Assembly: GCA_000996245.1 (NCBI GenBank)
Contig: LBYP01000003.1
Coordinates: forward strand, 9,509-73,508
Length of the DNA stretch: 64,000 bases
Source of the DNA: Parcubacteria group bacterium GW2011_GWA2_40_23
GTDB taxonomy: Bacteria > Patescibacteriota > Patescibacteriia > UBA11705 > JABHMO01
Reading direction: 5' to 3'
Of the stretch, positions 1 to 64,000 are shown piece by piece. A model generated the notes under the pieces. It did no database searches, was not told the origin of the DNA, and was given only the letters and a program-made list of their open reading frames with translations. The position numbers were made by a program, and so were the translations under genes. Within the stretch, counting starts at the first letter, position 1. The number at the start of each line of letters is the position of its first letter.

Positions 1-1053
1 CGTCACTTCACCATAACCGCCGCTTTCGCCAATGAAGGGCATCCAGGCTTCAATGTCGTATTTTTTGTAGGCAGGAGTTCCCAGATCCCCCTTGCACATC
101 AATAAAACACGATAAGGAAGCTTGAGAGCCTGATAGAATTCTTCTTCGATCGAAAGCAATTCTTCGTGAGCCGCGGCACTTTGATCCGGCCGCACAAACT
201 GATAAATCTCAACCTTGCTGAATTGATGAACACGGTAGAGCCCCTTGCTTTCGCGACCACTACTACCTGCTTCTGTTCTGAAGCAGTGACTCACACCAGA
301 AATACGAATCGGAAGGTTCTCTTCTGCAATTACCGTATTGGCCATGTAGCCACCGATAGTAATTTCAGAAGTACCAATCAAGCTTAGAGCACCTTCTGTC
401 AACGAGTAAATCTGACTTTCTGGTCCTCGTGGCGAAAAACCAGAAGCAGAAATAATCTCGTCGCGAGCTAGTTCCGGTGTTGTAACCGGAGTAAAGCCAT
501 ACTTCATTGCAAGATCAAGTGCGTAACGAATGAGGCCAAGCTCAAGAAGAACAGCCTCGTTCTTCAAGTAGTAGAACTTTGCTCCTGCAACTTTCGCTGC
601 TGCCACAAAGTCCAAAATGTCCAAGCGTCGGCCAAGCTCAACATGATCAAGCTTCTGAAAGTCGAACTGCCGCGGCGTTCCCACATGTTTAATGGGAAGA
701 TTGCTTGCTTCGTCTTTCCCTTGGGGAACATCTGAGGCTGCTAAATTGGGAATCCGAAGCATCTCCTCAAGATAGGCTTTTTCCAGGACTGCGAGTTCTT
801 CTTTGAAAACAGCCAGGTGCTGCTTAAGACTTGTCATTTCCAGACGAAGCTGCTCCCTAGTCTCATCACCAGCATTTTTAAACTGCCCTGCAATCTGATT
901 AGCTCGGTGTTGAGCCTCCTCGGCCGCCCTTCTTTTCTGCTTCATTTGCAGATAAAGGGAAACTGTTTTATCAACATCCGCCAAGGCATAACGCTCTTGT
1001 GTGTTCCTTCGCACTAGCTCCACGTTTTCAATGATGAACTGGATATCGAGCAT
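1..1053 (-). CDS. serS: seryl-tRNA synthetase, N-terminal ~350 aa; the 3' end runs off the window start
   Basis: The reverse-strand translation starts MLDIQFIIENVELVRRNTQERYAL... (classic SerRS N-terminal coiled coil). It is followed by the class II core (GTSEITIGGYM, YRVHQFSKVE). ATG is at 1051-1053. Confidence 0.85.
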   Translation of the reverse strand, partial: MLDIQFIIENVELVRRNTQERYALADVDKTVSLYLQMKQKRRAAEEAQHRANQIAGQFKNAGDETREQLRLEMTSLKQHLAVFKEELAVLEKAYLEEMLRIPNLAASDVPQGKDEASNLPIKHVGTPRQFDFQKLDHVELGRRLDILDFVAAAKVAGAKFYYLKNEAVLLELGLIRYALDLAMKYGFTPVTTPELARDEIISASGFSPRGPESQIYSLTEGALSLIGTSEITIGGYMANTVIAEENLPIRISGVSHCFRTEAGSSGRESKGLYRVHQFSKVEIYQFVRPDQSAAAHEELLSIEEEFYQALKLPYRVLLMCKGDLGTPAYKKYDIEAWMPFIGESGGYGEVT

Positions 1054-1230
1054 GGTGCCTCTCCTTTGCGCGCTGTGGCGTTTAGAAATAATCCCTTCTT
1101 TCACAATAATACATTAAACTTAATTGTTAATTTAGTCAAAAAGTTGAATTGACAAATAACCGCTTTAAAGTTAAATTATATTCAGAGGCTAAGAGTAGCA
1201 CACTGAAACTCCAAAAAAGGGGGGGTAAAC

Positions 1231-2421
1231 ATGTCAGCCGAGACGTTAATCGAGAATTCGCTAGTTGTGCATGCGTTCCTGGCAGAAAAAGGTTGGCGAT
1301 CACAGATCTGTACCAAATGTGGCTCAACCTTTTTCATTAAAACTTCTAACTCCACGAATTCAACTTTTTGTGGATGGCACAAGTGTAACAACGGAACCTA
1401 TCCTTTCCGCACACTATCGAAGAGAAAAAGTCTACTAACGATTCAGCAAATCAACACTCGAATGCGTGAGTATTTTCGTTCTGTGGGATTTATACCAATC
1501 CCACCGTTAAACATTGCAAACGCAGCCGGCCAAACAGACCTGGTCATTGCTGGGGTGCAAGTGTTTGATAATATCATCCACAACGAAGAACCAATTCGAG
1601 AAGATCCGTTCTTTATTTCTCAACCTTGTGTGCGGATGCAATTCCAGCCACAAGTAGAATCTCAAGAAGGGACATCCAGCTCTTTTGTAAATGTCTGCAC
1701 TGAGAAAATGGGGGCGGGGATTACCCAGCACCTGCAGACCATAGACCAGTGGTGTACGTTTCTGTCCCAAATGGGTCTTCACATGAATGACTTCGTTCTC
1801 GTGCTGCGGACGCGAACAAACGACTGGGGGACCGGCGCCTTTCAATCCCTTGAGCTTTTCTTCTCCTATGGCGGACTTGAACTCGGGGATGCAGCCTTTG
1901 TGCTGATTCCCCAAGCAAACCGAGACCCAATTCCCATTAGTGATATTGGCTTCGGACTCGAACGAATCGCCTGGGCGGTCAATAAGACCGCTTCGTATTT
2001 CGACCTATTAACGCCCTGGACATCAACAGAATCCAGGGAACTACATGACGCCTGTCGAACTCTTTCTCTCCTCGTCCTCTGCGGAGTACAAGCATCAAAC
2101 AAGGGGCCAGGACTCCAGTTCCGGCGCTTTGCTAAGTTACTCAGCGAGAAATACTATGGGGCTGAACTATATGCCCTAATCCAGTACTACTATAACTACT
2201 GGGCACAGTTCATTGAACCCCATGTCGATTGCGAACAAACATTGTTACGAGCACGTCTCGAGATAGAAAGGTTCATCAACCGGAGGCTCTGTGCAGAGTT
2301 AAAACTTCCCCGGCCCGACGAAGAAACAACCGAAGACTACCTTAATCGGTTGGTATATCTACACGGGGCAAACCTGCACGAGCTACGTAACACAGTACAA
2401 ACATGCAAAAGGCAAAGGTAA
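1231..2421 (+). CDS. AlaRS catalytic-domain-like class II aminoacyl ligase (396 aa) with an N-terminal CxxC...CxxxxC zinc ribbon; no AlaRS editing or C-terminal domains
   Basis: Motif-1-like QTDLVIAGVQVF (compare AlaRS DPTLLFTNAGMNQF). SQPCVRMQ (compare SQRCVRAGG). Motif 3 is PIPISDIGFGLERIAWAV (compare PKPSVDTGMGLERIAAVL). A strong SD (AAGGGGG) precedes the ATG. The 3' end overlaps the next gene by 19 nt. Confidence 0.55.
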   Translation: MSAETLIENSLVVHAFLAEKGWRSQICTKCGSTFFIKTSNSTNSTFCGWHKCNNGTYPFRTLSKRKSLLTIQQINTRMREYFRSVGFIPIPPLNIANAAGQTDLVIAGVQVFDNIIHNEEPIREDPFFISQPCVRMQFQPQVESQEGTSSSFVNVCTEKMGAGITQHLQTIDQWCTFLSQMGLHMNDFVLVLRTRTNDWGTGAFQSLELFFSYGGLELGDAAFVLIPQANRDPIPISDIGFGLERIAWAVNKTASYFDLLTPWTSTESRELHDACRTLSLLVLCGVQASNKGPGLQFRRFAKLLSEKYYGAELYALIQYYYNYWAQFIEPHVDCEQTLLRARLEIERFINRRLCAELKLPRPDEETTEDYLNRLVYLHGANLHELRNTVQTCKRQR

Positions 2422-3098
2422 ACAATCAGATCTATTTGTCGGGGGGAGGAAATGAACACCAATCATTCCCCCTCGACAACTTTTTTTTCAATGCCCTTCC
2501 TAAAAAAGGATTCTTTTTATATATACCCATAGCTCTGCGTGGCCACAAACTTTTTTCAACTGCACCCGCATGGATGAAGGGACTTATCACACTACACAAA
2601 CGAAGGGACTTAACTTTTAAAACTGTTATCAATCTTCAAAAATATAAATTTGAAAATCTAGTTAACATTAATGGAATATATATTGGGGGTGGTAACACTT
2701 GGCTTTTAATGCAAGAGCTTAAGGACTCTCGTTTTGCAGATGTCCTAAATCAATATTTAAAAACTGGCGTCCTTTTATATGGGGGTAGTGCTGGGGCAAT
2801 TGTTTTTGGTAAAAAAATTGATACCCAAAACGATAAAAATGTAGTTAGACTAAAAGACCAGAATGGCTTAAATCTGTTAAATAAATATTCTATTATTTGC
2901 CACTACACTAAAGTTCAGGATGATAACTGTAAAAAATGGACTAAAAAAAATAAACTGCCGCTTATTTGTCTGCCAGAAGAAACGGGCTTGATTATTGAAG
3001 CTGACCAAGCAAGGTGTGTCGGGACAAAACCTTGTATGCTTTATTCGGCAACAGGCAAACAAAAATTGATAAAACCAAACAAATCATTCAACTTATAA
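2403..3098 (+). CDS. peptidase S51 family (dipeptidase E / cyanophycinase-like)
   Basis: GGGN...YGGSAGAIVFG serine-nucleophile motif, ~230 aa, typical S51 architecture. Confidence 0.55.
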   Translation: MQKAKVNNQIYLSGGGNEHQSFPLDNFFFNALPKKGFFLYIPIALRGHKLFSTAPAWMKGLITLHKRRDLTFKTVINLQKYKFENLVNINGIYIGGGNTWLLMQELKDSRFADVLNQYLKTGVLLYGGSAGAIVFGKKIDTQNDKNVVRLKDQNGLNLLNKYSIICHYTKVQDDNCKKWTKKNKLPLICLPEETGLIIEADQARCVGTKPCMLYSATGKQKLIKPNKSFNL

Positions 3099-3139
3099 AA
3101 ACAACCCACCCCTTTGACGAGGTGGGCCGATTGATGTCC

Positions 3140-4399
3140 CTAATACAAGTTCAACTCTCCCTGCACAATCCTTTGCGTCGTTTCGTTGACGTGAAGAAGT
3201 TTGTCTTTGATGATCTCTGCGATCAACTGACGTTGAAGTGTGTTCGCCATGGAACCACAAACTTCAACACAGGCAGACCAGGGATCCGAAAGACTTCGAC
3301 CCATCTGTGAGGTGAGGTAGACATAGGTCTCGAGCCCTGTTTGGGTGAAGATCCCCTCAGAAATGAGAGCGCAAACTGCGGTGTAGATCTTGCCCACGTG
3401 GTAGACAGGATTCTTGCCGCAACAAGCTTCCATGCTCATGTGTCTCGTAAACGGGATCACTCCATTGTAGCGATTCCCGCGACCGACAACACCTTCGTCT
3501 CCGCTTTCGATCGCACTTCCAGTCAATGTCAAATAGTAATCCGATTTACCAGGATTGTCTCTGGTATTTAGAAAGACCTTTACTCCATACTGACTGAAGT
3601 TCCTCTGCACCAAGTTACGAATGAATTCCTCAAGAAATTCAAGTTTCTCGGCGTAGAACAACTTGTCCGGCGTATAGCACGCTACAAACGGAACACAAAC
3701 AGTTATCTCCAGGCGCCTTCTCATCCGCCTGGCCATAACCTTGATATCCGTCCCAACATAGGGATGGAGTTTTTTAAATTCCGGACTGTTAAGCGTGGTT
3801 TCCACGAGCAGCACGATCTTCTCGGTGTTGCTAAGTGGACTGTACGCAACCGCTGTCGAGGTATCGTTCGAGCGGAGATTGTTGTCATGGAAAACAGCAA
3901 ACTCCTTCTCGGGAATTTCGAAAAAGAACTGCCGTTCGTTCTGCGAGGTTCCATCAGCGTCGTATACTACGCCCGGCCCCGGAGCAAAGTGTGTGTTGTC
4001 CACGATCACGAACCAACGATCAAGATCCAGCAAAGGCAAAACTGTCCCAAGGTGCTGAAAGACTGTCTCCCGAACAATATCCAGGTAGGGGATGGTCTCT
4101 TTCTGGTAGCTGCGCGTGAATCGACAATTAAGGTACAGGCGCGTTGGCTTCTGCATCTCACCACCGCCGAACTGAACCTTCGTCGCCCCACCAGAGAGAG
4201 CAATTTTGTCGACCATGTGCCGCAAAATAATTCCATAATGCCTCAAGCAATATTGTGAATATGCCTGAGACACCTTTTCGGCAAGCGTATCGCAAAGAGT
4301 ATCCGGATGTCCGATACCCTTACGCTCGACAACCTCAAATGCCGTCTGGTCGATAGCCAGGGCTCCTGACGAATAAATCAACAAATTACGCTGGTTCAT
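3140..4399 (-). CDS. archaeal-type S-adenosylmethionine synthetase (methionine adenosyltransferase, PF01941-like)
   Basis: VERKGIGHPDTLCD, HPYVGTDIKVM, GDEGVVGRGNRYNG and SMEACCGKNPVYHVGKIY all match archaeal MAT signatures. Length is 419 aa. Confidence 0.85.
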   Translation of the reverse strand: MNQRNLLIYSSGALAIDQTAFEVVERKGIGHPDTLCDTLAEKVSQAYSQYCLRHYGIILRHMVDKIALSGGATKVQFGGGEMQKPTRLYLNCRFTRSYQKETIPYLDIVRETVFQHLGTVLPLLDLDRWFVIVDNTHFAPGPGVVYDADGTSQNERQFFFEIPEKEFAVFHDNNLRSNDTSTAVAYSPLSNTEKIVLLVETTLNSPEFKKLHPYVGTDIKVMARRMRRRLEITVCVPFVACYTPDKLFYAEKLEFLEEFIRNLVQRNFSQYGVKVFLNTRDNPGKSDYYLTLTGSAIESGDEGVVGRGNRYNGVIPFTRHMSMEACCGKNPVYHVGKIYTAVCALISEGIFTQTGLETYVYLTSQMGRSLSDPWSACVEVCGSMANTLQRQLIAEIIKDKLLHVNETTQRIVQGELNLY

Positions 4400-4514
4400 T
4401 TGCGTTCCCTCCTGGCAAGTCGGGGTAAAAGACCTGGGCGAACTGAGTTCAACGTACTATTTATCAAAATCATTGTCAATTGAGTTTTCTCAAAAAATGC
4501 TAAGCTATATTCAA

Positions 4515-4766
4515 GAATAACCGCCCCAGATCGAGGTGTCTCATGACCAAGAAGAGAAGTCGTCCGCTCGCAGGTTTCAAGGGTTCGATACTCGGCGGCA
4601 ACCACCCACTCGACGACCAGACACGCCAAGCCATCGCCGACGCCAGAAGGTTCCGCCCAATAACAGAGACACATTGCCCACGTATTAGACCTCGACCACA
4701 AATGGCTGGTCACGTCGCGGTAACGAAAACGCCCCGCAGATCAATTCTGTGGGGCGCTCTTTTTTT
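4515..4766 (+). other. GC-rich (~58%) unit ending in a strong intrinsic terminator. It is either a structured ncRNA or the remnant of a foreign high-GC gene (the 75-aa ORF 4543-4770 has GC3-rich codons in its first half and an SD GAGGTG).
   Basis: Terminator hairpin CGCCCCGCAGA-tcaat-TCTGTGGGGCG plus a T7 run at 4730-4766. Composition contrasts sharply with the flanking ~35% GC sequence. Confidence 0.3.
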
Positions 4767-4896
4767 ATGATTACTGAATTACAAATATCAGGAGGTTATG
4801 AATTATTAATTGCCGAGGCCCTTCTTCTAACACTGATTACTCGACAAGGCCACCTAATTGTTTTCTTGCTTTTTTGTTTTATTGATTATCGTTTAG

Positions 4897-6024
4897 CTAT
4901 TGTTTTATGGGCATCACAATATACGTATAACTATCATCACCCTTTGGTCGAACAAGAAAAGGAACATTACCATCAACAAGGCTCAGTTCAACTTCTTCGG
5001 CGGAAATATTATTTAGTCCGTCGAGTAAATATCTATAATTCAAAGTTGTTTCATTGTCTTCACCAGCAAAAGCAACCGCCATTTCTGATTTACTTTCACC
5101 GAGTTGTGAGTTGGTGGCCTCAATAATTAATCCCTTGGCTGAATTAAATTTTAAATTCACATCAAAAATCCCCAACTTTGAAAACAGGGCCACGGCCTTA
5201 ATCGACTTAACAAGTTCAGAGGTAGCAACAACAACTTGGGTGCGAGTCTCTGTCGGAATAATTTGTTTATAATCTGGAAATTGACCTTCAATTAGACGAG
5301 AGATGAGTTCAATGCCATCGCAAGAGAACAAAATCTGGTTATCAGAAACAAATATTTGCAAAGCATCAATTTGATTTTCTTGTTCCTTGACCAAACCAAG
5401 CACACGCAAAACTTCTTGTAATGATTTTACTGGAACAATCACGTCTCGTTCCTCTTTGTTGTCGCTAATGGCGAGTGCCTTCTCGGTTAAACGATAACTA
5501 TCTGTTCCTACAAGATGAACCATGCCAGGTTTAATTTTATTGAAAGACATTAAGACGCCGCTGATCTCTGGGCGGGATTCAGAGTTGGCCACAGCAAAAA
5601 CAACTTGTGCCAAAGCTTTTTTAAAATCCTTAATATTTATTTTGTAAGAAGATGTGCGTTCGATCTTAGGTATAACAGGGAAGTCATCTGAGACAATGCC
5701 CTTTATCTTAGTTTCAGAAGAACGACAAGCAACTTTTAAAAAATCGTCCTTGGCTAATTCGAGGTTTACTTGATCGTTTGGTAAAAGACTAATGTATTCA
5801 GAAAGAAGGCGAGCGTCCGCTGTGAAGGCACCTTCAACGTCAACCTTACAACGAACATGACAACTAATTCCAATTTCTAAATTAGTACTAGAAAGTTTTA
5901 CTCCACTGCTATTTGCTTCTAATAAAACATTGTTCAATATTGGGAGGTTAATGTTTTTGTTTACTAAATGTCCTGTTGCTTGTAGTCCAAAGTTTAAGTT
6001 TTCTTGAAGGCACGTAAATTTCAT
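4897..6024 (-). CDS. dnaN: DNA polymerase III beta sliding clamp
   Basis: 375 aa. N-terminus MKFTCLQENLNFGLQ..., three-domain length, located immediately downstream of dnaA. Confidence 0.9.
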   Translation of the reverse strand: MKFTCLQENLNFGLQATGHLVNKNINLPILNNVLLEANSSGVKLSSTNLEIGISCHVRCKVDVEGAFTADARLLSEYISLLPNDQVNLELAKDDFLKVACRSSETKIKGIVSDDFPVIPKIERTSSYKINIKDFKKALAQVVFAVANSESRPEISGVLMSFNKIKPGMVHLVGTDSYRLTEKALAISDNKEERDVIVPVKSLQEVLRVLGLVKEQENQIDALQIFVSDNQILFSCDGIELISRLIEGQFPDYKQIIPTETRTQVVVATSELVKSIKAVALFSKLGIFDVNLKFNSAKGLIIEATNSQLGESKSEMAVAFAGEDNETTLNYRYLLDGLNNISAEEVELSLVDGNVPFLVRPKGDDSYTYIVMPIKQ

Positions 6025-6291
6025 ACTTGTGTTTATTTAAATCTCTTATATATAAAACATAATAATAGTAATAATGCTGTGTATTACAGTGGACAAGTCT
6101 TTAGAAGATTTAATTTTAAAGAAATTTCCCTGTGTGTTCGTCTGTGTTTTGCTTGTGTGTGTTGTTGTGTGTAAGTCGTGCTTTTGATTGTTTTGAGACC
6201 CTCAAAATTTAATCAACAGTTGGAGTAAAAAGTTCTAAACATGTTTTTCCAGATAATTTATACGACTTGTAAACAGTTTATCCAGAGAAAA

Positions 6292-7677
6292 CTAGTGTGC
6301 GTAGACCTTTTGTTTAATTAAATTTATTTCTTGGCGCAGTTTTTCATCGTTTTCAACCAGTCCACTTATCTTTTCGTGTGCGTGCATGGCGGTGGTGTGG
6401 TCGCGTCCACCAAGTTCGTGTCCGATAGTTGGGTAAGAACAGCGCAATTCTTCTCTCAAAAGGTACATGATGACTTGTCTGGGGAAGGCAAAACGTTTTT
6501 CGCGACTCTTGCCCAACATGTCTTGCATGGCGGTATCATAAAACTCGCTAACGAGTTCAATTAATTGGCGGGCAGAAACAGCTCCGCTTTGTTTGCTGGC
6601 AGAAGAAATAGAGAAAAGAACTTTTTTTACATTCTCGAGGGTTGGGGGGATGTGGTTGAGTTGGTGATGAGCGATGATTTTATTGAGAGCGCCCTCAAGC
6701 TCACGAATATTGTTTTGAATGTTCAGTGTAATATATTGAATAATGTCACGTTCCAGTGGAAAGTTTTTTTCTTGGCATTTTGTTTCAAGAATAGCGATAC
6801 GGGTTTCAAGGTCTGGTTGAGAAATGTCTGCAATCATGCCCCATTCAAAGCGAGAAAGAAGGCGATCTTCTAGTGTGGCAATGGCTTTGGGTGGTCTGTC
6901 AGAAGTTAAAACAATTTGTTTGTCACTTTGGTGTAGTGCATTAAAGGTGTGGAAGAAAGTTTCTTGTGTGCCCTCTTTGCCAGCGAGGAATTGAATATCA
7001 TCAATTAGCAAAACATCCGGCGTGCGGTAGGTGGCATTAAACTTTTCTGTTCGGCCAGAAGATACTGCATTGATGAAGTCATTAGTAAATTGTTCACAAG
7101 TGACATAAAGGACTTTTTTCTGTGGTGAATGTCGTTGTATTTCATTTCCGATTGCTTGTATGATGTGAGTTTTACCCAAACCAACACCACCGTAAATAAA
7201 AAGCGGGTTATAAGTTAAACCCGGCTTTTCAGCCACAGCTCTGGCTGCGGCGTGGACTAGTTCATTGCCCTTGCCAACAACGAAAGAATCAAAACAATAC
7301 TTAGCATTTAAGCCAATCGCCTGTTCGCCAATAGCAGGGCGAGTTCTAACCTCTGCCTGGAATTGTTTGGCCTCGGCAATAATGGTCTTTTTGATTTGTT
7401 CTTGTTCTTGGCAGTAGTTCTTAACAGTTTGAACTTTATAAGTAATTTCTTTGATGCGTTCTTTAGACTTGCTTTGGATAATGCGGTAAATGTCGGTGTG
7501 ATATTTCTGTTTTAACCAGGCCTGAGAAAAGGTGTTGGGTACGCCGACAACAATTCTGCCGTCTTCATTTTCGATAATAAAAGTATTTTTGAGCCAAGTT
7601 GTGAAACTTGCCTTGCTTAGGGAGAGCTCAAGCTCCCCGAGGACTGCTTGCCAGAGTTGCTGATTAGCTTCTTCCAT
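6292..7677 (-). CDS. dnaA: chromosomal replication initiator DnaA
   Basis: 461 aa. Walker A GGVGLGKTHIIQAIGNE, AAA+ core, C-terminal DNA-binding domain (…TTAMHAHEKI…). Confidence 0.95.
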   Translation of the reverse strand: MEEANQQLWQAVLGELELSLSKASFTTWLKNTFIIENEDGRIVVGVPNTFSQAWLKQKYHTDIYRIIQSKSKERIKEITYKVQTVKNYCQEQEQIKKTIIAEAKQFQAEVRTRPAIGEQAIGLNAKYCFDSFVVGKGNELVHAAARAVAEKPGLTYNPLFIYGGVGLGKTHIIQAIGNEIQRHSPQKKVLYVTCEQFTNDFINAVSSGRTEKFNATYRTPDVLLIDDIQFLAGKEGTQETFFHTFNALHQSDKQIVLTSDRPPKAIATLEDRLLSRFEWGMIADISQPDLETRIAILETKCQEKNFPLERDIIQYITLNIQNNIRELEGALNKIIAHHQLNHIPPTLENVKKVLFSISSASKQSGAVSARQLIELVSEFYDTAMQDMLGKSREKRFAFPRQVIMYLLREELRCSYPTIGHELGGRDHTTAMHAHEKISGLVENDEKLRQEINLIKQKVYAH

Positions 7678-8098
7678 AGTTTTTTTTGTTTTGTTTTACG
7701 TTTAAAGCTTTTAGCTTCTAGCAAGTTAGCTTATAGGTGCTGAGCTATAAAAGGCTAAACACCTAACAGCTAGAAGCTATTTCCTAGAAGCTTTGTATTG
7801 TAGGTGTTTCTATTTTAGCACGAATGAGTATGTGGACAAGTTGTGATGATCTCTTAAAAACTGCGTAACCTGTTTATAACTTGTTGATAACTGTAAATTA
7901 TATTATCTGAGTTAGTGAAAATATGCAAGAAATAAATTTGGTAAAAGGGAAAAGGGGTATGGGCGAAGGGGAGCTCAAAAACAATTTGATCATAATTAAT
8001 TTTCCCTTATTCCTTACCCCACATCCCATAACCCCTTCTCATTGACAAATCCGCAAAAACAAGCTATTCTATGGTTACTTTACTATTAGACATTTTAT
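7678..8098. promoter_or_regulatory. candidate oriC / dnaA control region
   Basis: DnaA-box-like 9-mers TGTGGACAA (~7831) and TGTTGATAA (~7882). An AT-rich stretch. A long imperfect palindrome at ~7712-7790 (agcttctagc...gctagaagct). An inverted repeat at 7940-8040. A second box cluster lies in the dnaN-dnaA spacer (TTATCCAGA ~6278, AGTGGACAA ~6087). Confidence 0.5.
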
Positions 8099-8245
8099 AT
8101 GCCAAAAAGAACCTTCCAGCCGAACGTTGCTAAGAAACTTAAGAAACAAGGTTTCCGAGCTCGCATGGCTACTAGCGATGGACGAGAAATTATCAAAAGA
8201 CGACGCGCGAAGGGTCGCAAAAGACTAACTGCGTCAGATAAATAA
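8099..8245 (+). CDS. rpmH: 50S ribosomal protein L34
   Basis: Translates to [48 protein letters not shown] (48 aa). Missed by the ORF track because it is under 60 aa. Canonical dnaA-rpmH-rnpA order. Confidence 0.9.
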
Positions 8246-8437
8246 ACGATGGCTTGTCCCAGAAGTTATGCGAAACGTGTGTAATTGAATGGCTTGCCAT
8301 AAAGTTACGCGATTAGCGTATACTTTATGGAAAATTTATTAAAAAGAAGCTACACTGTTAGTAGTTTCTTTTTTGTAAAGTAAAAATAAATTCTATTTAC
8401 TGGTGACTGGTTACAGGTTACTGGTTACCCACGAACT

Positions 8438-8794
8438 ATGCTACAAAAAATATATCGTATAACAAAGCAATTAGAATTTGACGCCTTCTTTGGCAATAAA
8501 TTCAAACAAGCCCGCGGCCGCAATTTTTCTACGGCTAATTTTATTTTTAAGAGTAAGCCAAATGGTTTAAAGAATTCACGTTTTGGTTTTGTTATTTCCA
8601 ACAAAATTGATAATCGCGCAGTCGTCAGAAATCGTCTGCGTCGTTATACCCGTGAGACAATTAGACTCAATTTAGACAAATTTAAACAAAATTTGGATTG
8701 TTTGATTGTCTTTAAAAAAGGTTCACAGACACTGGATCATGAAAAATTAGAAAAAGAAATTTTAGGCATTTTTAAAACAATTAGATTGTTATGA
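8438..8794 (+). CDS. rnpA: ribonuclease P protein component
   Basis: 118 aa, basic. The RNR motif region VVRNRLRRYTRE is present. Follows rpmH. Confidence 0.85.
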   Translation: MLQKIYRITKQLEFDAFFGNKFKQARGRNFSTANFIFKSKPNGLKNSRFGFVISNKIDNRAVVRNRLRRYTRETIRLNLDKFKQNLDCLIVFKKGSQTLDHEKLEKEILGIFKTIRLL

Positions 8795-9051
8795 AATTAA
8801 AAGTTTTTTTATATTATCCTCGATATATCGCGCTTAAGATGATTCGCTTTTATCAGCGAACTATTTCTTTTGATCACAGCCCCATGAAAGAGTTCTTTCC
8901 AGGTGGTTTTTGTCGTTACAATCCATCGTGTTCAGAATATACATATAAATCAATTGAAAAATACGGCTTAATTAAAGGTGGGTTTAAGGGGGCGTGGCGC
9001 ATTATGCGTTGTAATCCTTGGTCAAGGGGTGGCGATGATCCAGTAAAATAG
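8791..9051 (+). CDS. yidD: membrane protein insertion efficiency factor YidD
   Basis: 86 aa. The Cys motif region FCRYNPSCSEY...GGFKGAWRIMRCNPWSRGGDDPV is present. ATGA overlap with the rnpA stop. Confidence 0.85.
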   Translation: MKLKVFLYYPRYIALKMIRFYQRTISFDHSPMKEFFPGGFCRYNPSCSEYTYKSIEKYGLIKGGFKGAWRIMRCNPWSRGGDDPVK

Positions 9052-9192
9052 TTACGAATAGCCACAGAAAGTTGATGTTACGAATTACTGCTAAGACTCG
9101 ATTGCTAAACAGTAATTCGCAACCTCTAAATAATTGAGTTATTTGTAATATAAAAACACGCCGCACTCGACGAGGAGTACGGCGGTGGCTGG

Positions 9193-9570
9193 CTACTTGG
9201 GAGCAGCTGGAACCTTTGTTTGGGCGTTGAACCTTCGGACTTCCTCTTGGCGAAGCCGGTGCCAGGTCAGGTGCTCCATCACGAGCAGCCAGACGATGGC
9301 GATGAAGTAGACGATTGGCCCGAGGGCAATGGTGATCTTCATCAGGGCTTCTGCCAAGAAGTAGATTGTCGCGGCGAAGATGATCGCACACAGGAAGCTA
9401 ATGCCGGTGCGAGGTGCGAGGCGAATGTCCTTGTCCCAGCTCTTCAGCAGGAGGCTGGTGGTCTGTGCGGTTGTGAAGGAGAGGAACAGGAGGGTGAAGA
9501 GGAACACGAGGTGTCCGTTGCCGGGGCCAGTCCCCAGTTGCGTGGATAGGGAACCAAATAGCTCATACAT
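9193..9570 (-). CDS. hypothetical multi-pass membrane protein encoded in a high-GC island
   Basis: 125 aa, 3-4 hydrophobic segments, GC3-rich codons (~58% GC) in a ~35% GC genome. Confidence 0.45.
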   Translation of the reverse strand: MYELFGSLSTQLGTGPGNGHLVFLFTLLFLSFTTAQTTSLLLKSWDKDIRLAPRTGISFLCAIIFAATIYFLAEALMKITIALGPIVYFIAIVWLLVMEHLTWHRLRQEEVRRFNAQTKVPAAPK

Positions 9571-9791
9571 GGGATTCCTCTATGTTGATAACGTTTGTAT
9601 TGGTACTCCCCACAAGTGAATATAGCACAGGGAAACATCTTTGTCAACTAAAAAGAGAGAAGGGTATAATAAAGCAAAAGAGAAATAAAACAGTAAATTT
9701 AAATAAAATGTTTATGTTTATAGGGACAGGTCGCGACCTGTCCCCGTGCAAAAAAAATAGCGCCGGTAGAAATGTTCCTACCAGCGCATTG

Positions 9792-10148
9792 TCAGCGACT
9801 ACGAATGAGCACTCCCTGGTTGCTGCCAACCGGGCCCGTGCAGGCGATCAGGTCGACGTTCTTGTTCCGGGCGTTTATGGCCCTGAAGGGGCAGGCCCAA
9901 GTGTCTTCCTGGGTGCACCCGAATTCTCGTGCGGGAGCCTTGCAGGCGCCCACCTGGATATCGGCGTACCCTTGCTTCTTCACCGCGGCGGAGACCGTCA
10001 CCGGATTCGGGGGCGATTCCATCGACTTCATGTACTTCACGAACGCAGGCACGGCCACCATCGCGACGACGGCCACCATCGCGACTACGATCATGAGCTC
10101 GATCAATGTGAAACCCTTCCTCATTCCGAACCCCCTTGTGTTGAGCAC
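9792..10148 (-). CDS. type IV pilin / pseudopilin-like protein (prepilin N-terminal cleavage-methylation motif)
   Basis: Leader MLNTRGFGMRKG, then FTLIELMIVVAMVAV (the G|FTLIE class III signal). 118 aa with 4 Cys. High GC. Confidence 0.55.
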   Translation of the reverse strand: MLNTRGFGMRKGFTLIELMIVVAMVAVVAMVAVPAFVKYMKSMESPPNPVTVSAAVKKQGYADIQVGACKAPAREFGCTQEDTWACPFRAINARNKNVDLIACTGPVGSNQGVLIRSR

Positions 10149-10182
10149 TATTGAGCGACGCTGTTGACAGTTGTCAGGAAGG

Positions 10183-10545
10183 TCACCAGCTACGAATCAG
10201 CACGCCGGTGTTGTCGCCGGCAGTACCTGTGCAAACGGTCAGGGTAACGCGCTCCTCTCGTACGTTCTTGGCAGAAACTAAACAGGCAAATCGGTCACTT
10301 TCAGGACAACCGAAGTACTCGGGTTTGTCCGAGCATTTGCTGACCGTGATGTCAGTGTATCCTTGGCGCTGTACGGCCAGGGTAATCGCGGATTTGTTCA
10401 TGGGCACTTTGGGAGCCCGTGGAGACAGAAACAAGTTGTAGAACATGACAGCAATAAGTGACACAGCCGCCGCGATCATCACTATTTCCATCGATGTGTT
10501 GTCCTTGGCACGTGGCATCTTGAACCTCCTTGTGTTGAGCACCAT
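10183..10545 (-). CDS. degenerate paralog of the adjacent pilin-like protein
   Basis: The leader (MVLNTRRFKMPRAK) and C-terminus (CTGTAGDNTGVLIRSW versus CTGPVGSNQGVLIRSR) are shared, but the G-F-T-L-I-E motif is degraded (NTSMEIVMIAAAV). High GC. Confidence 0.45.
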   Translation of the reverse strand: MVLNTRRFKMPRAKDNTSMEIVMIAAAVSLIAVMFYNLFLSPRAPKVPMNKSAITLAVQRQGYTDITVSKCSDKPEYFGCPESDRFACLVSAKNVREERVTLTVCTGTAGDNTGVLIRSW

Positions 10546-10631
10546 TTGAACACACCGTCTTCAACAGATAATCATGCCAGCAAAAAATAATTTTGTCAAT
10601 ACACTGAGGAGTACGGCGGTTCGAACAGGCG

Positions 10632-10943
10632 CTACCTCCTGGGCGGAGGCGGCGTGACGAGCGGCTTCTTCTTGCCGAAGATGAGGGCGAGGATGTAGAT
10701 CGCGCCGCCGACGCAGACGAGGATGAAGGCCCACTTCGCGATCCAGATGGCGATGGCTAGCACGATGGTGCCGGTCACGGCCTTTACCACGGCGCGGACG
10801 ATCTGCTTCTGTAGCGGCTCGTCGGGAGCCGTTTTCTGGAGGAAGAAGAGGATGAACGCGAGAGCCAGGCACCCGATAACCCACAACAGCATGACGCACC
10901 TCCTTCGAAGCGTTTGAGAACCAGCAACCACTCGCGAAGTCAT
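10632..10943 (-). CDS. hypothetical membrane protein (high GC); a likely true start is the internal Met at ~10892 (MLLWVIGCLALAF...)
   Basis: Two TM helices and a C-terminal KKKPLVTPPPPRR. Lies in the same high-GC island. Confidence 0.4.
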   Translation of the reverse strand: MTSRVVAGSQTLRRRCVMLLWVIGCLALAFILFFLQKTAPDEPLQKQIVRAVVKAVTGTIVLAIAIWIAKWAFILVCVGGAIYILALIFGKKKPLVTPPPPRR

Positions 10944-11098
10944 AATTTAGTATATAAAGAGATAAAAGTCAATAGCAAGCGTTGTATGGTTTTGTCGGGA
11001 CGAGTTGCGATTTGTTCCCGCGTAAATGAGGGGTTAGTTGCTCATCATTAAAAAATTCGGCACCAGTCATGAGAGACGGGTGCCGCGTAGGAATGTGT

Positions 11099-11434
11099 TT
11101 AGGACTTTTTCGCTTTGGGCTCTTTGAAGCTGTGGTAGGTTATCGCGATGGCGAGAAGAATCCCGAGAATAGGAACCCTTGTTGCCAGAAGGACACAAAT
11201 GACAGAGTTGAACCCTGCCACGCCAAGGAGATAGACCAACTTTTTCCAGAGAGGGGCTTTGGAAACAGCACGGAGCAAGTCCCTGAAGAGTTCATATCTT
11301 TCTTTGTAGAAAGATTTAGCTTCCGGAGTTTCCAGGAAAATGTATAGGCGCTTGTACATGAAGGAAAGAACAACGCTGAAGTAGAGGGCACCGAAGACGT
11401 AAAAGTAAACGATGTGCTCCCTAAAGACCTCCAT
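11099..11434 (-). CDS. small hypothetical membrane protein
   Basis: 111 aa, two hydrophobic helices, low-GC native composition. Confidence 0.4.
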   Translation of the reverse strand: MEVFREHIVYFYVFGALYFSVVLSFMYKRLYIFLETPEAKSFYKERYELFRDLLRAVSKAPLWKKLVYLLGVAGFNSVICVLLATRVPILGILLAIAITYHSFKEPKAKKS

Positions 11435-11666
11435 GATTCACCATGACACAGTCAATTGCATTAAAATTAGTATAGAGAGAGTACTTTGTCAATGTTGCCA
11501 TTGAATTTAAAAGCAAATTTAGATAAAATGGGAGCATAGCAACAAAAAATAGTTTTACGACAATCAAAAAACAATAAAACAATAAAACAAAAAGTTAACC
11601 ATAGGAGACTCCTTGCTTCTTTGTTTTCTTGCTTTATTGATTGTGTGCCAAGCAATTTAAAATACA

Positions 11667-13085
11667 ATGTCCGAAATAAACTCCAAAATCGCCCAAAACT
11701 CAATCATCCAACTAACAGGAAAACTAGTTAGTCTGGTTTTAGGTTTAGTGGCAGTGATGATAATGACTCGCTACCTCGGACAAGAGAAATTCGGATATTA
11801 TTATACGGTTGTAGCCTTCCTCCAATTTTTTGGAATACTTGTTGACTTTGGATTAACTTTGACGACAGTGCAAATGATTTCTGATTCGCGCTGGTCCCTT
11901 ACCCGTGTCATGAACTCAATCATGTCCTTTAGAATTATTACCGCGACAGCCTTCCTCGGACTGGCACCAATCATTGTTTGGTTTTTTCCATACAACAATT
12001 TTATTAAATGGGGCGTGTTAATTACAGTTTTTTCATTTTTCTGCATTACAGTTATTCAAGCATTGACTGGTGTCTTCCAACAAAAATTTAAAATGTTAGA
12101 AATAACAATCGCTGAAGTTGTTGGTCGAATCATTCTCGTCGCTGGTGTGGCCTTGACTGCTTATCTTGGTAAAAATATTTATTGGATTTTTTGGATGATT
12201 TCTATTGGCGCGGTTTTAAATTTGTTGATTGTATTTTTCTATTCACGAAAATATATTCAATGGAAATCAGAAGTTGATTTAGAAATTTGGAAAGTCTTGA
12301 TTCAAAAGTCTTGGCCAATTGCACTCGCTATTTCATTTAATTTGATTTATTTGAAGATGGATTCGATTATTCTTTCTTTGGTTAGAACACAATCAGAAGT
12401 TGGTTTGTATGGTGCAACCTATCGGGTGTTGGATATTCTGACAATGCTACCAGCCGTTCTTTTGGGAATTGCTTTGCCTGTTCTATCAAAATATTTTATT
12501 GATCATGAAATCGATAAGTTGAAAAATTTATTACAGAAAATTTTTGACGCGTTAATTATTTTTGCAGTGCCAATTGTTATTGGAACACAGATTGCCGGCC
12601 GCCCGATAATGGAATTTTTTGCGGGCAAAGATTTTTCTGTGTCCGGCGACATTTTAAGAGTTCTTATTTTGGCGGCCGGTGCCATTTTCGTCACCACTGT
12701 CTCTGGCTACGCTGTTATCGCTGTTCAAAAACAAAAACCCATGACTTGGGGTTATTTAACTGCAGCAGTTTTAACTCTCGCCGGTTATTTATATTTCATT
12801 CCTAAATTCGGTTATTGGGGTGCGGCCTGGATGACAGTTTTTTCTGAAATTTTAATTATGATCTGGTCAACTGTTCTTGTTTATAAAACAATTCAGTTTG
12901 TTCCCGGCTTAAATATTTTTTGGCGTTCGCTTGTTCCAACTCTTGTTATGACGATAGCTCTTTACTTGTGCCGAGATTTGCATGCCCTCTGGTTGATTTT
13001 GATTGCAATCATAGTTTATTTTCCATTATTATATTTATTCCGTGGTTTTGACCCCAAGCATTTTCGTGGTTTGTTGCGTTCGTAG
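11667..13085 (+). CDS. oligosaccharide flippase (Wzx / polysaccharide biosynthesis protein family, MOP superfamily)
   Basis: 472 aa, ~12-14 TM segments, N-terminal region typical of PF01943. Confidence 0.65.
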   Translation: MSEINSKIAQNSIIQLTGKLVSLVLGLVAVMIMTRYLGQEKFGYYYTVVAFLQFFGILVDFGLTLTTVQMISDSRWSLTRVMNSIMSFRIITATAFLGLAPIIVWFFPYNNFIKWGVLITVFSFFCITVIQALTGVFQQKFKMLEITIAEVVGRIILVAGVALTAYLGKNIYWIFWMISIGAVLNLLIVFFYSRKYIQWKSEVDLEIWKVLIQKSWPIALAISFNLIYLKMDSIILSLVRTQSEVGLYGATYRVLDILTMLPAVLLGIALPVLSKYFIDHEIDKLKNLLQKIFDALIIFAVPIVIGTQIAGRPIMEFFAGKDFSVSGDILRVLILAAGAIFVTTVSGYAVIAVQKQKPMTWGYLTAAVLTLAGYLYFIPKFGYWGAAWMTVFSEILIMIWSTVLVYKTIQFVPGLNIFWRSLVPTLVMTIALYLCRDLHALWLILIAIIVYFPLLYLFRGFDPKHFRGLLRS

Positions 13086-13127
13086 GGGCTTGTAGGGGCT
13101 CAAGAGATTGAGCCCAGGCTAAAATAT

Positions 13128-14549
13128 ATGTTATACATCCTCATTATCTTCGTACTCTTATTCGCCTACCTCGCCTGGCGCAAACCAATCTGGGCCCTGT
13201 CTTTTGTTGTTTTGGCTTTACCAACATATCTTCTGCGGTTCGAGATTCGAAATATTCCGACAACATTACTCGAAATCATGATTTTAGTTTTGTTTGTCGT
13301 CTGGCTTATCAAAACAATTTTAGAAAAACAAAAAATAACTTTTAGCAAATACAAATGGTGGATTCTGTTGTTGCTTGTCGTTGCGACAGTTTCCGCCTTT
13401 GTGACTTCGGTAGGGGCTCAAAATTTTGAGCCCCTACCGTGGGGAATTTGGAAAGCCTATTTTATTGAACCAATTTTATTCTTCTTGGTGTTTATCAATA
13501 CAGTAAAAACAAAAAAAGAGTGGAACTTAGTCGTTGGTGCGCTATGGTTATCCGCTTTTTTGGTAGCGATTCCCGCAATCATCCAAAAATTTACTGGCTG
13601 GGGAATACCAAATGAGTTTTGGCGAAATGAAGCTACTCGTCGCATCACTTCTTGGTATGGATTTCCCAATGCTGTTGGTTTATATCTGGCGCCAATAGGC
13701 ATGTTCTTTGCTGGATTGTTAATGCAAAATAAAATTAATGTTATTGAAAAATTTAAACAAAACGGTCTTGTAGGGATAGGTCGTGACCTGTCCCCCTTCC
13801 GGAAAAATTTTTGGAAAACAATATCAATTTTATTTTTATTTGTTTTAATTGTGCTGTCTTTAATTTTCGCTGGTTCAGAGGGAGCGCTCATCGGTCTTGT
13901 CGCCGGACTAATTTTCCTTGGTCTTGTCTATCCCTATCGTTTAACAAGAATTGCGACGCTAATATGTTTGCTTTCTTGCTTTCTTGCTTTCTTGATTGTC
14001 CCCAACTGGCGAGAATACGCCTCTGAGAAGTTTACTATGAGTGACCGCTCCGGCCAAATCCGCCAGCAACAGTGGAAGGAAACTTGGACGATGTTAAAAG
14101 AGGATCACCAAATTCTCGGAGGAGGTTTGGCGAATTATCAAACAGCGATTAAGCCGTATCATGCCGAAGGAATTTGGATTAAAGATAAAAATGATCATGA
14201 TTGGATTAATAAAATTAGAATAAGTGAAGAATTTAGAATCAAAAACTGGCAACCAACTGAAATTTATTTATATCCACATAATATTTTGTTAAATTTCTGG
14301 TCCGAAATCGGAATTTTAGGGGCTGGAATAATGTTAGTTTTAGTGCTAAAGTTGTTCCTCGGATACCTGCGAGTCAAAAGTCAGGAAAACAAAAGGATGT
14401 ATTTGATTTTAATGTCAGTTTTTGTCGTTATTCTTGTTCATGGTTTAGTCGACGTGCCGTATTTTAAAAATGATTTAAGTGTGTTTTGGTGGATGTTGTT
14501 TGGTCTAAGTGTGGTATTAATTAAAAGAAAAGAAATATTAATAAAGTAG
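13128..14549 (+). CDS. O-antigen ligase-like (Wzy_C) polytopic membrane protein
   Basis: 473 aa, many TM helices, a large loop with GSEGALIGLVAGLIFLG. Contains in-frame copies of two palindromic repeat families (see findings). Confidence 0.55.
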   Translation: MLYILIIFVLLFAYLAWRKPIWALSFVVLALPTYLLRFEIRNIPTTLLEIMILVLFVVWLIKTILEKQKITFSKYKWWILLLLVVATVSAFVTSVGAQNFEPLPWGIWKAYFIEPILFFLVFINTVKTKKEWNLVVGALWLSAFLVAIPAIIQKFTGWGIPNEFWRNEATRRITSWYGFPNAVGLYLAPIGMFFAGLLMQNKINVIEKFKQNGLVGIGRDLSPFRKNFWKTISILFLFVLIVLSLIFAGSEGALIGLVAGLIFLGLVYPYRLTRIATLICLLSCFLAFLIVPNWREYASEKFTMSDRSGQIRQQQWKETWTMLKEDHQILGGGLANYQTAIKPYHAEGIWIKDKNDHDWINKIRISEEFRIKNWQPTEIYLYPHNILLNFWSEIGILGAGIMLVLVLKLFLGYLRVKSQENKRMYLILMSVFVVILVHGLVDVPYFKNDLSVFWWMLFGLSVVLIKRKEILIK

Positions 14550-14553
14550 AGAT

Positions 14554-15444
14554 ATGTTTCAAGAAGGAATGATGCCAACGGCGGCTGGTCCAAAAGATCC
14601 AGTCATGGAAGCAGCCGTTTACGCTGCACAAATTAAAGGACATGAAAAAATTAGAGTTTATCATAACGATGGACATGTTTTATTTGAGGGGACTCCGAGG
14701 GAAGTGGCAAATTTTTGGGGTATTGGTGGTTTAGCGCGAGTGGAGGAGGTTGGTTCCATTGCGGATGCCGAAGGGCAAACAATTGTTAAGATTAACAATA
14801 CAAATGAATCAGGGTCTATTGCGAGAAATAAAGTTGAAATGATTATGGGTGCTTTAGCAATGGATATAGAAGATGCTGATATTGCTCAAGACCGTGCAGC
14901 CGGTTGTACATTGTCGCCAGAAGAACAAGAAGCAGAATTACGTCGTTGTTATTCAATTAAAAAACAGGTTGAAGCTAAACATGGAGAAAAGTTACAGGAA
15001 CATTTACTTATGATGTCATTGGGAATTAACCCTGAAAATGAAGAACCGCTTTTTAGAACAGTTTCTGGTGAAGTTGGTCATAATTTTGAGGCACATGGTA
15101 TCGAGAAAAATGATCAATTAGAAAAATTATTAGCCTTACTTGAGAATGGTATTAATAAAGAGAAACCATTCTCAACAGCGCCATTTGAATTACCTCCGAC
15201 AGAACGAGGCGTAGCCATGGCTGAGCATAAAGTTGGTAGTGGGGTTTGTTATCAGAGCGGAATGGCTGTAGTCACTGGGGGTTACAGAGAAGGCTTAGTT
15301 GAGCGCGGCATTAAATACGTTTTTATCAATGATGTTTATGCAGAACTTTTGGCTCCACTGCGAAAATTATTTCCACAGTACAAAATTCATTTATTAAGTT
15401 TTCAAAAAGAAGTTTTGGATACGGAATTTGTTGAACATAATTAG
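14554..15444 (+). CDS. hypothetical protein
   Basis: Long ORF (296 aa) with native codon usage and no recognisable motif. Confidence 0.4.
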   Translation: MFQEGMMPTAAGPKDPVMEAAVYAAQIKGHEKIRVYHNDGHVLFEGTPREVANFWGIGGLARVEEVGSIADAEGQTIVKINNTNESGSIARNKVEMIMGALAMDIEDADIAQDRAAGCTLSPEEQEAELRRCYSIKKQVEAKHGEKLQEHLLMMSLGINPENEEPLFRTVSGEVGHNFEAHGIEKNDQLEKLLALLENGINKEKPFSTAPFELPPTERGVAMAEHKVGSGVCYQSGMAVVTGGYREGLVERGIKYVFINDVYAELLAPLRKLFPQYKIHLLSFQKEVLDTEFVEHN

Positions 15445-15459
15445 CCATTCCAAAAGAAT

Positions 15460-16065
15460 ATGAACAAGATAATTTAAATTGGTGGTGCTCCAACAGTAGG
15501 GAAATCATTTGTTGCTCAAAAACTTTCCGAAGATTTGAAACTGCCTTGGATTTCGACTGATATTATCCGCACTATAATGCAGAAAACGGTTAAGAAAGTT
15601 GATTATCCAGACTTATTTTATCCTGCTATGGATGAAGCACAAGACTATTTAGGAAAAAAGAGCTCGCAAAAAATTGTTGATGATCAAAACAAAGAAAGCG
15701 CAGTGGTTTGGCGTGGTGTTGAGGCGATGATAAGAACTCAGGATACGTGGGAATCATATATAATAGAAGGCGTCGCTATTTTGCCAGAGTATGTCTCTCT
15801 CGTAAGCAAGGAAGTCGAGAACATTCAGCCTTTCTTTTTGTACGAAGAACGAGTAGAGCGGATTCGTGAAGTAATTTTTACGCGTGGATTATGGGACGAA
15901 GCAGATAAATATTCAAAGGAATTAAAAGAAAAAGAAGTTGAGTGGGTTCTTTTGTTCAATCAGTTCATTAAAGACGAAGCGACAAAATATGGTTTTCCAT
16001 TAATTCAATACAAGGATGACGGTTCGTATTTTGAAGAGATAAAGAAGTTGTTCAAAGTGTTGTAA
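15460..16065 (+). pseudogene. P-loop kinase-like NTPase whose N-terminus is interrupted by an in-frame TAA (MNKII*IGGAPTVGKS...)
   Basis: ATG at 15460. TAA at 15475-15477 sits in-frame directly before the Walker A IGGAPTVGKSFVAQ. The ORF track only finds a TTG-initiated remainder from 15535. Confidence 0.4.
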
Positions 16066-16152
16066 TTGTTTACCCAGCACTTTAAGGGAACACTTAATAG
16101 TACAGGGTTATATCGCTTCGCTTGTAGTCAGTATCTTAAAATTAAAAAATAT

Positions 16153-16242
16153 GGAGGCGTGGCTGAGTGGTCGAAAGCACCGCATTCGAAACGCGGCAGA
16201 TCTTAACCGGTCTCAGGGGTTCAAATCCTCTCGCCTCCGCCA
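16153..16242 (+). tRNA. tRNA-Ser (anticodon CGA), long variable arm
   Basis: Acceptor GGAGGCG/CGCCUCC. Anticodon loop UUCGAAA. Long extra arm CAGAUCUUAACCGGUCUCA. T-arm GGGGUUCAAAUCCUC. Discriminator G followed by CCA. Confidence 0.85.
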
Positions 16243-16309
16243 TGAAGTACACACGGAGTGTGACTTCATGGTATACCATATTTGTTCAGATGTTTTGTAA
16301 AATAAATAC

Positions 16310-17248
16310 ATGAATACAAATCTTTTTAGAACAGAGGAAGAGCGAAAAGTCACTCTTACACCCAAAGAGCTGAAGAATATTCTTGGTGTTGATCCGCAGT
16401 TTGAATCTGTTTCCGAAGCGGTTTACTTTGATAACTACGATCTACCATGTCCAGTAAGGGTGAGCGTAACCACTAAAGACAAAAAAGTAGTAATGATAGT
16501 TCTTAGAAAGAATCGACACGGCGGTATAAAAAACGAAGTAAAAATCTTCCGCGCACTAAAAGAGTTTGGTCTTCCTGTCCCCGAAGTTCTAGTTGAACCT
16601 TTTAAAAATGAAGAAGGCGAGTATGTTGCTATTTTGTCGCTTTTACCAGGAGAAAATCTTCAGAAACTAGGAATGCGATCTGATGAAGGTTTAGCACAAG
16701 CAAAAGAATTGCTTGTGCAGGCCGTAATTACTCTTACCACCGCCACAGATTTTATTAGAAAACATGAAGTATCTAAGATTATTCCAAATATCTCATTAAT
16801 GAAAGAGTTGGCAGACGTAAATGTTGAAGAAAATTCGTGGTTTAAGGAAGAAGTTTTTCAGACCGCAGTCGAAAAACTAAAAAGTATTCTTGAGGATATT
16901 ACAACTCCGTTAGTACTTTCAAATGGAGATTATCAGCCAGGTAATTTTTTGGCAAAGGACGGAGAAATTACCGGTTTCCTCGATTTTGAATCGCTATCAT
17001 TTCAAGACCCGCTAATGGGTTTTGTAAAATATCCGATTTATGATTTACTTCCATTATCTCGAACAGATGTAGTTAAAATATTCTTAGATAAAAAAGGATT
17101 TTCTGAAAAAGACTTTAGTTGTCGCTTGGCTTTGGGATGTTTGAAAGTTCTCAAAAAAGAAATTCCTGTTTCGGGAGGTGATGAAGAAACTCAAGAGTAC
17201 AGAAATAGAACCCTGACCCTTCTGAAGAAAAGTTTGAACTCTCTATGA
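16310..17248 (+). CDS. phosphotransferase-family (APH/choline-kinase-like) protein kinase-fold enzyme
   Basis: Catalytic loop NGDYQPGNFL and a DFE(S) motif (GFLDFESL). 312 aa. Confidence 0.5.
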   Translation: MNTNLFRTEEERKVTLTPKELKNILGVDPQFESVSEAVYFDNYDLPCPVRVSVTTKDKKVVMIVLRKNRHGGIKNEVKIFRALKEFGLPVPEVLVEPFKNEEGEYVAILSLLPGENLQKLGMRSDEGLAQAKELLVQAVITLTTATDFIRKHEVSKIIPNISLMKELADVNVEENSWFKEEVFQTAVEKLKSILEDITTPLVLSNGDYQPGNFLAKDGEITGFLDFESLSFQDPLMGFVKYPIYDLLPLSRTDVVKIFLDKKGFSEKDFSCRLALGCLKVLKKEIPVSGGDEETQEYRNRTLTLLKKSLNSL

Positions 17249-17309
17249 GAAAGTCACAAATAGATTAAATGATGACGTGGTTAACCAGAATTAAAATTAA
17301 AGTTAATTT

Positions 17310-18512
17310 ATGAAACTCAACAGATTTTTACAAATTGGAATTTTTTGTGTCATTGTTGTGTTGGTAATAGGGGGAGTTTTTTATTTATCAACGAATAGCA
17401 CCTCTTCCTCAATCGCCGCTATCATCGAAAATTCGCCGATGAACTTTATTTTTAAAGAAAAGATACCGGAAATAACAAAAACTGAAGCAGTGATAGTTTC
17501 TGTTGGTGACATTTTCATGCATGACAATAATTTATTTGCAGCCTACAACAAAACCACCAAAAAATATAACTTTGATTCTGTTTTTTCAGCAACTAATAAT
17601 TATTTTAAAGATGCTGACGTCTCGACTACCTGGCTTGGTGCGGTTTATAGTCCAATAGGACCATATTTAGGCTACCCTTTATTTAAATCCCCGGTTGAGC
17701 TTATCGACACCTTACAAAACATTGAATTGGATGTGGCATTTAGAACCAATCACACCATGGACTTTGGTGTTAAGGGGTTGAATGAAACAACGCAAATTCT
17801 TAAAGATCACAATATCAACCAAGTGGCGGCGTATGATACAGAAGATTCCAGTAAAGAGATTTATGTTTATAAAAAAGATGATTTAAAAATTTCTTTCCTC
17901 GGATATATTTATGGTATGAACGGGTTGCCAATTAAAGAACCATGGATGATTAACTTGATCGATTTGGAAAAAATAAAAAATGATATTGCCAAAGCTAAAA
18001 CACAATCAGACTTTGTTGTCGTGGCTCTACATTTTGGTAACGAATATCAGAGGTTTCCTAGCGATTGGCAAAAAGAAACCGCTCAACAAATTGCTGACTT
18101 TGGTGCAGACATGATTATTGGTTCTCATCCGCACGTTATGCAACCAGCAGATGTAATAACCGCAAGCGATGGAAGAAAAGTTTTTGTGGCTTATGGGTTA
18201 GGGAACTTTTACTGTGGTCAAAGAGAACAATTTACAGATGCTGGTATGGTATTACGATATACAATTGAGAAAACAGAGGGGAAGACAAGTTTAAAAGATG
18301 TTGCTTATGTTCCAACCTGGGTGGCGCAGTACAAAGAAAATGGCCGAACGCAGTTTAAGGTTTTACCAAGTAAGGAATATATAAAATTATACGAAGAGAA
18401 AAAGGCAGATTTTCTTTCTGTGGCGAATTACAATCGTTTAAAGCAAACTTATCAGGAAACAGTAAAACATTTGGATAATCTCAGAATTGGTTTTGTGGAA
18501 TATCAGAAGTAA
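17310..18512 (+). CDS. CapA-family metallophosphoesterase (poly-gamma-glutamate capsule synthesis protein-like)
   Basis: N-terminal TM, then VGDIFMHD and GSHPHVMQP motifs. 400 aa. Confidence 0.6.
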   Translation: MKLNRFLQIGIFCVIVVLVIGGVFYLSTNSTSSSIAAIIENSPMNFIFKEKIPEITKTEAVIVSVGDIFMHDNNLFAAYNKTTKKYNFDSVFSATNNYFKDADVSTTWLGAVYSPIGPYLGYPLFKSPVELIDTLQNIELDVAFRTNHTMDFGVKGLNETTQILKDHNINQVAAYDTEDSSKEIYVYKKDDLKISFLGYIYGMNGLPIKEPWMINLIDLEKIKNDIAKAKTQSDFVVVALHFGNEYQRFPSDWQKETAQQIADFGADMIIGSHPHVMQPADVITASDGRKVFVAYGLGNFYCGQREQFTDAGMVLRYTIEKTEGKTSLKDVAYVPTWVAQYKENGRTQFKVLPSKEYIKLYEEKKADFLSVANYNRLKQTYQETVKHLDNLRIGFVEYQK

Positions 18513-18560
18513 TTATTCTAATATCATCTAAATTGGACTTTTTTATACAGTAATAGTTAA

Positions 18561-18728
18561 AATGATGTATATGAAAAATATACAAAAAGAACTGGTGCTC
18601 TTTGAGCGCTTTTACATTCGTCGTTGTTATGATGAAAAGACGGAAACATGGTATTTTTCGGTTATTGATATTATCGCAGCTTTAATTGAGCAAGCTGATT
18701 TTAAGTGCGCACAGAGTTATTGAACAAC
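18561..18728 (+). pseudogene. truncated Bro-N/DinD-like fragment (55 aa), homologous to the N-terminus of ORF 55049-55876
   Basis: ELVLFERFYIRRCYDEKTETWYFSVIDIIAALIEQ aligns with LTIFEGKQIRRLWDEEKELWYFSVIDVISALTDS. It is not in the ORF track because it is under 60 aa. Confidence 0.5.
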
Positions 18729-18932
18729 ACTAAAAAGTCGTCTAAAGAAGGAAGGGAATCAGTCGGTCACAAAATGTGACCAACTGAAAATGTTATTTGG
18801 GTGAGAATTAAAAAATCACAGTCCATCATTTAATCATGTAAATCATAGTACCGAAAGAAGGGTTAAATATTGCCCTTGCCTCGCCAACCAGTAATTGATT
18901 CAATAAAAAGGTTAATTTGGAAATAATATATT

Positions 18933-20039
18933 ATGGCACACGAAAAAATAGATTTAACAAAAAAAGAGCCAGTTACGGTTGAGCCAGAAGAAGGCGAAGC
19001 ACAGGTTTGGGTTCAAGCGCAACCGCCCTGGGAAGATTTCGCTTCAGTCAATGTTGATGAAGACGCCAAAAGAAAAGAAGCCACACCAGAACAGGCTAAA
19101 GAAATGGACAAACGGATGGCGGAACTTGGCGTCGCTTTTGCAGGATCAAAATTAAATTGGCATTTGGATGGAGCTTTAAATATTTCATTATTAGCGGGAA
19201 AATATATTGGTTATCACAAAGACGTTGATGTGTCAGTCGAGCAAGGAGAGTTAGCACAACTTGAAGCTCAACTTTTTGACCATGGTTATGGTCTTTTTTT
19301 GTCTAGTACCAACGAAGAAACAGGTGAACGTCAATTACGCCGCGTGGGATTTAAAGTTTTTCAAGATTCTGAAAAAGAACATATGCTGATTGCAGCCATT
19401 GATGAACGCAGAAAGTTGCGCGAGGATAAGGCTTTGAATTTCGTAGATGTTCATGTGTTAGCTAGAAATGAGGCGGGGCTAGCCTTAGGTTGTTTGGATG
19501 TAGTAATCCCCGAAAAGTGGACCAAACCATATCCAGTTGAATTCAACGGCCAACAAATAAATTTATCGCATCCAGGGAAAGTACTTTATTATAAATTACA
19601 TCAAGACAGAAATTATGATGTGACTGACGTTGAGCGGCTTATTAAAACAGGAAATTTAATGGTTGAAGATGTTGATGATGTCGGCGAAGTTTATGAAAAA
19701 GAATTTAAGGCAAATTTAGCAAGAGCACGTAAACGTTTTGCCCCAATCTCAGCAGAAATAAAATCTGGCACAACAGCAGAACAAATTGCTCAATTATTTT
19801 TTAATGATGAAGAATTTTCTCGCGCCGGCGAAGCGACAAGGCCGGCTTTTGTGGAATTGGGCAAGCAACTTATTGCTTCTGGCGATACTTCTGTCGAGAA
19901 TATGATAAAAATTGCTGTGGGCATATTCAAAGCCGAGGAACAAAACGATCAAATACGGGAGAAGATTGCAAAAATTAGGAAAGATGTTGAGGTGCAGGCG
20001 GAGTTGAAAAATGTTCGAGAGCAAATGTCTAAATCATGA
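18933..20039 (+). CDS. Lnu/ANT(2'')-like nucleotidyltransferase-domain protein with N- and C-terminal extensions
   Basis: NWHLDGALNISLLAGKYIGYHKDVDVSV resembles the lincosamide nucleotidyltransferase motif YWLDGGWGVDVL..HRDIDID. 368 aa. Confidence 0.4.
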   Translation: MAHEKIDLTKKEPVTVEPEEGEAQVWVQAQPPWEDFASVNVDEDAKRKEATPEQAKEMDKRMAELGVAFAGSKLNWHLDGALNISLLAGKYIGYHKDVDVSVEQGELAQLEAQLFDHGYGLFLSSTNEETGERQLRRVGFKVFQDSEKEHMLIAAIDERRKLREDKALNFVDVHVLARNEAGLALGCLDVVIPEKWTKPYPVEFNGQQINLSHPGKVLYYKLHQDRNYDVTDVERLIKTGNLMVEDVDDVGEVYEKEFKANLARARKRFAPISAEIKSGTTAEQIAQLFFNDEEFSRAGEATRPAFVELGKQLIASGDTSVENMIKIAVGIFKAEEQNDQIREKIAKIRKDVEVQAELKNVREQMSKS

Positions 20040-20319
20040 TTTTTGTGATTATATGATTGCCATGATTAAGATAGGTTGTTGTATCGGAAAAAGTTTGAAA
20101 TCATAATTATCATAAAAATCATAGTTAATCATAGTAATGGTAGTGTGCTTGAGTGAAATCATGGTAATCACAAAAATCATAGTTAATCATAGTAATGGTA
20201 GTGTACTTGAGTGAAATCATGGTAATCACAAAAATCATAGTTAATCATAGTAATGGTAGTGTTCCTGAGTAAAATCATGGTAATCATTTAATCATGTAAT
20301 CATAGTAAGCGAAGCGCAC
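20040..20319. repeat. array 1 of the ~58-bp tandem repeat (AAATCATGGTAATCACAAAAATCATAGTTAATCATAGTAATGGT plus a 14-17-nt semi-variable GC-richer segment), ~4 units
   Basis: The direct repeats can be read directly in the sequence. Further arrays at 21373-21651, 21934-22036, 23521-23794 and 24329-24621. Confidence 0.9.
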
Positions 20320-20889
20320 ATGCTCAAACAAATTGATCTTAATCAAAACAAAGTCGATTATACTCTTAAAGTCAGTAAACGTTCACGTCGACTGCGACTC
20401 GCAGTATATTGTGATGGTCAACTTGTTGTTACTGCCCCCAGATTCATGAGTCTACATTACGTCGAAGCGTTTATTTTACAAAAAGCTCAGTGGATTTTGA
20501 GTCGAATAGACTATTTTAAGAAATTTCCAGGCAAAGCCTTGGGGCGTTTAACGAAAAAAGATTATTTTGAACACAAAGCACCGGCCTTGATGCTTGTCCA
20601 GACTCGAATAGCGCACTTCAATCAATTCTATAATGTTAAAATAAACAGGATCAGCATTAAAAATCAAAAAACACGTTGGGGTTCGTGTTCCAAAAAAGGT
20701 AATTTGAACTTTAATTATAAAATAGTCTTAATGCCAACAGAAATGGCGGATTATATTATTGTACATGAGCTCTGTCATCTGATAGAATTTAATCATTCAC
20801 GTAACTTCTGGGTTTTAGTCGCGAGGACTATACCAAGTCATTTGAAAATACGTAGGGAATTAAGAAAAGGGAACTTTAAAATTATTTAG
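20320..20889 (+). CDS. YgjP-like metal-dependent hydrolase (DUF45/WLM-like, HExxH)
   Basis: WGSCS, then HELCHLIEFNHS. 189 aa. Confidence 0.65.
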   Translation: MLKQIDLNQNKVDYTLKVSKRSRRLRLAVYCDGQLVVTAPRFMSLHYVEAFILQKAQWILSRIDYFKKFPGKALGRLTKKDYFEHKAPALMLVQTRIAHFNQFYNVKINRISIKNQKTRWGSCSKKGNLNFNYKIVLMPTEMADYIIVHELCHLIEFNHSRNFWVLVARTIPSHLKIRRELRKGNFKII

Positions 20890-20958
20890 CATCGGGAAAA
20901 CTCGTCTAGATTATGCTTTTCATAATTATTTGATTACCATGATTAGGAAGAGAAAATC

Positions 20959-21372
20959 ATGATAAACGAAAAATATCCCGAGAGCGAATTAACTGAAAAA
21001 ATAATAGGTTGTACCATGGAGGTGCACAAGTATTTTGGTAATGGTTTTCAGGAAGTTATTTACCAAAGAGCATTGGCTATTGAAATGAGATCTCGGGGGC
21101 TGGTCTTTAGTCGCGAACATGAAATGGATATTTATTACAAAGGTACGCATATTGGAACAAGACGTGTCGATTTCTTTGTAGAAGATAAAATAATGGTTGA
21201 GTTGAAAGCCGTAATTACGCTAGAAGATGTTCATCTCGCACAAGCGCTAAATTATTTAGAAGCGTATAATATGGAAATAGGACTGTTGATAAATTTTGGA
21301 TCAAAAAGTTTAACATTTAGAAGGTTGATGAAGAAGAAACGAAAAATTAATCCATCGGAAAAACTCGTCTAA
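20959..21372 (+). CDS. GxxExxY-family protein (PD-(D/E)XK nuclease superfamily)
   Basis: GNGFQEVIYQRAL and EL...D core motifs. 137 aa. The C-terminal codons (PSEKLV) are encoded by the conserved repeat-boundary motif. Confidence 0.65.
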   Translation: MINEKYPESELTEKIIGCTMEVHKYFGNGFQEVIYQRALAIEMRSRGLVFSREHEMDIYYKGTHIGTRRVDFFVEDKIMVELKAVITLEDVHLAQALNYLEAYNMEIGLLINFGSKSLTFRRLMKKKRKINPSEKLV

Positions 21373-21651
21373 ATCATGATTTTTGTGATTATATGATTAC
21401 CATGATTACAACAAGCAGCTTTGTTGTGAAATCACAGTCATCATAAGAATCATAGTTAATCATAGTAATGGTGCTGTCCTCGAGCTAAATCATAGTAATC
21501 ACACAAATCATAGTTAATCATAGTAATGGTGGTGAGGTGCTCGAGCGAAATCATGGTAATCATCTAAATCATAGTTAATCATAGTAATGGTAGTTGGGTG
21601 AATAAATTAAAATCATAGTTATCATTTAATTATAGTAATCATAGACAAAGT
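21373..21651. repeat. array 2 of the ~58-bp AATCATAGT tandem repeat (~4 units)
   Basis: Direct reading of the sequence. Confidence 0.9.
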
Positions 21652-21933
21652 ATGGAAAACACAAATGTGAATCAACCGGTAGTCGAGAAAAAATCGTCGC
21701 ATAAAGTTCTTTGGGGTGTGTTGTGCTTAATTGTTCCTTTCTTGTTGTTTGTTCTGACCTTAAGTGCCTACGCTATTGTTGCCTTTATATCTCAGCAATC
21801 TGCCGTTGAGCCTACTGATACGATACAAAAGGTACAAATGGGTTTAGGTATTTTTGGCATGGTAGACTTTCTTGCTTTCATCGTAGGCATTCCTGTGGGC
21901 ATTGTTTTGTTAGTGAAGAGTAAGAAATCTTAG
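21652..21933 (+). CDS. small membrane protein (2 TM helices)
   Basis: 93 aa, two hydrophobic helices, flanked by repeat arrays. Confidence 0.4.
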   Translation: MENTNVNQPVVEKKSSHKVLWGVLCLIVPFLLFVLTLSAYAIVAFISQQSAVEPTDTIQKVQMGLGIFGMVDFLAFIVGIPVGIVLLVKSKKS

Positions 21934-22036
21934 TTTATAATTTAATCATGGTAATCATATAAATCATGTTAATCATAGTAATGGTGTTTGAGCGAAAATC
22001 ATAGTAATCACATAAATCATAGTTAATCATAGCTTT
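21934..22036. repeat. array 3 of the AATCATAGT tandem repeat (~1.5 units)
   Basis: Direct reading of the sequence. Confidence 0.85.
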
Positions 22037-22666
22037 ATGACGGTTTGGGATAACATCTACAAAAATTATCAAAAAGGCGGCGACGCTTGGGCAACTCTTT
22101 CGGAAGAAATTCACCCTCTATTTAAAGAATTTTTGGAGAAAGAGAATTTTGATCTTAAAAGTATTTTTGATATTGGCTGTGGAACCGGTAAATATTTAGA
22201 ATTTTTAAAAGCTTATGGTTTTAAAACAGATGGAATTGATTCGAGTGAAACAGCAGTTGAAATGACAAAAGAAAAGCTTAGTTCCGATTCTGTTGTCACT
22301 TGTACTAACATGTTTGAGTTTGCTATCCCGCAAAATAAATATGATTTAGTTATTTCTATTGCTACAATTCATCACGGGACCAAGAAACAAGTTCAGGGTT
22401 TGATCAATAAAGTTTATGCGGTATTAGTCGAAAGTGGTAAAATCTTTATGACCTTGCCCGATATTGAAAGCACCAAGAAATGGAATACCTTTAAAGATCA
22501 TAAAGAAGTCGCGCCAGGAACCTTTGAACCACTGGCTGGTCCGGAACAGGGTTTGCCACACAGTTTTTATGCCAAAGAAGAAATTGAAGAATTGTTTTCA
22601 CGATTTACAAATGTGCAGATAGATTTGGATGATAGAGGGCGGTGGATTATAAGAGGAATAAAATAA
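22037..22666 (+). CDS. class I SAM-dependent methyltransferase
   Basis: Motif I DIGCGTGKYLEFL. 209 aa. Confidence 0.65.
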   Translation: MTVWDNIYKNYQKGGDAWATLSEEIHPLFKEFLEKENFDLKSIFDIGCGTGKYLEFLKAYGFKTDGIDSSETAVEMTKEKLSSDSVVTCTNMFEFAIPQNKYDLVISIATIHHGTKKQVQGLINKVYAVLVESGKIFMTLPDIESTKKWNTFKDHKEVAPGTFEPLAGPEQGLPHSFYAKEEIEELFSRFTNVQIDLDDRGRWIIRGIK

Positions 22667-23520
22667 CAAATATGAGTCAATTTGATTTTCCACCACAAGA
22701 AAAGCCTCTAGGTGAGTCAGGTGCGACAATTAGTGTAGAAATTCTTGAGCAGATTAAAGAAGATTTGCGTGATTTATTTCGTAGTGCCGATGATCCAACT
22801 GCTATATTATTACAAACTATGGAATCTGAAGAATTTAAAGCAGTAGTCCCATCCGAACTGATTAATGATGTGAGAGAGAGACTACAAGCACTTACCTTTG
22901 AGAATGAAGATGATTTCGTAACTAAAGTAATTAGTGTTATAACGCCGGTATTAAAAATAACAAAACGAGGGAAAACGGATATTATTAAACAAGTTGGAAG
23001 AGAAATGTTTACACCGGCTGATATAGAAGCAACAAGTGCTATTATTAAAGAAAGCGGTGCAAAAAAAATTTATGTCGTGGGGAACACTGGGTCTGGCAAA
23101 ACAACCTTTGCGAGGGAACTTTCTCGAGAAGTTGCTTACAAAAACATAGACATAGATCAGTGGTTTCAAATTTTTCGCCAAGAACAAAAACACGAAGCGA
23201 CAGGTTTGAAGGAACTTGTAGCTTATATTCTTGAAAAAGAGAAGCCGCCTTTTATTATTAACCATGCCGATTTATTAAGACAAGATTTAATTGAAGATGC
23301 TGATTTAGTAGTTTTTCTTAATCCTAAAAAAGAAGAACAATTGAAAAGTCATCAACTGCGAACTGAAAGTGGTGCCGAGGGAGAATGGAAAAATGTCAGC
23401 ACCGATGATTACGAGCTAATTGCGGCACAAAATATTGCTAAATTAGAACTTTTAGGAGGAGAAATTAAATATCAGAATGAAAAATCTGGGACTTCTGTTC
23501 TTGTGATAGGATCCAATTAG
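22642..23520 (+). CDS. P-loop NTPase (kinase/AAA-like) with an N-terminal extension
   Basis: Walker A VVGNTGSGKTTFARELS. Overlaps the upstream methyltransferase by 25 nt. Confidence 0.5.
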   Translation: MDYKRNKITNMSQFDFPPQEKPLGESGATISVEILEQIKEDLRDLFRSADDPTAILLQTMESEEFKAVVPSELINDVRERLQALTFENEDDFVTKVISVITPVLKITKRGKTDIIKQVGREMFTPADIEATSAIIKESGAKKIYVVGNTGSGKTTFARELSREVAYKNIDIDQWFQIFRQEQKHEATGLKELVAYILEKEKPPFIINHADLLRQDLIEDADLVVFLNPKKEEQLKSHQLRTESGAEGEWKNVSTDDYELIAAQNIAKLELLGGEIKYQNEKSGTSVLVIGSN

Positions 23521-23794
23521 GTTTTATCTTTTTCTAAGGAATATGACCAAATAAATTTTTGTGCTATTTCTGAAGAAGTTTTTCATGATTAAAAAATCAT
23601 AGCCCATCAAATAATCATAGTAATGGTGCTTGAGCGAAATCATAGTCCATCATTTAATCATAGTTAATCATAGTAATGGTGGCTGTGTGTTCGAGCGAAA
23701 TCATAGTAATCACACAAATCATAGTTAATCATAGTAATAGTGCTGTCCTCGATCTAAATCATAGTCATCACATAAATCATAGTTAATCATAGTA
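23521..23794. repeat. array 4 of the AATCATAGT tandem repeat (~4 units)
   Basis: Direct reading of the sequence. Confidence 0.9.
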
Positions 23795-24328
23795 ATGGTC
23801 ACAATCACAAAAGCTCACCCAGGCGCCGAAAAGCAGATTTCTGCTTTAGCCGATGATTATTGTCTAAAAGATAAAACAGAAAAAATCAGTAATTCTGGTT
23901 TTATTGTTTTTCCTAAACCGCCAGCCAAGTTTTTGAAGCGGATTAATCATTGTCAGTATTTTTATGTGGCTAAAGAAGGGCACAAGTTAGTGGGATATTT
24001 ATTGGCTTATACATTGAAAGAAATGGAAGATCTGAATGAAAACTTTTCTTATTTTGATGATCTCAAAAATGCGAGCGAAGGCAAGGATATAGTTTTTTTA
24101 GATCAAATAGTAGTTAGTCGAGAGTATACTGGTCGTGGTCTTGGACAAAACTTATTAGATCATTTACTAAGCAACTTGAAGGATAAACATGTTTTTGGAT
24201 TTATACTTCATGCACCAACTAGAAATCAAAGATCGATAAATTTTTTTCAATCAAAAAACAACTGGCAGTTAATTAAAGAAGTAAGTATCGAAGGCATGCT
24301 CTGTGGGCTTTACGGTTTCAAATATTAG
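23795..24328 (+). CDS. GNAT-family N-acetyltransferase
   Basis: VVSREYTGRGLGQNLLDHLL (acetyl-CoA binding motif). The ATG lies inside the last repeat unit (TAATGGTCAC). Confidence 0.55.
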   Translation: MVTITKAHPGAEKQISALADDYCLKDKTEKISNSGFIVFPKPPAKFLKRINHCQYFYVAKEGHKLVGYLLAYTLKEMEDLNENFSYFDDLKNASEGKDIVFLDQIVVSREYTGRGLGQNLLDHLLSNLKDKHVFGFILHAPTRNQRSINFFQSKNNWQLIKEVSIEGMLCGLYGFKY

Positions 24329-24621
24329 TTGATAGAAAATCATGGTAATCATTTAATCATAGTTAATCATAGTAATGGTGGCGTTCCTGAGCTAAATCAT
24401 GGCAATCATTAAATCATAGTTAATCATAGTAAGGGTGCTGTTCCCGAGCTAAATCATAGTCATCACAGAAATCATAGTTAATCATAGTAATGGTGCTGTT
24501 CTCGAGCTAAATCATGGCAATCATTAAATCATAGTTAATTATGGTAATGGTGATGTGTCTGAGCTAAATCATGGTAATCACACAAATCATAGTTAATCAT
24601 AGTCCCGATAGTTAAGTTTTT
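24329..24621. repeat. array 5 of the AATCATAGT tandem repeat (~5 units)
   Basis: Direct reading of the sequence. Confidence 0.9.
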
Positions 24622-25131
24622 ATGAACATACTTTTATTAATCATTTTTATCTTCGCCATCACCTTCGCCTACGCTGGCATTCGTGGCGCACCTTGGGCAC
24701 CAACGAAAAAAAATGATGTACCGCGATTCTTAGAATTAGCTGATATCAAGGGTGGCGAAAAGGTTTATGATTTAGGTTGCGGTGACGGTCGTTTGCTTTT
24801 CGCAGCAGCAGAAAAAGGCGCGGAGGTCATTGGCTATGAGATTTCTTTGTTGCCTTATTTGATTGCGAAGATTAAGCAGTTTTCATTTGTGAAAAAAGAG
24901 CATACTCGGATATTTTTTAAAGATTTTTGGCATGTTAATTTAGCTGAGGCTGATCTTGTTTATTTTTTTCTTATGCCCAAAATTTATGACAAACTTAAAG
25001 CTAAGTTTGAAAAAGAATTAAAACCAGGTAGTCGCGTTATTGCTTATGTTTGGCCGATTGAGGGTTGGACACCGATTAAGGTTAGTACTCTCGAAAATGC
25101 ACAAAAGATTTATCTTTATAAAATAAAATAA
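24622..25131 (+). CDS. membrane-anchored small methyltransferase-like protein
   Basis: N-terminal TM helix, then YDLGCGDGRLL. 169 aa. Paralogous to ORF 26344-26904. Confidence 0.5.
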   Translation: MNILLLIIFIFAITFAYAGIRGAPWAPTKKNDVPRFLELADIKGGEKVYDLGCGDGRLLFAAAEKGAEVIGYEISLLPYLIAKIKQFSFVKKEHTRIFFKDFWHVNLAEADLVYFFLMPKIYDKLKAKFEKELKPGSRVIAYVWPIEGWTPIKVSTLENAQKIYLYKIK

Positions 25132-25153
25132 AATAAAATAATTAATTGACCAA

Positions 25154-26347
25154 ATGGAAAAAGGAAATAAATATTGTCATGATTGTGGCCAACCAAAAGT
25201 TGAACACATTAATACCTGGATGGAAGAATTGCTAGGTCGTGTTTTGCCATCATTAAAATTACCAAAAAAGTTGGAAGAAATTTCTGATATTATTATTGAA
25301 AAGATTTTTACTCTTTCGAAATTGGCGAGGTTTACAACTGATTTTACTTCGGCAGACATTCAACTCCGCTCATCTTGTTTTATGGCTGAAATGAGGCCAC
25401 GCGGCGCAGTTTTTTATGCTACTAAAACTTCTTATGGCTTTACTAATTATTTTAAAATGGAAGTTGCAGATAAAATTTTTAGGTTCGAGACATTACCCCT
25501 AGCAAAGTTCGAAAGTAAATACCCCGCGAAGCTTGTGGATGACAAAGAATTAGCCAAACGTCACTGCCAAAACGGAGGTTTTCCCATAGCCGAAGGACGG
25601 GTTTTTTGGTTTTGGCAGAAAAAGAAGGCCATGGAATTTGCTCGTCAAGTCGGTTTCCCTTTGGTTGTTAAACCGCGCAGTGGCTCTGTCAGTCGTCACG
25701 TCACAACCAATATACAAAATGACGAGCAGCTAGAAAAAGCTATTCGTCATAGCATCAGTTATTCTCCATCTTTTATTATTGAAAGATTTATGGCTGATAC
25801 TTCAGTGTATAGAGCCACAGTAATTGATTTTGATTTTGTGGCCTGTATTAAACAGGTGCCCGCAAATATTGTCGGCGATGGGATATCGACTATACGTGAA
25901 CTCATCAATCAAAAGAATAATGATTCACGTAGGGGTGACCCAAAACAAAAGCAATTAACGCTTTATAAATTGGTGGAAAATGAAACGACCCAAAAGTTAT
26001 TAGATGAAAAAATGTATGACGATGGTACTATTTTAGCAAAGGACGAGAGTTTCTTTCTACAAAACAATCCATTTTTGAAACTTGGTGGTGATCTTGTTGA
26101 AGTTACGCCTATTGTTCATCCGGACAATCTGCAATTATTTAGAGACTTGGCGCGTCATTTTGATATTCGTTTAACAGGGATAGACTTTTTGGTGAATGAT
26201 ATTTCAGTCTCCTGGAAAGATCAACCTTGCGCAATTCTAGAATTAAACAGTGCACCTTGCATTGAGTTACATCATTATCCATCTTCTGGGGAGCCGACCA
26301 ACCCGGCTGGCGCCTTGGCAGATATGTTTTTTAAATATTACCTATGA
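25154..26347 (+). CDS. ATP-grasp ligase (cyanophycin-synthetase-N-domain/RimK-like) with an N-terminal CxxC region
   Basis: GFPLVVKPRSGSVSRHV and ILELNSAPCIELHHYPSSGEPTNPAGALADMF. 397 aa. Confidence 0.55.
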   Translation: MEKGNKYCHDCGQPKVEHINTWMEELLGRVLPSLKLPKKLEEISDIIIEKIFTLSKLARFTTDFTSADIQLRSSCFMAEMRPRGAVFYATKTSYGFTNYFKMEVADKIFRFETLPLAKFESKYPAKLVDDKELAKRHCQNGGFPIAEGRVFWFWQKKKAMEFARQVGFPLVVKPRSGSVSRHVTTNIQNDEQLEKAIRHSISYSPSFIIERFMADTSVYRATVIDFDFVACIKQVPANIVGDGISTIRELINQKNNDSRRGDPKQKQLTLYKLVENETTQKLLDEKMYDDGTILAKDESFFLQNNPFLKLGGDLVEVTPIVHPDNLQLFRDLARHFDIRLTGIDFLVNDISVSWKDQPCAILELNSAPCIELHHYPSSGEPTNPAGALADMFFKYYL

Positions 26348-26904
26348 TAAGTTTATTTTTTTCAGTTTTTTTGGCAGCCATTATTGTTATTCTGTTCATC
26401 TTTTGGTTGATTTTTATGGTCGATTCTGTTACTCGCGGACATGACTTACCAACGGGACGAAATCAAAGAAAAGAAATCTTTAAAATTATTTCAGAACAGA
26501 AGACAGCTCAAACTTTTTATGATTTAGGTTGTGCACACGGGGCATTGGCTGTGCGGATAAAAGGGAAATTTCCAGCTTTGTCAGTTTATGCCATTGATAT
26601 GGGCTCAGTACGTATCTTCTTTGCTAAAATCAGGGCGTTTGTTTTAAGAAAAAAAGTAAATTTTATTTGTGCTGACATTTTCAATGTTGACTTAAGCCAA
26701 GCTGATATTGTCTACACCTACCTTTGGTATGATATTATGCCAGCCTTAGAAAAAAAGCTTCAAAAAGAATTAAAACCTGGTGCGATTGTCGTTACGAATA
26801 CTTCAAGTTTTCTGAATTGGAAACCAATAAAAGAAATAGCCCCACCGGACAAAGCTTCGCAAAAAGTAAATATTGAAACTTTGTTTGTCTATCGAAAAGA
26901 ATAA
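26344..26904 (+). CDS. membrane-anchored small methyltransferase-like protein (paralog of 24622-25131)
   Basis: N-terminal TM, YDLGCAHGAL, shared LKPG and DIVY motifs. ATGA overlap with the ATP-grasp gene. Confidence 0.5.
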   Translation: MISLFFSVFLAAIIVILFIFWLIFMVDSVTRGHDLPTGRNQRKEIFKIISEQKTAQTFYDLGCAHGALAVRIKGKFPALSVYAIDMGSVRIFFAKIRAFVLRKKVNFICADIFNVDLSQADIVYTYLWYDIMPALEKKLQKELKPGAIVVTNTSSFLNWKPIKEIAPPDKASQKVNIETLFVYRKE

Positions 26905-26905
26905 A

Positions 26906-26946
26906 AAAACCCCGCTAACAGTGTCGACCGAAAGCGGGTTTTTTAT
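26906..26946 (+). terminator. rho-independent terminator closing the accessory block
   Basis: AAAAACCCCGC...GCGGG hairpin followed by TTTTTTAT. Confidence 0.6.
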
Positions 26947-27016
26947 TTCCAATTGTCGCGAAGAGAGCGGCTTGCCCTGAAGTCAAACGCAGTTTGTACT
27001 TCAGGGGCGTTGTTGT

Positions 27017-27838
27017 CTATTCCAGCGGTCCGAAGCTGAGATCTTCGCCGCAGTAGGGACAGTTCTTGACCGCACCGGGCAGGCAGGCGAGCTTCGTCTG
27101 TTTTGCCCTCGGACCGGAGATGTCGATCCAGATGAGCGGTTCACCTTCGGGCGACCAGACGATCCTGTCGACCAGCCTGGTGAATCTGGGGAAGCCGCCT
27201 TGCTTCGGGGTGAGGCTGGCTTGGGCTTCGAGCGCCCGCATGTTTTTGCAGCGATGCAGGTAGCTGCCATCGGGATGGAGGGTCCAGACCGCGTTGTGCA
27301 GTTCCCACTCTTTTTGGAGCAGTTCGATGTACGCCCCGTGATCGAAGCCCAGGTGCGTAGGTACTTCGAACAAGGGGATGAACATGGGATTGACTTGAAG
27401 TGTGTTCAGCCATTTTAGCTCGGGCTTGGTTTCCAGGTCGAGGCGCAGGACCATCGAAAGCCGCCGCTTGTCTGTGCGCTTATCGCGATACAGATCCGAG
27501 TGGAAGTACTGCTTGGCCCAGAGCTTGGGGTCTATCTCGAGACCGAAAGTTGCGGCCAGACGCGTGGCTGTCTGGTTGATGTCATGGTCGCAGAGGCTTT
27601 CTTCGACAGCTGGTTTGCTGACAAAGCTGCGACGCTGACTGACTAAATTCCCGGTTGCGAACTCGGTCGTAGGCAGACAGTGCAAGTGCATCGGCAGGTT
27701 CACCAGGGACTCGAATTTGGGCAGAACGAGCAGGATCTCTGGGGTCTTGGTCCGGAACTTGCGGGTTACCATGATGGACAGGTCTAGCACCAGTGGTGTG
27801 AGTCTTGCTTTCTTGCTTGTCATGATGGGCTCCTTCAT
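27017..27838 (-). CDS. hypothetical protein with a C-terminal CPYC zinc ribbon, in a high-GC island (~55% GC)
   Basis: 273 aa, GC3-rich codons, ends ...CLPGAVKNCPYCGEDLSFGPLE. Confidence 0.45.
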   Translation of the reverse strand: MKEPIMTSKKARLTPLVLDLSIMVTRKFRTKTPEILLVLPKFESLVNLPMHLHCLPTTEFATGNLVSQRRSFVSKPAVEESLCDHDINQTATRLAATFGLEIDPKLWAKQYFHSDLYRDKRTDKRRLSMVLRLDLETKPELKWLNTLQVNPMFIPLFEVPTHLGFDHGAYIELLQKEWELHNAVWTLHPDGSYLHRCKNMRALEAQASLTPKQGGFPRFTRLVDRIVWSPEGEPLIWIDISGPRAKQTKLACLPGAVKNCPYCGEDLSFGPLE

Positions 27839-28429
27839 GCCCAGTTGGACATTTCAATTTAGCAAATTATTGCTGTTCCGTCAACTCCATCCGATTTGCT
27901 CCATCCGATTTGCGAGCCTGCCTGCCGGCAGGCAGGGAGCACCTTTGTTAAGAAAGCGACGTTTACCCTGCACCTAAAGGGCACACTTTATGGTACAGGG
28001 CGGCAATCTCTTAATCAATCCCAAGGAAGCAATCTCCGACATCTTGATGATCGTTAGTTAGTAGGGGCTCAAGATATTGAGCCCCTGGATCTAAATTATC
28101 TTTGCCGTTTACCCCGAATCCAAAGGTCATTGCGAACCCAGCTCTGGGCAGGGGTGAAGCAATCTACCAATTCTCAATGATTTTGTTCTGCTAGAGAACA
28201 AAAGCTTTTTATCGCTGTTATTTATGATTGTTTCATTTTCTTGTTCCTCATAATGCGGTAAATGAAAATGTCATAGGGGTTCAAGACATTGAGCCCTCAT
28301 GGAGTTTTGGTCAAAAATACATTTTTCTGGTATAATTTTGTTTGTAGAAGAGTTTGTAGGGGTTCAAGATATTGAACCCTGCCACAAACAACATTTCAAT
28401 ATTTTTATTAAAAATTATTTTTAAAATTT

Positions 28430-28693
28430 ATGTCCTTAAACTTCCTTAAAGATTTTTACCACAATGTTCGTAATACCTTTATCTGGTTCGTTGTCTATTT
28501 TTTTCTCCAAGCCATAATTTGGATCGCTCTCGCAATTTTAATCCTTGTTTACCCGCAGGCGCTCTACGTGTTAGCTGCGGTTTTCTTTTTTATACTTGCG
28601 GTCGTCAGTTTTTATTTCGCTTGTGTGGTTATCAAATACGCACGTAAAATTAAAAAATTAAAAGATGCCTTAACTGGAGATTTACTCGATTAA
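28430..28693 (+). CDS. small membrane protein (2 TM)
   Basis: 87 aa, ends 3 nt before galU. Confidence 0.4.
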   Translation: MSLNFLKDFYHNVRNTFIWFVVYFFLQAIIWIALAILILVYPQALYVLAAVFFFILAVVSFYFACVVIKYARKIKKLKDALTGDLLD

Positions 28694-28695
28694 GT

Positions 28696-29568
28696 ATGTC
28701 TATTATCAAAAAGCTCGTTATTCCGGTCGCTGGTTATGGCACTAGATTTTTACCAGCCACTAAAGCACAACCAAAAGAGATGCTGCCAATTGTCGATAAA
28801 CCGATCATCCAATATGTAGTCGAAGAGGCAGTTAAATCTGGAATTACAGACGTTATTTTAGTAACCGGAAGTGGTAAACGCGCCGTAGAAGATCATTTTA
28901 GTTATAATTTTGAAATTCAGCATTTTTTAAAAAGTGTTGGCAAAGAAGAAGATAGGGAAGCTTTGAAAAAAATTGCAGACATGGCCAATTTTATTTTTGT
29001 GCGTCAAAAAGGACCTTATGGTAATGGCACTCCAGTCCTGTGTGCCAAAGCTATCATCGGAAATGAGCCCTTTGCTGTTGTTTGGGGTGATGATTTTTGG
29101 CAGTGTCCCAAGGAACCACAAATCAAGCAACTTATGAATGTTTTTGAAAAATATGGCGATCCTGTTTTAACGGCTAAGGACATTTCACGGGCTGATACTA
29201 GCAAGTATGGGGTTATTGATGGTGTTGATTTGGGTAACGGAGTTTTAGAAGTTAAAAAATTGGTTGAAAAACCAGGCCCAGAAAAAGCACCTTCACTCGT
29301 TGGTTCTTTTGGTGGTTATATTTTAACTCCAGATATTTTTGAAGCACTCGAGAATACAAAGCTCGGCAAGGGCGGCGAACTTTGGCTCGTTGATGCGATA
29401 GTTAAGCTTATGAAAAAGCGTCCGGTCTATGCCAAAAAAGTTGTAGGTAAATATTATGATACAGGGTCAAAAATAGGTTATCTTTGCGCGAATGTGGAAT
29501 TTGCGTTGCAACGGCCAGATCTGAAAAAAGATTTCAAAAAATATTTAAAAAGCTTAAATATAAAATAG
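28696..29568 (+). CDS. galU: UTP--glucose-1-phosphate uridylyltransferase
   Basis: N-terminus KKLVIPVAGYGTRFLPATKAQPKEMLPIVDKPIIQY. 290 aa. Confidence 0.85.
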   Translation: MSIIKKLVIPVAGYGTRFLPATKAQPKEMLPIVDKPIIQYVVEEAVKSGITDVILVTGSGKRAVEDHFSYNFEIQHFLKSVGKEEDREALKKIADMANFIFVRQKGPYGNGTPVLCAKAIIGNEPFAVVWGDDFWQCPKEPQIKQLMNVFEKYGDPVLTAKDISRADTSKYGVIDGVDLGNGVLEVKKLVEKPGPEKAPSLVGSFGGYILTPDIFEALENTKLGKGGELWLVDAIVKLMKKRPVYAKKVVGKYYDTGSKIGYLCANVEFALQRPDLKKDFKKYLKSLNIK

Positions 29569-29569
29569 T

Positions 29570-31009
29570 ATGGTCAAACGAGGGGTTTTTAAAATGGCAT
29601 TAGTGTCTTTGATTGTTTTTGTTCTGCTCGTTACTACTGGTTGCGCTACGAAAGGCGGCACAACGGAAGCCAAAAATGCTTATAAACCGGTTAAATTAGA
29701 ATACTGGAGTGTCTGGAATGATGAAGCTGATGTAACACTTTTGATTAATGCTTATAGAAAAGTTCATCCCAATGTTACTATTAATTATAAAAAATTCCGC
29801 TACGAAGAATATGAACGCGCCTTGCTCGAGGCTATGGCTGAGGATAGGGGGCCAGATGTTTTTTCGATTCATAATACTTGGATGAGAAAATATAAAACAA
29901 GACTTTTGCCAGCACCAACATCAGTTAGTCTCCCCTATAAATATATGTCTGGTTCTATTAAACCAGAAGAAATAGTCGAGTTGCGACCCACCACAATTGT
30001 TTCTGCCAGTAGTGTGGGGAAAACCTTTTTAGATGTTGTTGCTCCTGATGTTGTGATGCCATATAATACTGCCCCAACTACCACGGGAACGAAACCAGTC
30101 TATGAAAATAAGGTTTTTGGTTTGCCACTTAGTGTTGATACCTTAGTTCTCTATTACAATAAAGATTTATTAAACAATGCGGGTATAATTTCTGCTCCAG
30201 CAGATTGGACAGAGTTCCAAAATCAGGTTAAGAAAATTACTAAAATTGATAAGGAAACTGGTGACATTATATTGTCAGGTGCTGCTGTCGGCGCGGCTGA
30301 CAATGTTGTGCGCAGTACCGATATTTTAGCCTTACTCATGATGCAAAATTTAGCACCCATGTTAGATGAAACAGGTAATGCTTCTTTTGATAAAATACCC
30401 AGAGGTTATCCTGAAATAACAATCCCACCAGGCCTGGGCGCACTCGAGTTTTACACTCAGTTTTCTTCGCCTCTTTATGAAGGTTATTGTTGGAATAATA
30501 AAATGCCGAATAGTTTAGAAGCTTTTATTAAAGGCAAAACAGCTTTTTTCTTTGGTTATGCCTATAATCGTGCGGAGATTGTAAGCAAAGCTCCGAAGTT
30601 AAATTTCAGTATCGCGCCGGTGCCACAGGTTAGCGAGGCGCAAAAAGTTAATTATGCTAATTATTGGGTAGAATCTGTTTCTAACAAAACCAAAGTAAAA
30701 GATTATGCTTGGGATTTTGTTAATTTTATCACCCAAGAAGCAAATGTTGAAAAGTATTTAGATCAATCTAAAAAACCAACAGCTCTCCGTTCAACAAAAT
30801 TAATTAACAAGCAATTGGCCAGTCCAGCCACAGAAGTTTTTGCTGATCAATTGTTGACTGCTAAGAGTTGGTATAAAGGCATGAATCCTGAGGCTGCCGA
30901 GCAGGCATTTAAAGAAATGATTAACGTTGTTTTAGATAGTTCGCTTGATACCCAAAAAGCATTGAAACAGGGCGTTGCTAAAGTAGATCAATCAATTTAT
31001 TCAAAATAA
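29570..31009 (+). CDS. extracellular solute-binding lipoprotein (ABC transporter SBP family 1-like)
   Basis: Signal peptide with lipobox VTTGC. 479 aa. Typical SBP length and composition. Confidence 0.5.
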   Translation: MVKRGVFKMALVSLIVFVLLVTTGCATKGGTTEAKNAYKPVKLEYWSVWNDEADVTLLINAYRKVHPNVTINYKKFRYEEYERALLEAMAEDRGPDVFSIHNTWMRKYKTRLLPAPTSVSLPYKYMSGSIKPEEIVELRPTTIVSASSVGKTFLDVVAPDVVMPYNTAPTTTGTKPVYENKVFGLPLSVDTLVLYYNKDLLNNAGIISAPADWTEFQNQVKKITKIDKETGDIILSGAAVGAADNVVRSTDILALLMMQNLAPMLDETGNASFDKIPRGYPEITIPPGLGALEFYTQFSSPLYEGYCWNNKMPNSLEAFIKGKTAFFFGYAYNRAEIVSKAPKLNFSIAPVPQVSEAQKVNYANYWVESVSNKTKVKDYAWDFVNFITQEANVEKYLDQSKKPTALRSTKLINKQLASPATEVFADQLLTAKSWYKGMNPEAAEQAFKEMINVVLDSSLDTQKALKQGVAKVDQSIYSK

Positions 31010-31011
31010 AT

Positions 31012-31440
31012 ATGCAGAAAACGATTATTGTTGTTGTCCTGAGTCTCTGTGTTTTTTCTTTAGCTACACCGGTTTTTGCTTTCCCCACTTTAGTGCCAGT
31101 TGAATGCTCTGGAGATGCTTTGCTTGATAATCCCTCAACGGCAGAAAAAGAATGTGAACAATGTGACTTGGGAAAAGAATCAGGTCCACAATGTTGTTGT
31201 AATCTTAGCTCTGTTGAACGTATTGCAGTTAATGTCATGCAAATTATTTTGGGCATTGCTGGTTCATTAGCCTTGCTAACATTCGTTGTGGGCGGGGTTT
31301 TGTATATGACCTCTGGCGGTGAACCGGCTAAGGTCAGTAAGGCTACAACAATGTTGAAAACCGCAGTTATTGGTATTGCCATTATTCTTTTATCTGGAAT
31401 TATAATTCAAACACTACTCCGAAAATTAACTGGTACATAA
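31012..31440 (+). CDS. T4SS pilin-like protein (TrbC/VirB2-like, PF18895-like), copy 1. Cys-rich variable region.
   Basis: Signal peptide, variable region (CSGD...CEQC...QCCCN), TM hairpin with the conserved (Y/W)MT(S/A)GG(D/E)P.K loop. Confidence 0.5.
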   Translation: MQKTIIVVVLSLCVFSLATPVFAFPTLVPVECSGDALLDNPSTAEKECEQCDLGKESGPQCCCNLSSVERIAVNVMQIILGIAGSLALLTFVVGGVLYMTSGGEPAKVSKATTMLKTAVIGIAIILLSGIIIQTLLRKLTGT

Positions 31441-31443
31441 AAT

Positions 31444-31833
31444 ATGAAGAAACTTTTTGTTATTTTTGCACTGATATTTTTATTTTGTTCTTTGGCTACT
31501 GTTGTTTTTGCTGGTGAAAAAGCGGCTATAGATGCGGCTATAGACAAAATAGATGTTGGTTTTGGTTCCGGTATTGTCACGGCCAAAGGGGGCGATCCCA
31601 GCACGGTAACTCAAGAATTAATTGGTAATGCCATCAAAATTCTCCTGGGGATAATGGGTTCTGTTGCTTTGTGCATTTTCATTTACGGTGGTATAATATG
31701 GATGACAGCCGGAGGCACACCGGAGAATATTACTAATGCGCAAAACACAATGATTTGGGCAGCAATAGGTCTATTTGCTATTTTTGCTAGCTACATGATT
31801 ATCAATTTCTTAATAGGTTCACTGACGTTTTAA
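31444..31833 (+). CDS. T4SS pilin-like protein, copy 2
   Basis: Same architecture: IWMTAGGTPENI loop between two hydrophobic helices. Confidence 0.5.
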   Translation: MKKLFVIFALIFLFCSLATVVFAGEKAAIDAAIDKIDVGFGSGIVTAKGGDPSTVTQELIGNAIKILLGIMGSVALCIFIYGGIIWMTAGGTPENITNAQNTMIWAAIGLFAIFASYMIINFLIGSLTF

Positions 31834-31870
31834 CAAGTTTAAATAAAAATTAATAATTAACTTTAAGCAC

Positions 31871-32296
31871 ATGCTAAACGTACAAAAAGTTAAAAACATT
31901 GCTCGCCTAGGTGTTTTTGCTTTGGCTATTTTGACTCTCGTTGTGCCAGTAATTCTTCCGTTTGTTACAGCATCAGCTGCAGTTGAGGATTTCGGACTAT
32001 CAGATGTAAGCACTAGCGCTGGTTTGAAGAATGCTGACCTTAAAGCAACTATTGGTAAATTACTCAAGGTTGCTCTAGGCTTCTTGGGTATTATTGCTGT
32101 CATCATTGTTTTAGTTGGTGGTTTTAAGTACATGACAGCTGGTGGTGCAGAAGAAAAAGTTGGTGATGCTAAGAAGTGGATTGTTTCTGGTATCATTGGT
32201 TTAGCGATCGTTTTGAGCGCCTACGCCATTACTTCTTTCGCACTTACACAATTTACAAAAGCATTAACTGATGCTGGCGCACCTAAGGTTGAGTAA
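31871..32296 (+). CDS. T4SS pilin-like protein, copy 3
   Basis: KYMTAGGAEEKV loop. Same family. Confidence 0.5.
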   Translation: MLNVQKVKNIARLGVFALAILTLVVPVILPFVTASAAVEDFGLSDVSTSAGLKNADLKATIGKLLKVALGFLGIIAVIIVLVGGFKYMTAGGAEEKVGDAKKWIVSGIIGLAIVLSAYAITSFALTQFTKALTDAGAPKVE

Positions 32297-32364
32297 TTTT
32301 TTAGTTTGTCCCTCGCCTTTAGCGAGGGACATGACACGAGTTAATTAATAAATTTAATTGATTC

Positions 32365-32769
32365 GTGTCATGTATGAAAAAGACCATTTATTTAAGTATA
32401 ATTTTTATTGCTATATTGACTTTGTTTGCTGCACAAGCAGTTTTTGCAGGTGACCCGCCAGCAGCAGCAAGTACTTTACGCAAAAGTCTCGACACAGCTG
32501 CGACCGAGCCAGGGCTTATTCCAACTAGCGGAGTTACAGACATTCCAAGTATGGTTGGTAAAATAGTGAGTGTGGCCTTGCAATTTGTTTCACTGTTATT
32601 TTTGATAATAATTGTTTACGCTGGTATTCGTTGGATGACGGCCAATGGTGACCCCGGAAAGGTAAAAGAAGCGCGCAGTTGGATGATCCATGCGGCCATA
32701 GGTCTACTTATAACCCTCATGTCTTATCAGGTAGTGGCTTATATAATCGACAAGATTGTAATTCAATAG
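32365..32769 (+). CDS. T4SS pilin-like protein, copy 4
   Basis: RWMTANGDPGKV loop. Confidence 0.5.
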   Translation: MSCMKKTIYLSIIFIAILTLFAAQAVFAGDPPAAASTLRKSLDTAATEPGLIPTSGVTDIPSMVGKIVSVALQFVSLLFLIIIVYAGIRWMTANGDPGKVKEARSWMIHAAIGLLITLMSYQVVAYIIDKIVIQ

Positions 32770-32788
32770 TGTTAGCCGTATAAAAAGT

Positions 32789-33169
32789 ATGAAAAAGGTT
32801 TTAATTTATTTCTTACTATTATCAGTTTTTTGGTGCGCAGGTGTGGCTTATGTCTCGGCTGCCACAGCGCAAGATATTGCCAAGGGTGGTCTTGATGCTA
32901 CTAATGCTAAGGTGGGGTTAGCGGAAGGCGACCCTGCTACAACTATTGGTGCGGCACTGGGCGTTCTGTTGAACATATTGAGTTTAATATTTTTAATAAT
33001 TTGTGTTTACGCTGGGGTTACGTGGATGACAGCTAGTGGCGAAAAAGATAATATTGCTAAAGCCAGATCCATGTTGATTCAAGGTTCTATAGGTCTTGCA
33101 GTAACGCTTGCAGCTTACGCCTTTACTGCGTTTGTGGTTGATCGTATAAGTACAGCTGTAATAAAATAG
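32789..33169 (+). CDS. T4SS pilin-like protein, copy 5
   Basis: TWMTASGEKDNI loop. Confidence 0.5.
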   Translation: MKKVLIYFLLLSVFWCAGVAYVSAATAQDIAKGGLDATNAKVGLAEGDPATTIGAALGVLLNILSLIFLIICVYAGVTWMTASGEKDNIAKARSMLIQGSIGLAVTLAAYAFTAFVVDRISTAVIK

Positions 33170-33173
33170 TGAT

Positions 33174-33596
33174 ATGAAAAACTTTATTTATAATCCACGT
33201 AATTTGAAAATCTTAAGCTTATTATTTATTATTGTTTGTAGTTTTGTTTTTGCTAGTGTTGGTCAGGCGGGGCTCGATTTAAATGGTCCACTAGAAAAGG
33301 CAGGTAAGGGTATTTACGGAGCAGATGCCTTGCCCACAGCAGATCAAATGCCGATTACTATTGGTAAAGTTATTGGAGTAGTTCTTTCCTTAGTTGGTAT
33401 AATTTTGGTAATCATAATCGTTTATGCCGGTTTTACTTGGATGACTGGTGGTGGTGATCCAGAAAAAATTAAAGATGCCAAGAGTTGGATGCTTAATGCC
33501 GTGATTGGTTTGTTGATTTGCCTCGTTGCTTATAGCTTGTCATCTTTCGTGGTGACTAAAATTTTTGAAGCAACAACTGCCACTAAGACACCATGA
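33174..33596 (+). CDS. T4SS pilin-like protein, copy 6
   Basis: TWMTGGGDPEKIKDAKSWMLNAVIGL, nearly identical to copy 7. Confidence 0.5.
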   Translation: MKNFIYNPRNLKILSLLFIIVCSFVFASVGQAGLDLNGPLEKAGKGIYGADALPTADQMPITIGKVIGVVLSLVGIILVIIIVYAGFTWMTGGGDPEKIKDAKSWMLNAVIGLLICLVAYSLSSFVVTKIFEATTATKTP

Positions 33597-34063
33597 AAAA
33601 AATAGGTTTTAAATATTTAATTAATTTTAGTATGATGAAAAAATTCTTCTCTTTGTCATTATTATTGATAATGACAGCCATCCTTGTATCTAATCTTTGG
33701 GTGGTCCCCGCTGTTTCAGCTAGTAATCTTCAATCCAACATACAAGGCAGTATGGACCAGGTGACAAAGGCAGCTGGGTATGGAGATGCTACAACCGGCA
33801 TATCAGATTTGCCAACAATGGTAGGTAATATAATTGGTATTGGTTTAGGTCTCCTTGGTATGGTCATGGTGATAATTATTATTTATTCTGGTTACCTTTG
33901 GATGACTGGTGGTGGTGACCCAGAAAAAATTAAAGATGCTAAGAGTTGGATGTTAAATGCAGTAATTGGTTTAATTATTCTTTTAGCTGCTTATTCGATT
34001 TCAGACTTTGTTATCTTAAAGGTTTTTTGCGCCACAAGCGACAATACTGCTGCTGGTTGCTAG
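33593..34063 (+). CDS. T4SS pilin-like protein, copy 7
   Basis: LWMTGGGDPEKIKDAKSWMLNAVIGL. ATGA overlap with copy 6. Confidence 0.5.
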   Translation: MKKIGFKYLINFSMMKKFFSLSLLLIMTAILVSNLWVVPAVSASNLQSNIQGSMDQVTKAAGYGDATTGISDLPTMVGNIIGIGLGLLGMVMVIIIIYSGYLWMTGGGDPEKIKDAKSWMLNAVIGLIILLAAYSISDFVILKVFCATSDNTAAGC

Positions 34064-34080
34064 TTCAATTACTTTATTTA

Positions 34081-34118
34081 AAAAGCTCCCCTCCAAGCAT
34101 GGAATAGGGGAGCTTTTT
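34081..34118 (+). terminator. rho-independent terminator after the pilin array
   Basis: AAAAGCTCCCCT...AGGGGAGCTTTTT. Confidence 0.6.
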
Positions 34119-34200
34119 GCTTGCCCAGCAGTCAAACAAAGTTTGTACTGCTGGGTTGTCCGCCAAAGACGGACTATATAAAGGACAATGACTAAAGCAA

Positions 34201-35199
34201 TTATTTCATTAATTTTTTGAATTTTTCTACCAAGTCTACTGGTGCTGGGTCTATCTTATATAATAAGGCCAAGTAATAGGATGTCCAAAGACCCAGTTGT
34301 AGTGTCGTTACTAGTTTATAAAGAGCAGAACCTTTCAACATTTCAATATTTTGCACATTTAACTTTTTGCCTAGCAACTTTGTAAAAATTTGTGTACGTT
34401 TTATATTGCGTGAATGTTCATCTGGATCAGTAATAATGAATGTTTTGTACTTTGTCAGCAAGTGAGTGAAGCCAACCATTTCATTGTGATTCATTTCAGG
34501 AAAAACATTCCAAAAACTTTGTGTCTTGGCATTTTCATTAAAATTTATCTTCCAAACCATAGCCGTGTATTTCCACTTATTCGTTGTGTAGACTAATACA
34601 ACCTTGTCTTTGGCTGCCTTAGCTAGTTTTTGTGCTTTCATTTCGAGAGAACTGACGACTGATTGAGCTTTATTAATGTCTTTAATAAAAGGCTTCTCGT
34701 CTAATTTGATCAATTTGCTGTTTACCAGAACTTTTAGCAAGGCTCCCACGTAAAAGCCATAAGCCATGCGTGGCTGCTTAGCATCAGGGATCTGAATAAA
34801 AGCATATTTTTTCTTGGCAGCTATTTTTTTTAGTTCTCCGGTATGTGCCAAGACTACAATATTTTTTAAACCACGTTTTTCAGCTTCTTTTAAACAAGCC
34901 AGAATTTCTTCAGTATTACCAGAATAGGAATTAAAAAAACCGCACCAAGTTTTGTCGGTTGCTTTTGGCAAAACATAGTCGCGGTTTATTTTTATGGAAG
35001 CGTGAAAATCTATTTTAGCAGTCGAAATGTATGTTTTTAAAAGATTCGCTGGTAAAGCGGAACCGCCCATGCCACAAAACACAATTTTTTTAGTGTCTGT
35101 AGGAATTTTTATGTCGGTAGAATTGTAGCCATCAAGAAATTGTTGTGGCAAGCCGTTGATGATCGCGTGCAGATTTTGGCTATCTAGCTTTTTGGACAT
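34201..35199 (-). CDS. bifunctional phosphoglucose/phosphomannose isomerase (SIS domain, archaeal-type PGI/PMI)
   Basis: GMGGSALPANLLK. 332 aa. Confidence 0.7.
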   Translation of the reverse strand: MSKKLDSQNLHAIINGLPQQFLDGYNSTDIKIPTDTKKIVFCGMGGSALPANLLKTYISTAKIDFHASIKINRDYVLPKATDKTWCGFFNSYSGNTEEILACLKEAEKRGLKNIVVLAHTGELKKIAAKKKYAFIQIPDAKQPRMAYGFYVGALLKVLVNSKLIKLDEKPFIKDINKAQSVVSSLEMKAQKLAKAAKDKVVLVYTTNKWKYTAMVWKINFNENAKTQSFWNVFPEMNHNEMVGFTHLLTKYKTFIITDPDEHSRNIKRTQIFTKLLGKKLNVQNIEMLKGSALYKLVTTLQLGLWTSYYLALLYKIDPAPVDLVEKFKKLMK

Positions 35200-35518
35200 A
35201 AATTATCAAAACATAAATAAACTTAATATAAACTTATCAGATATTATTAAATGATTCAATTAACTTATACACACGAAGAAGGAAACAAACAATCAATTAA
35301 TCAATAAAACAAAAAGCAAAATCAATGGTACGTGTAAGTCGCGACTTACACGTACGGGATTGCTAATCACCCGTAGGTGCAGGTCGCGACCTGCACCTAC
35401 GGGAAGGATGAATCCACTCGCAAAAAGAGCCTTGATTTTATGCCTGAATTTTGGTATGGTGTGAATGTAATTTAGAAGATTCAAAAGGGGTGATTAACTA
35501 TTAATCAGGCTATTTTTT

Positions 35519-36235
35519 ATGTCAGGACACAGCAAATGGGCCACAACCAAAAATGCTAAAGCCGCTGCAGACGCAAAACGTTCTAGTTCGTTTACAAAGC
35601 TTTCAAAAAATATTTCTATTGCCGCTCGCAAGGGGGGTGATCCGGATACAAATTTTTCGCTTCGTCTGGCTATTGATAAGGCCAAAGAAGGTAATATGCC
35701 GAAAGAAAATATTGATCGTGCTATTAAACGAGGAACGGGTGAACTCGAAGGAGCAACATTAGAAGAAGTCATGTATGAGGGTTATGGACCGAGTGGAGTG
35801 GCTGTTCTGGTTGAAGCAGTGACAGATAATAAAAATAGAACTACACCAGAGATCAGATCTCTTTTAACTAGAGCTGGTGGTTCTCTGGGAGCTCAAAATG
35901 CAGTGCAGTGGATGTTTGAACATAAAGGTGTAATACGCGTGAAGAGTGAGCAGATTACTGATAAAGATAATTTTTTATTGTCAGTTATTGATTTTGGTTC
36001 TGAAGATGTAATTGAAGAAGATGGCGGATTTACCGTCCGCTGTGCATTCTCTGATTTTGAAAAAGTAAAACGTGGAATAGAAGCTTTGGGTTTGAAGGTT
36101 GATTATGCGGAAGTTGAATGGGTGGCTAAGGATTTAGTGGAGGCAGCACCGGAAGCGCAAGAAAGTGTGAATTCATTAGTTGACACATTGGAAGCGCAGG
36201 ATGATGTTAATGGAGTCTATACTAATCTTAAATAA
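35519..36235 (+). CDS. yebC: YebC/PmpR-family transcriptional regulator
   Basis: MSGHSKWATTKNAKAAADAKR... 238 aa. Confidence 0.85.
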   Translation: MSGHSKWATTKNAKAAADAKRSSSFTKLSKNISIAARKGGDPDTNFSLRLAIDKAKEGNMPKENIDRAIKRGTGELEGATLEEVMYEGYGPSGVAVLVEAVTDNKNRTTPEIRSLLTRAGGSLGAQNAVQWMFEHKGVIRVKSEQITDKDNFLLSVIDFGSEDVIEEDGGFTVRCAFSDFEKVKRGIEALGLKVDYAEVEWVAKDLVEAAPEAQESVNSLVDTLEAQDDVNGVYTNLK

Positions 36236-36237
36236 GT

Positions 36238-36744
36238 GTGAGTACTAAAAACAAAATTATTCTGGGTATTGATCCAGGATATGGACTCACCGGGTACGGG
36301 CTTATAGTCGTTGCGGGGTCTCGTATTAAAGCTCTTGATTATGGCGTTATCGAAACTTCGAATCAGGATGAATTTCCTGGACGCTTAAAAACTTTACATC
36401 AAGAACTCACTAAAATAATTAAAAAATATAAACCAGACATTGTTGCTGTTGAAGAATTATTTTTTTATAAGAATGTAACAACAGCTATTAAGGTTGGTCA
36501 GGCACGTGGAGTTATTATTCTGTCAGCCGTTTTGGCACACGTACCAGTTGTTGAGTTTACTCCGTTACAGGTTAAGCAAGCCATCTCTAGTTATGGTCGT
36601 GCAGGCAAAAATCAAGTTCAGCAAATGGTCAAAGTGTTTTTATCATTAGATAAAATTCCTAAACCAGATGATGCGGCGGATGCTTTGGCGGTGGCTATTT
36701 GCGCAGCCAATTCAGTCAAGTTTTTGAAAAAGATTAGCCAATAA
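36238..36744 (+). CDS. ruvC: Holliday junction resolvase RuvC
   Basis: GTG start, ILGIDPGYGLTGYGLI... 168 aa. Follows yebC. Confidence 0.8.
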   Translation: MSTKNKIILGIDPGYGLTGYGLIVVAGSRIKALDYGVIETSNQDEFPGRLKTLHQELTKIIKKYKPDIVAVEELFFYKNVTTAIKVGQARGVIILSAVLAHVPVVEFTPLQVKQAISSYGRAGKNQVQQMVKVFLSLDKIPKPDDAADALAVAICAANSVKFLKKISQ

Positions 36745-36747
36745 TAT

Positions 36748-37500
36748 ATGCAGATGTTACAGAATATCTCTGGAGGAGTTCGAACCTCATATGGGGTTAA
36801 AAGAGAAGGGAAAACAGAGTTTGTTATTGTGGCTCCGCATGCAGGTGGAGATGATCGTTGTACGGGTAAGATTGCGCGTCTTATTGGAAAACAATTAGAA
36901 GCTGGGATAGTCATTAATAAGTTCTTTTTTAAAAAAACAAATTCACGTGCTGAGAAATTACCAGATAGAGCTATAGATTTTAATCGTTTGTATTGGAGTA
37001 GTCGTCAAGGAAAATATATTTGGAAAAAGCAATTTCCAGCCATGAAAGAGTTTTACACAGACATTGGGAAATTTTGCGATCGAGTAGCAGAAAGAAGTCA
37101 TAAAAAAGCAGTTGCAGTGTATATACATGGAATGAATATCCCTCGTCTAGGAATTGATATCGGAGTAGGTATGAAGGCGAAGGGGAAGGGTTTTAGGTTC
37201 GAAGGTAGTTTAAAAAGTCCCTATTATTGTTCTGGTGTTGCCACTCTTCAACTAAGTCAGGTAAAAAAAATAAAAAAGTTACTTGAGACGGGAATCATGA
37301 ATAAGTATGGTTTGATGGTCGGAGTTGGTAAGCATTATCCGGCCTGGAGTAAGCGCATCGCAGTTCAATTTCATAAAACAGCTGGTAGAGATGATTATGC
37401 CCTTCAACTGGAGATTGATAAGGAGCTTAGAAATAGTCCTGAAGATTTAGTCTATATATCAAATTTAATAAGTGAATCATTAAAAAATACATTTTGTTAA
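36748..37500 (+). CDS. hypothetical protein (possible metal-dependent amidohydrolase-like), translationally coupled to the downstream RimK-like ligase
   Basis: VIVAPHAGGDD motif. 250 aa. 7-nt overlap with the next gene. Confidence 0.3.
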   Translation: MQMLQNISGGVRTSYGVKREGKTEFVIVAPHAGGDDRCTGKIARLIGKQLEAGIVINKFFFKKTNSRAEKLPDRAIDFNRLYWSSRQGKYIWKKQFPAMKEFYTDIGKFCDRVAERSHKKAVAVYIHGMNIPRLGIDIGVGMKAKGKGFRFEGSLKSPYYCSGVATLQLSQVKKIKKLLETGIMNKYGLMVGVGKHYPAWSKRIAVQFHKTAGRDDYALQLEIDKELRNSPEDLVYISNLISESLKNTFC

Positions 37501-38423
37501 TTCCTATGAAAATTCATGCTCTCGTATTCGGTCGTCCTAATAAAATAGGACAAAACACAAAAGCCAACCTTGATTTGTTAAGTGAATCAGCGATTAAACT
37601 TGGTCACACACTAGAAATAATTCATGACTATGATTGTCAGATGGTTTTTGGTAAAAAACCACGACTTTTAATTAAGAATCATAAGCTTGAAAATGTAAAT
37701 GTGTTGATTGTTCGTGCAAACCCGAGTGGGAAAAACTTGGAATTTAGAAGTTCAATTATTAAACAGTTTGAAGTGATTGGCATTCCGGTCATCAATAATG
37801 CCTTGGCTGTCATGTATGCCAAAAACAAAATGAAGACCTTACAGCTTTTGACTAGAAAAAAAGTTCCAATCCCAAAAACATATGTGGTTTTTCATTCCCA
37901 GTATATTGATGATGTTATCGAAGGGATTGGCAAGTTTCCTGTGATTATAAAATCAGTTAGTGGTTCTCATGGCAAGGGCGTTTCTATCGTCGAAAGCAAA
38001 CGTGCTTTAATTTCTATTATTGATATGATTACTAGGGAGGACGCCTCCGAGCCAGTTATTGTTCAAGAATATGTAAAAGAATCAAAGGGTAAGGATATTA
38101 GAGTTTTTATTGTGGGTAAGAATATTGTCGGCGTCATGGAAAGAATTGCCACAAAACGCGGGGAATTCAGATCTAATTTCCATTTGGGTGGTCGCGTGCG
38201 CATTGCAACTTTGACCAAACAGGAAATTGAGATTGCTTTTGCGGCTGTTAATGCTTGTGGACTTGATGTCGCTGGCGTGGATATTATCAGAACTAAAGTC
38301 GGGCCCAAGGTTTTAGAAGTAAATGCAAATCCTGGGTTGGAGGGAATCACCAAAGCGACAGGCAAAGATATTGCTGGCTCAATTATTAAATATGCTGTTA
38401 AAAAAGCACGTGCCAAGAAGTAA
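37494..38423 (+). CDS. RimK-family ATP-grasp (alpha-L-glutamate ligase-like)
   Basis: DIRVFIVGKNIVGVMERIATKRGEFRSNFHLGG...VLEVNANPGLEGI. Confidence 0.7.
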   Translation: MLIPMKIHALVFGRPNKIGQNTKANLDLLSESAIKLGHTLEIIHDYDCQMVFGKKPRLLIKNHKLENVNVLIVRANPSGKNLEFRSSIIKQFEVIGIPVINNALAVMYAKNKMKTLQLLTRKKVPIPKTYVVFHSQYIDDVIEGIGKFPVIIKSVSGSHGKGVSIVESKRALISIIDMITREDASEPVIVQEYVKESKGKDIRVFIVGKNIVGVMERIATKRGEFRSNFHLGGRVRIATLTKQEIEIAFAAVNACGLDVAGVDIIRTKVGPKVLEVNANPGLEGITKATGKDIAGSIIKYAVKKARAKK

Positions 38424-38431
38424 AATAATAT

Positions 38432-41275
38432 ATGCCAATTTCTCAGCTCCATGTGGTCCATCATCGTCCACCGACCGAACATAAACATAAACGAAAATTA
38501 TTGAGAAAAATTATCAAGAAAATTTTTCTCTATGGTTTAGTTTTAGGTCTTTTGCTTGTTATTTACTTGATCGGAGCCTTTGCTTGGTATTCAAGATCTT
38601 TACCTGACCCAAATAAAATATTGGAAAGAAATTTAGCCCAAAGCACCAAGCTCTACGATCGTAAAGGTGAAACTATTTTGTATGATGTCCACGGAACTGA
38701 AAAAAGAACTTTAGTAAAACTGGAAGAAATACCTTTGTCTGTTCAACAAGCCACTATTGCTGCTGAAGATAGATATTTTTATGAACACGGCGGATTTAAT
38801 TTAATTGCCATGTTTAAGGGTGCTATTATAGATCCTTTAATGGGAAAACAGGCACGCGGCGGGTCAACTTTAACTCAGCAATTTGTTAAAAACTCCATTT
38901 TAACCAATGAAAGAAAAATATCTCGTAAGATAAAAGAGTTTATTTTGTCATATAAGATTGAAAAAGCTTTTACTAAGGATCAAATTTTACAGATGTATTT
39001 GAATGAAATTCCTTATGGCTCGGTGGCTTACGGTGTTCAATCAGCTAGTCAAACTTTTTTTAATAAAAGCGTTAAAGATGTGAATCTGGCTGAAGCTGCA
39101 ATTCTTGCGGCTTTACCAAAAGCGCCCAGCTATTATTCTCCATATGGCAGTAATATCGATCGTTTAATGGGGAGACAACAATATATTTTAGATCAAATGG
39201 CTGATCTTGGTTATATCACTAAAGACGAAGCAGAAGCTGCCAAAAAGCAGGAAGTAAAATTTGCTTTAAAACGCGAATCAATCACTGCTCCGCATTTTGT
39301 CATGTACATTAAAGAATTTTTGAGTGAGAAATTGGGTGAAGATTTAGTGGAGCGTGGAGGTTTAAAAGTTATTACAACCTTAGATTTGGACAGGCAAAAG
39401 ATTGCAGAAGAAGCTGTGGTGAAAGGTGTCGATGATCGTGGTGCAAAATACGGATTTTATAACGCGGCGCTTTTATCTCTTGATCCTCGCACTGGTCAGA
39501 TATTGGCAATGGTCGGATCAAAAGATTATTTTGATTTAGAACATGATGGTAATGTTAATGTAACACTCCGCTTGCGCCAGCCGGGTTCTTCGATGAAACC
39601 GTTAGTTTATGCCACAGCTTTTAAACAAGGCTATACTCCAAACACAATCCTTTACGATGTAAATACAACTTTCAAAACTGACACCGCCGATTATAACCCG
39701 AGAAATTACGACTTGGGGCAACATGGGCCAGTCACAATGAGGACAGCGCTTGCAGGTTCATTGAATATTCCAGCAGTAAAAACTTTATATCTAGCTGGGG
39801 TTAAAAACGTTATCGACTTTTTGGAGCTCATGGGCTATACGTCTTTTGAAGATCGCAGCCGCTTTGGTTTGTCCTTAGTTTTGGGTGGAGGAGAAGTTCG
39901 TCTAATTGAACACGCAGCTGCTTATGCGACTTTTGCTAATGCGGGTGTGGCTAATCCAGTTACAGGAATTTTACGAGTTGAAGATAGTAAGGGAAATGTT
40001 TTAATGGAGTTCGAAAAACGAGATCGTCGTGTGCTTGATCAAAATATTGCTAACATTATGAGTAATGTTTTGTCTGATAATGAGGCACGTACTTATATTT
40101 TTGGCGCGCAAAATAATTTAACGCTTTCCAATAGACCAGTTGCGGCTAAAACCGGCACAACTAATGATTATAAAGATGCTTGGACTATGGGTTATACTCC
40201 TTCGCTCGTCACGGGTGTTTGGGTTGGTAATAATGATAGTACAGAAATGAAAAAGGGCGCTGATGGTAGCGTTATTGCAGCACCAATTTGGCGTGAATAT
40301 ATGGATAAGGCTTTAGCAGGCTCGTTGATTGAGGGTTTTGCTGCAGCAACTATTGACTTGACGGGTAAACCGGTTTTGGATGGAGTGATTGGAGAAGAGA
40401 CAACTGTTAAAATTGATAAGTTTACCGGTAAATTGGCAACATCAGAAACTCCGGAAAGCGCAGTTGAAGAAAAGAAGTTTTATAATGCGCATGACATTTT
40501 ACATTATGTTATTAAAGAAGATCCGCGTGGTTCAGCACCAGCTGACCCAGCCAAGGCTGACTCTGCTTATGTTCAATGGGAAGCTGGGGTTAAAGATTGG
40601 GTTAAGTTAAAACAAGCTGAGCATAAAGATGGGGAACCGGAATTTGTTTATGATTCTGCTCCAACTGAAATGGATGATGTTCACATTGCAGCGAATAAAC
40701 CATTTATTTCTATTAACTCACCAACTAACGGTCAAACCGTTGAAGGTGTTATGCAAGTTTTTGTTAATGCTTCAGCTCCGCGCGGTGTGAGTCGAGTTGA
40801 ATATTATTTGAACAAAAGAAAAGTTGGTACTATAACGACTGCACCATATACTTTAACCTTGCCACTTAATAGTTTTTTTATGAAGGGCAGTCGTCAGTTG
40901 CGTGCGGTTGTTTATGATGATGTCGACAACTCGAATGAGGCGAGCGTTAATGTTAATATCAATATTGGGAATATTTCTCAACCGAGTATTGTTTGGCAGA
41001 ATGTGAATGGTGTTAGTTTAAAGACAAGCTCATTCCCGTTTACTATAAAAGCTCAGTTGACTGATGTCTTATCTAGTAAGAAAGTTGATTTATATTTACG
41101 CAATCAAGATTCTGGTACAGTAAATTTTTTGGGTGCGATGATATTACCGGAAAATAGTGGATTAGAAATGGTTATACCAACTTTAGCGGCTGGCCGATAT
41201 AGTTTATATGCTGAAATTACTGATCCGTTGGATAATAAGTATACAACCTCCTCGGCCACCTTTTCGGTGGAATAA
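38432..41275 (+). CDS. class A penicillin-binding protein (GT51 transglycosylase + transpeptidase) with a ~300-aa C-terminal extension
   Basis: GT51 motifs AAEDRYFYEHGG and GGSTLTQQFVKN. Transpeptidase motifs SxxK (PGSSMKP) and KTGTTN. 947 aa. Confidence 0.8.
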   Translation: MPISQLHVVHHRPPTEHKHKRKLLRKIIKKIFLYGLVLGLLLVIYLIGAFAWYSRSLPDPNKILERNLAQSTKLYDRKGETILYDVHGTEKRTLVKLEEIPLSVQQATIAAEDRYFYEHGGFNLIAMFKGAIIDPLMGKQARGGSTLTQQFVKNSILTNERKISRKIKEFILSYKIEKAFTKDQILQMYLNEIPYGSVAYGVQSASQTFFNKSVKDVNLAEAAILAALPKAPSYYSPYGSNIDRLMGRQQYILDQMADLGYITKDEAEAAKKQEVKFALKRESITAPHFVMYIKEFLSEKLGEDLVERGGLKVITTLDLDRQKIAEEAVVKGVDDRGAKYGFYNAALLSLDPRTGQILAMVGSKDYFDLEHDGNVNVTLRLRQPGSSMKPLVYATAFKQGYTPNTILYDVNTTFKTDTADYNPRNYDLGQHGPVTMRTALAGSLNIPAVKTLYLAGVKNVIDFLELMGYTSFEDRSRFGLSLVLGGGEVRLIEHAAAYATFANAGVANPVTGILRVEDSKGNVLMEFEKRDRRVLDQNIANIMSNVLSDNEARTYIFGAQNNLTLSNRPVAAKTGTTNDYKDAWTMGYTPSLVTGVWVGNNDSTEMKKGADGSVIAAPIWREYMDKALAGSLIEGFAAATIDLTGKPVLDGVIGEETTVKIDKFTGKLATSETPESAVEEKKFYNAHDILHYVIKEDPRGSAPADPAKADSAYVQWEAGVKDWVKLKQAEHKDGEPEFVYDSAPTEMDDVHIAANKPFISINSPTNGQTVEGVMQVFVNASAPRGVSRVEYYLNKRKVGTITTAPYTLTLPLNSFFMKGSRQLRAVVYDDVDNSNEASVNVNINIGNISQPSIVWQNVNGVSLKTSSFPFTIKAQLTDVLSSKKVDLYLRNQDSGTVNFLGAMILPENSGLEMVIPTLAAGRYSLYAEITDPLDNKYTTSSATFSVE

Positions 41276-41284
41276 AATGCGCAC

Positions 41285-41374
41285 AAAAAATTGTACGTAA
41301 CAACGCATTTGCGTTGTAGGGAACAAAAATTTTTGTTCCCTACCGTCCATACGGACGGTTCGTACAATTTTTTT
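41285..41374. repeat. ~85-bp nested palindromic element, copy A
   Basis: Outer stem AAAAAATTGTACG...CGTACAATTTTTTT. Inner hairpins GTAGGGAAC-aaaaattttt-GTTCCCTAC and GTCCATACGGAC. Confidence 0.8.
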
Positions 41375-41419
41375 ATTAAAATTAACGACCGGCTTCGATG
41401 AGGAAGTCGGTCGGGTCGG

Positions 41420-41815
41420 TCACTTGAGCGGTTCGAGCAAGACGAACATTGGCACTTCGTTTGCCGTTGGGATGAGGCAAAGCTTGGTGCCGAGCATTTC
41501 GTACTTGTAGATCGCTTCTTTTTCTTCTTTGCTCCGCGAGTTGAAGACGAAGCCGGCGCTTTCGGCCTGAGCGTGTTCATGAACACGCACGTAGAGCAGG
41601 TCCAGCCCAGCGTTCTTGATGTCGGACGGAATATCTGCCGTGGTCTTGGCCAGGTGTTCGGGGGACAGGATCCCTGCGATCGTAACCACGCGGCACGTGT
41701 AGACAGGTGGTTGCTTTCCTTCGGACTGACAGCAGCTGCTTGCTCTCATGACCAGGTACATTGCACTGGCCACGAGCACGAGACATCCGAATGTGAAGAG
41801 ACCACGGAACATCAT
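41420..41815 (-). CDS. hypothetical secreted/membrane-anchored protein, high-GC island (start placed at the MMFRGLF Met)
   Basis: N-terminal TM/signal, GC3-rich codons, C-terminal FVLLEPLK shared with the neighbour. Confidence 0.4.
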   Translation of the reverse strand: MMFRGLFTFGCLVLVASAMYLVMRASSCCQSEGKQPPVYTCRVVTIAGILSPEHLAKTTADIPSDIKNAGLDLLYVRVHEHAQAESAGFVFNSRSKEEKEAIYKYEMLGTKLCLIPTANEVPMFVLLEPLK

Positions 41816-41832
41816 GGTTGACCTCGATGTTG

Positions 41833-42267
41833 TTACTGGATCTTGAGCGGTTCGTACAGGACGAACACACCCATCCGAACGAGGTCGACGCAAAGCGGAA
41901 TCTTGTTCCGCTGGTAGTCGAGGATGCTGGTCATGTTGTTCGGGAACGGTGACGACAGGATGTAACCCTCGTACTTGATGTTGTTGCCCTCGACGTTAGC
42001 CAGCACCACGTACGGCAGTTTCATGAAGGCCGGTTTCACTGCCTCGTTGTGCGGGATGCGCGTCTCGTCGTCGTGGTTTTCCCTCGCGACGATGCTCTCG
42101 ATGGTGACCATGACTTCGGGGCACCAGACGGTGAGCTGCTTCTCTGCCGTGTGGGTGCAGCCCTTGAACGAGAAGAGGTAGCTTAAGCCGATGAAGAAGA
42201 GTGCTCCGAGGAGTAAGCCGCCAATCGCACCAAGGACGCGACGGAGAGTCATGGTAAGCCTCAACAT
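41833..42267 (-). CDS. hypothetical secreted/membrane-anchored protein, paralog of 41420-41815, high GC
   Basis: N-terminal TM (LGAIGGLLLGALFFIGL), C-terminal FVLYEPLKIQ. Confidence 0.4.
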   Translation of the reverse strand: MLRLTMTLRRVLGAIGGLLLGALFFIGLSYLFSFKGCTHTAEKQLTVWCPEVMVTIESIVARENHDDETRIPHNEAVKPAFMKLPYVVLANVEGNNIKYEGYILSSPFPNNMTSILDYQRNKIPLCVDLVRMGVFVLYEPLKIQ

Positions 42268-42366
42268 GGTTTATCGATCCGAACTTAAAAGAATAGCAAA
42301 ATGCGCTAATTTTGTCAACAGCAGGGGCTTTGTTAGAGGTTGGTTTTCTGCTATAATTGGAGAGTT

Positions 42367-45300
42367 ATGCATCTACAACGTATAGAAATCCAAGGCTTCA
42401 AGTCTTTTGCCCAAAAGACTGTTTTTGATTTCCCTGAATATTCCAACCACGACAAAAACGCCAAGAGCATTACAGCTGTCGTCGGCCCAAATGGATCTGG
42501 TAAATCAAACGTGTCCGATGCTATTCGTTGGGTCTTGGGTGAACAAAGTTTAAAACTGATTCGTTGTAAAAAATCTGATGATGTGATTTTTGGTGGATCA
42601 GAAAAAAAGGCCAGACAAGGTTTTGCTGAAGTTTCACTTTTCATGAATAATGAGGACAAAGAATTACCGGTTGATTTCAGCGAACTTGTTATTACGCGTC
42701 GTGTTTATAGAAACGGCGAGACCGAATATTTAATTAATCGTCGAGCCGTACGTCTTTTTGATGTTTTAATTCTTTTGGCCAAGGCAAACTTTGGGCAACG
42801 CAGTTACAGTATTATTGGTCAGGGCATGGTTGATCATATTATTAATATTTCTGCTTTTGAACGCAAAGAATTTTTCGATGAAGCAACTGGTGTTAAGCAA
42901 TATCAAATTAAACGCGACCAAGCAGTTAATCGTTTGCGTCGTTCACGAGAAAATTTAGATCAAACCAATAAAGTTTTAGCTGAACTCGAACCACGACTTA
43001 GATTGCTCACTCGTCAAATCAAAAAATTAGAAATGAGGAAAGAATTAGAAAAAGAATTAAGAGATTTACAGAAGAAATACTACAATTATCTTTGGACCAA
43101 AATGCAGGCAGATCGCCAACGAGAAGACGAGAAGTTTGGCATTAAAGACTCGTTTAAAAAAGATTTAGAAGTTCGTTTAAATGAAGTTCAAAACAAGTTA
43201 GCCTTTTTAGCACGACAAGAATCACGTAAAGACATTTTTAACAATTTACAGAAAGATTATAATAAATTACAAAGTGAACGTAATGACTTAATGAAAGAAC
43301 TGACCATGGTCAAAGGTAAGATGAGTTTAGAGTATGTAAAGTTTGGCAAGCAAAATCTTTCGTGGTTAGAAGATAAAAAAGATGAGCTAGGTCGTCGCAT
43401 TAAGGAAATCACTGAGAGTGCCAATAACCTAAAAGTAAAACTTGATTATCGTACAGAGACTTTATTGGAGCAAGAAGGCAAATTCAATGAGTTAACTGGC
43501 AATTTAGTTGTTTTACGTAACAATTTACAAGTAGCAGAGGAAAACCTCCTAAACCTCAAATCTGGGGCTAAAAATAGCCATTATTTAGATGCTGTTAAGG
43601 CGATACTGCGTCAAAAAGACAGTATCAAGGGAATTTATGGAACGGTCAGTCAATTAGGCGCAACTCAAGCAATGTATGAAACTGCTTTGGCCATTGCTGC
43701 TGGCAATCGTTTAAGTGCTGTGGTTGTTCAAAGTGATGAAATCGCAGTGCGTTGCATTAATTTTTTGAAAGAAAGAAAATTAGGTTCGGTTATTTTCATT
43801 CCATTAAATAAAATCCAGGCCAGCGCACCAAATAAAGACTCTAAAGAACTTTTAGTGGCGAATGGTGCCATTGGTTTTGCAGTTGAACTATTAAGTTTTG
43901 ATGAAAAATATAAAAAAGCTTTTCAATTTGTTTTTGGTTCAACAATAGTTGTAGATAATCTTGAGAACGCTAAGACAATCGGTGTCGGTCGCGAACGCAT
44001 GGTCACACTCGATGGTGATGTAATGGAAAAAACTGGCATGATGCGCGGTGGTTATCGTCGCGAAGGCTCAGTTTCTTGGTTCATTTTAGTTGATGATAAA
44101 TTTTCTGGTTCACAAGAAGAGCTAATGAGAGAAATTGCCATTTTGAAAAATAAAATTGAAGAATCAACTCGAGAAAGAGAAAGTTTGGAGCTCCAATTGA
44201 ACGAATCTCGAGTTGAGAAACAGATTAACGAAACCAAAACAAAGGGTTTAGCTAATGATTTGGTAGATTTGCAAAAAGAAAAAGAGAAGATTGAAGTTGA
44301 AATCAATGAAAATAAAATAGCGCCAGACGATCAAGATAAATATTTGAAAGATTTAGATGCACGTCGCAAGGGTTTTGAATTAAAGCTCGAGAAGGCAGAT
44401 GAAGAAGTCGCTGATATACGTCAAAAGCTCGACGTTTTCAACCTAGAAGAAGAGAAAAAGAAAGAAGAAGTTTTTGCCATGCAATCAGAAATGCAAAAAT
44501 ACCAGATGAAGTTGAATGAAGTTAGTAACGAAGTGAACACGATCAATATTACCATCGCTAAACTTGAAACAAAGCGTGAAGATTTAGAAAAAGAAGCGAT
44601 TCAAGAAGTTGGACCAGAATTTAAATTCACAAAATCAGATATTGAAGCGTTGAATGTTGATGAGCTTTGGTTCAATATCAGCAAACTAAGAAATAGTTTA
44701 GAACAAATTGGGGGCATTGATGCAGAAATTGTAGAAGAACATAAAGAAGTTTCTGAAAGATACGAATTTTTATCAGCGCAAGTCAAAGATTTGGACAAAG
44801 CGATTGGAGACTTGGAAAAAATTGTTGGCGAACTTGATGAATTAATCAATAAACAATTTGATTCATCATTTAAGAAGATTAATAAAGCGTTTGAAAAATA
44901 TTTTGAGAAGATTTTTAATGGTGGGAAGGCAAAACTGGAATTAGTTCAAAAAGAAAAACCCACAAAAGCTGAAGCCGAAGTCGTACAAGCGGAAACTGGC
45001 GAGGCAGTGGCTCAAGATGAGTCTGACGAAGAACTTCCGGAAGAGAAATCAAAGTTATTGAATACTGGAATCGATATTATGGTTGCCCCACCAAATAAAA
45101 AGATTAGTAATATTGCAGTTCTTTCTGGTGGTGAAAGAACCATGACTTCACTGGCTCTCATTTGCGCGATCATCGAAAGTAATCCATCTCCATTTATAGT
45201 TATGGACGAGGTGGAAGCAGCTTTGGACGAAGAAAACTCTCATAAGTTCGCCGCAATTCTTCAAGAGCTGTCTTATAAAGCCCAGTTTATTATTATCACA

Positions 45301-45420
45301 CATAATAGAGTTACCATGCACGTCGCTGACGTTCTTTACGGCGTGGCCATGGGGGAAGATGGTGTGTCAAAAACATTGTCGTTGAAGTTGACAGAAGCGC
45401 AGGCAACCGTGAAAAAATAA
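42367..45420 (+). CDS. smc: chromosome segregation protein SMC
   Basis: MHLQRIEIQGFKSF, Walker A GPNGSGKSN, long coiled coils, hinge, C-terminal LSGGE signature and Walker B DEVEAALD. The ORF track starts 9 codons earlier at a TTG. Confidence 0.85.
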   Translation: MHLQRIEIQGFKSFAQKTVFDFPEYSNHDKNAKSITAVVGPNGSGKSNVSDAIRWVLGEQSLKLIRCKKSDDVIFGGSEKKARQGFAEVSLFMNNEDKELPVDFSELVITRRVYRNGETEYLINRRAVRLFDVLILLAKANFGQRSYSIIGQGMVDHIINISAFERKEFFDEATGVKQYQIKRDQAVNRLRRSRENLDQTNKVLAELEPRLRLLTRQIKKLEMRKELEKELRDLQKKYYNYLWTKMQADRQREDEKFGIKDSFKKDLEVRLNEVQNKLAFLARQESRKDIFNNLQKDYNKLQSERNDLMKELTMVKGKMSLEYVKFGKQNLSWLEDKKDELGRRIKEITESANNLKVKLDYRTETLLEQEGKFNELTGNLVVLRNNLQVAEENLLNLKSGAKNSHYLDAVKAILRQKDSIKGIYGTVSQLGATQAMYETALAIAAGNRLSAVVVQSDEIAVRCINFLKERKLGSVIFIPLNKIQASAPNKDSKELLVANGAIGFAVELLSFDEKYKKAFQFVFGSTIVVDNLENAKTIGVGRERMVTLDGDVMEKTGMMRGGYRREGSVSWFILVDDKFSGSQEELMREIAILKNKIEESTRERESLELQLNESRVEKQINETKTKGLANDLVDLQKEKEKIEVEINENKIAPDDQDKYLKDLDARRKGFELKLEKADEEVADIRQKLDVFNLEEEKKKEEVFAMQSEMQKYQMKLNEVSNEVNTINITIAKLETKREDLEKEAIQEVGPEFKFTKSDIEALNVDELWFNISKLRNSLEQIGGIDAEIVEEHKEVSERYEFLSAQVKDLDKAIGDLEKIVGELDELINKQFDSSFKKINKAFEKYFEKIFNGGKAKLELVQKEKPTKAEAEVVQAETGEAVAQDESDEELPEEKSKLLNTGIDIMVAPPNKKISNIAVLSGGERTMTSLALICAIIESNPSPFIVMDEVEAALDEENSHKFAAILQELSYKAQFIIITHNRVTMHVADVLYGVAMGEDGVSKTLSLKLTEAQATVKK

Positions 45421-45503
45421 AAAATGTACGCGCAACACGTCTGTGTTGTAGGGAACAAAAATTTTTGTTCCCTACCGTCCAAATGGACGGGGCGTACATT
45501 TTT
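45421..45503. repeat. ~85-bp nested palindromic element, copy B (near-identical core to copy A)
   Basis: GTAGGGAACAAAAATTTTTGTTCCCTACCGTCCAAATGGACGG flanked by the AAAATGTACG...CGTACATTTTTT outer stem. Confidence 0.8.
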
Positions 45504-47053
45504 TATTGTTTCCACAGCTCCTCAAAATAATCATTGTACGATTGCACCAAATGTTCATTTTCAGAAATAAAGAAGATGGGCTTTTTTTTGTCTGCCCAAT
45601 TAGCAATGACGAGTTTTTTGCCATAGAGCCAGACAACATTGGGGTTGCCTATTTTTGAAAGATTATATTTTGTGCGACTCCATGGATATTTGGTAATGGC
45701 ATGGCCTTGGACACTACGATCAACAATATTGCGCCAAATAATCCCCGGAGTATTTTTGGCTTTGGCTTCAATCTTTTTAAAAAGTTCAGGATAATAATCG
45801 ATAAAATATCCGCGGGCGCCAATCAAGCGTAATTCCTTAGTGTCAAGCGCTTCAAACCAAATTTTCTGCAGAGCTTCTGGACCTTGAAGTGTGTACGTTT
45901 CTTGCTGCCAAATATTATCAAAATAATTTTTGAATGATTCAGCCATGATTGGATTATCGAAAGAGATAACAGTTGGAACTTTTTCGTAAAGAATGAAAAA
46001 AATCTTATTGTTATAAATATTTATCTGCATCGGTATGGGGGTGGTGTTGATGTATTTTCTTAAAAAGCTTACTTTGCCTTCGGGATCCCCACATTTGGCA
46101 AATTTTTCTTTTAAATTATCATATGATTCTTGAAAACAAAGCATTTTTGTTATTACACCTTTTTTTATTCTTTCGGTGTGAAATTTGTCGTAGAGTTCAT
46201 GGAAACCAGGTGGATAATCTTTGCCTAAAGCACCGAGAACATAATAATGTTCCCCAGGTTTTAGTGCATTGAGCTGATCATAAATAGCTTCTTCAACAGC
46301 ATCTAATCCAGTTTTAGTGATGGTTCGTTGATTCCAAAAATAGTTGAAGTATTTTTTAAAGCCCTCAACAATTTTTTTGTCTTTGACGCTAATCGTAATG
46401 GGGTTATCACTCATCAACCCGATATTTAAAAGATCATCAATAAAATCAAACCAAAAAGGGGAATCGATATTGAAGGGTAGAAAGCGAGCTTTGCTCAATG
46501 GCAAGGAGTTTCTCCACGCCAAGCCTTCTTTGACGAGTGGGTCAGATGAAAGCTCATATAAAATTTTTTGACTGATTTTTTTCTTTTCACGTTCTTTGTG
46601 AAAACGCTTCCAAAATGATTCCATTTCTGGTTTTGATGTTAAATTTGTTGCGCCAAGAACATAAAACTCACTACCAGCTGGATAATTTAAAACGCGATTG
46701 CGAGCTCTTTTAATCCCTTCAACGCCCGCAAAGATTTGGATGTCGCCAGCTTCTGTGGTGTGTCTTTTGTGTAGTTCAATAATAATTTCCTTCGCTGTTT
46801 CTTCTTGATCAAGAACGTTTTCGAGAATCGATTCAGGATTGTTGGGAATGAACTCAGCTACGCCACGAGAGGTGAGTTTTGAAACCAACTTTTTTTTAAG
46901 TAATGATTCAAGAGACGTATAAACTAGGTTACGATGTAATCCCGTAAGTTCAATTATTTTACCAGCGCGGCTTTTCCCGTTTTCAATTAGGTATAAATAT
47001 ACAGTGATTTCATTAGGTGAAAAGCCTAGTTGTTGTAGTTTGTCTTTTATCAT
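45503..47053 (-). CDS. TrmB-family transcriptional regulator with a triplicated C-terminal domain
   Basis: N-terminal wHTH (ITVYLYLIENGKSRAGKIIELTGLHRNLVYTSL). Three ~150-aa repeats ending FKKYFNYFWNQ, FKNYFDNIWQQ and YNDYFEELWKQ. Confidence 0.55.
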   Translation of the reverse strand: MIKDKLQQLGFSPNEITVYLYLIENGKSRAGKIIELTGLHRNLVYTSLESLLKKKLVSKLTSRGVAEFIPNNPESILENVLDQEETAKEIIIELHKRHTTEAGDIQIFAGVEGIKRARNRVLNYPAGSEFYVLGATNLTSKPEMESFWKRFHKEREKKKISQKILYELSSDPLVKEGLAWRNSLPLSKARFLPFNIDSPFWFDFIDDLLNIGLMSDNPITISVKDKKIVEGFKKYFNYFWNQRTITKTGLDAVEEAIYDQLNALKPGEHYYVLGALGKDYPPGFHELYDKFHTERIKKGVITKMLCFQESYDNLKEKFAKCGDPEGKVSFLRKYINTTPIPMQINIYNNKIFFILYEKVPTVISFDNPIMAESFKNYFDNIWQQETYTLQGPEALQKIWFEALDTKELRLIGARGYFIDYYPELFKKIEAKAKNTPGIIWRNIVDRSVQGHAITKYPWSRTKYNLSKIGNPNVVWLYGKKLVIANWADKKKPIFFISENEHLVQSYNDYFEELWKQ

Positions 47054-47230
47054 ATATTTAGTGACAGTTTTATTATAGTAAAATTAGTCAATAAAGACAA
47101 GCTTGCATCTATTTTGTCTGTGTGGTTTGATTATATTTTGACTAAATTTAAAGCAAAAGGCTTGATTTATCTTAATTTTTATGATATTATTATAAGTCCT
47201 GACAAGTAGGGACAAGACAAACCAACTCTT

Positions 47231-47842
47231 GTGGAGGCTCTCATGAAGCTCGCTAGCCTGATCCTCGCCCTTGCGCTGGTGCTGTCCTCGACCGTCTTCG
47301 CCCAGGAGCGTTCGCTCTCGGGCAACTTCGAGATCCAGAGCGTGACCCCTGCGGTCGAGAAGAACCTGATCCTGAGCGGCGGCCTGATCTACAAGGTCAC
47401 CCCGCAGTTCGCCGGGAAGCTCTTCTTCCTGACCAAGGGACCCTGGGCCGAAGTCTATGCGGGACCGATGTTCACGCCCGCAGCCTGGATTCAGCTCTAC
47501 GCGTGCGCGGGTGCGAGCCAGAAGGCTGGGGAGCTTGAGCTCCGGACCGCGTACGGCATCAACCTGATCTACCGCGCGTTCGTCTTCAGCGCGGGTACCG
47601 AGATGAACAATGCCGCCTACAAGGGCGACTACAAGTCCATCTGGTACGACATCACGGCTACTTATCAGCCCCTGTCCTGGCTCATCGTGGGCCTGAAGGA
47701 CCGGCGGCCTGTCGGTTTCGGTCCCATGATCCGCTTCCGCTACGACGTGGCAGAGGTCTGGGTCACCTGGGCACCGGTCTCGTCCGAGAACTCGACGACC
47801 GACATGGATCGCTTCATCGTCGGTTTGAAGTTCAACCTCTAG
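47231..47842 (+). CDS. secreted beta-strand-rich (outer-membrane-barrel-like) protein encoded in a ~60% GC island
   Basis: Signal peptide LILALALVLSSTVFAQ, alternating aromatic/hydrophobic pattern, strongly GC3-biased codons, its own terminator. Confidence 0.45.
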   Translation: MEALMKLASLILALALVLSSTVFAQERSLSGNFEIQSVTPAVEKNLILSGGLIYKVTPQFAGKLFFLTKGPWAEVYAGPMFTPAAWIQLYACAGASQKAGELELRTAYGINLIYRAFVFSAGTEMNNAAYKGDYKSIWYDITATYQPLSWLIVGLKDRRPVGFGPMIRFRYDVAEVWVTWAPVSSENSTTDMDRFIVGLKFNL

Positions 47843-47848
47843 CTAATG

Positions 47849-47888
47849 CCGGCGCACCTTCTCACGGAAGGTGCGCCGGATTCTTTTT
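47849..47888 (+). terminator. intrinsic terminator of the high-GC gene
   Basis: CCGGCGCACCTTC-tcac-GGAAGGTGCGCCGG followed by TTCTTTTT. Confidence 0.7.
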
Positions 47889-47965
47889 AATCAATTCTTT
47901 TCAATCACAGTTCCCAAGTAACTCTAATTTAGATATAATATAGTCATCAATTCTTAATCTTTTGT

Positions 47966-49033
47966 ATGGACGAATGGAGTTTAGTCATCTTAACCTTATT
48001 AGTGCTAATTTTGCCATCATTTAGGCAAGTTTTTTTTAGAAAAAATGAAAAAACAGAAGGCACAGTTGTCACTGAGCGATTAGTATTCTTCGACATCTTG
48101 CGCGGGATAGCTATTATTGCCGTTGTTCTGATCCATGTAACTTTTTTCTTTACTCATACCAAAGATTTAGTAAACAATAATTTTTTTATCAATGTCATTA
48201 ATAATATTTCTCGCTTTGCGATAGCTTTTTTCTTTATTTGCTCTGGAATATTGTTAAACCCAATTAAAACTAAACAAGATCTTAAAAATTTTTACTCCAG
48301 AAAGTTAGTCAGAATTGTCTTGCCTTATTTTTTTGTAACAATGTTTTTGTTCTTTGCAAATCCTGTTGGTATCAAAACACTTTTATTTCAACTTGTGACG
48401 GGAAAAGCCGCAGCTCCTTTCTATTTCGTTCTGGTTCTAATCCAAATGTATCTTCTTTACCCCTTGCTCTCGCGTTGGCGTTATAAAAGATGGTTTTTAC
48501 CCGTTATGTTTTTTGTCAGTTTGATTTACTTTGTTTCTCCGCTACCAGAGCAACCATTTGGATTCCCTATATTTCTACCATTTTTATTTTTGTTCTGTTA
48601 TGGCATGTACTATCGCGATCGGTTTTTAAATTATCAAGCGGATAAGCAAGAGATTTTTATTTGGATAATGATAATTTTAGCTGATGTTCTGATAATGATT
48701 TGGGGGCAAGATTATTATTATAATCAGCGCTATTTCTATGGCCCGGCTTTATTCAATGTCCTGTTTTTCTTCCGTCTCGGTGTTATGAGACACAAACGAG
48801 TCAGTAAATTTTTATTGGCTTTTGGAAAAAACAGTTTATGGATTTTTTTAACACATTTCCCGTTGATGGGTGTAATGTATCCGTATTTTTACATTTTTCA
48901 TTTTAATTATTATGTAACTTTTTTTGTCTGTTTTGTTGTCTCTTTGGGAACAAGTTATTTGTTGGCAAGAGCTTGTCAATTACTGTATGATTATGGAATT
49001 GAGCGATTTAAGATAAGAGGATCTAAAATTTAA
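47966..49033 (+). CDS. acyltransferase 3 family membrane protein (OafA-like)
   Basis: FFDILRGIAIIAVVLIHV, ~10 TM, 355 aa. Confidence 0.6.
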   Translation: MDEWSLVILTLLVLILPSFRQVFFRKNEKTEGTVVTERLVFFDILRGIAIIAVVLIHVTFFFTHTKDLVNNNFFINVINNISRFAIAFFFICSGILLNPIKTKQDLKNFYSRKLVRIVLPYFFVTMFLFFANPVGIKTLLFQLVTGKAAAPFYFVLVLIQMYLLYPLLSRWRYKRWFLPVMFFVSLIYFVSPLPEQPFGFPIFLPFLFLFCYGMYYRDRFLNYQADKQEIFIWIMIILADVLIMIWGQDYYYNQRYFYGPALFNVLFFFRLGVMRHKRVSKFLLAFGKNSLWIFLTHFPLMGVMYPYFYIFHFNYYVTFFVCFVVSLGTSYLLARACQLLYDYGIERFKIRGSKI

Positions 49034-49036
49034 ACT

Positions 49037-49699
49037 ATGAAATATAATATATTCCCAACAATAACGACTTGCCCCAATTTTTCATGGAAACATAAACTTC
49101 AAGAAGTTAAGTGTTTGGGTTTAACTGAGGTTTCTGTTTTTCCGACATTTATTGGCTTAGCAGAGCGCAAAAGGCTTTATAAAGAACTCGATAAATCAAA
49201 TATCAAATGGGTACCACACGTTCATGTCCGTAGTGATTTTGAAGTCTGGGAGTTTGAATTTTTTTGGAAACGCTTTAAAACACGCTCCTTTAATACTCAT
49301 GAGGATTTTATTTTTCAGTTAAAAAAGTGGTATAAATATCGTTATAATCTTTATGTTGAGTTTGACTATGAAGGGGCTGTCACCCAAAAAGCAGATTTGA
49401 AATTAGTAGCCGGTCTTTGCGTTGACTTGTCTCATTTGTGGTCAGCGAAGGCAAGGGGGAGGAAAGAATTCAATGTTCAGAACGAATATGCGACTAAACA
49501 CGGTGTTGGCTGTAACCATCTAAATGGATTCGCACGACACCTTACAAGAGATATGCATTACGTGCGAGACAAACACAATTTTGATTATTTGAAGGAAATT
49601 TCTAAGAAATTTTTTGGTAAAATTATTTCTTTAGAACTGAATAATTCAATCGAAAAGCAATTAGAGTATAAAAAATATATTGAGAAAATATTAAAATAA
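49037..49699 (+). CDS. hypothetical protein
   Basis: 220 aa, no clear motif. Confidence 0.35.
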   Translation: MKYNIFPTITTCPNFSWKHKLQEVKCLGLTEVSVFPTFIGLAERKRLYKELDKSNIKWVPHVHVRSDFEVWEFEFFWKRFKTRSFNTHEDFIFQLKKWYKYRYNLYVEFDYEGAVTQKADLKLVAGLCVDLSHLWSAKARGRKEFNVQNEYATKHGVGCNHLNGFARHLTRDMHYVRDKHNFDYLKEISKKFFGKIISLELNNSIEKQLEYKKYIEKILK

Positions 49700-49703
49700 A
49701 TTT

Positions 49704-50450
49704 ATGATTTGGATTTATTCATTGGTCAGTATCCTTGCTGTTAGTTTGATTTCTTTCCTTGGCGTTTTGTTCTTAGGAATTAAAAAGGAAAAATTAGAAC
49801 ATATACTTTTGTATTTTGTTAGTTTTTCAATTGGCGCGTTATTTGCCGAAGTCTTTATCCACATTATTCCGCGTATTGTCGAAGAGGTGGGGTTTACTGT
49901 TCGTTACGGATTATACTTTTTACTGGGTTTAATAGTCTTTTTTATTGTTGAGAAGTACGTTCATTGGCATCACTGCCATAAGGTTGACCATCATCACGAA
50001 ATTAAACCAGTTGCTTATACCAATTTAATTGGGGATGGGTTACATAACTTTCTTGATGGATTAATCATTGCTTCGAGTTTTGTCGTCAGCGTACCGTTGG
50101 GAATAGCCACTGCTTTTGCTGTGTTGTTTCATGAAATTCCTCAAGAAATCGGTGACTTCGGAGTACTTTTGTATTCTGGTCTTTCAAAAAAGAAAGCTCT
50201 TTGGTTGAATTTTGGTTCTGCCTTGCTCGCGGTTGTTGGTGGTGTTGTTGGAATTTTGTTGGCCAGTACGGTCAGCTCAATTGAAATGGTTATTCTGGCT
50301 ATAGCCGGTGGTGGTTTTGTATATATTGCTGGTTCAGATTTAATTCCGGAGTTACATCAAAACAAATGCTCTCGTTGCAGTTCAGTGTACCAACTTCTCT
50401 TTATGATTTTAGGAATTGTTGTTATGATGGGGTTGTTGCTTCTTGAATAA
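49704..50450 (+). CDS. ZIP-family divalent metal transporter (ZupT-like)
   Basis: HEIPQEIGDFGVLL signature, His-rich loop HWHHCHKVDHHHE, 8 TM. Confidence 0.7.
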   Translation: MIWIYSLVSILAVSLISFLGVLFLGIKKEKLEHILLYFVSFSIGALFAEVFIHIIPRIVEEVGFTVRYGLYFLLGLIVFFIVEKYVHWHHCHKVDHHHEIKPVAYTNLIGDGLHNFLDGLIIASSFVVSVPLGIATAFAVLFHEIPQEIGDFGVLLYSGLSKKKALWLNFGSALLAVVGGVVGILLASTVSSIEMVILAIAGGGFVYIAGSDLIPELHQNKCSRCSSVYQLLFMILGIVVMMGLLLLE

Positions 50451-50663
50451 CAGCTTAACTATAATCAAGAAAACAAAAAAGCAAGAAAGCAAGAAAGCAA
50501 GGAGTAAAAGCAATGAACAAGCGAAGCGATAGAGCATCTTGAACAATTAGAACAATTAAAATAAATAACAAATATACAAAGTTCAGCAAATTGTTTTCTT
50601 GTTTTCTTGCTTTTTTGCTGAGGTGCTAAGTAATTTGAATAAATTATTTGTAACTAAAAATCT

Positions 50664-51455
50664 ATGCCAACAGAAACATGTTGTCGTGGCCATAAATGGA
50701 TAATGGTGCTCGCCATAGTCTGTTTAACTGCCATTGTGCTTGTCGCCATTGTGCGCGATAGAATCGTCACTCAAAATAATTGGACTGTTCAGGTAACTGG
50801 TACGGGTGAAGTAAATTATGAACCAGATACTGCCAGTGTGAGTCTTGGTGTATCAATTATGAATGAAAAAAATGCGAGCAAAGCAATTGCCGATATGTCG
50901 GTAATAACAAAAAAAGTTATTGAAGCGGTTACAAAACTAGGCATTGCTACGGAAAATTTTCAAACAACAAACTTTAACCTGAATCCACATTACGTTTATC
51001 AAGATAATAATAACCCAACGGTTACTGGGTATGATGCCGAGCAGACATTGTTAATCAAAATAGAGAGCATTGATCAAAACAAAGAATTGTTAGGCAAGGT
51101 TATCGAAGCTGCCAGTTTAGTTGGCGCTAATAAAGTACAAGGAATTGATTTCACTTATTCAAAGATTGAAGAAGTGAAACAAGCAGCTAGAATTTTAGCT
51201 TTAACAGATGCCCGCACTAAGGCCAGTTCAACGGCGCAGGCAGCTGGTGTTAAACTAAGCAAGGTTGTTGGTTGGTGGGAAAATATGGTTTATCCAGAAG
51301 CTTTGGGTAAGGGCGGTTTTGGTGGGTCTGATGTGGCAGCCACAATAACTGTCCCAAGTGGTCAGCAAAAGATGAAGATTGAAATGAATGTCAGTTATTT
51401 GATAAAACCAGGTTATTTTAAGAGTTTTGATAGGGAACGTGGAGACAATAAGTAA
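50664..51455 (+). CDS. SIMPL-domain protein (DUF541 / 26 kDa periplasmic immunogenic protein family)
   Basis: N-terminal TM plus typical SIMPL length and composition (263 aa). Confidence 0.55.
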   Translation: MPTETCCRGHKWIMVLAIVCLTAIVLVAIVRDRIVTQNNWTVQVTGTGEVNYEPDTASVSLGVSIMNEKNASKAIADMSVITKKVIEAVTKLGIATENFQTTNFNLNPHYVYQDNNNPTVTGYDAEQTLLIKIESIDQNKELLGKVIEAASLVGANKVQGIDFTYSKIEEVKQAARILALTDARTKASSTAQAAGVKLSKVVGWWENMVYPEALGKGGFGGSDVAATITVPSGQQKMKIEMNVSYLIKPGYFKSFDRERGDNK

Positions 51456-51466
51456 AAATTGATTTA

Positions 51467-51500
51467 AAAAGCTCCTCATCTTGGGGAGCTTTTGGTTTTA
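51467..51500. terminator. bidirectional intrinsic terminator between the SIMPL gene and maf
   Basis: AAAAGCTCC...GGAGCTTTTGGTTTT. Confidence 0.5.
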
Positions 51501-51516
51501 CTTAATTTACGTAGAA

Positions 51517-52092
51517 TTAAAGAATTGTTATCCCAAACTTTTTCAACGCTTGTGCCAGTTCAAAGAGTGGAAGTCCCATAACATTTAAATAATCGCCTTC
51601 AATTTTTTTAACAATGACTGCGCCCAAGCCTTGAATGGCAAAGGCGCCGGCTTTATCGAGTGGTTCATTAGTCTTTATATAATTTTCTATTTCTTGAGTT
51701 GATAATTTTTTGATAAAGACTTTTGTAACGCATGCTTTAGAATAAGATTTTTTTGTGCTTGTATCGATAATCGTAAATCCAGTAATAACAGAAACAGCTT
51801 TGCCACTAATTTTTTTAAGAGACTTGCGCGCCTTTTCCATTGTTAATGGCTTTCCTAACAGTTCATCTTTAAGTGCAATAAAAGTATCAGCACCAATAAT
51901 AATATGGTTTGGATATTTGTTAGCGATTGATATAGCTTTTCCTCTGGATAAATGTTTTGCTAAATCTAGTGGTTTTAGCTTTAGCGTCATGTCTTCCTCA
52001 TAATTACTGCTTACAGCTGTGAACGACAGTCCACTTTGAGCGAGAATTTGTTTACGACGTGGAGAAGTTGAAGCGAGAATTATATGTTTCAT
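51517..52092 (-). CDS. maf: Maf-like nucleoside triphosphate pyrophosphatase
   Basis: ILASTSPRRKQIL N-terminus. 191 aa. Confidence 0.8.
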   Translation of the reverse strand: MKHIILASTSPRRKQILAQSGLSFTAVSSNYEEDMTLKLKPLDLAKHLSRGKAISIANKYPNHIIIGADTFIALKDELLGKPLTMEKARKSLKKISGKAVSVITGFTIIDTSTKKSYSKACVTKVFIKKLSTQEIENYIKTNEPLDKAGAFAIQGLGAVIVKKIEGDYLNVMGLPLFELAQALKKFGITIL

Positions 52093-52248
52093 ATTTCATG
52101 TAAATTTTAAACTGCTTATATTCTATCAAAAATAGCTGTTTTTACCAATTTTTATGTTAATTTGAAATAATTTTTATCTGTTGACTACTGATAACGGAGT
52201 TGTTAATATGCGAGTATCAATGGCATATGGTAAACGCTAAAAACCTCG

Positions 52249-52557
52249 ATGTGGAGGTCGTCCATGGCGCTAAAAAGGTTCGAGCTTGTTTTGCTCCAAA
52301 TTCTTAGCTCGAATCGAGCAGACTGGTGGTTGGCCCTGGACCTTGTTCGGGCCGCTCGAGGATATGTAGGACCACTCTCTGTTTACAGGAGATTCGCTCG
52401 TCTCGAAAAAGCGAGTTTCATTACCTCTCGCGACATGACAGAGGAAGAAGCCACGAACGAATATTGCGAGCTGCCTCGTCGTCGACTCTACCAGATCGCA
52501 ATCCTGGGTATTCGTCAGGCCCGTTCCTTGGGTCTGGTGCAAGGCCGATCAGGCTGA
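52249..52557 (+). CDS. small PadR-like winged-helix regulator in a high-GC island (likely start MALKRFE at ~52264)
   Basis: LSVYRRFARLEKASFITSR resembles the PadR recognition-helix/wing region. A sigma70-like promoter TTGACT-17-TAATAT lies at ~52181-52210. Confidence 0.35.
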   Translation: MWRSSMALKRFELVLLQILSSNRADWWLALDLVRAARGYVGPLSVYRRFARLEKASFITSRDMTEEEATNEYCELPRRRLYQIAILGIRQARSLGLVQGRSG

Positions 52558-52565
52558 ATCAAAAA

Positions 52566-52596
52566 CCCCGCATGGAGCAAGTCCGTGCGGGGTTTT
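52566..52596. terminator. bidirectional intrinsic terminator (A-run / hairpin / T-run)
   Basis: AAAAACCCCGCATGG...CCGTGCGGGGTTTT. Confidence 0.6.
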
Positions 52597-52605
52597 AAAT
52601 TCTAT

Positions 52606-52824
52606 TTATTTTTTATTAAAATCTTCTTTTGTTAAGTTCGCTTGCCTGACAATTGAACGGAAGGTGCCATAGGTTATTTCTTTTTCATGTATTGGAACAA
52701 TCACCGTTAGCGTCATTGTACTTTCTTTGCGATATTTTGCATGTGAGCCTGTTTGTGAAACAAAAAAGAACCCCTTAGACTTTAGGATTCTTAGAAGTAA
52801 GCGTAGCGGATAAGGCTTAGGCAT
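52606..52824 (-). CDS. hicA: HicA-family mRNA interferase toxin
   Basis: KSKGFFFVSQTGSHAKYRKES..TLTVIVPIHEKEITYGTFRSIVRQANL matches the YcfA/HicA fold pattern. Confidence 0.6.
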   Translation of the reverse strand: MPKPYPLRLLLRILKSKGFFFVSQTGSHAKYRKESTMTLTVIVPIHEKEITYGTFRSIVRQANLTKEDFNKK

Positions 52825-53035
52825 ACTGCAAGGTGATAGATTCGATAGCTGGTCGGCTGACGTTTAATTTCTTTGGGAGGGGGATATCTTCGAAATATAA
52901 TTCTAAAGCTTCGTGTAGGTTTGTTAATGCTTCTTTCTTTGTCTTTCCGAAACTGGAAACATCCACCTCTAAACATTGGGAGACATAGTATTTGCCTTCT
53001 TTCCAAACAACTGATTTTAGGTTTATTTTACTCAT
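52817..53035 (-). CDS. hicB: HicB-family antitoxin
   Basis: YYVSQCLEVDVSSFGKTKKEALTNLHEALELYFE (UPF0150 pattern). Overlaps hicA by 8 nt. Confidence 0.55.
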   Translation of the reverse strand: MSKINLKSVVWKEGKYYVSQCLEVDVSSFGKTKKEALTNLHEALELYFEDIPLPKKLNVSRPAIESITLQYA

Positions 53036-53100
53036 ATTATATGATTACATTAAAAGCATAAATTGTTTACAGGAGTATGTCAAATCTAGGTGGAATGAGT

Positions 53101-54117
53101 TTATTCCATTGGAATATTAGCACAAAATTCTTTGCTGTGACAACTGGCGTAGTTAGAAGCTTGAGTCACGCCACAGAACTCACAACGAGTTTCCTTTTCC
53201 GGACAGCCCTCACCAAAGGATACACAATAGGTTTCATCGTCAGTGATTTGAGCCTTAGAGTCGCCGGGTGCATAGTCAAAAATAACTTTCTTGATGTTAG
53301 GTATGAGCAATAAAGTTTTTTCTATAATTGGATGAATAATAGCCAGGGTCGAAGAAACGCCAGCCCAACCATCAACGTCAATGTTTAATAAAATGTAAAC
53401 TGTGTCAGCCCCAACATTAAGATAAGTGACAAAAGCCTTGTCTGGGCCGCCGCCTAAAGGAATCCCAGCGATTGCAGCCTCAGCACTGGCCTTGACAATG
53501 GCGCTAGTGTAAGGGATAATAATATTTTTTTGGACAAATTTTGTTGATGGTAATGGATCAATACCACCGACTTGAGCGTATTCAGCCATTCGTTGTTGAT
53601 AAAGCGCCAGATTTTCTGGAACCATAACTGTGATAGTCGTGGTACTGGTTGTATCGATAGAATTTGCAGGCTCAATATTTGAAATTATTCTAGCTAAGCC
53701 AGTGCTCGTTGCTTGTACTGTCTTATAAAAATCTTCGTAAGTTATTAGTGGTGCAGCAGTTGTGTGTTTTATGGCGAGCTTTAGTTCATTCGCCAGCGAT
53801 TTAAGACCAATCAAATTTAGCGTGATTTTTTCTGGGACTTTTTTATTAGCAACTTCAGCTTCAAACTTTCTAATTGTTGTTTCCAGTGACGTTGAAATTT
53901 TGGTGACGGTTTTGGTATATTCTTCGAATGTAGGTGCTAGCGCTGCGTCACCACGCATTAATGAGACGTTGAGATCATTGACGATATTTGTCAGTTCAGT
54001 TAGGACTTCAGTACTTGGCTTGTAGCTAGACGCGTTATTCGAGCTTTGTTGTTTGGAAGTACAGCCGGAAAAAAAGAGAAGAGAGATTGCTACTAGAAGA
54101 AAGAGACCTTTTTTCAT
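53101..54117 (-). CDS. hypothetical lipoprotein with a Cys-rich C-terminus
   Basis: Lipobox LLFFSGC. 338 aa. Confidence 0.45.
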   Translation of the reverse strand: MKKGLFLLVAISLLFFSGCTSKQQSSNNASSYKPSTEVLTELTNIVNDLNVSLMRGDAALAPTFEEYTKTVTKISTSLETTIRKFEAEVANKKVPEKITLNLIGLKSLANELKLAIKHTTAAPLITYEDFYKTVQATSTGLARIISNIEPANSIDTTSTTTITVMVPENLALYQQRMAEYAQVGGIDPLPSTKFVQKNIIIPYTSAIVKASAEAAIAGIPLGGGPDKAFVTYLNVGADTVYILLNIDVDGWAGVSSTLAIIHPIIEKTLLLIPNIKKVIFDYAPGDSKAQITDDETYCVSFGEGCPEKETRCEFCGVTQASNYASCHSKEFCANIPME

Positions 54118-54126
54118 ATTTTAAAT

Positions 54127-54516
54127 TTATTTAATTATATTTGGTATCTCTGTCCTTGGTATTTTGTGAACATTTACTTTCTTGTGTCCGAGAATTTTCG
54201 CTTTGACTAGTCGGTGTAGACCGTTCAGGATTAACCAACGCCCTTTATTCTCCATAATATCTATCGGATACAACAAATCAGATCCCATGGTTCGATTATA
54301 TTCAAGCTGATATGTATCCGGATCAGAAATGACCTGGTTGGGTGAAAGATTGTAGATAGCCTCTCCAACGCTCCAAAAAGGGATCTCGAAATGCCAGACT
54401 AATTCGGACAAGGAGATTTCCTCGATTGGGAAATTAAGAGCCCAGACTTTACGCTCATCCCAGCTGAAGTCAAAGCCAACTTCTTGAATAATTTTAGGTA
54501 ATTTTTTGTCTTCCAT
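54127..54516 (-). CDS. hypothetical protein with a ParB/Srx-like motif
   Basis: RWLILNGLHRLVKAKILGHKKV resembles the DGHHR region of ParB-like nucleases. 129 aa. Confidence 0.3.
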   Translation of the reverse strand: MEDKKLPKIIQEVGFDFSWDERKVWALNFPIEEISLSELVWHFEIPFWSVGEAIYNLSPNQVISDPDTYQLEYNRTMGSDLLYPIDIMENKGRWLILNGLHRLVKAKILGHKKVNVHKIPRTEIPNIIK

Positions 54517-54613
54517 AATATCTCTATCCTATCATAAACAAGCATGTCTCTCAATAAGCTTGATTTTTGTTAAATAATTTTATAATATGAGGAGACGGTT
54601 CCGCTTTTTTTTC

Positions 54614-54642
54614 TTGACTATTTAAGTAAATTTGCTATTATA
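54614..54642 (+). promoter_or_regulatory. sigma70-like promoter (TTGACT-16-TATTAT) driving the downstream ncRNA candidate
   Basis: The -35 and -10 hexamers read directly; there is no coding gene downstream. Confidence 0.5.
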
Positions 54643-54649
54643 TTTCTGA

Positions 54650-54896
54650 CGGCCATTTTCACCATGGAGGTATTCATCATGGTCCAGGCCAGTCTGACGT
54701 GCTGCGTGGTGGTGGGATAGCCGGGAGGCCTTCCACGCACCGGCTCCGACAGCGGAGCAGACGACGCTAAGAAAGTAGGTACTTGGAGGTCCCTATCTGG
54801 CACCTCCAGACGAGCGTCGTCTCCACCTCCCTGTTTTACAGGGATGCAGCAAGTGCTTGGGGCGGATTTCTCGTGAGATCCGCCCCGCTTTTTTTG
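54650..54896 (+). ncRNA. GC-rich (~57%) structured RNA candidate of ~245 nt between a promoter and a strong intrinsic terminator; class unresolved (6S/SRP-like/other)
   Basis: Multiple hairpins with a GGGA tetraloop. A long-range pairing GCAGACGACGCU / AGCGUCGUCU. Terminator GGGGCGGATTTCTCGTGAGATCCGCCCC plus a T7 run. The overlapping minus-strand ORF 54618-54932 is probably spurious. Confidence 0.45.
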
Positions 54897-55048
54897 TTTT
54901 ATATGTGTTTCAATCATAAAGGGTGGGGACAAATTGTCCCTACCCTTGGTACTATTGATTACTTGAGATGTCTACAAATTGTAGATAGCTGAAAGGCAAA
55001 TTCATTTATAACTTGTAGTGTTTAGAGAAACCTAATGTAGGTGAAAAA

Positions 55049-55876
55049 TTATTTTGGTAATAACGTTGTTTTTTTATTTGTAATTACTTTCTTACCAGTT
55101 TTGGCTTCAATTTGTTTGCGAGCGTTTCCTGCAATTGAACCGCCTTCACGTGCAACGTATCTATTCTCTGGAAATGTTCTTGGTAGTTTAACTTTTGATA
55201 TTTCAGTCGTGGATGTTTCTGCGAGCATATTCAAAACGATTTCGAGATTTGACATGTTGTCACGCAAATTTTCTTTCTTTAAGTTTTTAATTTTTTTGTA
55301 GTCCTTTGTCTTTAATCCTGCCCAAGCGAAAGTTATGTCATCAGTTAAAATAGCAAATTCTTTGTTAGTTAAAACGCCTCGTTCCTGCCATTCATTAGTC
55401 AAATCGTTTCTAATTTCAATACTTTTAAGCCGCATATCAATCCAGTTTTTGGAATAGCCTTTTTTCAGATATGTCTCTAACGCTCTTCGAATCGCTTTCT
55501 CTGGATCTTCTGTTTCTTCAACTCGTTCGTAGCCAACTCGAGCTAGCCAGAGTTTGAATGGTTCTGCTTTAGGCGAAGGGATAGACTGGATAATGCGAAA
55601 AAGACCCTCTGTATCTGCACAGTCGGTTTCTCTCATTTTCCCATCAGGTGCTTCTAGTTTAAACTGTCGACAAATTGTCGACGGTTCAAAACTAGACTCC
55701 TCTTTGACTCTGAGTTTCATTTTAAACCAATAATCGCGTGCGTTTAGGCTATCTGTTAAGGCTGAAATAACGTCAATAACAGAAAAGTACCAAAGTTCCT
55801 TTTCTTCGTCCCAAAGACGACGAATTTGTTTGCCTTCAAAAATAGTGAGGACTTTGTTAGTTTTTGTGTTTTTCAT
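55049..55876 (-). CDS. DinD/Bro-N-domain protein (DNA-damage-inducible protein D-like)
   Basis: N-terminal Bro-N pattern IRRLWDEEKELWYFSVIDVISALT. 275 aa. Confidence 0.55.
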   Translation of the reverse strand: MKNTKTNKVLTIFEGKQIRRLWDEEKELWYFSVIDVISALTDSLNARDYWFKMKLRVKEESSFEPSTICRQFKLEAPDGKMRETDCADTEGLFRIIQSIPSPKAEPFKLWLARVGYERVEETEDPEKAIRRALETYLKKGYSKNWIDMRLKSIEIRNDLTNEWQERGVLTNKEFAILTDDITFAWAGLKTKDYKKIKNLKKENLRDNMSNLEIVLNMLAETSTTEISKVKLPRTFPENRYVAREGGSIAGNARKQIEAKTGKKVITNKKTTLLPK

Positions 55877-55903
55877 ATACTTCCATTGTAACCCGTGGCG
55901 TTT

Positions 55904-56395
55904 TTAAAAGTCTAATCTAGGTGAAAACAGTTGTTTTGAGATGTAGCCAAGCTTCTCAAAAAACTCTCTCCCACCAGGGATCAGTTTTACGTCTCTAAGT
56001 TCGATGGGATCGAACCAGCGTACTTCAATTAAGTCATCATCGAGCTTGAGTTGAATCTTATCTGCCGTTTTATCATTAATAATAATTTTGAAACGATTAA
56101 ATTCCATATGGCACAAAACTTTTTCACCAGTGTCTTTTAATGTTTTTTCCGAGACTCCTTTAGCAACATAAGGGATGGCTTCTGGTTTATATGGAGTTAT
56201 GTCGAGACCAACTTCTTCTTTGACTTCTCGAATCAAAGCTTGCTCAAATGTTTCGCCTTCCTCAACTCCGCCACCAGGGATATGCCAGCAATCTGGGTAA
56301 ACGCCGCCTTTAGTTGGGTCTTTTTTACCCAGGAGGAGTTTATTGTCGCTACTAAAGATTAGCGCGGAAACAATGGTGCGATTGATTGTTCTCAT
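55904..56395 (-). CDS. NUDIX hydrolase
   Basis: Nudix box GGGVEEGETFEQALIREVKEEVGL. Confidence 0.8.
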   Translation of the reverse strand: MRTINRTIVSALIFSSDNKLLLGKKDPTKGGVYPDCWHIPGGGVEEGETFEQALIREVKEEVGLDITPYKPEAIPYVAKGVSEKTLKDTGEKVLCHMEFNRFKIIINDKTADKIQLKLDDDLIEVRWFDPIELRDVKLIPGGREFFEKLGYISKQLFSPRLDF

Positions 56396-56399
56396 ATTA

Positions 56400-56726
56400 T
56401 TATTTTAGTGATTGCTCAATCTCTTCTTCAATCGTTTTTGCCAGATCCTCTAGGTGTACGTTTTTCGCCAGATTTAAAATATCTTCAAATTCCAAAAGAG
56501 CGACTTCTGTATACCCAGCAGACAAATAGATTCTAGCTCAACGTAGATTAAATTGAATAAGGGCCGTTTGGTCGCCAGACGCTTCGAGCAAAGCTTTTTG
56601 TTCTAGCGCCATATTATTTAAAAGTTCGCTGACGATTGGATTGTCAGGGCCTTTTTCTTTAAGAAGTTGAGCTAGTTTTTGGTCGTGTTCTTGCACTGAT
56701 TCAAACTCAAATTTTGGACGAAACAT
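56400..56726 (-). pseudogene. hypothetical ORF split by an in-frame TGA (plus-strand tca at 56538-56540); the downstream half has no Met
   Basis: The minus-strand reading frame is continuous from 56726 to 56400 apart from one TGA. Confidence 0.35.
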
Positions 56727-57196
56727 ATTGATTTGCTATTTATATTTGTAATCGGTAAACTGATAACAGTGATCGCAATCTTTTCCGGAAGGAGGCGCTC
56801 ATGCTGATCGTTCGTCAACTTACCTCGAAAGGGGGTGATCCTCTCTACGGGTCCGTCTAAATTGGAATAATGCGGGAGACAAGACGGCTCCATTATAAAG
56901 GGTAAACAACAGAAGGGCTTCGGTCTTTGGCCGCGTGAGACGGCCCAGGGGAAGAGACCTTGATCTCGTTTTACATTCGTCAGATTGCTACATAGCGATC
57001 TGACGATTTATTTATACTACTAATTACGAATCTGCTACTTATCTACTAATAATTTCGTACGATTTGCGAGGAGCTAAGCCTTAAATATTTAAAGCGACGA
57101 AGCAATCTCTTGATCGAATACTGAAAAAACGGCTAGTGGTTGCTTCGTCTTGTCATCTAATGTGGCTTGAAAAACTAATTGTATTTTTTAGATGTT

Positions 57197-57574
57197 TTAT
57201 TTCTCTGCAACCTTCATTACTAATCTTTGATAAAACTCAGCCGCTGCTGTTCCGCCAAAAGCCATTGTACCTGAACCTTTATAAACATACATTAAAACTA
57301 TTTCATGAATGACGTCCATTGTGTCTTGATGTCCTTTTGTTTCAATTAATTTTTCAGCGCACAGTTCGACCAACCTTGGATAGAGTCTTGCTGCTTCACG
57401 TTTTTGTTCGGTAATCCATTCTGGATTGGGATCACGACCATAAACAATGTAAGCCGCTGTCGCATACTCGAGAGTTAATGCACTCAAATCTTCGCGGAAC
57501 TTGGCGAGGTCCGGTTTTGAAGGGATGGTTTCTGTTGTGAGAACGCTTGGCTGGTCTGGTTTTGGTTCTGGCAT
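57197..57574 (-). CDS. hypothetical protein
   Basis: 125 aa, no motif. Confidence 0.35.
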   Translation of the reverse strand: MPEPKPDQPSVLTTETIPSKPDLAKFREDLSALTLEYATAAYIVYGRDPNPEWITEQKREAARLYPRLVELCAEKLIETKGHQDTMDVIHEIVLMYVYKGSGTMAFGGTAAAEFYQRLVMKVAEK

Positions 57575-57773
57575 ATTATTTAAGTTATTAATAGTATTTG
57601 TATCGTAGTTTTTCCTGTGTATGTTATCACTTTAATTTACCTTGTTCTTTGGTTAATAGGGAGACTACTCCATACTAAGGTATCAAATTTATAATTACTT
57701 GCGGACGGATAGTACTTGACATCGTACAAAAAGTCCGTTACACTGTCTTTATCTAACAGTTAATATTAAAACT

Positions 57774-58793
57774 ATGAAGAAGTATGCATTTTGGAATAAC
57801 AAAGGTGGTACTGGCAAGACAAGTCTTGCTTTTCAAGTGATATGTGAGTACGCAAGGAGCAAGCCAACTGAAAAAATTCTGGCTATCGATGTGTGCCCAC
57901 AGGCAAACCTATCAGAAATATTTTTAGGAGGATTGCAACATGGGGGTAGCGACAACTTGCTAAAACGCCAAGGAGAAAGTGTACGTGCAACTATTGGAGG
58001 ATATTTTCAGATACGAATGCCGTCTCCTTTTAGTGTGCCTTCTTTTAGTCCTCAAGATTATTTGACTAAGCCATCTAAATACAATGAGCAAGTACCGGAA
58101 AATATTGACCTGTTATGTGGTGATCCTCTGTTGGAACTTCAATCTAATGCAATGTCAACTTTAGCAAATACACAAATTCCAGGTACCAATACATGGATTT
58201 CAATAATAGATTGGTTAAACGATTTTATCAAACCTTTAAGCAATAATTACGATGTTGTTTTTATTGATACAAATCCAAGTTTTTCTATTTATACACAGAT
58301 TGCCTTGTCGGTCGCTGAAAAATTGCTTTTGCCTGTAATGGCTGACGATTCATCACGAAGAGCGATTCAAAATGTCTTTTCACTTATATATGGGTTGAAG
58401 CTACCGGCAGAAATATATGCAAAATATGCTTTTGCTGAAAAGTTGAAGGAAGTAAATCGTTCTTTACCAAAAGTACATTTGATTATGAAAAATCGTCTTA
58501 CTCAATACATGGGAGCAGCTTCTGCCTATTCTACCGTATTAACAGCTATTGATGATGATATCAAATCATTGCTTGCCTCGCAGAGTTCAATATTTACATT
58601 CGATAACCTTAAAGATGGTATGGTTGATGTTAGAGATTTTCAAACAACTGGAGTGGTGGCGTTTGCGCGAGGTTGTCCATTTTATAAACTTTCTCCCGGT
58701 CGGCTTGATCTATTAGGACAGCGAGTGCAGGTTAAAGAAGAATATCGTAAAAATTGCATTGAAAATATACAAACCGTAGTTGATAAGTTGTAA
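57774..58793 (+). CDS. ParA/MinD-superfamily P-loop ATPase (deviant Walker A) with a divergent C-terminal half
   Basis: FWNNKGGTGKTSLAFQV near the N-terminus. 339 aa. Confidence 0.55.
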   Translation: MKKYAFWNNKGGTGKTSLAFQVICEYARSKPTEKILAIDVCPQANLSEIFLGGLQHGGSDNLLKRQGESVRATIGGYFQIRMPSPFSVPSFSPQDYLTKPSKYNEQVPENIDLLCGDPLLELQSNAMSTLANTQIPGTNTWISIIDWLNDFIKPLSNNYDVVFIDTNPSFSIYTQIALSVAEKLLLPVMADDSSRRAIQNVFSLIYGLKLPAEIYAKYAFAEKLKEVNRSLPKVHLIMKNRLTQYMGAASAYSTVLTAIDDDIKSLLASQSSIFTFDNLKDGMVDVRDFQTTGVVAFARGCPFYKLSPGRLDLLGQRVQVKEEYRKNCIENIQTVVDKL

Positions 58794-58819
58794 ATCCTAT
58801 ACATTAAATCATTTAAGAA

Positions 58820-58893
58820 TGGAGCGGAATACGGGAGTCGGACCCGCTTCTTTAGCTTGGGAAGCTAACATAATACCGTTATACGAATTCCGC
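58820..58893 (-). tRNA. probable tRNA-Gly (anticodon CCC) with an atypical T-loop
   Basis: Acceptor GCGGAAU/AUUCCGC, discriminator U plus CCA (Gly-like). Anticodon stem UUAGC/GCUAA with loop UUCCCAA. T-stem GCGGG/CCCGU. The T-loop is UCCGACU where U55 is replaced by C. The D-stem is weak. Confidence 0.55.
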
Positions 58894-58987
58894 AATATTG
58901 ATTCAATTTTAGCCTAAATTTTTGGAATTGAAAAGCTCCTTAATGACATTCATATCACTAAGGAGCTTTCATCCTAACGGCTGGCTA

Positions 58988-59302
58988 TCATCTGACAGCT
59001 GCGTTTGCGGTTTGTTTTCCATAATTTGCTTTAAGTTTTTTAGCGGCTCGTTCCTTTCTCTTCTGAATTTTGAAGAAATAGGTTGTGAGCATGGTACCCA
59101 CTGAACATCCGGCTGCATAAAGAAGAATTAGCTGCCAATTGTTAATGTCATTAACAAAGATGGTCAAAATGTAGTACCAGATTAAGACGTTGATTGATGT
59201 GATGATGCCGCTTTTTAAGACCTTGGCGTCGGAGACGACAGTAGTCCAAGCAGTCACAACAATCATTTCAACGATTCCGATTATGAATAGCATCATAGGC
59301 AT
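58988..59302 (-). CDS. small hypothetical membrane protein
   Basis: 104 aa, 3 TM helices. Confidence 0.4.
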   Translation of the reverse strand: MPMMLFIIGIVEMIVVTAWTTVVSDAKVLKSGIITSINVLIWYYILTIFVNDINNWQLILLYAAGCSVGTMLTTYFFKIQKRKERAAKKLKANYGKQTANAAVR

Positions 59303-59588
59303 TTTTTTATGTTAATCTGCATAAAAACAGCCGACCTTTTGATGATTCTGTTTTCACTGGTTTCCCAGTGGCTCTATTATAGGCTAAAAGCAAAATACTG
59401 TCAAGTCGTAAAAGGTCATATTTGGACTAATTTTAGGTAAATTTTGGGGAAAGAATAATGAATAATGAATAAAGAATAATGAAGCAAAACACGTTATTCG
59501 TTATTCTTAATTCTTTATTCCCGTCCATGGTATAATGAAGGTACTTGTTAAGGATTTAGGGTTTTAAACGTCTTATATTATAGAGCAT

Positions 59589-60095
59589 ATGCCCAGCCGA
59601 GAAGAAAAATTTGAGCAGTTATTTGAAATACACGCTGACGAAATTTTCCGTTTTGTCTATTTCCGAGTCTATGACAGGGAGTTAGCCAAGGATTTGGTGC
59701 AAGATACTTTTTTGCGCGCCTGGAGCTTTGAGCTTAAAGAGAAAGTTTGGAATAAGCGTGCACTCCTGTTTAAGATAGCTCGAAATTTGATTATCGATAA
59801 CGCACGTCAAAAAAGGGAGACTTACTCAATCGATCAAGTGTTAGAACAATCTGGGGTTGAGCCCATCGATAAAAAGGATCTGGACATCGAACTTGATGGA
59901 AAAATGTTTTTAGAGAACCTAGATAAACTCAAAACTGACGAGCAGGAATTAATTACACTCAGATATTTAAGCGGATTTTCTCCACGCGAAATTGCTAAAA
60001 TGTTAGAGCGTAGTGTCGGCGTAGTCTCGGTACAATTAACTCGAGCTAAAAATAAGCTCAAACAAATTTATGAAGATTCCATTCCGAAAAATTAA
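59589..60095 (+). CDS. ECF-subfamily sigma-70 factor
   Basis: Region 2 DLVQDTFLRAW. Region 4 LSGFSPREIAKMLERSVGVVSVQLTRA. An extended -10 (TGGTATAAT) lies at ~59528-59536. Confidence 0.8.
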   Translation: MPSREEKFEQLFEIHADEIFRFVYFRVYDRELAKDLVQDTFLRAWSFELKEKVWNKRALLFKIARNLIIDNARQKRETYSIDQVLEQSGVEPIDKKDLDIELDGKMFLENLDKLKTDEQELITLRYLSGFSPREIAKMLERSVGVVSVQLTRAKNKLKQIYEDSIPKN

Positions 60096-61206
60096 ACAAG
60101 ATTTTACCGCAGTTAGATTTTCATCTGAAGAAAAAGCGGGAGTATTAAAATCAATTAATTTGTATATGGCTGAAAATCCACTCGAAAGACAAGGTTTTAG
60201 TTTCAATTTATTCATAAGAAAAAATTATATGATTCCAGCAATAATTATCGCTCTATTACTAGCCACTTCTGGTGGCACCGTCGCTGCCGCAGAAAATTCA
60301 TTGCCCGGCGATATGCTTTACGGAGTTAAGCTCCAGGTAAATGAAAGAATGATGTCGGCTCTGGCTGTTTCTGATGATGCTGAAGCCGATGTCCAATCAA
60401 AACTGGCAGAACGTAGGCTCCAAGAATTTAACAAAATGATAGAAATAAAGGAATGGTCTGCTGAAAAGGAGCAAAAAATGGCAGATCGTTTGGCTGAGTA
60501 TCAAACAAAAACGCTGGCACTAATTGAAAGATTACGAACTGCAGGAAAGAATGAATTGGCTGATAGTATTTATGACAGAATGGTGGCTAAAGAAAATTCC
60601 CATGAAGAATTTGTCGCCATGATAAAAAATGCAAGTTCCGAAGATGTCAAAACCAAATTAGCGGAACGCATGAAGGAAATGCGTTCTAAAGTTGATGCTG
60701 CTGATGAAATCGTAAAAACCCCAGAAGGTTTAAAGGTTAGCGCAGAACAACACATTCAAAATGCAAAAGATGCTATTACTCAACTTGCGAAGGTTTACGA
60801 TGAGCAGAAAGCAACTCTCAGTGATCGTTTAAAAACTTATATGGAAAGCTCCTTAGCAGAAGCTCAGAGTAAACTGGCTGAAGCAGAAGCGAAATATGCA
60901 ATCCTCGAATATCAGCCAGCCTCAGATTTAGCCAAAGATGCTATGCATATAGCAATTAAGGCTCGTAATTTCAGCAGTATGATTGAAAATGCAGGGGAGC
61001 TGGTCAGCGAGAAAAAATTAGAAAAGATGGAAGTTCATCAGGAAACTAAAAATGAACCTCAAGACCTAGTTGAACAGAAAAAAGAAGAAGTAAAACAATC
61101 GAACAAAGATTTACAGCAAGACAGTCAAGACTCAAAAGAGACGCTAAGAGAAGATAGAAAGGAACAAGAAGATGAAGAAGAATTGGAAGTTGAAGATAGA
61201 AATTAA
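60070..61206 (+). CDS. putative membrane-anchored anti-sigma factor (coiled-coil rich, acidic C-terminus)
   Basis: Overlaps the sigma gene. Single TM IIIALLLATSGGTVAAA. Long helical repeats. Confidence 0.45.
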   Translation: MKIPFRKIKQDFTAVRFSSEEKAGVLKSINLYMAENPLERQGFSFNLFIRKNYMIPAIIIALLLATSGGTVAAAENSLPGDMLYGVKLQVNERMMSALAVSDDAEADVQSKLAERRLQEFNKMIEIKEWSAEKEQKMADRLAEYQTKTLALIERLRTAGKNELADSIYDRMVAKENSHEEFVAMIKNASSEDVKTKLAERMKEMRSKVDAADEIVKTPEGLKVSAEQHIQNAKDAITQLAKVYDEQKATLSDRLKTYMESSLAEAQSKLAEAEAKYAILEYQPASDLAKDAMHIAIKARNFSSMIENAGELVSEKKLEKMEVHQETKNEPQDLVEQKKEEVKQSNKDLQQDSQDSKETLREDRKEQEDEEELEVEDRN

Positions 61207-61212
61207 TTCAAA

Positions 61213-61296
61213 TAAAAATATACGGACCGCCCATTCGGACGGTAGGGATAGGTCGAGACCTGTCCCTACAACGCAGCGCGTTGATCCGTATATTTT
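61213..61296. repeat. ~85-bp nested palindromic element, copy C (inverted orientation, different central hairpin)
   Basis: AAAAATATACGG...CCGTATATTTTTT outer stem. Encloses CCATTCGGACGG and GTAGGGATAGGTCGAGACCTGTCCCTAC. Confidence 0.75.
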
Positions 61297-63105
61297 TTAT
61301 TCTTCTGTTTCTTCAACTACACCAGGACGTCTATTTTTATTGCGAGCATTTTTAGTTAAGCCTTTTTTACGGAGACGGACAAAGTGTGGAGTAATTTCTA
61401 GATATTCATCTTCCTTCATGATACTAAGTCCTTTTTCAATGGTAAGTTCAATCGGGGTAGTAAGTTCAATTGCTTCATCCGCATTAGAGGAACGCATGTT
61501 GGTTAGGTTTTTGCCCTTGATTGGATTTACTTCCATGTCATTGCCTTTGGCAGTATTACCAATGACCATGCCTTCATAAACTTGTGTTGTTGGAGCAGTA
61601 TATAATTGGCCGCGATTTTGTAAGTTAGCCAGAGAGAAGGCAAGAACTTTTCCAGTGGCCATAGAAATCATAGAGCCGAATTCAGTTTTTTCAATGTCAC
61701 CAGCATAAGGTCTAAAACCAAGGTTATGACTGCATAAAATTCCTTCTCCACGAGTGTCAACAACGAATTCAGCACGATAGCCAAGCAATCCACGGACAGG
61801 GATGTCAAATAATAATCTGGAGTTGCCATTATGGGTTGTGAGTTTTGTCATGATACCTTTGCGGCGTGAAATTTTATCAATAATAGTTCCGGTTAAATTA
61901 TCTGGAATATCAATGGTAATTTCTTCGTATGGCTCTAACTTTTGGCCGTTTTCTTCTTTAATAATTACAGTTGGTTGTGAAACTTGAAGTTCATAACCTT
62001 CGCGGCGCATGTTTTCTAAAAGAATAGCTACATGCAATTCTCCGCGACTGCTAATTTTATAATAAGTTGTTGGAGAAAAATCTACTTTAAGACCGACGTT
62101 AACTTCTAATTCTTTTTGTAAACGTTCTTTAATTTGGTTGTTGGTGACGTATTTGCCATCTTGTCCAGCAAAAGGTGAGTCATTTACCAAGAAGGATAAA
62201 GAAATAGTTGGTTCATCAATTTTAATGTGTGGGAGTGGTTCTTGATTTTCGTTTTCACAAATAGTATCGCCAATATAAATATTAGGAATACCAGCGATCA
62301 AAGCAATATCACCAGAATAGGCTGTTTGAACTTCTTGTCGTTTTAATCCATGAAAAGTAAAAAGTTTAGTTACCTTTGATGTTGAAATTCCATCTTGTTT
62401 AATAATGGTTACTTTTTGGCCTACTGAAATTTTGCCATTATAAATTCTGGCAATCGCTAAACGGCCTAAAAAATTATCATAAGCTAAGTTGAAAGGTTGT
62501 GCGGTCAACTCTTTGTTTAAAGCTTCTTCAGTTGTGGCTGGTTGGACGTATTCTAAAATAGTATCAAGTAAAGGATTTAAATTTTCTCCAGGAATAGCCG
62601 GGTCGAGCGTGCATTTGCCTTGCTTAGCGATGGCATAGAGAGTAGGAAATTTTAGTTGTTCATCATTAGCTCCAAGATCAAGGAAAAGTTCATAGATTTC
62701 TTCTTTAACCTCAGAAATTCGAGCGGCTGGTTTATCAATTTTATTAATAACAACAATTGGCTTAAGACCGAGTTCAATAGATTTTTTCAAAACAAATTTA
62801 GTCTGTGGCATTGGTCCTTCCTGTGCATCAACTAAAAGAACAACAGAGTCGATAGAACGCAAAACGCGCTCAACTTCAGAACCAAAATCAGCATGACCGG
62901 GAGTATCGATAATGTTAATTTTTACGTCTTTATAAATAACAGACGTATTCTTTGAGTAAATTGTAATGCCGCGTTCTTGCTCCAATTTATTGCTGTCCAT
63001 GCTTTCTTCCGCCTCGCACATGCCGTTTTGTTTCATGAGTGCGTCGGTGAGAGATGTCTTGCCATGGTCAACGTGGGCAATAATGGCGATGTTTCGTATT
63101 TCCAT
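61297..63105 (-). CDS. typA: translational GTPase TypA/BipA
   Basis: [24 protein letters not shown]... 603 aa from the internal Met; the ORF track begins 10 codons upstream. Confidence 0.85.
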
Positions 63106-63170
63106 AGTATTAATTTGATGACAATAGAATATCAAGAAAAGGGAATTTTGTCAATGTTTGTGATAATGCA

Positions 63171-63304
63171 TCCGATTTGCGAGGAGTCTCGCCCTAGCGG
63201 GACGACGTGGCAATCTCTTAATCATTCTTAAACAATCTTCTGCGACAGTTGCAAAAGATTGCTTCGTCGTAGAAATAGTTAAGATAGGACTCCTCGCAAA
63301 TCGA
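63171..63304. mobile_element. MITE-like ~134-bp element with 16-17-bp terminal inverted repeats (TCCGATTTGCGAGGAGTC ... GACTCCTCGCAAATCGA)
   Basis: Inverted termini read directly. Internal motif GCAATCTCTTAATCA. Partial copies at 27885-28016 and 57058-57130. Confidence 0.45.
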
Positions 63305-63370
63305 ATGTGGTTGTCGCAAACAAAACTCCGCGCGACAGAAAATTGCGTGCGGAGTGTTAAAGATTCTTTA

Positions 63371-64000
63371 TTACATCATTCCCCCCATGCCACCCATACC
63401 ACCACCTCCATCATGATCATGTTTATGTTCATCTTCAGGGTCATCAGTAATGACACATTCAGTTGTGAGCAACATGGCCGAAATTGAAGCTGCATTTTGC
63501 AAAGCGCAACGAGTTACTTTTGTTGGGTCAATGATACCAGCTTTAACCAAATCTTCGAACTTATCTGTTGATGCATTATAACCAACATTGCCGCTGTTGC
63601 GACGAACTTCTTCGGCAATAACTGCTCCATCTTTACCAGCATTAATGGCGATTTGTCGTATTGGTTCTTCGAGGGCTCGTTTTAAAATGTCGATGCCGAT
63701 TTTTTGTTCACCGGTTAATTCAACTTGGTCCAAAATTTTCTTAGCGCGGAAAAGTGCGACTCCGCCGCCAGGTACTATACCTTCTTCAACTGCGGCTTTG
63801 GTGGCATTGATGGCATCTTCGATGCGAAGTTTCATTTCTTTAACTTCTGTTTCAGTAGCCGCGCCAACTTTGATAACAGCCACGCCACCAGCAAGTTTGG
63901 CTAAACGTTCTTTTAATTTTTCTTTATCAAATTCAGAAGTACTAGTTTCAATTTCAGTTCTGATATGAGCAATTCTATCGTCCAAAACTTTTTTATCGCC
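63371..64000 (-). CDS. groL: chaperonin GroEL, C-terminal portion (gene continues beyond the window end)
   Basis: ...[10 protein letters not shown]... and the C-terminal [13 protein letters not shown] tail. Confidence 0.85.

What the first reader, a model, noticed from the sequence alone, without database searches (positions are those of the whole stretch)
20040..26946. Cassette-like accessory gene array punctuated by a ~58-bp AATCATAGT tandem repeat
Nine small genes of unrelated function lie head-to-tail. They are: YgjP-like hydrolase, GxxExxY nuclease, a tiny membrane protein, a SAM methyltransferase, a P-loop NTPase, a GNAT, a TM-anchored methyltransferase, an ATP-grasp ligase and a second TM-anchored methyltransferase. 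Five intergenic spacers are filled entirely by 1.5-5 tandem copies of a 58-bp unit. Each unit has a conserved 44-nt core (AAATCATGGTAATCACAAAAATCATAGTTAATCATAGTAATGGT, itself built from AATCATRGTWAATCA sub-repeats) and a 14-17-nt semi-variable segment centred on CTCGAGC/CTGAGC. There is also a sixth, shorter degenerate spacer copy at 20890-20958. The block ends with a clean terminator. The arrangement looks like a gene-cassette array with recombination or regulatory sites between the cassettes. I do not recognise the repeat and no recombinase is visible in the window.
Basis: seen in the sequence. Interest (0 to 1): 0.8.

Follow-up and report, generated by a model that had tools for sequence, protein, structure and literature searches.

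The report
Nuclease-linked repeat arms between accessory genes
The 58-bp repeats between these small genes are multiplied end-pieces of a widespread, apparently undescribed inverted-repeat element built around the unstudied "GxxExxY" nuclease gene, and in related bacteria the gene content changes exactly at these repeats.

Summary
Twenty same-strand and three inverted copies of a ~40-bp arm all lie in window 18813-24609, and none lie elsewhere in the 64 kb. Each arm is four AATCATRGT sub-repeats spaced 9-10 bp apart. Five spacers carry 1.6-4.6 tandem units.

The repeat is not private to this genome (Parcubacteria GW2011_GWC2_39_14). The same arms, as left and right inverted ends, flank GxxExxY (PF13366/TIGR04256, PD-(D/E)XK) nuclease genes in Parcubacteria, Bacteroidota, a cyanobacterium, a spirochaete and unassigned metagenome contigs (one at 23% GC). 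Three loci show a clean end-gene-end unit of about 460 bp. Gene-less end-to-end palindromes also occur.

In four related Parcubacteria the gene order differs at the repeat junctions: the nuclease sits at two different positions or is absent, and a P-loop gene is swapped for an S51 peptidase. One more distant relative has neither repeats nor nuclease.

No integrase and no attC core motifs are present, so this is not an integron.

Best reading: a REPIN/RAYT-like or MITE-like mobile system that uses a PD-(D/E)XK nuclease, with arms that serve as binding and recombination sites. The mechanism is inferred, not shown.

The parts
18813..18877 (+). Single right-end arm (RE) with a CCGAAAGAAGGGTTAAAT tail, upstream of the nucleotidyltransferase-like gene. 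It lies in a 400-bp stretch that is absent from relative L009.
   Evidence: nhmmer arm profile E=1.5e-10; sequence; L009 comparison
18933..20039 (+). Aminoglycoside-2''-nucleotidyltransferase-like gene. Its last four codons and stop codon are encoded by the start of the left-end arm.
   Evidence: Pfam PF10706 E=2.2e-6; sequence
20029..20067 (-). Left-end arm (LE), inverted orientation: GTCTAAATCATGATTTTTGTGATTATATGATTGCCATGATTA
   Evidence: nhmmer E=1.6e-5 on the minus strand; weak hairpin with the first RE (z -1.9)
20096..20308 (+). RE tandem array S1, 3.7 units of 58 bp. The last unit abuts the YgjP-like ATG.
   Evidence: TRF; nhmmer; unit list
20320..20889 (+). YgjP-like (M48/DUF45) metallopeptidase gene
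   Evidence: PF01863 E=2.5e-42
20890..20958 (-). It begins with CATCGGGAAAACTCGTCTA, which also ends the nuclease ORF.
   Evidence: nhmmer 20944-20904 minus strand, E=1.7e-4; sequence
20959..21372 (+). GxxExxY / PDDEXK_3 nuclease gene, the candidate enzyme of the element. The D71...E81-x-K83 motif is intact.
   Evidence: PF13366 E=1.6e-38; TIGR04256 E=5.4e-41; invariant residues across 40 homologues
21375..21407 (-). LE overlapping the 3' end of the nuclease gene
   Evidence: nhmmer E=1.3e-6; hairpin with the following RE, -14.9 kcal/mol, z -2.85
21428..21644 (+). RE tandem array S3, about 3.6 units. The last unit abuts the ATG of the 93-aa membrane protein.
21652..21933 (+). 93-aa membrane protein gene
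   Evidence: ORF; orthologues in L009, L021 and L038
21937..22032 (+). RE array S4, about 1.6 units
22037..22666 (+). SAM methyltransferase gene
   Evidence: PF13649 and related families
22672..23520 (+). P-loop NTPase gene with no repeat upstream. L009 and L021 carry an S51 peptidase gene at the corresponding position.
23594..23799 (+). RE tandem array S5, about 3.3 units. The GNAT ATG (23795) lies inside the last unit.
23795..24328 (+). GNAT acetyltransferase gene
   Evidence: PF00583 E=4.6e-12
24337..24609 (+). RE tandem array S6, 4.6 units, with a 115-bp two-unit higher-order period
24622..26904 (+). Three further genes (TM-anchored methyltransferase, cyanophycin-synthetase-like ATP-grasp ligase, TM-anchored methyltransferase) that are not separated by repeats
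26905..26945 (.). Hairpin terminator flanked by an A-tract and a T-tract, ending the block
   Evidence: RNA fold -16 kcal/mol, z -3.5

Best explanation
The 58-bp units are tandemly multiplied right-end arms of a family of small inverted-repeat elements.

Anatomy. The complete form of the element is left arm - GxxExxY nuclease gene - right arm, about 460 bp. Each arm carries three or four (A)AATCA-type sub-repeats spaced 9-10 bp apart, so they sit on one face of the helix. The arms end in GTCTGAAC...GTTCAGAC-like termini. Gene-less left-plus-right palindromes and solo arms also exist.

This window. A nuclease gene with an intact active site sits inside the array (20959-21372), and arms occupy six or seven consecutive gene junctions.

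Proposed mechanism (inferred). The PD-(D/E)XK nuclease binds the sub-repeat arrays and nicks or cuts at the arms. Repair of those breaks then draws on other arm copies, on replication slippage, or on DNA taken up from relatives. That would move the nuclease gene, multiply arms in tandem, and delete, insert or swap the genes lying between arms. The result would be a cassette-like array without an integrase.

Shown: the anatomy, the cross-phylum linkage to the nuclease gene, the insertion and content polymorphism, and copy-number variation.
Inferred: binding, cleavage and the repair route.
For: 1. Linkage of arms and nuclease gene. Every GxxExxY locus I read has such arms within about 300 bp of the gene:
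- window, L007, L015 (23% GC), L021 and L038 (Parcubacteria);
- L025 (Paludibacter), L026 (Microcystaceae), L029, L031, L034 (Bacteroidota), L046;
- L042-45, L040 (Persicobacter, variant AATCC) and L041 (Treponema, variant GGATTCG).

2. Clean inverted ends enclose the ORF: L046 31 nt at 81% complementarity, L034 27 nt at 81%, L041 16 nt at 88%.

3. Gene-less copies exist. There is a solo palindrome at L031 13955-14041 and four full palindromes (plus a lone left arm) in L007. They fold well: z -9.4 (L007), -6.4 (L025), -4.0 (L026), -3.4 (L031).

4. The sub-repeat sequence changes with protein divergence: AATCAT at 70% identity or more, AATCC at 65%, GGATTCG at 47%.

5. The proteins are 75-85% identical across phyla. 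D71, E81 and K83 are invariant. The published family note says 'unknown... multiple transfers' (PMC3424549).

6. Polymorphism among relatives. The nuclease module lies before the membrane-protein gene in the window, after it in L038 and L021, and is absent in L009, where only ATAC separates the two flanking genes. A P-loop gene is swapped for an S51 peptidase. The methyltransferase and GNAT genes are present or absent. L035, which has no nuclease gene, has no arms.

7. Arm multiplication is general and varies between samples of one organism (L042-45, L029, L021).

8. In the window, unit variants are shared between spacers (S3a/S5c/S6c at 89-91%), and units are also duplicated locally (S1 at 87-94%).
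Against: - No 130-aa PD-(D/E)XK protein is known to move DNA on its own, and no biochemistry exists for this family.
- I saw no target-site duplications at the three clean insertions.
- No exact empty-versus-filled pair was obtained outside the Parcubacteria set.
- Single arms are retained at orthologous junctions between genomes only about 80% identical (window vs L009). Start and stop codons of host genes are embedded in them. That fits long-lived, possibly domesticated sequences better than active parasites.
- L035 shows that gene content in this neighbourhood also differs without any repeats.
- The sample of loci is small and was partly selected by the repeat itself (L007, L015).
- The structure model of the protein was poor (pLDDT 47).
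Confidence: 0.55

Rival explanations
1. Passive intergenic repeats of the REP/BOX kind. The arms would be host-tolerated or host-used sequences: RNA stem-loops, mRNA processing or stability signals, or translation-initiation contexts. Slippage multiplies them. Ordinary RecA recombination between direct copies deletes or swaps the genes between them. The GxxExxY gene is only a frequent neighbour, for example because the arms are its own regulatory flanks.
For: - Single arms are conserved at orthologous junctions in L009 and the window despite about 80% nucleotide identity, and they overlap start and stop codons.
- Left-plus-right palindromes fold significantly.
- The gene orders seen in relatives can largely be derived by deletions between direct repeats.
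- BOX elements show the same end-module plus variable tandem-module architecture and length variation (PMC3049150).
Against: - Three of the five arrays in the window have no inverted partner, so no hairpin can form.
- In L007 the flanked genes carry their own promoter-like and terminator-like sequences next to the palindromes, and minus-strand genes are flanked too.
- The same arms occur in phyla with very different promoter types.
- The position of the nuclease gene differs between relatives, which needs an insertion and not only deletions.
- There is no Rfam match.
Confidence: 0.27
2. An integron-like site-specific cassette system. The repeats would be attC-like recombination sites, served by a tyrosine or serine recombinase encoded outside the window.
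For: Genes are co-oriented, small and functionally unrelated, and are separated by imperfect palindromes of attC-like size in L007 (about 125 bp). Gene content varies at the sites. The termini GTCTAAAC/GTTTAGAC differ by one base from the canonical GTCTAAC/GTTAGAC boxes; this comparison rests on my own knowledge of attC.
Against: - No recombinase of any kind is present in 64 kb.
- No RYYYAAC or paired GTTRRRY motif occurs in any spacer.
- Stems are continuous, without the bulged-base architecture of attC.
- Most arrays are direct repeats only.
- The same elements sit singly inside type I restriction operons of genomes with no sign of an integron.
- The gene lies between the two arms in L034, L041 and L046.
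Confidence: 0.05
3. Operator or iteron arrays for a host DNA-binding protein (transcription factor, partition protein or replication initiator) that controls this accessory operon.
For: The sub-repeats are spaced 9-10 bp apart on one helical face, in tandem, directly upstream of start codons, and all are oriented with the genes.
Against: - The repeats are restricted to this block in the window, yet they occur across phyla specifically next to GxxExxY genes.
- Inverted-end geometry encloses an ORF.
- Consensus scanning finds promoter-like hexamers only on the strand antisense to the genes.
- The region is chromosomal, about 12 kb from dnaA, and not a plasmid origin.
Confidence: 0.08
4. Assembly artefact or chance low-complexity sequence.
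For: Short-read assemblies can mis-size tandem arrays, so the copy numbers may be imprecise.
Against: - The sequence is identical in three independent assemblies made with two assemblers.
- The motif count is 50 against 1.3 expected.
- The same arms are present in unrelated public contigs.
Confidence: 0.01

Closest known systems
REP/REPIN elements and their RAYT transposases (PMC3116915, PMC3337134)
   Same: A short palindromic intergenic element is built from two inverted arms. A small enzyme gene is itself flanked by its cognate repeats. Gene-less derivatives are more numerous than the gene. The repeat sequence co-varies with the enzyme lineage.
   Different: The enzyme here is a PD-(D/E)XK nuclease (PF13366), not an HUH/Y1 IS200-like transposase. 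The arms are arrays of 9-10-bp sub-repeats rather than a single hairpin. The proteins are 75-85% identical across phyla, which suggests horizontal spread, whereas RAYTs are mainly vertically inherited. In this 64 kb the copies are clustered in 6 kb, not dispersed.
Pneumococcal BOX elements, boxA-(boxB)n-boxC (PMC3049150)
   Same: The modular intergenic repeat has inverted end modules and a variable number of tandem internal modules. Length varies between strains. Start codons are occasionally supplied by the repeat.
   Different: There is no sequence relationship. BOX has no linked enzyme gene. Here it is the multiplied module that carries the sub-repeats and the element terminus.
Insertion sequences and their MITE derivatives
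   Same: Terminal inverted repeats enclose a single ORF that fills the element. Short gene-less derivatives have the same ends.
   Different: No DDE, HUH or serine/tyrosine transposase is present. No target-site duplication was seen. The ORF is only about 130 aa.
Free-standing and intron-borne homing endonuclease genes, including the PD-(D/E)XK enzyme I-Ssp6803I (from my own knowledge)
   Same: A very small nuclease gene occupies the middle of a conserved sequence that also exists uninterrupted (left-plus-right palindromes). It spreads horizontally. No duplication occurs on insertion.
   Different: No intron or intein context is present. The flanks are repeated arms rather than a unique host gene. 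Arrangements with whole palindromes on both sides of the gene (L025, L026, L031) are not what simple homing predicts.
Integron cassette arrays with attC sites, such as Vibrio VCR arrays
   Same: Co-oriented small accessory genes are separated by conserved imperfect palindromes, and content is variable between relatives.
   Different: There is no IntI, no attC core motifs and no folded-site architecture. Most sites here are direct repeats.
Rpn/YhgA-like (PDDEXK_2, Transposase_31) recombination-promoting nucleases (from my own knowledge)
   Same: These are PD-(D/E)XK proteins linked to mobile-element ancestry that stimulate recombination.
   Different: They belong to a different Pfam family and are larger proteins. 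No cognate flanking repeat arms have been described for them.

Membership tests
Integron (attC cassette array) | Integron integrase (IntI, tyrosine recombinase) adjacent to the array | tested here: not met
   No recombinase family hit in any of the 30 ORFs scanned with Pfam. The remaining ORFs were recognised by eye as housekeeping genes. Only 64 kb is visible.
Integron (attC cassette array) | attC core sites R'' RYYYAAC and R' GTTRRRY bracketing each site | tested here: not met
   No RYYYAAC in any of the six spacers and only two isolated GTTRRRY matches. No bracketed pair lies inside a spacer.
Integron (attC cassette array) | Each site folds as an imperfect hairpin from one strand | tested here: not met
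   Inverted arms exist at only three places. Arrays S4, S5 and S6 are direct repeats only. The two foldable sites are weak (z -1.9 and -2.9).
Integron (attC cassette array) | Co-oriented, mostly promoterless cassettes with variable content between relatives | tested here: met
   All nine genes are on the + strand. Content differs in L009, L021 and L038.
REPIN/RAYT system | Associated enzyme is an IS200-like HUH/Y1 transposase flanked by the repeats | tested here: not met
   The flanked gene is PF13366/TIGR04256, a PD-(D/E)XK nuclease.
REPIN/RAYT system | Two inverted repeat arms separated by a short spacer, located between genes | tested here: met
   L007, L025, L026 and L031 palindromes; window 20029-20141 and 21375-21471.
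REPIN/RAYT system | Tens to hundreds of copies dispersed round the genome | tested here: inconclusive
   All 23 arms in the 64 kb lie within 6 kb. The rest of the genome was not available.
Insertion sequence / MITE | Terminal inverted repeats bounding the element | tested here: met
   L046 31 nt, L034 27 nt, L041 16 nt.
Insertion sequence / MITE | Recognised transposase (DDE, HUH, serine or tyrosine) | tested here: not met
   The only ORF is the 130-aa PD-(D/E)XK protein.
Insertion sequence / MITE | Target-site duplication | tested here: not met
   No direct repeat at the outer edges of L034, L041 or L046, read by eye. The 19-bp repeat flanking the window's gene is part of the left arm itself.
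Insertion sequence / MITE | Same element at different sites in related genomes | tested here: met
   The nuclease module lies before the membrane-protein gene in the window, after it in L021 and L038, and is absent in L009.
GxxExxY protein family (TIGR04256 / PF13366), for ORF 20959-21372 | Profile match above the curated cut-off and an intact D...ExK motif | tested here: met
   139.6 bits against a cut-off of 35; 132.1 bits against 22. D71, E81 and K83 are invariant in 40 homologues.
Homing endonuclease gene | The enzyme cleaves the uninterrupted (gene-less) version of its own insertion site | not testable with these tools
   Needs biochemistry. Gene-less palindromes do exist.
CRISPR array | Identical repeats separated by unique spacers of about 30 nt, with cas genes nearby | tested here: not met
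   The 'spacers' are 14-17 nt and semi-conserved. No cas gene was found.

The most novel reading that the evidence does not exclude
GxxExxY proteins form a family of more than 16,000 clusters at 50% identity with no assigned function. On this reading they are the mobility nucleases of a previously unrecognised class of prokaryotic mobile element. The element is bounded by sub-repeat-bearing inverted ends and spreads across phyla. It seeds gene-less palindromes and tandem arm arrays, and it can turn a run of accessory genes into an integrase-free, cassette-like shuffling array, as in this Parcubacteria genome.
Probability: 0.35. Interest if true: 0.85.

Novelty: new variant of a known kind. Interest (0 to 1): 0.7.

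Why it matters
If correct, this gives a testable function to a very large 'function unknown' nuclease family (16,214 clusters at 50% identity at E<=1e-3). Genome annotations already name this family everywhere, and members often sit inside type I restriction operons.

It would also add a non-DDE, non-HUH enzyme class to the short list of enzymes linked to intergenic repeat families. And it offers a route by which reduced-genome CPR bacteria, which largely lack classical mobile-element machinery, could exchange accessory genes.

Even under the conservative rival, the repeats are a useful marker of a variable accessory-gene region in Parcubacteria.

Tried and rejected
- Rfam, at gathering and E-value thresholds: no family matches the repeats.
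- Sigma-70 consensus scan: the units carry only weak promoter-like hexamers, and on the strand antisense to the genes. I did not adopt the promoter-array idea.
- attC motif scan: negative.
- Genome, metagenome and viral collections scanned with AATCATRGTWAATCATRGTAAT. There were 2 genome hits, 15 metagenome hits and 0 viral hits. The Ga0126342 hits (L003, L013, L017) are 10-bp satellites in another kind of DNA, and I set them aside as unrelated.
- Homologue search with the GNAT protein returned only the query's own cluster, so that search was wasted.
- Sequence search against PDB: no relative of the nuclease.
- PADLOC defence library: no hit.
- Phage collection: no homologue.
- Plasmid collection: only two homologues.
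- AlphaFold model from 40 close homologues: pLDDT 47. It is unusable for fold search, and I ran none.
- Literature: 'GxxExxY', 'PF13366' and 'PDDEXK_3' appear in only five papers, none about flanking repeats. Searching for the repeat as text found only primers. Searches on nuclease plus inverted repeats and on integrons in CPR found nothing relevant.
- The idea that the elements are always co-oriented with their neighbours held for the first nine loci but failed at L046, where the element is opposite to both neighbours.
- The 19-bp direct repeat around the window's nuclease gene looked like a target duplication. It is part of the left arm, also seen in L021, L029 and L038.

Full report
**1.

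AATCATRGT occurs 50 times in the window against 1.29 expected, and 47 of these lie in 20117-24603. The 25-nt core occurs 13 times against 0 expected. Tandem Repeats Finder reports the following arrays:

| Array | Coordinates | Period | Copies |
|---|---|---|---|
| S1 | 20096-20308 | 58 | 3.7 |
| S3 | 21428-21644 | 61 | 2.8-3.6 |
| S4 | 21937-22032 | not called at unit length | about 1.6 units |
| S5 | 23612-23799 | 58 | 3.3 |
| S6 | 24337-24603 | 57 | 4.6 |

The GNAT start codon lies inside a unit, and the terminator at 26905-26945 folds well.

The window is Parcubacteria group bacterium GW2011_GWC2_39_14. The arrays are base-for-base identical in three independent assemblies. Unit counts from short reads should still be treated as provisional.

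**2.

Each unit is four sub-repeats of AATCA(T/C)RGT spaced 9-10 bp apart, followed by a tail AATGGT-N8-14-CTCGAGC. A profile built from such arms finds 20 same-strand and 3 inverted copies, all within 18813-24609 and none elsewhere in 64 kb.

They sit at the left edge of spacers, overlapping the stop codon of the upstream gene.
- An extra same-strand arm lies at 18813-18877.
- The last three genes of the block, and the methyltransferase/P-loop junction, have no repeats.
- Units of S1 are most similar to each other (87-94%), but S3a, S5c and S6c are each other's best matches across spacers (89-91%). The arrays therefore grew both by local duplication and by exchange between spacers.

**3. The repeat is not private to this genome**

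Scanning public contigs with the core gave a handful of real relatives.

- In L007 the motif forms about 125-bp imperfect palindromes, TGAACTATGATTAAG...CTTAATCATAGTTCA. These separate small genes, which include a homologue of the window's GxxExxY gene and GC-rich minus-strand genes with their own terminator.
- L015, a 23%-GC contig, has the same arms next to a 70%-identical GxxExxY gene.

A homologue search showed that GxxExxY proteins are 75-85% identical in Parcubacteria, Microcystaceae, Paludibacter and other Bacteroidota. D71, E81 and K83 are invariant.

I then read the DNA round 12 further loci, and all have arms of the same construction next to the gene.

| Arrangement | Loci |
|---|---|
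| Palindrome - gene - palindrome | L025 (between hsdS and hsdR), L026 (between hsdS and hsdM), L031 |
| Three tandem left arms plus one right arm | L029 |
| Clean left arm - gene - right arm, about 460 bp | L034 (between hsdR and hsdM), L046, L041 (Treponema) |

The tool-called inverted repeats for the three clean units are 27, 31 and 16 nt.

The sub-repeat changes with protein distance: AATCAT at 70% identity or more, AATCC in Persicobacter at 65%, and GGATTCG in Treponema at 47%. Gene-less palindromes occur as well (L031 13955-14041 and L007) and fold significantly, with z from -3.4 to -9.4.

Tandem multiplication of arms is general, and copy number differs between samples of one organism (L042-45). 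The family is large: 16,214 clusters at 50% identity.

It has no solved structure detectable by sequence. It has no entry in the defence-system library and is absent from the phage collection. It has essentially no literature; the one classification paper lists it as 'unknown... multiple transfers'.

**4. Gene content does change at the repeats**

| Genome | Gene order |
|---|---|
| Window | NTase / YgjP / GxxExxY / TM93 / MT209 / P-loop / GNAT / TM-MT / ATP-grasp / MT / (minus-strand 273-aa gene) |
| L038 (YgjP 82% identical) | NTase / palindrome / YgjP / TM / GxxExxY / two right arms / GNAT |
| L009 (about 80% nucleotide identity) | NTase / YgjP / TM / MT209 / S51 peptidase / GNAT / TM-MT |
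| L021 | YgjP / TM / GxxExxY / S51 / TM-MT / ATP-grasp / (minus-strand gene) / GalU |
| L035 (YgjP 70% identical) | Compact operon; no arms and no GxxExxY gene |

- In L009 only single arms sit at the junctions, there is no GxxExxY gene, and just ATAC lies between YgjP and the TM gene.
- The nuclease module therefore occupies two different junctions or is absent.
- One gene is replaced outright (P-loop by S51 peptidase), and others are present or absent.
- The last unit of each window array corresponds to the single arm seen at the same junction in L009. The extra tandem copies are therefore recent.

However, L035 shows that this neighbourhood can also differ without repeats.

**5. What it is not**

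- No recombinase or transposase family is detectable in the window.
- No attC core motifs occur in any spacer.
- Three of the five arrays cannot form a hairpin at all.
- No Rfam family matches.
- The consensus scan finds promoter-like hexamers in the units only on the strand antisense to the genes.

**6. Most likely mechanism**

The facts are:

- inverted ends made of phased sub-repeats that enclose a small nuclease ORF;
- gene-less derivatives;
- co-variation of sub-repeat and protein;
- cross-phylum near-identity of the protein;
- insertion polymorphism.

These are what one sees for a mobile element together with its non-autonomous derivatives. The closest functional analogy is the REPIN/RAYT system (PMC3116915, PMC3337134). 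The tandem-module behaviour resembles pneumococcal BOX elements (PMC3049150).

I infer that the nuclease binds the sub-repeat arrays and breaks DNA at the arms. Break repair, slippage and recombination between arm copies would then move the gene, multiply arms and shuffle the genes between them.

None of the enzymology is shown. No target duplication was seen, and the persistence of single arms at orthologous junctions argues that some arms are old and perhaps domesticated. I put 0.55 on this account. I put 0.27 on the conservative rival, in which the arms are passive REP/BOX-like repeats, ordinary recombination does the shuffling, and the nuclease is only a neighbour. The remainder goes to integron-like, operator and artefact readings.

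**7. Verdict**

The finding is more interesting than a private repeat. It ties a CPR accessory-gene array to a widespread, undescribed association between the GxxExxY nuclease family and sub-repeat-bearing inverted ends. I rate it a new variant of a known kind (an enzyme-linked intergenic repeat family), with interest 0.7.

Noticed in passing
window 13095-13115, 13413-13433, 28064-28084, 28276-28296, 28359-28379: A second, unrelated repeat family: 21-bp GC-rich hairpins GGGGYTCAAGANATTGARCCC, often preceded by GTAG. There are five sites (7 strand matches against 0 expected), all in intergenic DNA. Three of them lie between the GC-rich minus-strand gene and the 87-aa gene just right of the array.
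   Followed up: partly
window 27017-27838 (minus strand): A 273-aa ORF at 57% GC in a 35-38% GC genome, with no Pfam, NCBIfam or PADLOC hit. It lies directly after the array's terminator. It is conserved in relative L021 at 81.6% nucleotide identity, higher than the flanking genes (74-79%). Similar GC-rich islands lie at about 9.0-10.9 kb, 41.4-41.9 kb, 47.2-47.8 kb and 52.2-52.6 kb.
   Followed up: partly
window 18562-18723 and 55049-55876: A 53-aa fragment resembling the N-terminus of the full-length Bro-N domain protein at 55049-55876 (PF02498). It sits in the 400-bp stretch just left of the array that is missing from L009. It looks like a gene remnant.
   Followed up: partly
window 16153-16242 and 16243-17473: A tRNA-Ser gene lies 2.6 kb left of the first arm. 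The stretch just after it, holding the 312-aa gene at 16310-17248 (APH, PF01636, per the precomputed annotation of the identical locus L018), has no counterpart in L009, which carries about 1.4 kb of other DNA there. The variable region may therefore start at the tRNA.
   Followed up: partly
L042-L045 (about 2880-3270): In one organism sampled several times, the spacer after a GxxExxY gene inside a type I restriction operon (hsdM / pemK-mazE / GxxExxY / hsdS) holds three different tandem repeats of 30, 31 and 13 bp. Copy numbers differ between samples, which shifts the called start of hsdS.
   Followed up: partly
L031 9831-9906 and 10492-10566: Sixty-six bp of the 3' end of the upstream peptidase gene, plus the start of the left arm, are duplicated after the second palindrome. 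This gives gene-end / palindrome / GxxExxY / palindrome / gene-end copy / palindrome. It is unexplained and may be a footprint of how the module was inserted.
   Followed up: partly
L002 about 200-400 (minus strand): Two right arms sit in tandem with different sub-repeats (AATCCTG and AATCATAG) but the same TTCAGACAA terminus. This suggests sub-families that differ in the sub-repeat and share the end.
   Followed up: no
L025, L026, L034, L042; also L029, L031, L041: Four of the GxxExxY loci read lie inside type I restriction-modification operons, and three others lie within a few kb of Fic-domain genes. In the window the neighbour is a YgjP/DUF45 peptidase, a family that from my own knowledge often accompanies type I systems.
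   Followed up: no
window 2403-3098: An S51 peptidase gene (PF03575) lies 17 kb left of the array. In L009 and L021 an S51 peptidase gene is one of the array genes. I did not test whether these are the same gene relocated.
   Followed up: no
window 4897-7677 and 31012-34063: dnaN and dnaA lie at 4.9-7.7 kb, and the GC skew changes sign near 6 kb, so the array is about 12 kb from the probable replication origin on the leading strand. A run of seven small paralogous T4SS-pilin-like genes follows at 31-34 kb.
   Followed up: no
search result: Some GxxExxY family members are about 260-aa proteins with two matched stretches, that is, tandem-fused duplicates.
   Followed up: no

What the first reader, a model, noticed from the sequence alone, without database searches (positions are those of the whole stretch)
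20885..21420. Conserved cassette-boundary motif that doubles as coding sequence
The 3' boundary of each cassette carries CATCGG(A/G)AAAACTCGTCTA(A/G)ATCATGATTTTTGTGATTATATGATT(A/G)CCATGATTA. After the YgjP-like gene this motif is intergenic (20890-20958). After the GxxExxY gene the same motif supplies the last six codons and the stop (PSEKLV*, 21352-21372). After the Lnu-like gene its TCTAAATCATGA part supplies the stop (20028-20039). One boundary sequence reused in and out of frame suggests the genes were captured or recombined at this site and were not diverged in place.
Basis: seen in the sequence. Interest (0 to 1): 0.65.

Follow-up and report, generated by a model that had tools for sequence, protein, structure and literature searches.

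The report
Inverted arm of a palindromic repeat
The "boundary motif" is the flipped copy of the same short repeat that fills the neighbouring tandem arrays; together they form a palindromic, apparently mobile intergenic element, found in several bacterial phyla, that typically brackets a small nuclease gene (GxxExxY) and sits flush against neighbouring genes, so that it often donates their stop codon.

Summary
The motif is real. It has three plus-strand copies: 21368-21408, 20028-20068 (40/41 identical) and 20905-20945 (34/41). The next best match in the window is 26/41. It is not a separate boundary signal. It is the forward "arm" (a GTCTAAAT-like box plus four phased TGATT subrepeats) of the repeat whose reverse copies build the 58-nt tandem arrays.

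A profile built from arms in unrelated metagenome contigs, mostly Bacteroidota-like, hits only this 6-kb island. In five GxxExxY loci retrieved by protein alone, from Bacteroidota, a cyanobacterium and a spirochaete, inverted repeats bracket the gene. The host stop and start codons often lie at the element ends.

A close relative (L057, 78-88% identical) has the same operon in compact form. It has no GxxExxY gene and at most one reverse arm per junction. Against it, the window shows indels bounded by repeats: 259 nt after the nucleotidyltransferase gene and 763 nt (B-GxxExxY-C-array) between YgjP and the membrane-protein gene. Other relatives carry GxxExxY at a different junction.

However, the SKS tail of the nucleotidyltransferase is ancestral, no integrase is present, and only three junctions carry the motif. 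The mobilising mechanism is inferred, not shown.

The parts
20028..20068 (+). Copy A: forward arm. TCTAAATCAT is the ancestral 3' end of the nucleotidyltransferase. The inverted arm GATTTTTGTGATTATATGATTGCCATGATTA follows. The stop codon TGA lies at 20037-20039.
   Evidence: nhmmer with the arm profile hits 20036-20070 on the plus strand, E 1.4e-4. 40/41 identical to C. Conserved in L010 at 86-90%, against 66% for the adjacent coding DNA. L057 has TCTAAATCATAG without the arm.
20038..20296 (.). 259 nt present here but absent in relative L057: forward arm A plus reverse-arm array 1. It is bounded by direct AATCAT repeats and by inverted arms (20046-20067 and 20273-20294).
   Evidence: Collinear BLAST blocks and junction alignment against L057. 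Inverted repeat I1 is 91% complementary. Fold z-scores are -2.1 to -2.2.
20096..20308 (-). Array 1: 3.7 tandem 58-nt units. Each unit is a reverse-orientation arm (AATCATGGTAATCACAAAAATCATAGTTAATCATAGT) plus about 20 nt of semi-variable sequence.
   Evidence: TRF: period 58, 91% matches. nhmmer minus-strand hits, E about 3e-6. L057 has only a two-subrepeat remnant at this junction and L010 about 1.3 units.
20890..20945 (+). Copy B: a pre-box (CATCGGGAAAACTC) followed by a degenerate forward arm (GTCTAGATTATGCTTTTCATAATTATTTGATTACCATGATTA). It is the left end of the GxxExxY cassette. The TAG just before it (20887-20889) is the YgjP stop.
   Evidence: 48/56 identical to C. It aligns with the spacer upstream of GxxExxY in L010 and L006. 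nhmmer support is weak: 20929-20948, E 0.22.
20889..21651 (+). 763 nt absent from L057, lying between YgjP and the membrane-protein (TM) gene: B, then GxxExxY, then C, then array 2. The right end reads ...TAATCATAGACAAAGT|ATG, with the TM start immediately after it.
   Evidence: BLAST blocks and junctions against L057. In L006 and L010 the GxxExxY gene sits after the TM gene instead.
20959..21372 (+). GxxExxY / PDDEXK_3 gene (137 aa), the cargo of the cassette.
   Evidence: Pfam PF13366, E 1.6e-38; TIGR04256, E 5e-41. About 80% amino-acid identity to homologues labelled Bacteroidota and Microcystaceae.
21353..21408 (+). Copy C: forward arm overlapping the last codons and the stop of GxxExxY. 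It is a mosaic of B (5' 15 nt) and A (3' 41 nt).
   Evidence: nhmmer hit 21376-21409 on the plus strand, E 6.6e-5. It pairs with the first unit of array 2, z -3.3.
21428..21644 (-). Array 2: 3.6 reverse-arm units (period 58-61).
21937..22032 (-). Array 3: about 1.5-2 reverse arms between the TM and methyltransferase genes. L057 has a single AAATCATAG here.
23588..23799 (-). Array 4: about 3.3 reverse-arm units. The TAATGG of the last unit supplies the GNAT start codon (23795).
   Evidence: The last arm is 93% identical to L057, against 86% for GNAT coding DNA.
24337..24603 (-). Array 5: 4.6 reverse-arm units. Positions 24374-24565 are extra relative to L057.
18807..18866 (-). Degenerate reverse-arm remnant upstream of the nucleotidyltransferase gene.
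   Evidence: family D12. Weak nhmmer hit at 18830-18849. BLAST matches to L006 arms.

Best explanation
The motif is the forward-orientation arm of a repeat: a terminal box GTCT(A/G)AA(C/T) followed by four TGATT subrepeats spaced 9-10 nt apart. The reverse-orientation copies of the same repeat make up the neighbouring 58-nt tandem arrays. A forward arm plus a reverse arm forms a long, bulged, imperfect palindrome.

The same arm occurs in contigs from several phyla. There it forms ORF-less palindromes of 100-230 nt, or brackets a GxxExxY (PD-(D/E)XK nuclease family) gene. These elements lie exactly at the junction between two host genes.

In this window:
- Copy B is the left end, and the array after copy C the right end, of a ~763-bp GxxExxY cassette lying between YgjP and the membrane-protein gene.
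- Copy A opens a 259-bp palindrome-plus-array stretch after the nucleotidyltransferase gene.

The overlap with coding sequence is a by-product. The arms carry TAA, TAG and TGA triplets and abut the upstream ORF, so whichever frame enters the arm terminates within a few codons.

Shown:
- the identity of the copies and their orientation;
- membership of the arm family;
- indels bounded by repeats relative to close relatives;
- different positions of the GxxExxY cassette in different relatives;
- the mosaic structure of copy C.

Inferred:
- the element is, or was, mobile in the manner of a MITE (miniature inverted-repeat transposable element), possibly mobilised by the GxxExxY nuclease;
- arrays grow by slippage or unequal crossing-over;
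- copies are homogenised by gene conversion;
- the repeats serve as substrates for swapping cassettes.
For: Statistics and orientation:
- Three copies at 41/41, 40/41 and 34/41, against a background of at most 28/41.
- The motif is the reverse complement of the unit core: ATGATTTTTGTGATTA versus TAATCACAAAAATCAT.

Family membership:
- A profile of 50 arms from unrelated metagenome contigs hits only 18.8-24.6 kb of the window. The units hit on the minus strand; A and C hit on the plus strand.
- L057 carries a complete reverse arm including the box, which was not part of the pattern used to fetch the arms.

Palindromes:
- z -2.1 to -3.3 in the window, -4.4 in L010, and -5 to -10 in the metagenome elements.

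GxxExxY context, in loci found by protein alone:
- L011, L053 and L055 have a forward arm, the ORF, then a reverse arm.
- L051 has a palindrome, the ORF, then a palindrome; the gene ends AAG TCT AAA CTA TGA inside the box.
- The distant Treponema homologue is also flanked by inverted repeats. The Persicobacter homologue is flanked by phased GGATT/AATCC runs.

Position at gene ends:
- 26 of 85 arms have a same-strand ORF ending within -60 to +50 nt of the box, against 117 of 1700 random positions. Stops often fall inside the arm.
- Homologue tails such as KSEL, LNYD and NHS are translations of arms.

Comparison with relatives:
- L057 has a compact operon without GxxExxY and with at most one arm per junction.
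- The window has extra stretches of 259, 763, 86 and 192 nt bounded by subrepeats.
- GxxExxY sits at a different junction in L006 and L010.
- Arms are 90-93% identical between the window and L057, against 78-86% for coding DNA.
- Copy C is a B/A mosaic.
Against: - No transposase, integrase or RAYT (REP-associated tyrosine transposase) was found in the window ORFs scanned.
- No target-site duplication is visible at the junctions.
- The direction of each indel (insertion here or deletion in L057) cannot be polarised without an outgroup.
- Within one palindrome, the variable spacer positions of the two arms are no more complementary than arms taken from different elements (5.4 versus 5.9 of 12, permutation p = 0.92). 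What is conserved is therefore the phased subrepeat sequence, not base pairing. That would also fit a bound protein or a regulatory role.
- Reverse arms persist as single, well-conserved linkers just upstream of start codons even in the compact operon of L057, which hints at a function.
- In this genome the repeat is confined to one 6-kb island within the 64 kb seen.
- Most of the metagenome arms were fetched with a pattern derived from this window, so that part of the census is biased.
Confidence: 0.6

Rival explanations
1. The arms are functional linkers between cistrons, not selfish DNA. They would act as an RNA stem-loop or protein-binding array that processes, stabilises or terminates the upstream message and re-starts translation of the next cistron. 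They would be kept by selection, and the arrays would be simple slippage expansions.
For: - In the compact operon of L057, single reverse arms sit exactly between the stop and the start. The stop lies in the first subrepeat (AAATCATAG) and the start in or just after the last one (TAATGG).
- The arms are more conserved than the flanking coding DNA.
- The phased subrepeat sequence, rather than pairing, is what is conserved.
- The GNAT start codon lies in the unit in three relatives.
- The analogy is to MIRUs (mycobacterial interspersed repetitive units), whose ends overlap adjacent genes in a polycistron (PMC3184786).
Against: - Arms occur in both orientations relative to genes, and as ORF-less palindromes after terminators, in other phyla.
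- Several junctions of the same operon in L057 have no arm at all: YgjP|TM, PGA_cap|ANT and ATP-grasp|MTase3.
- Copy number ranges from 0 to 5 at orthologous junctions.
- The sigma-70-type scan finds only weak matches, and those lie on the antisense strand.
- There is no Rfam family.
Confidence: 0.25
2. The island is an integron-like cassette array, and the palindromes are attC-like sites used by a site-specific recombinase encoded elsewhere.
For: - The island holds small accessory genes on one strand (APH-, ANT- and GNAT-like genes, methyltransferases) next to tRNA-Ser.
- Imperfect palindromes lie at the 3' ends of genes.
- The box GTCTAAA / GTCTGAAC ... GTTCAGAC loosely resembles the attC R''/R' cores RYYYAAC/GTTRRRY (my own knowledge of attC).
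- Cassette content differs between relatives: S51 peptidase versus kinase, APH versus MFS transporter, and GxxExxY at different junctions.
Against: - No tyrosine recombinase was found in the window ORFs scanned.
- The box does not fit GTTRRRY, having C at position 4.
- The arms are about 40 nt with four phased subrepeats, unlike the R/L boxes of attC.
- Only two junctions carry a full palindrome, while the others carry tandem reverse arms.
- Gene order is conserved and collinear among relatives.
- In other phyla the elements are dispersed singly, not in cassette arrays.
Confidence: 0.1
3. The similarity is chance in AT-rich DNA, or a product of misassembled repeats.
For: The region is AT-rich (33-34% GC) and built from a 9-nt subrepeat, so short matches are easy to obtain.
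Against: - 40/41 and 34/41 identity, against at most 28/41 in shuffles, and zero expected matches.
- The same gene spacing is seen in an independent ENA assembly and in short contigs from other samples.
- Copy A is conserved in L010.
Confidence: 0.02

Closest known systems
MITEs (miniature inverted-repeat transposable elements) such as Correia/CREE, ERIC and RUP, and the modular pneumococcal BOX element (A-B(n)-C) (review PMC3184786)
   Same: - Small intergenic elements without a transposase, carrying terminal inverted repeats.
- Presence/absence differences between close relatives.
- An internal module repeated a variable number of times, as in boxB.
- Positions next to gene starts and ends.
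   Different: - The arms are about 40 nt and built from four phased 9-10-nt TGATT subrepeats plus a box.
- No target-site duplication is seen and no cognate transposase is known.
- The same arm sequence occurs in Parcubacteria, Bacteroidota and a cyanobacterium.
- Full-length versions carry a PD-(D/E)XK nuclease gene rather than a DDE transposase.
MIRUs, the mycobacterial interspersed repetitive units (Supply et al. 1997, as summarised in PMC3184786)
   Same: - Tandem units of 40-100 bp in intercistronic regions of operons.
- Unit ends overlap the stop and start codons of flanking genes.
- Copy number varies between strains.
   Different: - The sequence is unrelated.
- MIRUs are GC-rich and restricted to Mycobacterium.
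- No associated nuclease gene and no inverted-arm architecture of this kind has been described for them.
REP/BIME elements and REPtrons (REP-associated tyrosine transposase flanked by REPs); GTAG/CGTC-tagged REPs (PMC3733652)
   Same: - Extragenic palindromes.
- A gene bracketed by inverted copies of the repeat that it may mobilise.
   Different: - REPs are 20-40 nt GC-rich hairpins with a GTAG or CGTC tag and a Y1 HUH transposase.
- Here the arms are AT-rich and untagged, and the associated gene is a PD-(D/E)XK nuclease.
- The window also contains separate GTAG-type hairpins (families D9 and D11).
Integron attC sites and gene cassettes
   Same: - Imperfect palindromes at the 3' ends of promoterless-looking accessory genes arranged on the same strand.
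- Cassette content varies between relatives.
   Different: - There is no integrase.
- The core sites do not fit the attC consensus.
- The arrays consist of tandem half-sites.
- The operon backbone is conserved.
ORF-containing intervening sequences of 23S rRNA (an ORF inside a long stem excised by RNase III; my own knowledge)
   Same: A small ORF is bracketed by inverted repeats and inserted into a transcribed unit without disrupting the flanking functions.
   Different: - The location is between protein-coding genes, not in rRNA.
- RNase III processing was not tested.
- The cargo is GxxExxY, not the four-helix-bundle S23p protein.

Membership tests
MITE-like palindromic element | Terminal inverted repeats flanking a short segment with no transposase | tested here: met
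   Forward arm 20046-20067 and reverse arm 20273-20294 are 91% complementary. Thirteen complete palindromes of 100-229 nt were found in the metagenome loci.
MITE-like palindromic element | Presence/absence polymorphism at orthologous sites | tested here: met
   The window carries 259-nt and 763-nt stretches that are absent from the collinear relative L057. The direction of the events is not polarised.
MITE-like palindromic element | Target-site duplication | tested here: inconclusive
   No duplication is evident at the junctions. The 259-nt stretch is bounded by AATCAT, which is itself a subrepeat.
MITE-like palindromic element | Cognate autonomous element or transposase with the same ends | tested here: inconclusive
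   No transposase was found in the window. The only recurrent cargo between arms is GxxExxY, and its activity is unknown.
MITE-like palindromic element | Many dispersed copies in one genome | tested here: not met
   Within the 64 kb available, all copies lie in 18.8-24.6 kb. The rest of the genome was not available.
Integron attC / cassette array | Integron integrase (IntI) adjacent to the array | tested here: not met
   No Phage_integrase-type hit among the ORFs scanned.
Integron attC / cassette array | R''/R' core sites RYYYAAC ... GTTRRRY | tested here: not met
   The arm consensus ends are GTCTGAAC ... GTTCAGAC. The window has GTCTAAAT and GTCTAGAT.
Integron attC / cassette array | One attC per cassette at its 3' end | tested here: not met
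   Forward arms occur at only three junctions. The other junctions carry 1.5-4.6 tandem reverse arms.
Integron attC / cassette array | Excised circular cassettes | not testable with these tools
   This needs raw reads.
MIRU-like intercistronic VNTR (variable-number tandem repeat; analogy only) | Tandem 40-100-bp units between cistrons, with ends overlapping the flanking stop and start codons and copy number varying between strains | tested here: met
   Period 57-61. The ANT stop, the GxxExxY stop and the GNAT start lie in repeat sequence. Copy number is 3/3/1/3/5 here against 1/0/1/1/0 in L057.
REP/BIME | GC-rich hairpin of 20-40 nt with a GTAG or CGTC tag, and a RAYT gene | tested here: not met
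   The arms are AT-rich and carry no tag. No Y1 transposase was found.
CRISPR array | Identical repeats separated by unique spacers, with cas genes | tested here: not met
   The units are contiguous. The 20-nt 'variable' part is semi-conserved. There are no cas genes.
Described RNA family (Rfam 15) | Match to a curated covariance model | tested here: not met
   Only tRNAs were found in the window. Nothing was found in the island at E up to 1, and nothing at the arms in 12 related loci.

The most novel reading that the evidence does not exclude
GxxExxY genes with their inverted arms are autonomous mobile cassettes of a type not yet described. The small PD-(D/E)XK nuclease would recognise the phased TGATT arrays and box, and would insert the cassette precisely at stop/start junctions inside operons (often type I restriction-modification operons), where the cassette donates a stop codon to the upstream gene and leaves the downstream start intact. 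The ORF-less palindromes and the tandem arrays seen here would be its non-autonomous derivatives. The ~80% protein identity across Parcubacteria, Bacteroidota and cyanobacteria would reflect ongoing transfer between phyla.
Probability: 0.3. Interest if true: 0.8.

Novelty: new variant of a known kind. Interest (0 to 1): 0.6.

Why it matters
If the reading holds, it has four consequences.

- It assigns a role to GxxExxY/PDDEXK_3. This is a very large protein family of unknown function (16,214 representative clusters at E up to 0.001). It would be the cargo, and possibly the engine, of a palindromic cassette that lodges between genes in operons.
- It explains the odd, unrelated C-terminal tails seen on many annotated GxxExxY proteins.
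- It shows how reduced CPR genomes can still vary an accessory operon, through recombination at short repeats.
- It gives a simple sequence signature (box plus four phased TGATT subrepeats) that annotation pipelines could use to flag these elements and correct gene ends.

If the rival explanation is right, the arms would be a conserved intercistronic control element shared across phyla. That would also be new.

Tried and rejected
- **Rfam.** A gathering-threshold scan of the whole window, an E-value scan of the island and a scan of 12 related loci found nothing at the arms.
- **Integron reading.** There is no integrase and the ends do not fit attC.
- **CRISPR reading.** There are no unique spacers.
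- **Sigma-70 promoter and terminator scan.** Only weak 9/12 matches were found, on the antisense strand of the units, and the excess over shuffles is not convincing.
- **Pairing constraint between the arms of one palindrome.** None was detected at variable positions (p = 0.92, n = 10). I therefore do not claim a structure supported by covariation.
- **Exact 21-nt core in GTDB species genomes.** Only two single hits, in an Acidiferrales and a Paludibacter MAG, with no arrays.
- **Viral contigs.** No match.
- **Plasmid database.** A full palindrome gave no match. The GxxExxY protein gave only two records.
- **Literature.** Searches for GxxExxY, PDDEXK_3, the arm sequence itself, Bacteroidetes MITEs and intervening-sequence proteins found no description of this element.
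- **Structure.** AlphaFold2 of GxxExxY with 45 close homologues gave mean pLDDT 47.7, so no fold search was run. There is no PDB relative by sequence and no PADLOC family.
- **Neighbouring small ORFs.** Pfam scans of small ORFs next to arms in the metagenome loci found no common neighbour other than GxxExxY.
- **An idea I dropped.** I first thought the membrane-protein gene had been relocated. L057 shows that the backbone order YgjP-TM-MTase is ancestral and that it is the GxxExxY cassette that occupies different junctions.
Full report
**Setting.** The window is chromosomal DNA of a Parcubacteria (Candidate Phyla Radiation, CPR) bacterium. The GxxExxY protein is identical to UT32_C0002G0031 of "Parcubacteria group bacterium GW2011_GWC2_39_14", and dnaA and dnaN lie at 4.9-7.7 kb.

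Downstream of tRNA-Ser (16153-16242) lies a run of genes on one strand:
- an APH-like kinase and a PGA_cap protein;
- a broken Bro-like gene fragment;
- an ANT(2'')-like nucleotidyltransferase (18933-20039);
- YgjP (20320-20889);
- GxxExxY/PDDEXK_3 (20959-21372);
- a 93-aa membrane protein, called TM here (21652-21933);
- a methyltransferase, a P-loop kinase, a GNAT acetyltransferase, a second methyltransferase, an ATP-grasp protein and a third methyltransferase.

Between several of these genes lie tandem arrays of a 57-61-nt unit. The unit is itself built from a 9-10-nt subrepeat, AATCATAGT.

**The observation.** The three copies exist.
- Taking C (21353-21408) as reference, B (20890-20945) matches 48/56 and A (20013-20068) matches 46/56.
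- Over the 41-nt core the figures are 40/41 for A and 34/41 for B.
- Nothing else in the window exceeds 26/41, and 100 shuffles never exceed 28/41.

Two corrections are needed. The printed consensus fits only copy C. And the motif occurs at three junctions, not at every cassette boundary.

**What the motif is.** Its core is the reverse complement of the array unit: ATGATTTTTGTGATTA versus TAATCACAAAAATCAT. The island therefore holds one repeat in two orientations, about 17 reverse copies (the arrays) and three forward copies (A, B and C).

I searched the metagenome collection with a pattern taken from the unit. This returned 39 loci, mostly Bacteroidota-like. In them the same 36 nt continue into a terminal box...AATCATAGTTCAGACAA. 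An inverted partner, TTGTCTGAACTATGATTnnnRTGATTnnnRTGATTAnnATGATT, often lies 40-200 nt upstream.

A profile of 50 such arms was then run against the window.
- It hits only 18.8-24.6 kb.
- All array units hit on the minus strand (E from 1e-7 to 1e-2).
- Copy C hits on the plus strand (E 6.6e-5), as does copy A (E 1.4e-4). Copy B hits weakly (E 0.22).

The motif's GTCTAAAT/GTCTAGAT corresponds to the box. The cyanobacterial version reads GTCTAAAC. Relative L057 carries a complete reverse arm with the box (AATCATAGTCCAGACAG; profile positions 2-46, E 5e-7). The box was not part of the fetching pattern, so this match is independent support.

**Palindromes.** A forward arm and a reverse arm fold into bulged stems in which the subrepeats pair and the spacers form internal loops.
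- z is -2.1 for A and -3.3 for C in the window, -4.4 in L010, and -5 to -10 in the metagenome elements.
- In ten complete palindromes, the variable positions of the two arms are no more complementary than arms taken from different elements (5.4 versus 5.9 of 12, p = 0.92).

The conserved feature is therefore the phased subrepeat sequence. I cannot say whether the active form is a hairpin or duplex DNA bound by a protein.

**Link to GxxExxY.** The protein is about 80% identical to homologues labelled Bacteroidota and Microcystaceae. Homology stops after ...FKRVMKP, and the tails are unrelated to one another. Some tails are translations of arms: KSEL* from TCTGAACTATGA, LNYD, and NHS from AATCATAGT.

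In loci retrieved by protein identity alone, the gene is bracketed by inverted repeats:
- **L011** (Bacteroidota, hsdR-GxxExxY-hsdM), **L053** (Edaphocola, hsdS-GxxExxY-hsdR) and **L055** have a forward arm, the ORF, then a reverse arm. In L011 the upstream host gene's stop lies in the box. In all three the downstream ATG follows the box within a few bases.
- **L051** (Microcystaceae) has a palindrome, the ORF, then a palindrome. The gene ends AAG TCT AAA CTA TGA inside the box, the same arrangement as at copy C here.
- The **Treponema** homologue (47% identity) is flanked by the inverted repeat ACACGGATTCG / CGAATCCGTGT. The **Persicobacter** homologue (65% identity) is flanked by phased GGATT/AATCC runs.

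Across all fetched loci, 26 of 85 arms have a same-strand ORF ending within -60 to +50 nt of the box, against 117 of 1700 random positions. The commonest offsets place the stop codon inside the arm.

**Comparison with relatives.** L057 is collinear with the window and 78-88% identical to it. It carries a compact operon:
- The order is PGA_cap-ANT-YgjP-TM-MTase-S51 peptidase-GNAT-MTase2-ATP-grasp-MTase3.
- It has no GxxExxY gene, and spacers are 3-71 nt with at most one reverse arm each.

Against L057 the window has these differences:
- an extra 259 nt at 20038-20296, made of copy A plus array 1 and bounded by direct AATCAT repeats;
- an extra 763 nt at 20889-21651, made of B, GxxExxY, C and array 2, between YgjP and TM;
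- an extra 86 nt at 21939-22024;
- an extra 192 nt at 24374-24565;
- a kinase-plus-array segment in place of the S51 cassette.

In L006 and L010 the GxxExxY gene, with a B-like spacer upstream, sits after the TM gene instead. The cassette thus occupies different junctions of one conserved backbone. This is the best evidence here that it moves.

Two further points bear on how the copies evolve. The arms are 90-93% identical between the window and L057, while coding DNA is 78-86% identical. Copy C is B-like in its first 15 nt and A-like in its last 41 nt. Both fit homogenisation by recombination.

- **Copy A.** The codons TCT AAA TCA are ancestral. L057 has ...ATG TCT AAA TCA TAG followed directly by reverse-arm subrepeats. 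Only the stop differs: TAG from AATCATAG there, TGA from the AATCAT|GATT inversion junction here and in L010. The nucleotidyltransferase family is CPR-wide, so this gene was not captured at the motif.
- **Copy B.** It is the left end of the GxxExxY cassette. The TAG just before it serves as the YgjP stop here. The equivalent TAG serves as the TM stop in L006 and L010 (inference).
- **Copy C.** The P and S codons are shared with the nearest orthologue (INPS...). About four codons and the stop come from the arm.

**Mechanism.** I commit to a MITE-like palindromic element whose full form carries GxxExxY.
- It lodges at gene junctions.
- It is expanded locally by slippage or unequal exchange.
- It is homogenised by gene conversion.
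- It provides homology for swapping cassettes.

The membership, the indels and the mosaic are shown. Mobility by a nuclease-driven mechanism is inferred. No transposase or integrase is present in the ORFs scanned, no target duplication is visible, and the direction of the indels is unresolved.

The main rival is a selected intercistronic control element. It is favoured by the well-conserved single arms that sit just upstream of start codons in the compact operon of L057.

**Novelty.** I found no description of this element:
- no Rfam family;
- nothing in the paper library for GxxExxY, PDDEXK_3 or the arm sequence;
- the one paper that lists PDDEXK_3 gives its function as unknown (PMC3424549).

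The nearest known kinds are MITEs, the pneumococcal BOX element, MIRUs, REPtrons and ORF-bearing rRNA intervening sequences (PMC3184786; PMC3733652; the rest from my own knowledge).

**Limits.**
- Most metagenome arms were fetched with a pattern derived from this window.
- Only seven GxxExxY contexts outside this genome's close relatives were retrieved by protein rather than by the arm pattern.
- Organism labels are those of the source records.
- Only 64 kb of this genome was seen.

Noticed in passing
window 9720-9744, 13770-13794, 35373-35397, 61242-61266; also 13087-13115, 13405-13433, 28056-28084, 28268-28296, 28351-28379; and 41301-41372 / 45433-45504: A second, unrelated repeat class: GC-rich hairpins that begin with GTAG (GTAGGGAYAGGTCGNGACCTGTCCC; GTAGGGGCTCAAGAnATTGAGCCC), plus a 72-nt pair that is 88% identical. 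They look like GTAG-tagged REP elements (compare PMC3733652).
   Followed up: no
window 27000-28000: A block of 54-59% GC in a genome of 33-40% GC. It holds one 273-aa minus-strand ORF (27017-27838) with no Pfam, PADLOC or Rfam hit. It is nevertheless the stretch best conserved with relative L006 (81.6% over about 870 nt). I cannot say whether it is a protein gene or a structured RNA.
   Followed up: partly
window 18518-18920: About 400 nt absent from relative L057, where PGA_cap and ANT are 8 nt apart. It contains a Bro/KilA-like gene fragment (18562-18805) with an in-frame TGA, and a degenerate reverse arm. Intact genes beginning with a similar N-terminal sequence lie directly after arms in a metagenome locus (L034).
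   Followed up: partly
window 16153-17248 compared with L057 5448-6769: tRNA-Ser(CGA) is 94% conserved between the two, but it is followed by an APH-like phosphotransferase here and an MFS transporter in L057. This is another swapped gene at the edge of the island.
   Followed up: no
L011, L051, L053 (and probably L041): GxxExxY genes sit inside type I restriction-modification operons, between hsdR, hsdS and hsdM, in unrelated contigs labelled Bacteroidota and cyanobacterial. YgjP, the neighbour here, is from my own knowledge also a frequent neighbour of type I R-M genes.
   Followed up: partly
L013 3180-4300: A tandem array of about eight ~140-nt units in a metagenome contig. Each unit starts with a forward arm, followed by CACTCAA-type heptamer runs and a GC hairpin. 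Arm-containing modules are therefore amplified in tandem outside CPR bacteria too.
   Followed up: no
window 23792-23797 (also L010 1929-1934, L057 11262-11267): The GNAT start codon is the ATG inside the unit's TAATGG, a TAA/ATG stop-start overlap. Several units in arrays 2 and 5 contain six-codon mini-ORFs (ATG GTG CTG TCC TCG AGC TAA).
   Followed up: no
window 31444-34063: Four consecutive paralogous small genes of the T4SS_pilin (PF18895) type share a conserved Y-x-G-x-x-W-M-T core (direct-repeat families D6 and D7).
   Followed up: no
one search hit list: Some GxxExxY relatives are 250-275-aa proteins with two tandem GxxExxY domains. The family has 16,214 representative clusters at E up to 0.001.
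   Followed up: no

What the first reader, a model, noticed from the sequence alone, without database searches (positions are those of the whole stretch)
26950..27850. Additional high-GC islands (26950-27850, 52249-52596, 4515-4766) each bounded by hairpins or terminators
Three further short segments of ~55-58% GC with GC3-rich codons sit in the AT-rich backbone. The first is a 273-aa protein with a C-terminal CPYC ribbon (27017-27838), preceded by a compensatory-hairpin element and followed by a repeat-dense 590-bp spacer. The second is a PadR-like wHTH gene (52249-52557) that has a native-looking TTGACT-17-TAATAT promoter and a bidirectional terminator. The third is a 250-nt GC-rich unit (4515-4766) that is either a structured RNA or a fragment of a foreign gene (K/R-rich N-terminal 40 codons with GC3 ~75%), ending in a strong terminator. 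Including the three islands described above, the 64-kb window holds at least six such inserts.
Basis: partly seen in the sequence, partly recalled or inferred. Interest (0 to 1): 0.55.

Follow-up and report, generated by a model that had tools for sequence, protein, structure and literature searches.

The report
GC-rich accessory genes in a CPR genome
Three short GC-rich patches in an AT-rich candidate-phyla-radiation genome are real but are three different things, and the main one is a fast-evolving, recombining gene for a catalytically dead Nudix-fold protein with a zinc-ribbon tail, not a detectable import from high-GC bacteria.

Summary
The composition anomaly is real: 53-57% GC against a 38% median. 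It recurs in independent assemblies and matches no Rfam or tRNA gene.

- **Island 1** is a minus-strand gene (27017-27823, GC3 0.74) with its own promoter. It encodes a Nudix fold of the ADP-ribose pyrophosphatase/NrtR branch that has lost the catalytic glutamates, plus a ~90-aa HxC...CPxC domain with no PDB match. Only about nine clusters exist among billions of proteins. All with readable context lie in CPR-like genomes, beside the same NTP-transferase/SBP/pilin operon. Two relatives have native GC. The gene is a domain-boundary recombinant (p=7e-35) with dN/dS 0.3-0.45, against 0.02-0.16 for its neighbours.
- **Island 2** is a small PadR-like gene in a variable locus next to hicAB.
- **Island 3** is a 215-nt unit with no codon periodicity or notable structure. 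It sits at a synteny break where a sister genome carries 8.5 kb of GC-rich DNA.

The bounding hairpins are dispersed REP-like repeats and ordinary terminators. I read the islands as flexible-genome genes from a GC-richer, probably CPR-internal pool. Import from high-GC taxa finds no support. Interest is moderate.

The parts
27017..27823 (-). Island 1 CDS, 268 aa (alternative upstream ATG at 27838 gives 273 aa). N-terminal Nudix fold with a degenerate Nudix box (residues ~1-177) plus a C-terminal HxC...CPxC zinc-ribbon-like domain (~180-268). GC 0.57, GC3 0.74.
   Evidence: ORF. GC by codon position. Homologues. Pfam NUDIX in distant homologues. Alignment showing loss of REx2EE and PGGH. AF2 model with pLDDT 79. 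Foldseek hits to NadM-Nudix, NrtR and AraR. Profile against PDB sequences. C-terminal domain model pLDDT 83 with no PDB match (best E 0.55).
27856..27884 (-). Promoter-like site TTGACG-17-TAAATT (TG-extended) for the island 1 gene. It is followed by SD AAGGAG and holds a small AGCA-N3-4-TGCT palindrome in its spacer.
   Evidence: Scan. This block is the best conserved part of the upstream spacer in L001 and L005. The palindrome as a possible operator is inference only.
27286..27330 (.). Recombination breakpoint at the domain boundary (after codon 179).
   Evidence: Sliding identity. Site-pattern test with Fisher p=6.8e-35 (N side 200 vs 18 sites, C side 17 vs 69). Segment dS values.
26903..26945 (.). 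Bidirectional intrinsic terminator (A-run, CCCGCT...AGCGGG hairpin, T-run). It is shared by the convergent methyltransferase gene 26344-26904 and the island 1 gene.
   Evidence: Read from the sequence. Conserved in L005 and L007.
26975..27006 (.).
   Evidence: Compensatory changes in L005 (CCCAGAAGT/ACTTCTGGG) and in a paralogous copy at window 34119-34155 (CCCAGCAGT/ACTGCTGGG). Absent in L001.
27839..28429 (.). Divergent-promoter spacer, GC 0.45 over 27839-28250. It contains a tandem 14-mer (27886-27913), the palindrome GCCTGCCTGCCGGCAGGCAGG (27916-27936), three GTAGGGG..CCCCTAC palindromes (~28060-28086, 28272-28297, 28355-28381), an ATTGCTTC-hairpin-TCGCAATGAC element (28126-28166, minus) and the promoter of the 87-aa membrane-protein gene (28308-28336, plus).
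   Evidence: Copy number of these repeats differs between window, L001 and L005.
52264..52557 (+). Island 2 CDS, 97 aa from the second ATG (GGAGG upstream; alternative start 52249). A small PadR-like winged-helix protein, GC 0.53.
   Evidence: Pfam PadR E=0.055, below the cut-off. Only two homologues. The orthologue in L008 is 83% identical and is preceded by a 28%-identical paralogue flagged PadR (weak).
52181..52209 (+). Promoter-like site TTGACT-17-TAATAT of island 2.
52562..52596 (.). Terminator hairpin (15 bp) after island 2. It is shared with the convergent hicA-like gene at 52606-52824.
   Evidence: The L008 orthologue of the neighbour carries PF07927 HicA_toxin.
4510..4726 (.). Island 3: a 215-nt GC-rich (0.56) unit between the metK promoter region and the dnaN-side terminator. 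It contains most of a 75-codon ORF (4543-4770, plus strand, RBS GAGGTG) that reads through the terminator.
   Evidence: No codon periodicity. No Pfam, NCBIfam (for the overlapping minus-strand ORF) or PADLOC hit. No Rfam hit. Fold z -1.16 on the plus strand and -2.06 on the minus strand. No similarity to any fetched locus or to other islands. Homology with sister contigs L019 and L015 stops at 4727.
4730..4766 (+). Intrinsic terminator (11-bp stem plus T7). Positions 4727-4765 are conserved at 95% beside dnaN in L019 and L015, so this is backbone, not island.
4451..4479 (-). Probable metK promoter (TTGACA-17-TACGTT), which places the GC-rich unit upstream of the metK transcript rather than inside it.
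   Evidence: Read from the sequence. It parallels the TTGACA promoters upstream of metK in L094 and L096. The scan did not call it. Inferred.

Best explanation
The three segments are real compositional outliers but have different identities. All three sit at strain-variable loci of a CPR (Patescibacteria) bacterium, so I read them as flexible-genome DNA.

**Island 1** is an expressed-looking minus-strand gene with its own conserved promoter and SD.
- The N-terminal domain is a Nudix fold of the ADP-ribose pyrophosphatase/NrtR branch. The metal-binding glutamates are lost (REx2EE to RLx2AT, PGGH to PTTEF), so it should bind a ligand but not hydrolyse it.
- The C-terminal ~90 aa carry an invariant H-x-C...C-P-x-C set, presumably a zinc site.
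- The gene belongs to a very small family. In the four distant members with enough flanking sequence it lies opposite to, or near, the same small-membrane-protein / NTP-transferase / SBP / VirB2-like-pilin operon. It is therefore an old resident of that slot, not a recent insert.
- Within the window's clade it evolves much faster than its neighbours. It has also been rebuilt by homologous recombination at the domain boundary: the promoter plus Nudix domain was recently shared with one lineage, and the Zn domain matches another.
- I infer that it works as a ligand-sensing pseudo-enzyme, NrtR-like in logic, in which the Zn domain contacts DNA or a partner and controls the divergent surface-structure operon.

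**Island 2** is a small PadR-like regulator in a locus whose gene content differs between sister genomes, next to hicAB.

**Island 3** is most likely a non-functional or very young remnant at the edge of a replacement hotspot just downstream of dnaN.

**GC-richness.** It marks genes that circulate in, or came from, a GC-richer gene pool. That pool is probably other CPR lineages or their unknown mobile elements. Acquisition predates the split of the sampled relatives, and amelioration is slow at this time depth.

**Hairpins.** They are generic REP-like repeats and terminators.

**Shown:** composition, coding status, fold, motif loss, synteny, mosaicism, rates. **Inferred:** ligand sensing or regulation, zinc binding, donor pool.
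For: - **Composition and codon position:**
- **Independent assemblies:** the same or orthologous sequence appears in several.
- **Rarity:** 3 close homologues among 5.8e9 proteins, and 6 more representatives among 1.84e9.
- **CPR context and slot:** L012, L013 and L014 carry the gene beside the NTP-transferase/SBP/pilin block, and L179 carries it beside a TrmB-like gene as in L012/L014. P0009 is named Falkowbacteria and P0002 Parcubacteria group.
- **GC across the family:** native in L013 (GC3 0.34) and L179 (0.37), slightly raised in L012, high in L014 (0.66) and in the window clade (0.68-0.77).
- **Fold and motifs:**
- **C-terminal domain:** no structural match.
- **Promoter and SD:** conserved across relatives.
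- **Rates:** dN/dS is 0.27-0.45, against 0.02-0.16 for neighbours.
- **Mosaic:** about 90% nt identity to L001 over 27840-27350 and 86-88% to L005 over 27300-27017, with Fisher p=7e-35. N-terminal dS to L001 is 0.21, while flank dS is 1.3-2.1.
- **Co-occurrence:** window-type and L001-type genomes occur in the same assembly ERZ27254739.
- **Variable loci:** the sister genome has an extra PadR-like paralogue and an extra 210-aa gene at island 2. It has 8.5 kb of GC-rich DNA next to a tRNA-like sequence (recognised by eye) at island 3, and an expanded 9-11.5 kb island.
- **Hairpins:** the repeat families also occur at non-island sites.
- **Literature:** genomic islands and mostly intra-phylum transfer are reported as common in Patescibacteria (PMC12455944).
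Against: - No donor was identified, so 'GC-richer pool' rests on composition alone.
- Conserved synteny together with native-GC family members fits in-situ GC enrichment equally well.
- A regulator role is unproven. The protein has no recognisable DNA-binding fold, distant homologues keep an intact REx2EE and may be plain hydrolases, and relaxed constraint with allele shuffling is unusual for a dedicated operon regulator.
- dS values above 1 are saturated, so the rate contrasts are approximate.
- Only three close and six distant sequences support the family analysis, and the structure models rest on a 9-sequence alignment.
- Island 3 has no comparative data, because the only other copy (L178) is 100% identical.
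- Three further GC-rich islands of the window (9-11.5, 41.4-42.3 and 47.2-47.8 kb) were only skimmed.
Confidence: 0.55

Rival explanations
1. One reading: each island is a recent insert of foreign DNA from a high-GC, non-CPR organism, delimited by hairpins or terminators.
For: - Sharp GC steps at gene borders.
- GC-type amino-acid usage.
- Loci that vary between sister genomes.
- The sister contig's 8.5-kb GC-rich block abuts a tRNA-like sequence.
- Some other islands encode type IV pilin-like or signal-peptide proteins.
Against: - No homologue with non-CPR context was found in searches of 5.8e9 and 1.84e9 proteins.
- Island 1 is orthologous, and in the same slot, in relatives whose NTP-transferase is only 74-78% identical.
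- Two family members have native GC.
- No integrase or transposase lies nearby, and the repeat scans showed no target duplication.
- The hairpins are dispersed repeats also found away from islands.
- No phage, viral-contig or PADLOC match.
Confidence: 0.12
2. The GC-richness arose in place. These genes are recombination hotspots, and GC-biased gene conversion, or selection for GC-rich mRNA, drove GC3 up in an otherwise vertically inherited gene.
For: - The same slot is occupied across divergent CPR lineages, with GC ranging from native to very high.
- There is direct evidence of repeated homologous recombination inside the gene.
- GC3 is affected most, at 0.74 against GC2 0.40.
Against: - A shift of GC3 from ~0.30 to 0.74-0.87 is far larger than the recombination-associated GC effects I know of in bacteria (my own knowledge, not checked here).
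- GC1 and amino-acid usage are shifted too.
- The highly conserved neighbouring NTP-transferase shows no GC rise.
- Island 2 diverges at the same rate as its flanks.
Confidence: 0.15
3. A functional rival for island 1: the Nudix/Zn-ribbon protein is a conflict gene (anti-phage defence, counter-defence or host-interaction factor) under diversifying selection, not a regulator of the neighbouring operon.
For: - Non-synonymous divergence is several-fold to about 20-fold higher than in the neighbours.
- Each domain has deeply divergent allele classes, with 40% aa identity between Nudix-domain alleles whose flanking proteins are 92-98% identical.
- Alleles are shuffled between co-occurring lineages.
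- Variable small ORFs and TrmB-like genes surround it in L012, L014 and L179.
- The Nudix domain also matches phage ADP-ribose pyrophosphatase-like models by fold.
Against: - No PADLOC, PHROG-type or phage hit.
- dN/dS stays below 1 in every segment.
- The protein is a single gene with no partner effector.
- Its position relative to the operon is conserved across lineages.
Confidence: 0.2
4. The islands are artefacts (chimeric assembly or contamination) or simply unannotated structural RNA genes.
For: - One other GC-rich patch of the window, 54645-54905, is indeed a strongly structured RNA.
- Window-type and L001-type strains co-occur in one sample, a setting in which chimeras can form.
Against: - Identical sequence appears in separate assemblies: L007 from Logan SRR29904087 and L178 from ENA ERZ27254739.
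- The mosaic tracts are only 87-90% identical to L001 and L005, so they are not spliced copies of those contigs.
- Island 1 has clear codon periodicity and dN/dS below 1.
- No Rfam or tRNA hits.
- Island 3 folds no better than shuffles.
Confidence: 0.03

Closest known systems
NrtR family (Nudix-related transcriptional regulators; PMC2330246) and its BtAraR branch (PMC4666351)
   Same: - The N-terminal Nudix fold is among the best PDB matches by fold and by sequence profile: 3gz8, 3gz5 and 5deq.
- The catalytic Nudix box is degenerate in the window clade. A degenerate box in NrtR itself is my recollection and was not checked here.
- The gene is transcribed divergently from a conserved operon.
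   Different: - There is no C-terminal winged-helix DNA-binding domain. Instead there is a ~90-aa HxC...CPxC domain with no structural match.
- Neighbours are NTP-transferase, SBP and pilin genes, not NAD or arabinose genes.
- Ligand and DNA binding are untested.
- None of the NrtR papers retrieved contains the phrase 'zinc ribbon'.
NadM-Nudix / ADP-ribose pyrophosphatases (PDB 2qjt, 2r5w, 2qjo)
   Same: The top Foldseek hits (E 4e-6) and a profile hit (E 1e-6) cover the Nudix domain. Distant family members keep REx2EE and pass the Pfam NUDIX threshold.
   Different: The window protein lacks the catalytic glutamates and the PGGH motif. The family has a ~20-aa insertion inside the Nudix box and an extra Zn-ribbon-like domain.
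Genomic islands and horizontally acquired genes of Patescibacteria (PMC12455944)
   Same: The segments have atypical composition, lie at strain-variable loci and encode accessory functions. That paper reports that transfer occurs mostly between Patescibacteria.
   Different: The islands here are single genes of 0.2-1.3 kb without mobility genes. Island 1 is an orthologous allele in a fixed slot rather than a presence/absence island, and it is renewed by homologous recombination.
REP-type dispersed palindromic repeats
   Same: Several families of 25-45-nt GC-rich imperfect palindromes are scattered in intergenic spacers. Their stems change in a compensated way between copies.
   Different: The sequences are unrelated to those of enterobacterial or pseudomonad REPs as far as I recall. 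No RAYT/TnpA-like gene was seen in the window, though I did not search for one specifically.
PadR family regulators (PF03551)
   Same: Island 2 is a ~100-aa protein with a weak match to the PadR winged helix, and it has a paralogue with the same weak match.
   Different: The score of 13.9 bits is below the 27-bit cut-off. Only two homologues are known. No target was identified.

Membership tests
Nudix superfamily (PF00293) | Nudix alpha/beta/alpha fold | tested here: met
   AF2 model with pLDDT 79. 83 PDB chains match at E<=1e-3, and those listed are Nudix-fold proteins. The family profile hits PDB Nudix proteins. Distant homologues pass the Pfam threshold. The window protein alone gives no Pfam hit.
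Nudix superfamily (PF00293) | Catalytic Nudix box GX5EX7REUXEEXGU, with the REx2EE metal ligands | tested here: not met
   In the alignment, the window, P0002 and P0003 have T-R-L-A-(A/G/K)-(T/S)-(F/L)-G where P0004-P0009 have REx2EE. PGGH is replaced by PTTEF or PTIEF.
NrtR family | [quoted passage not shown] | tested here: met
NrtR family | C-terminal winged-helix DNA-binding domain | tested here: not met
   The C-terminal 96-aa model (pLDDT 83) has no PDB match better than E 0.55. Its secondary structure is mostly beta, with an HxC...CPxC set.
NrtR family | Binds ADP-ribose-type effector and an operator upstream of target genes | not testable with these tools
   Only a small AGCA-N3-4-TGCT palindrome in the promoter spacer was noted. 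This is inference.
Horizontally acquired genomic island | Atypical base composition relative to the host backbone | tested here: met
Horizontally acquired genomic island | Mobility genes, tRNA adjacency or flanking direct repeats | tested here: not met
   No integrase or transposase ORF lies next to islands 1-3. The tRNAs are at 16153 and 58820 only. The repeat scans showed no flanking duplication. The sister contig L019 does have a tRNA-like sequence, recognised by eye, beside its 8.5-kb GC-rich block.
Horizontally acquired genomic island | Patchy presence among close relatives, and homologues in a plausible donor | tested here: inconclusive
   Island 1 is present in all three close lineages and, as distant homologues, in four more CPR contigs. 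It is absent from the Magasanikbacteria species representatives L098-L103. No donor taxon was found. The island 2 and island 3 loci differ between sister genomes.
PadR family (island 2) | Match to PF03551 above the gathering score | tested here: not met
   13.9 bits against a 27-bit cut-off, E=0.055. The paralogue in L008 is flagged PadR (weak). The resemblance is plausible but membership is unproven.
Structured non-coding RNA (island 3) | Rfam match, or folding energy and covariation beyond chance | tested here: not met
   There is no meaningful Rfam hit; the low-scoring matches (12-18 bits, far below gathering scores) fall mostly on the terminator end of the unit. Fold z is -1.16 on the plus strand and -2.06 on the minus strand. 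Covariation cannot be tested because the only other copy is identical.

The most novel reading that the evidence does not exclude
The GC-rich islets of this CPR clade form one system: a pool of short exchangeable gene units moved or renewed between co-occurring lineages at fixed slots. Either the structure-conserved REP-like hairpins at their edges serve as recombination or recognition sites, loosely like cassettes, or intense recombination itself keeps extreme GC3 in an AT-rich genome. Island 1 would then also be the first Nudix-type sensor that uses a new zinc-ribbon domain as its output module.
Probability: 0.12. Interest if true: 0.7.

Novelty: new variant of a known kind. Interest (0 to 1): 0.38.

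Why it matters
CPR bacteria have tiny genomes, and their accessory genes probably shape how they interact with hosts. This locus gives a concrete, testable case of three things:
- a gene kept in one chromosomal slot across lineages while its two domains are swapped between co-occurring strains;
- a Nudix enzyme turned into a probable sensor with an undescribed zinc-binding partner domain;
- extreme GC3 persisting in an AT-rich genome, which bears on whether composition alone can be read as evidence of foreign origin.

In practice, it warns that GC islands in such genomes mix fast-evolving native-slot genes, small regulators, remnants and, at 54.6 kb, an unannotated structured RNA.

Tried and rejected
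- **RNA genes.** Rfam at gathering and at permissive thresholds, on the whole window and on sub-regions, gave no family for any of the three islands. ARAGORN found tRNAs only at 16153 and 58820.
- **Protein families.** Pfam, NCBIfam and PADLOC gave nothing for the island 1 protein or the 75-aa ORF, and only a sub-threshold PadR match for island 2.
- **Phage or viral origin of island 1.** tblastn against phage genomes and an IMG/VR pattern scan found nothing. A scan with the wider alignment A3 could not run because it has no conserved stretch.
- **GTDB species genomes.** No relative of the island 1 protein was found by pattern scan, nor by tblastn or HMM on 80 NTP-transferase loci.
- **SAM riboswitch or metK leader for island 3.** Rejected. 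The metK promoter lies between the unit and the gene, and relatives have short AT-rich leaders.
- **Island 3 as a relic of the sister genome's GC-rich block or of other islands.** blastn and tblastx found no similarity.
- **Hairpins as island borders or attC-like sites.** Rejected, because the same repeat families occur at 13.1, 13.4, 34.1, 35.4, 57.1, 61.2 and 63.3 kb.
- **Chimeric assembly as the source of the mosaic.** Rejected, because the tracts are only 87-90% identical to the other lineages and the sequence is reproduced in other assemblies.
Full report
**Setting**

The window is about 38% GC (median of 250-nt windows 0.380). It starts near a replication origin: dnaA is at 6292-7677, dnaN at 4897-6024, and rnpA and yidD follow at 8438-9051.

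Close relatives are metagenomic CPR contigs. One homologue is named Parcubacteria group bacterium GW2011_GWC2_38_7 and a distant one Candidatus Falkowbacteria. The nearest GTDB species representatives, judged by the NTP-transferase gene, are Candidatus Magasanikbacteria at only 69-74% identity. Backbone genes have GC3 of 0.23-0.42.

Yes for composition. GC is 0.570 for 26950-27850, 0.534 for 52249-52596 and 0.560 for 4515-4766. The peaks lie 3-4.6 robust sd above the median. No Rfam family or tRNA lies there.

The sequence is not an assembly accident:
- Contig L178 (ENA ERZ27254739) is 100% identical to the window over 10,770 nt.
- L007 (Logan SRR29904087) encodes identical proteins around island 1.
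- Orthologous GC-rich genes appear in further ENA, JGI and Logan assemblies.

The 'GC3-rich codons' claim holds only for island 1, with GC1/2/3 of 0.58/0.40/0.74. Island 2 is 0.58/0.49/0.53. The island 3 ORF is 0.57/0.57/0.53, and no frame shows periodicity.

**Island 1: the gene**

The ORF lies on the minus strand. A promoter-like TTGACG-17-TAAATT site sits at 27884-27856. It is followed by AAGGAG and a second ATG at 27823, which matches the 268-aa database copy. This promoter block is the best-conserved part of the upstream spacer in relatives.

The window protein gives no Pfam or NCBIfam hit. Homologues are very rare:
- A search of 5.8 billion proteins found three: 100%, 73% and 53% identical.
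- An exhaustive profile search of 1.84 billion representatives added six.
- Those six pass Pfam NUDIX and end in CPxCG.

The alignment shows that the distant members keep PGGH and REx2EE. The window clade has PTTEF and R-L-A-A-T-F at those positions, so the metal-binding glutamates are gone. It also shows an invariant H...C...CPxC set in the C-terminal part.

An AlphaFold model (pLDDT 79) matches Nudix structures. The best are NadM-Nudix ADP-ribose pyrophosphatase (2qjt), the NrtR Nudix domain (3gz8) and BtAraR (5deq). A sequence profile hits the same PDB entries. The C-terminal 96 residues, modelled alone (pLDDT 83), match nothing in the PDB (best E 0.55). Viral structure models match only the Nudix part.

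**Island 1: an old resident of a fixed slot**

In L001, L005 and L007 the gene sits between the ATP-grasp and methyltransferase genes and a block of 87-aa membrane protein, NTP-transferase, SBP and VirB2-like pilins. It is on the opposite strand to that block.

Distant homologues are only 22-30% identical to the window protein, yet in L012, L013 and L014 they sit beside the same block. The NTP-transferase there is still 74-78% identical. L179 shows the gene beside a TrmB-like gene, as in L012 and L014, but the block itself is not in the fetched sequence.

Gene GC differs between these contigs:

| Contig | Gene GC or GC3 | Contig GC |
|---|---|---|
| L013 | GC 0.41, GC3 0.34 | 0.37 |
| L179 | GC 0.41, GC3 0.37 | 0.36 |
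| L012 | GC 0.49 | 0.43 |
| L014 | GC 0.57, GC3 0.66 | 0.39 |
| Window clade | GC 0.55-0.59, GC3 0.68-0.77 | 0.38-0.40 |

The family is absent from the syntenic loci of the Magasanikbacteria representatives.

**Island 1: fast evolution and mosaicism**

Against L005 the flanking proteins are 92-98% identical (the methyltransferase 75%), but the island protein is only 53% identical. dN/dS is about 0.43-0.44 for the island gene and 0.02-0.16 for its neighbours.

Sliding identity shows a switch:
- From 27840 to about 27350 the window is ~90% identical to L001 and ~52% to L005.
- From about 27300 to 27017 it is 86-88% identical to L005 and ~64% to L001.

A site-pattern test puts the breakpoint after codon 179, which is the domain boundary. 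On the N side 200 sites favour L001 and 18 favour L005. On the C side the counts are 17 and 69. Fisher p is 6.8e-35.

The N-terminal tract has dS 0.21 to L001, although flanking genes of those two lineages have dS 1.3-2.1 (saturated). It has dS 1.30 to L005. So at least one recent exchange and one replacement by a very divergent allele occurred. dN/dS remains 0.27-0.45 in all segments, so the gene is constrained, if weakly. Window-type and L001-type genomes occur in the same assembly.

**Island 1: flanks**

The left border has two parts. One is the bidirectional terminator at 26903-26945. The other is a hairpin at 26975-27006 with compensated stem changes in L005 and in a second copy at 34119-34155.

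The 590-bp spacer holds several repeat families:
- three GTAGGGG...CCCCTAC palindromes, also found at 13.1 and 13.4 kb;
- a GCCTGCCTGCCGGCAGGCAGG palindrome, also found in L005 and L019;
- an ATTGCTTC-[variable compensated stem]-TCGCAATGAC element, with copies at 57.1 and 63.3 kb and in L001, L005, L013 and L019.

These are dispersed REP-like repeats, not island borders. Their copy number varies between relatives.

**Island 2**

The ORF most likely starts at 52264, after GGAGG. The Pfam PadR match is below threshold. Only two homologues exist.

The sister contig L008 has the orthologue at 83% aa identity, with flanks at 82-86% nt identity, so there is no excess divergence. L008 also has an extra upstream paralogue (99 aa, 28% identical, GC 0.51) and an extra 210-aa gene. 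A hicA/hicB-like pair lies next to island 2 at 52606-53035. I conclude that this is a small wHTH regulator in a variable locus.

**Island 3**

Island 3 lies between two features that are not part of it:
- **Terminator.** The terminator at 4730-4756 is conserved at 95% beside dnaN in the sister contigs L019 and L015. Homology stops at 4727.
- **metK promoter.** It lies at about 4479-4451 on the minus strand. Relatives have short AT-rich leaders with a TTGACA promoter.

The GC-rich 4510-4726 unit is therefore neither the dnaN terminator nor the metK leader.

Nothing identifies the unit itself:
- It has no codon periodicity and no family hit.
- It has no Rfam hit.
- Fold z-scores are -1.16 and -2.06.
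- It has no similarity to any fetched locus or to the other islands.

The 75-codon ORF has a good RBS but reads through the terminator hairpin. At the same position L019 carries about 8.5 kb of 50-60% GC DNA. That DNA encodes many small proteins with Asp-box-like motifs and ends next to a tRNA-like sequence; both were recognised by eye. L016 is also GC-rich downstream of dnaN. The window instead has a metK / peptidase S51 / 396-aa block that other CPR contigs also carry. I read island 3 as a remnant or very young element at a replacement hotspot, with low certainty.

**Interpretation**

The three segments are accessory or fast-turnover DNA at loci that differ between sister genomes. Their amino-acid usage is shifted as well as their GC3. 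This points to a long history under a GC-richer regime, or to a strong local bias.

Import from high-GC taxa is not supported for two reasons. No homologue was found in a non-CPR context. Island 1 also belongs to a family tied to one chromosomal slot, and some of its members have native GC.

I favour acquisition from a GC-richer, probably CPR-internal pool before the sampled lineages split, followed by homologous exchange. In-situ enrichment remains possible. Published work reports many genomic islands and mainly intra-phylum transfer in Patescibacteria (PMC12455944).

For function, the loss of catalytic residues, the ADP-ribose pyrophosphatase/NrtR-type fold and the conserved divergent arrangement suggest a ligand-sensing pseudo-enzyme that controls the neighbouring operon. 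A conflict-gene role is the main functional rival.

**Limits**

- The family has very few sequences.
- dS values above 1 are saturated.
- The structure models rest on shallow alignments.
- No donor was identified.
- There are no expression data.

Noticed in passing
It has its own TTGACT-17-TATTAT promoter (read from the alignment) and a strong terminator. MFE is -123.8 kcal/mol with z = -6.75. Four compensatory pairs appear against a single orthologue. A second, shorter tandem copy exists in the sister contig. A 5' hairpin buries GGAGG and the AUG of a 13-codon ORF. No Rfam family matches.
   Followed up: partly
window 20058-20300, 21418-21630, 23626-23840, 24296-24650: Arrays of a ~58-nt tandem repeat (core AATCATAGTTAATCATAGTAATGGT) fill several intergenic spacers between small plus-strand genes.
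   Followed up: no
window 28126-28166(-), 57064(-), 63258(+); L001 5750; L005 5837 and 5739(-); L013 6822(-); L019 471, 14814(-), 19301(-), 19411: A dispersed hairpin family, GATTGCTTC-[inner stem of variable, compensated sequence; loop often CCCAKAG]-TCGCAATGAC. In L019 two copies lie at the end of the 8.5-kb GC-rich block. No associated transposase was looked for.
   Followed up: partly
L019 11230-19600: The sister genome has ~8.5 kb of 50-60% GC DNA directly after the dnaN terminator. It encodes many small paralogous proteins with S-x-D-x-G-x-T-W (Asp-box-like) motifs and ...VLIKR/K ends. It is followed by a terminator and a tRNA-like sequence on the opposite strand, recognised by eye. L016 is also GC-rich at this position.
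   Followed up: partly
window 9000-11500, 41420-42267, 47231-47842: - The 9-11.5 kb island holds two paralogous ~120-aa ORFs, one with a prepilin N-methylation motif, plus small membrane ORFs.
- The 41.4-42.3 kb island holds two small membrane proteins that both end in ...EPLK(IQ).
- 47231-47842 encodes a 203-aa protein with a signal peptide and GC3 0.87.
- The sister contig L019 has about 4.9 kb where the window has 2.5 kb at the first of these islands.
   Followed up: partly
window 1231-4399: The archaeal-type metK (PF01941), peptidase S51 and 396-aa gene block is conserved in other CPR contigs (L094, L096). It is absent at this position in the sister contig L019. The window's metK has GC3 0.57, against 0.37-0.47 in the other contigs, and its best database hit is only 79% identical.
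   Followed up: partly
window 41301-41372 and 45433-45504: An 88%-identical 72-nt compound palindromic repeat (GTAGGGAACAAAAATTTTTGTTCCCTAC plus CCGTCCA..GGACGG) flanks the segment 41.3-45.5 kb. That segment contains the 41.4-42.3 kb GC-rich island and the SMC gene. A related copy lies at 61209-61248.
   Followed up: no
window 52606-53035 (-): A hicA/hicB-like toxin-antitoxin pair lies directly beside island 2. It is conserved in L008, where the orthologue carries PF07927.
   Followed up: partly
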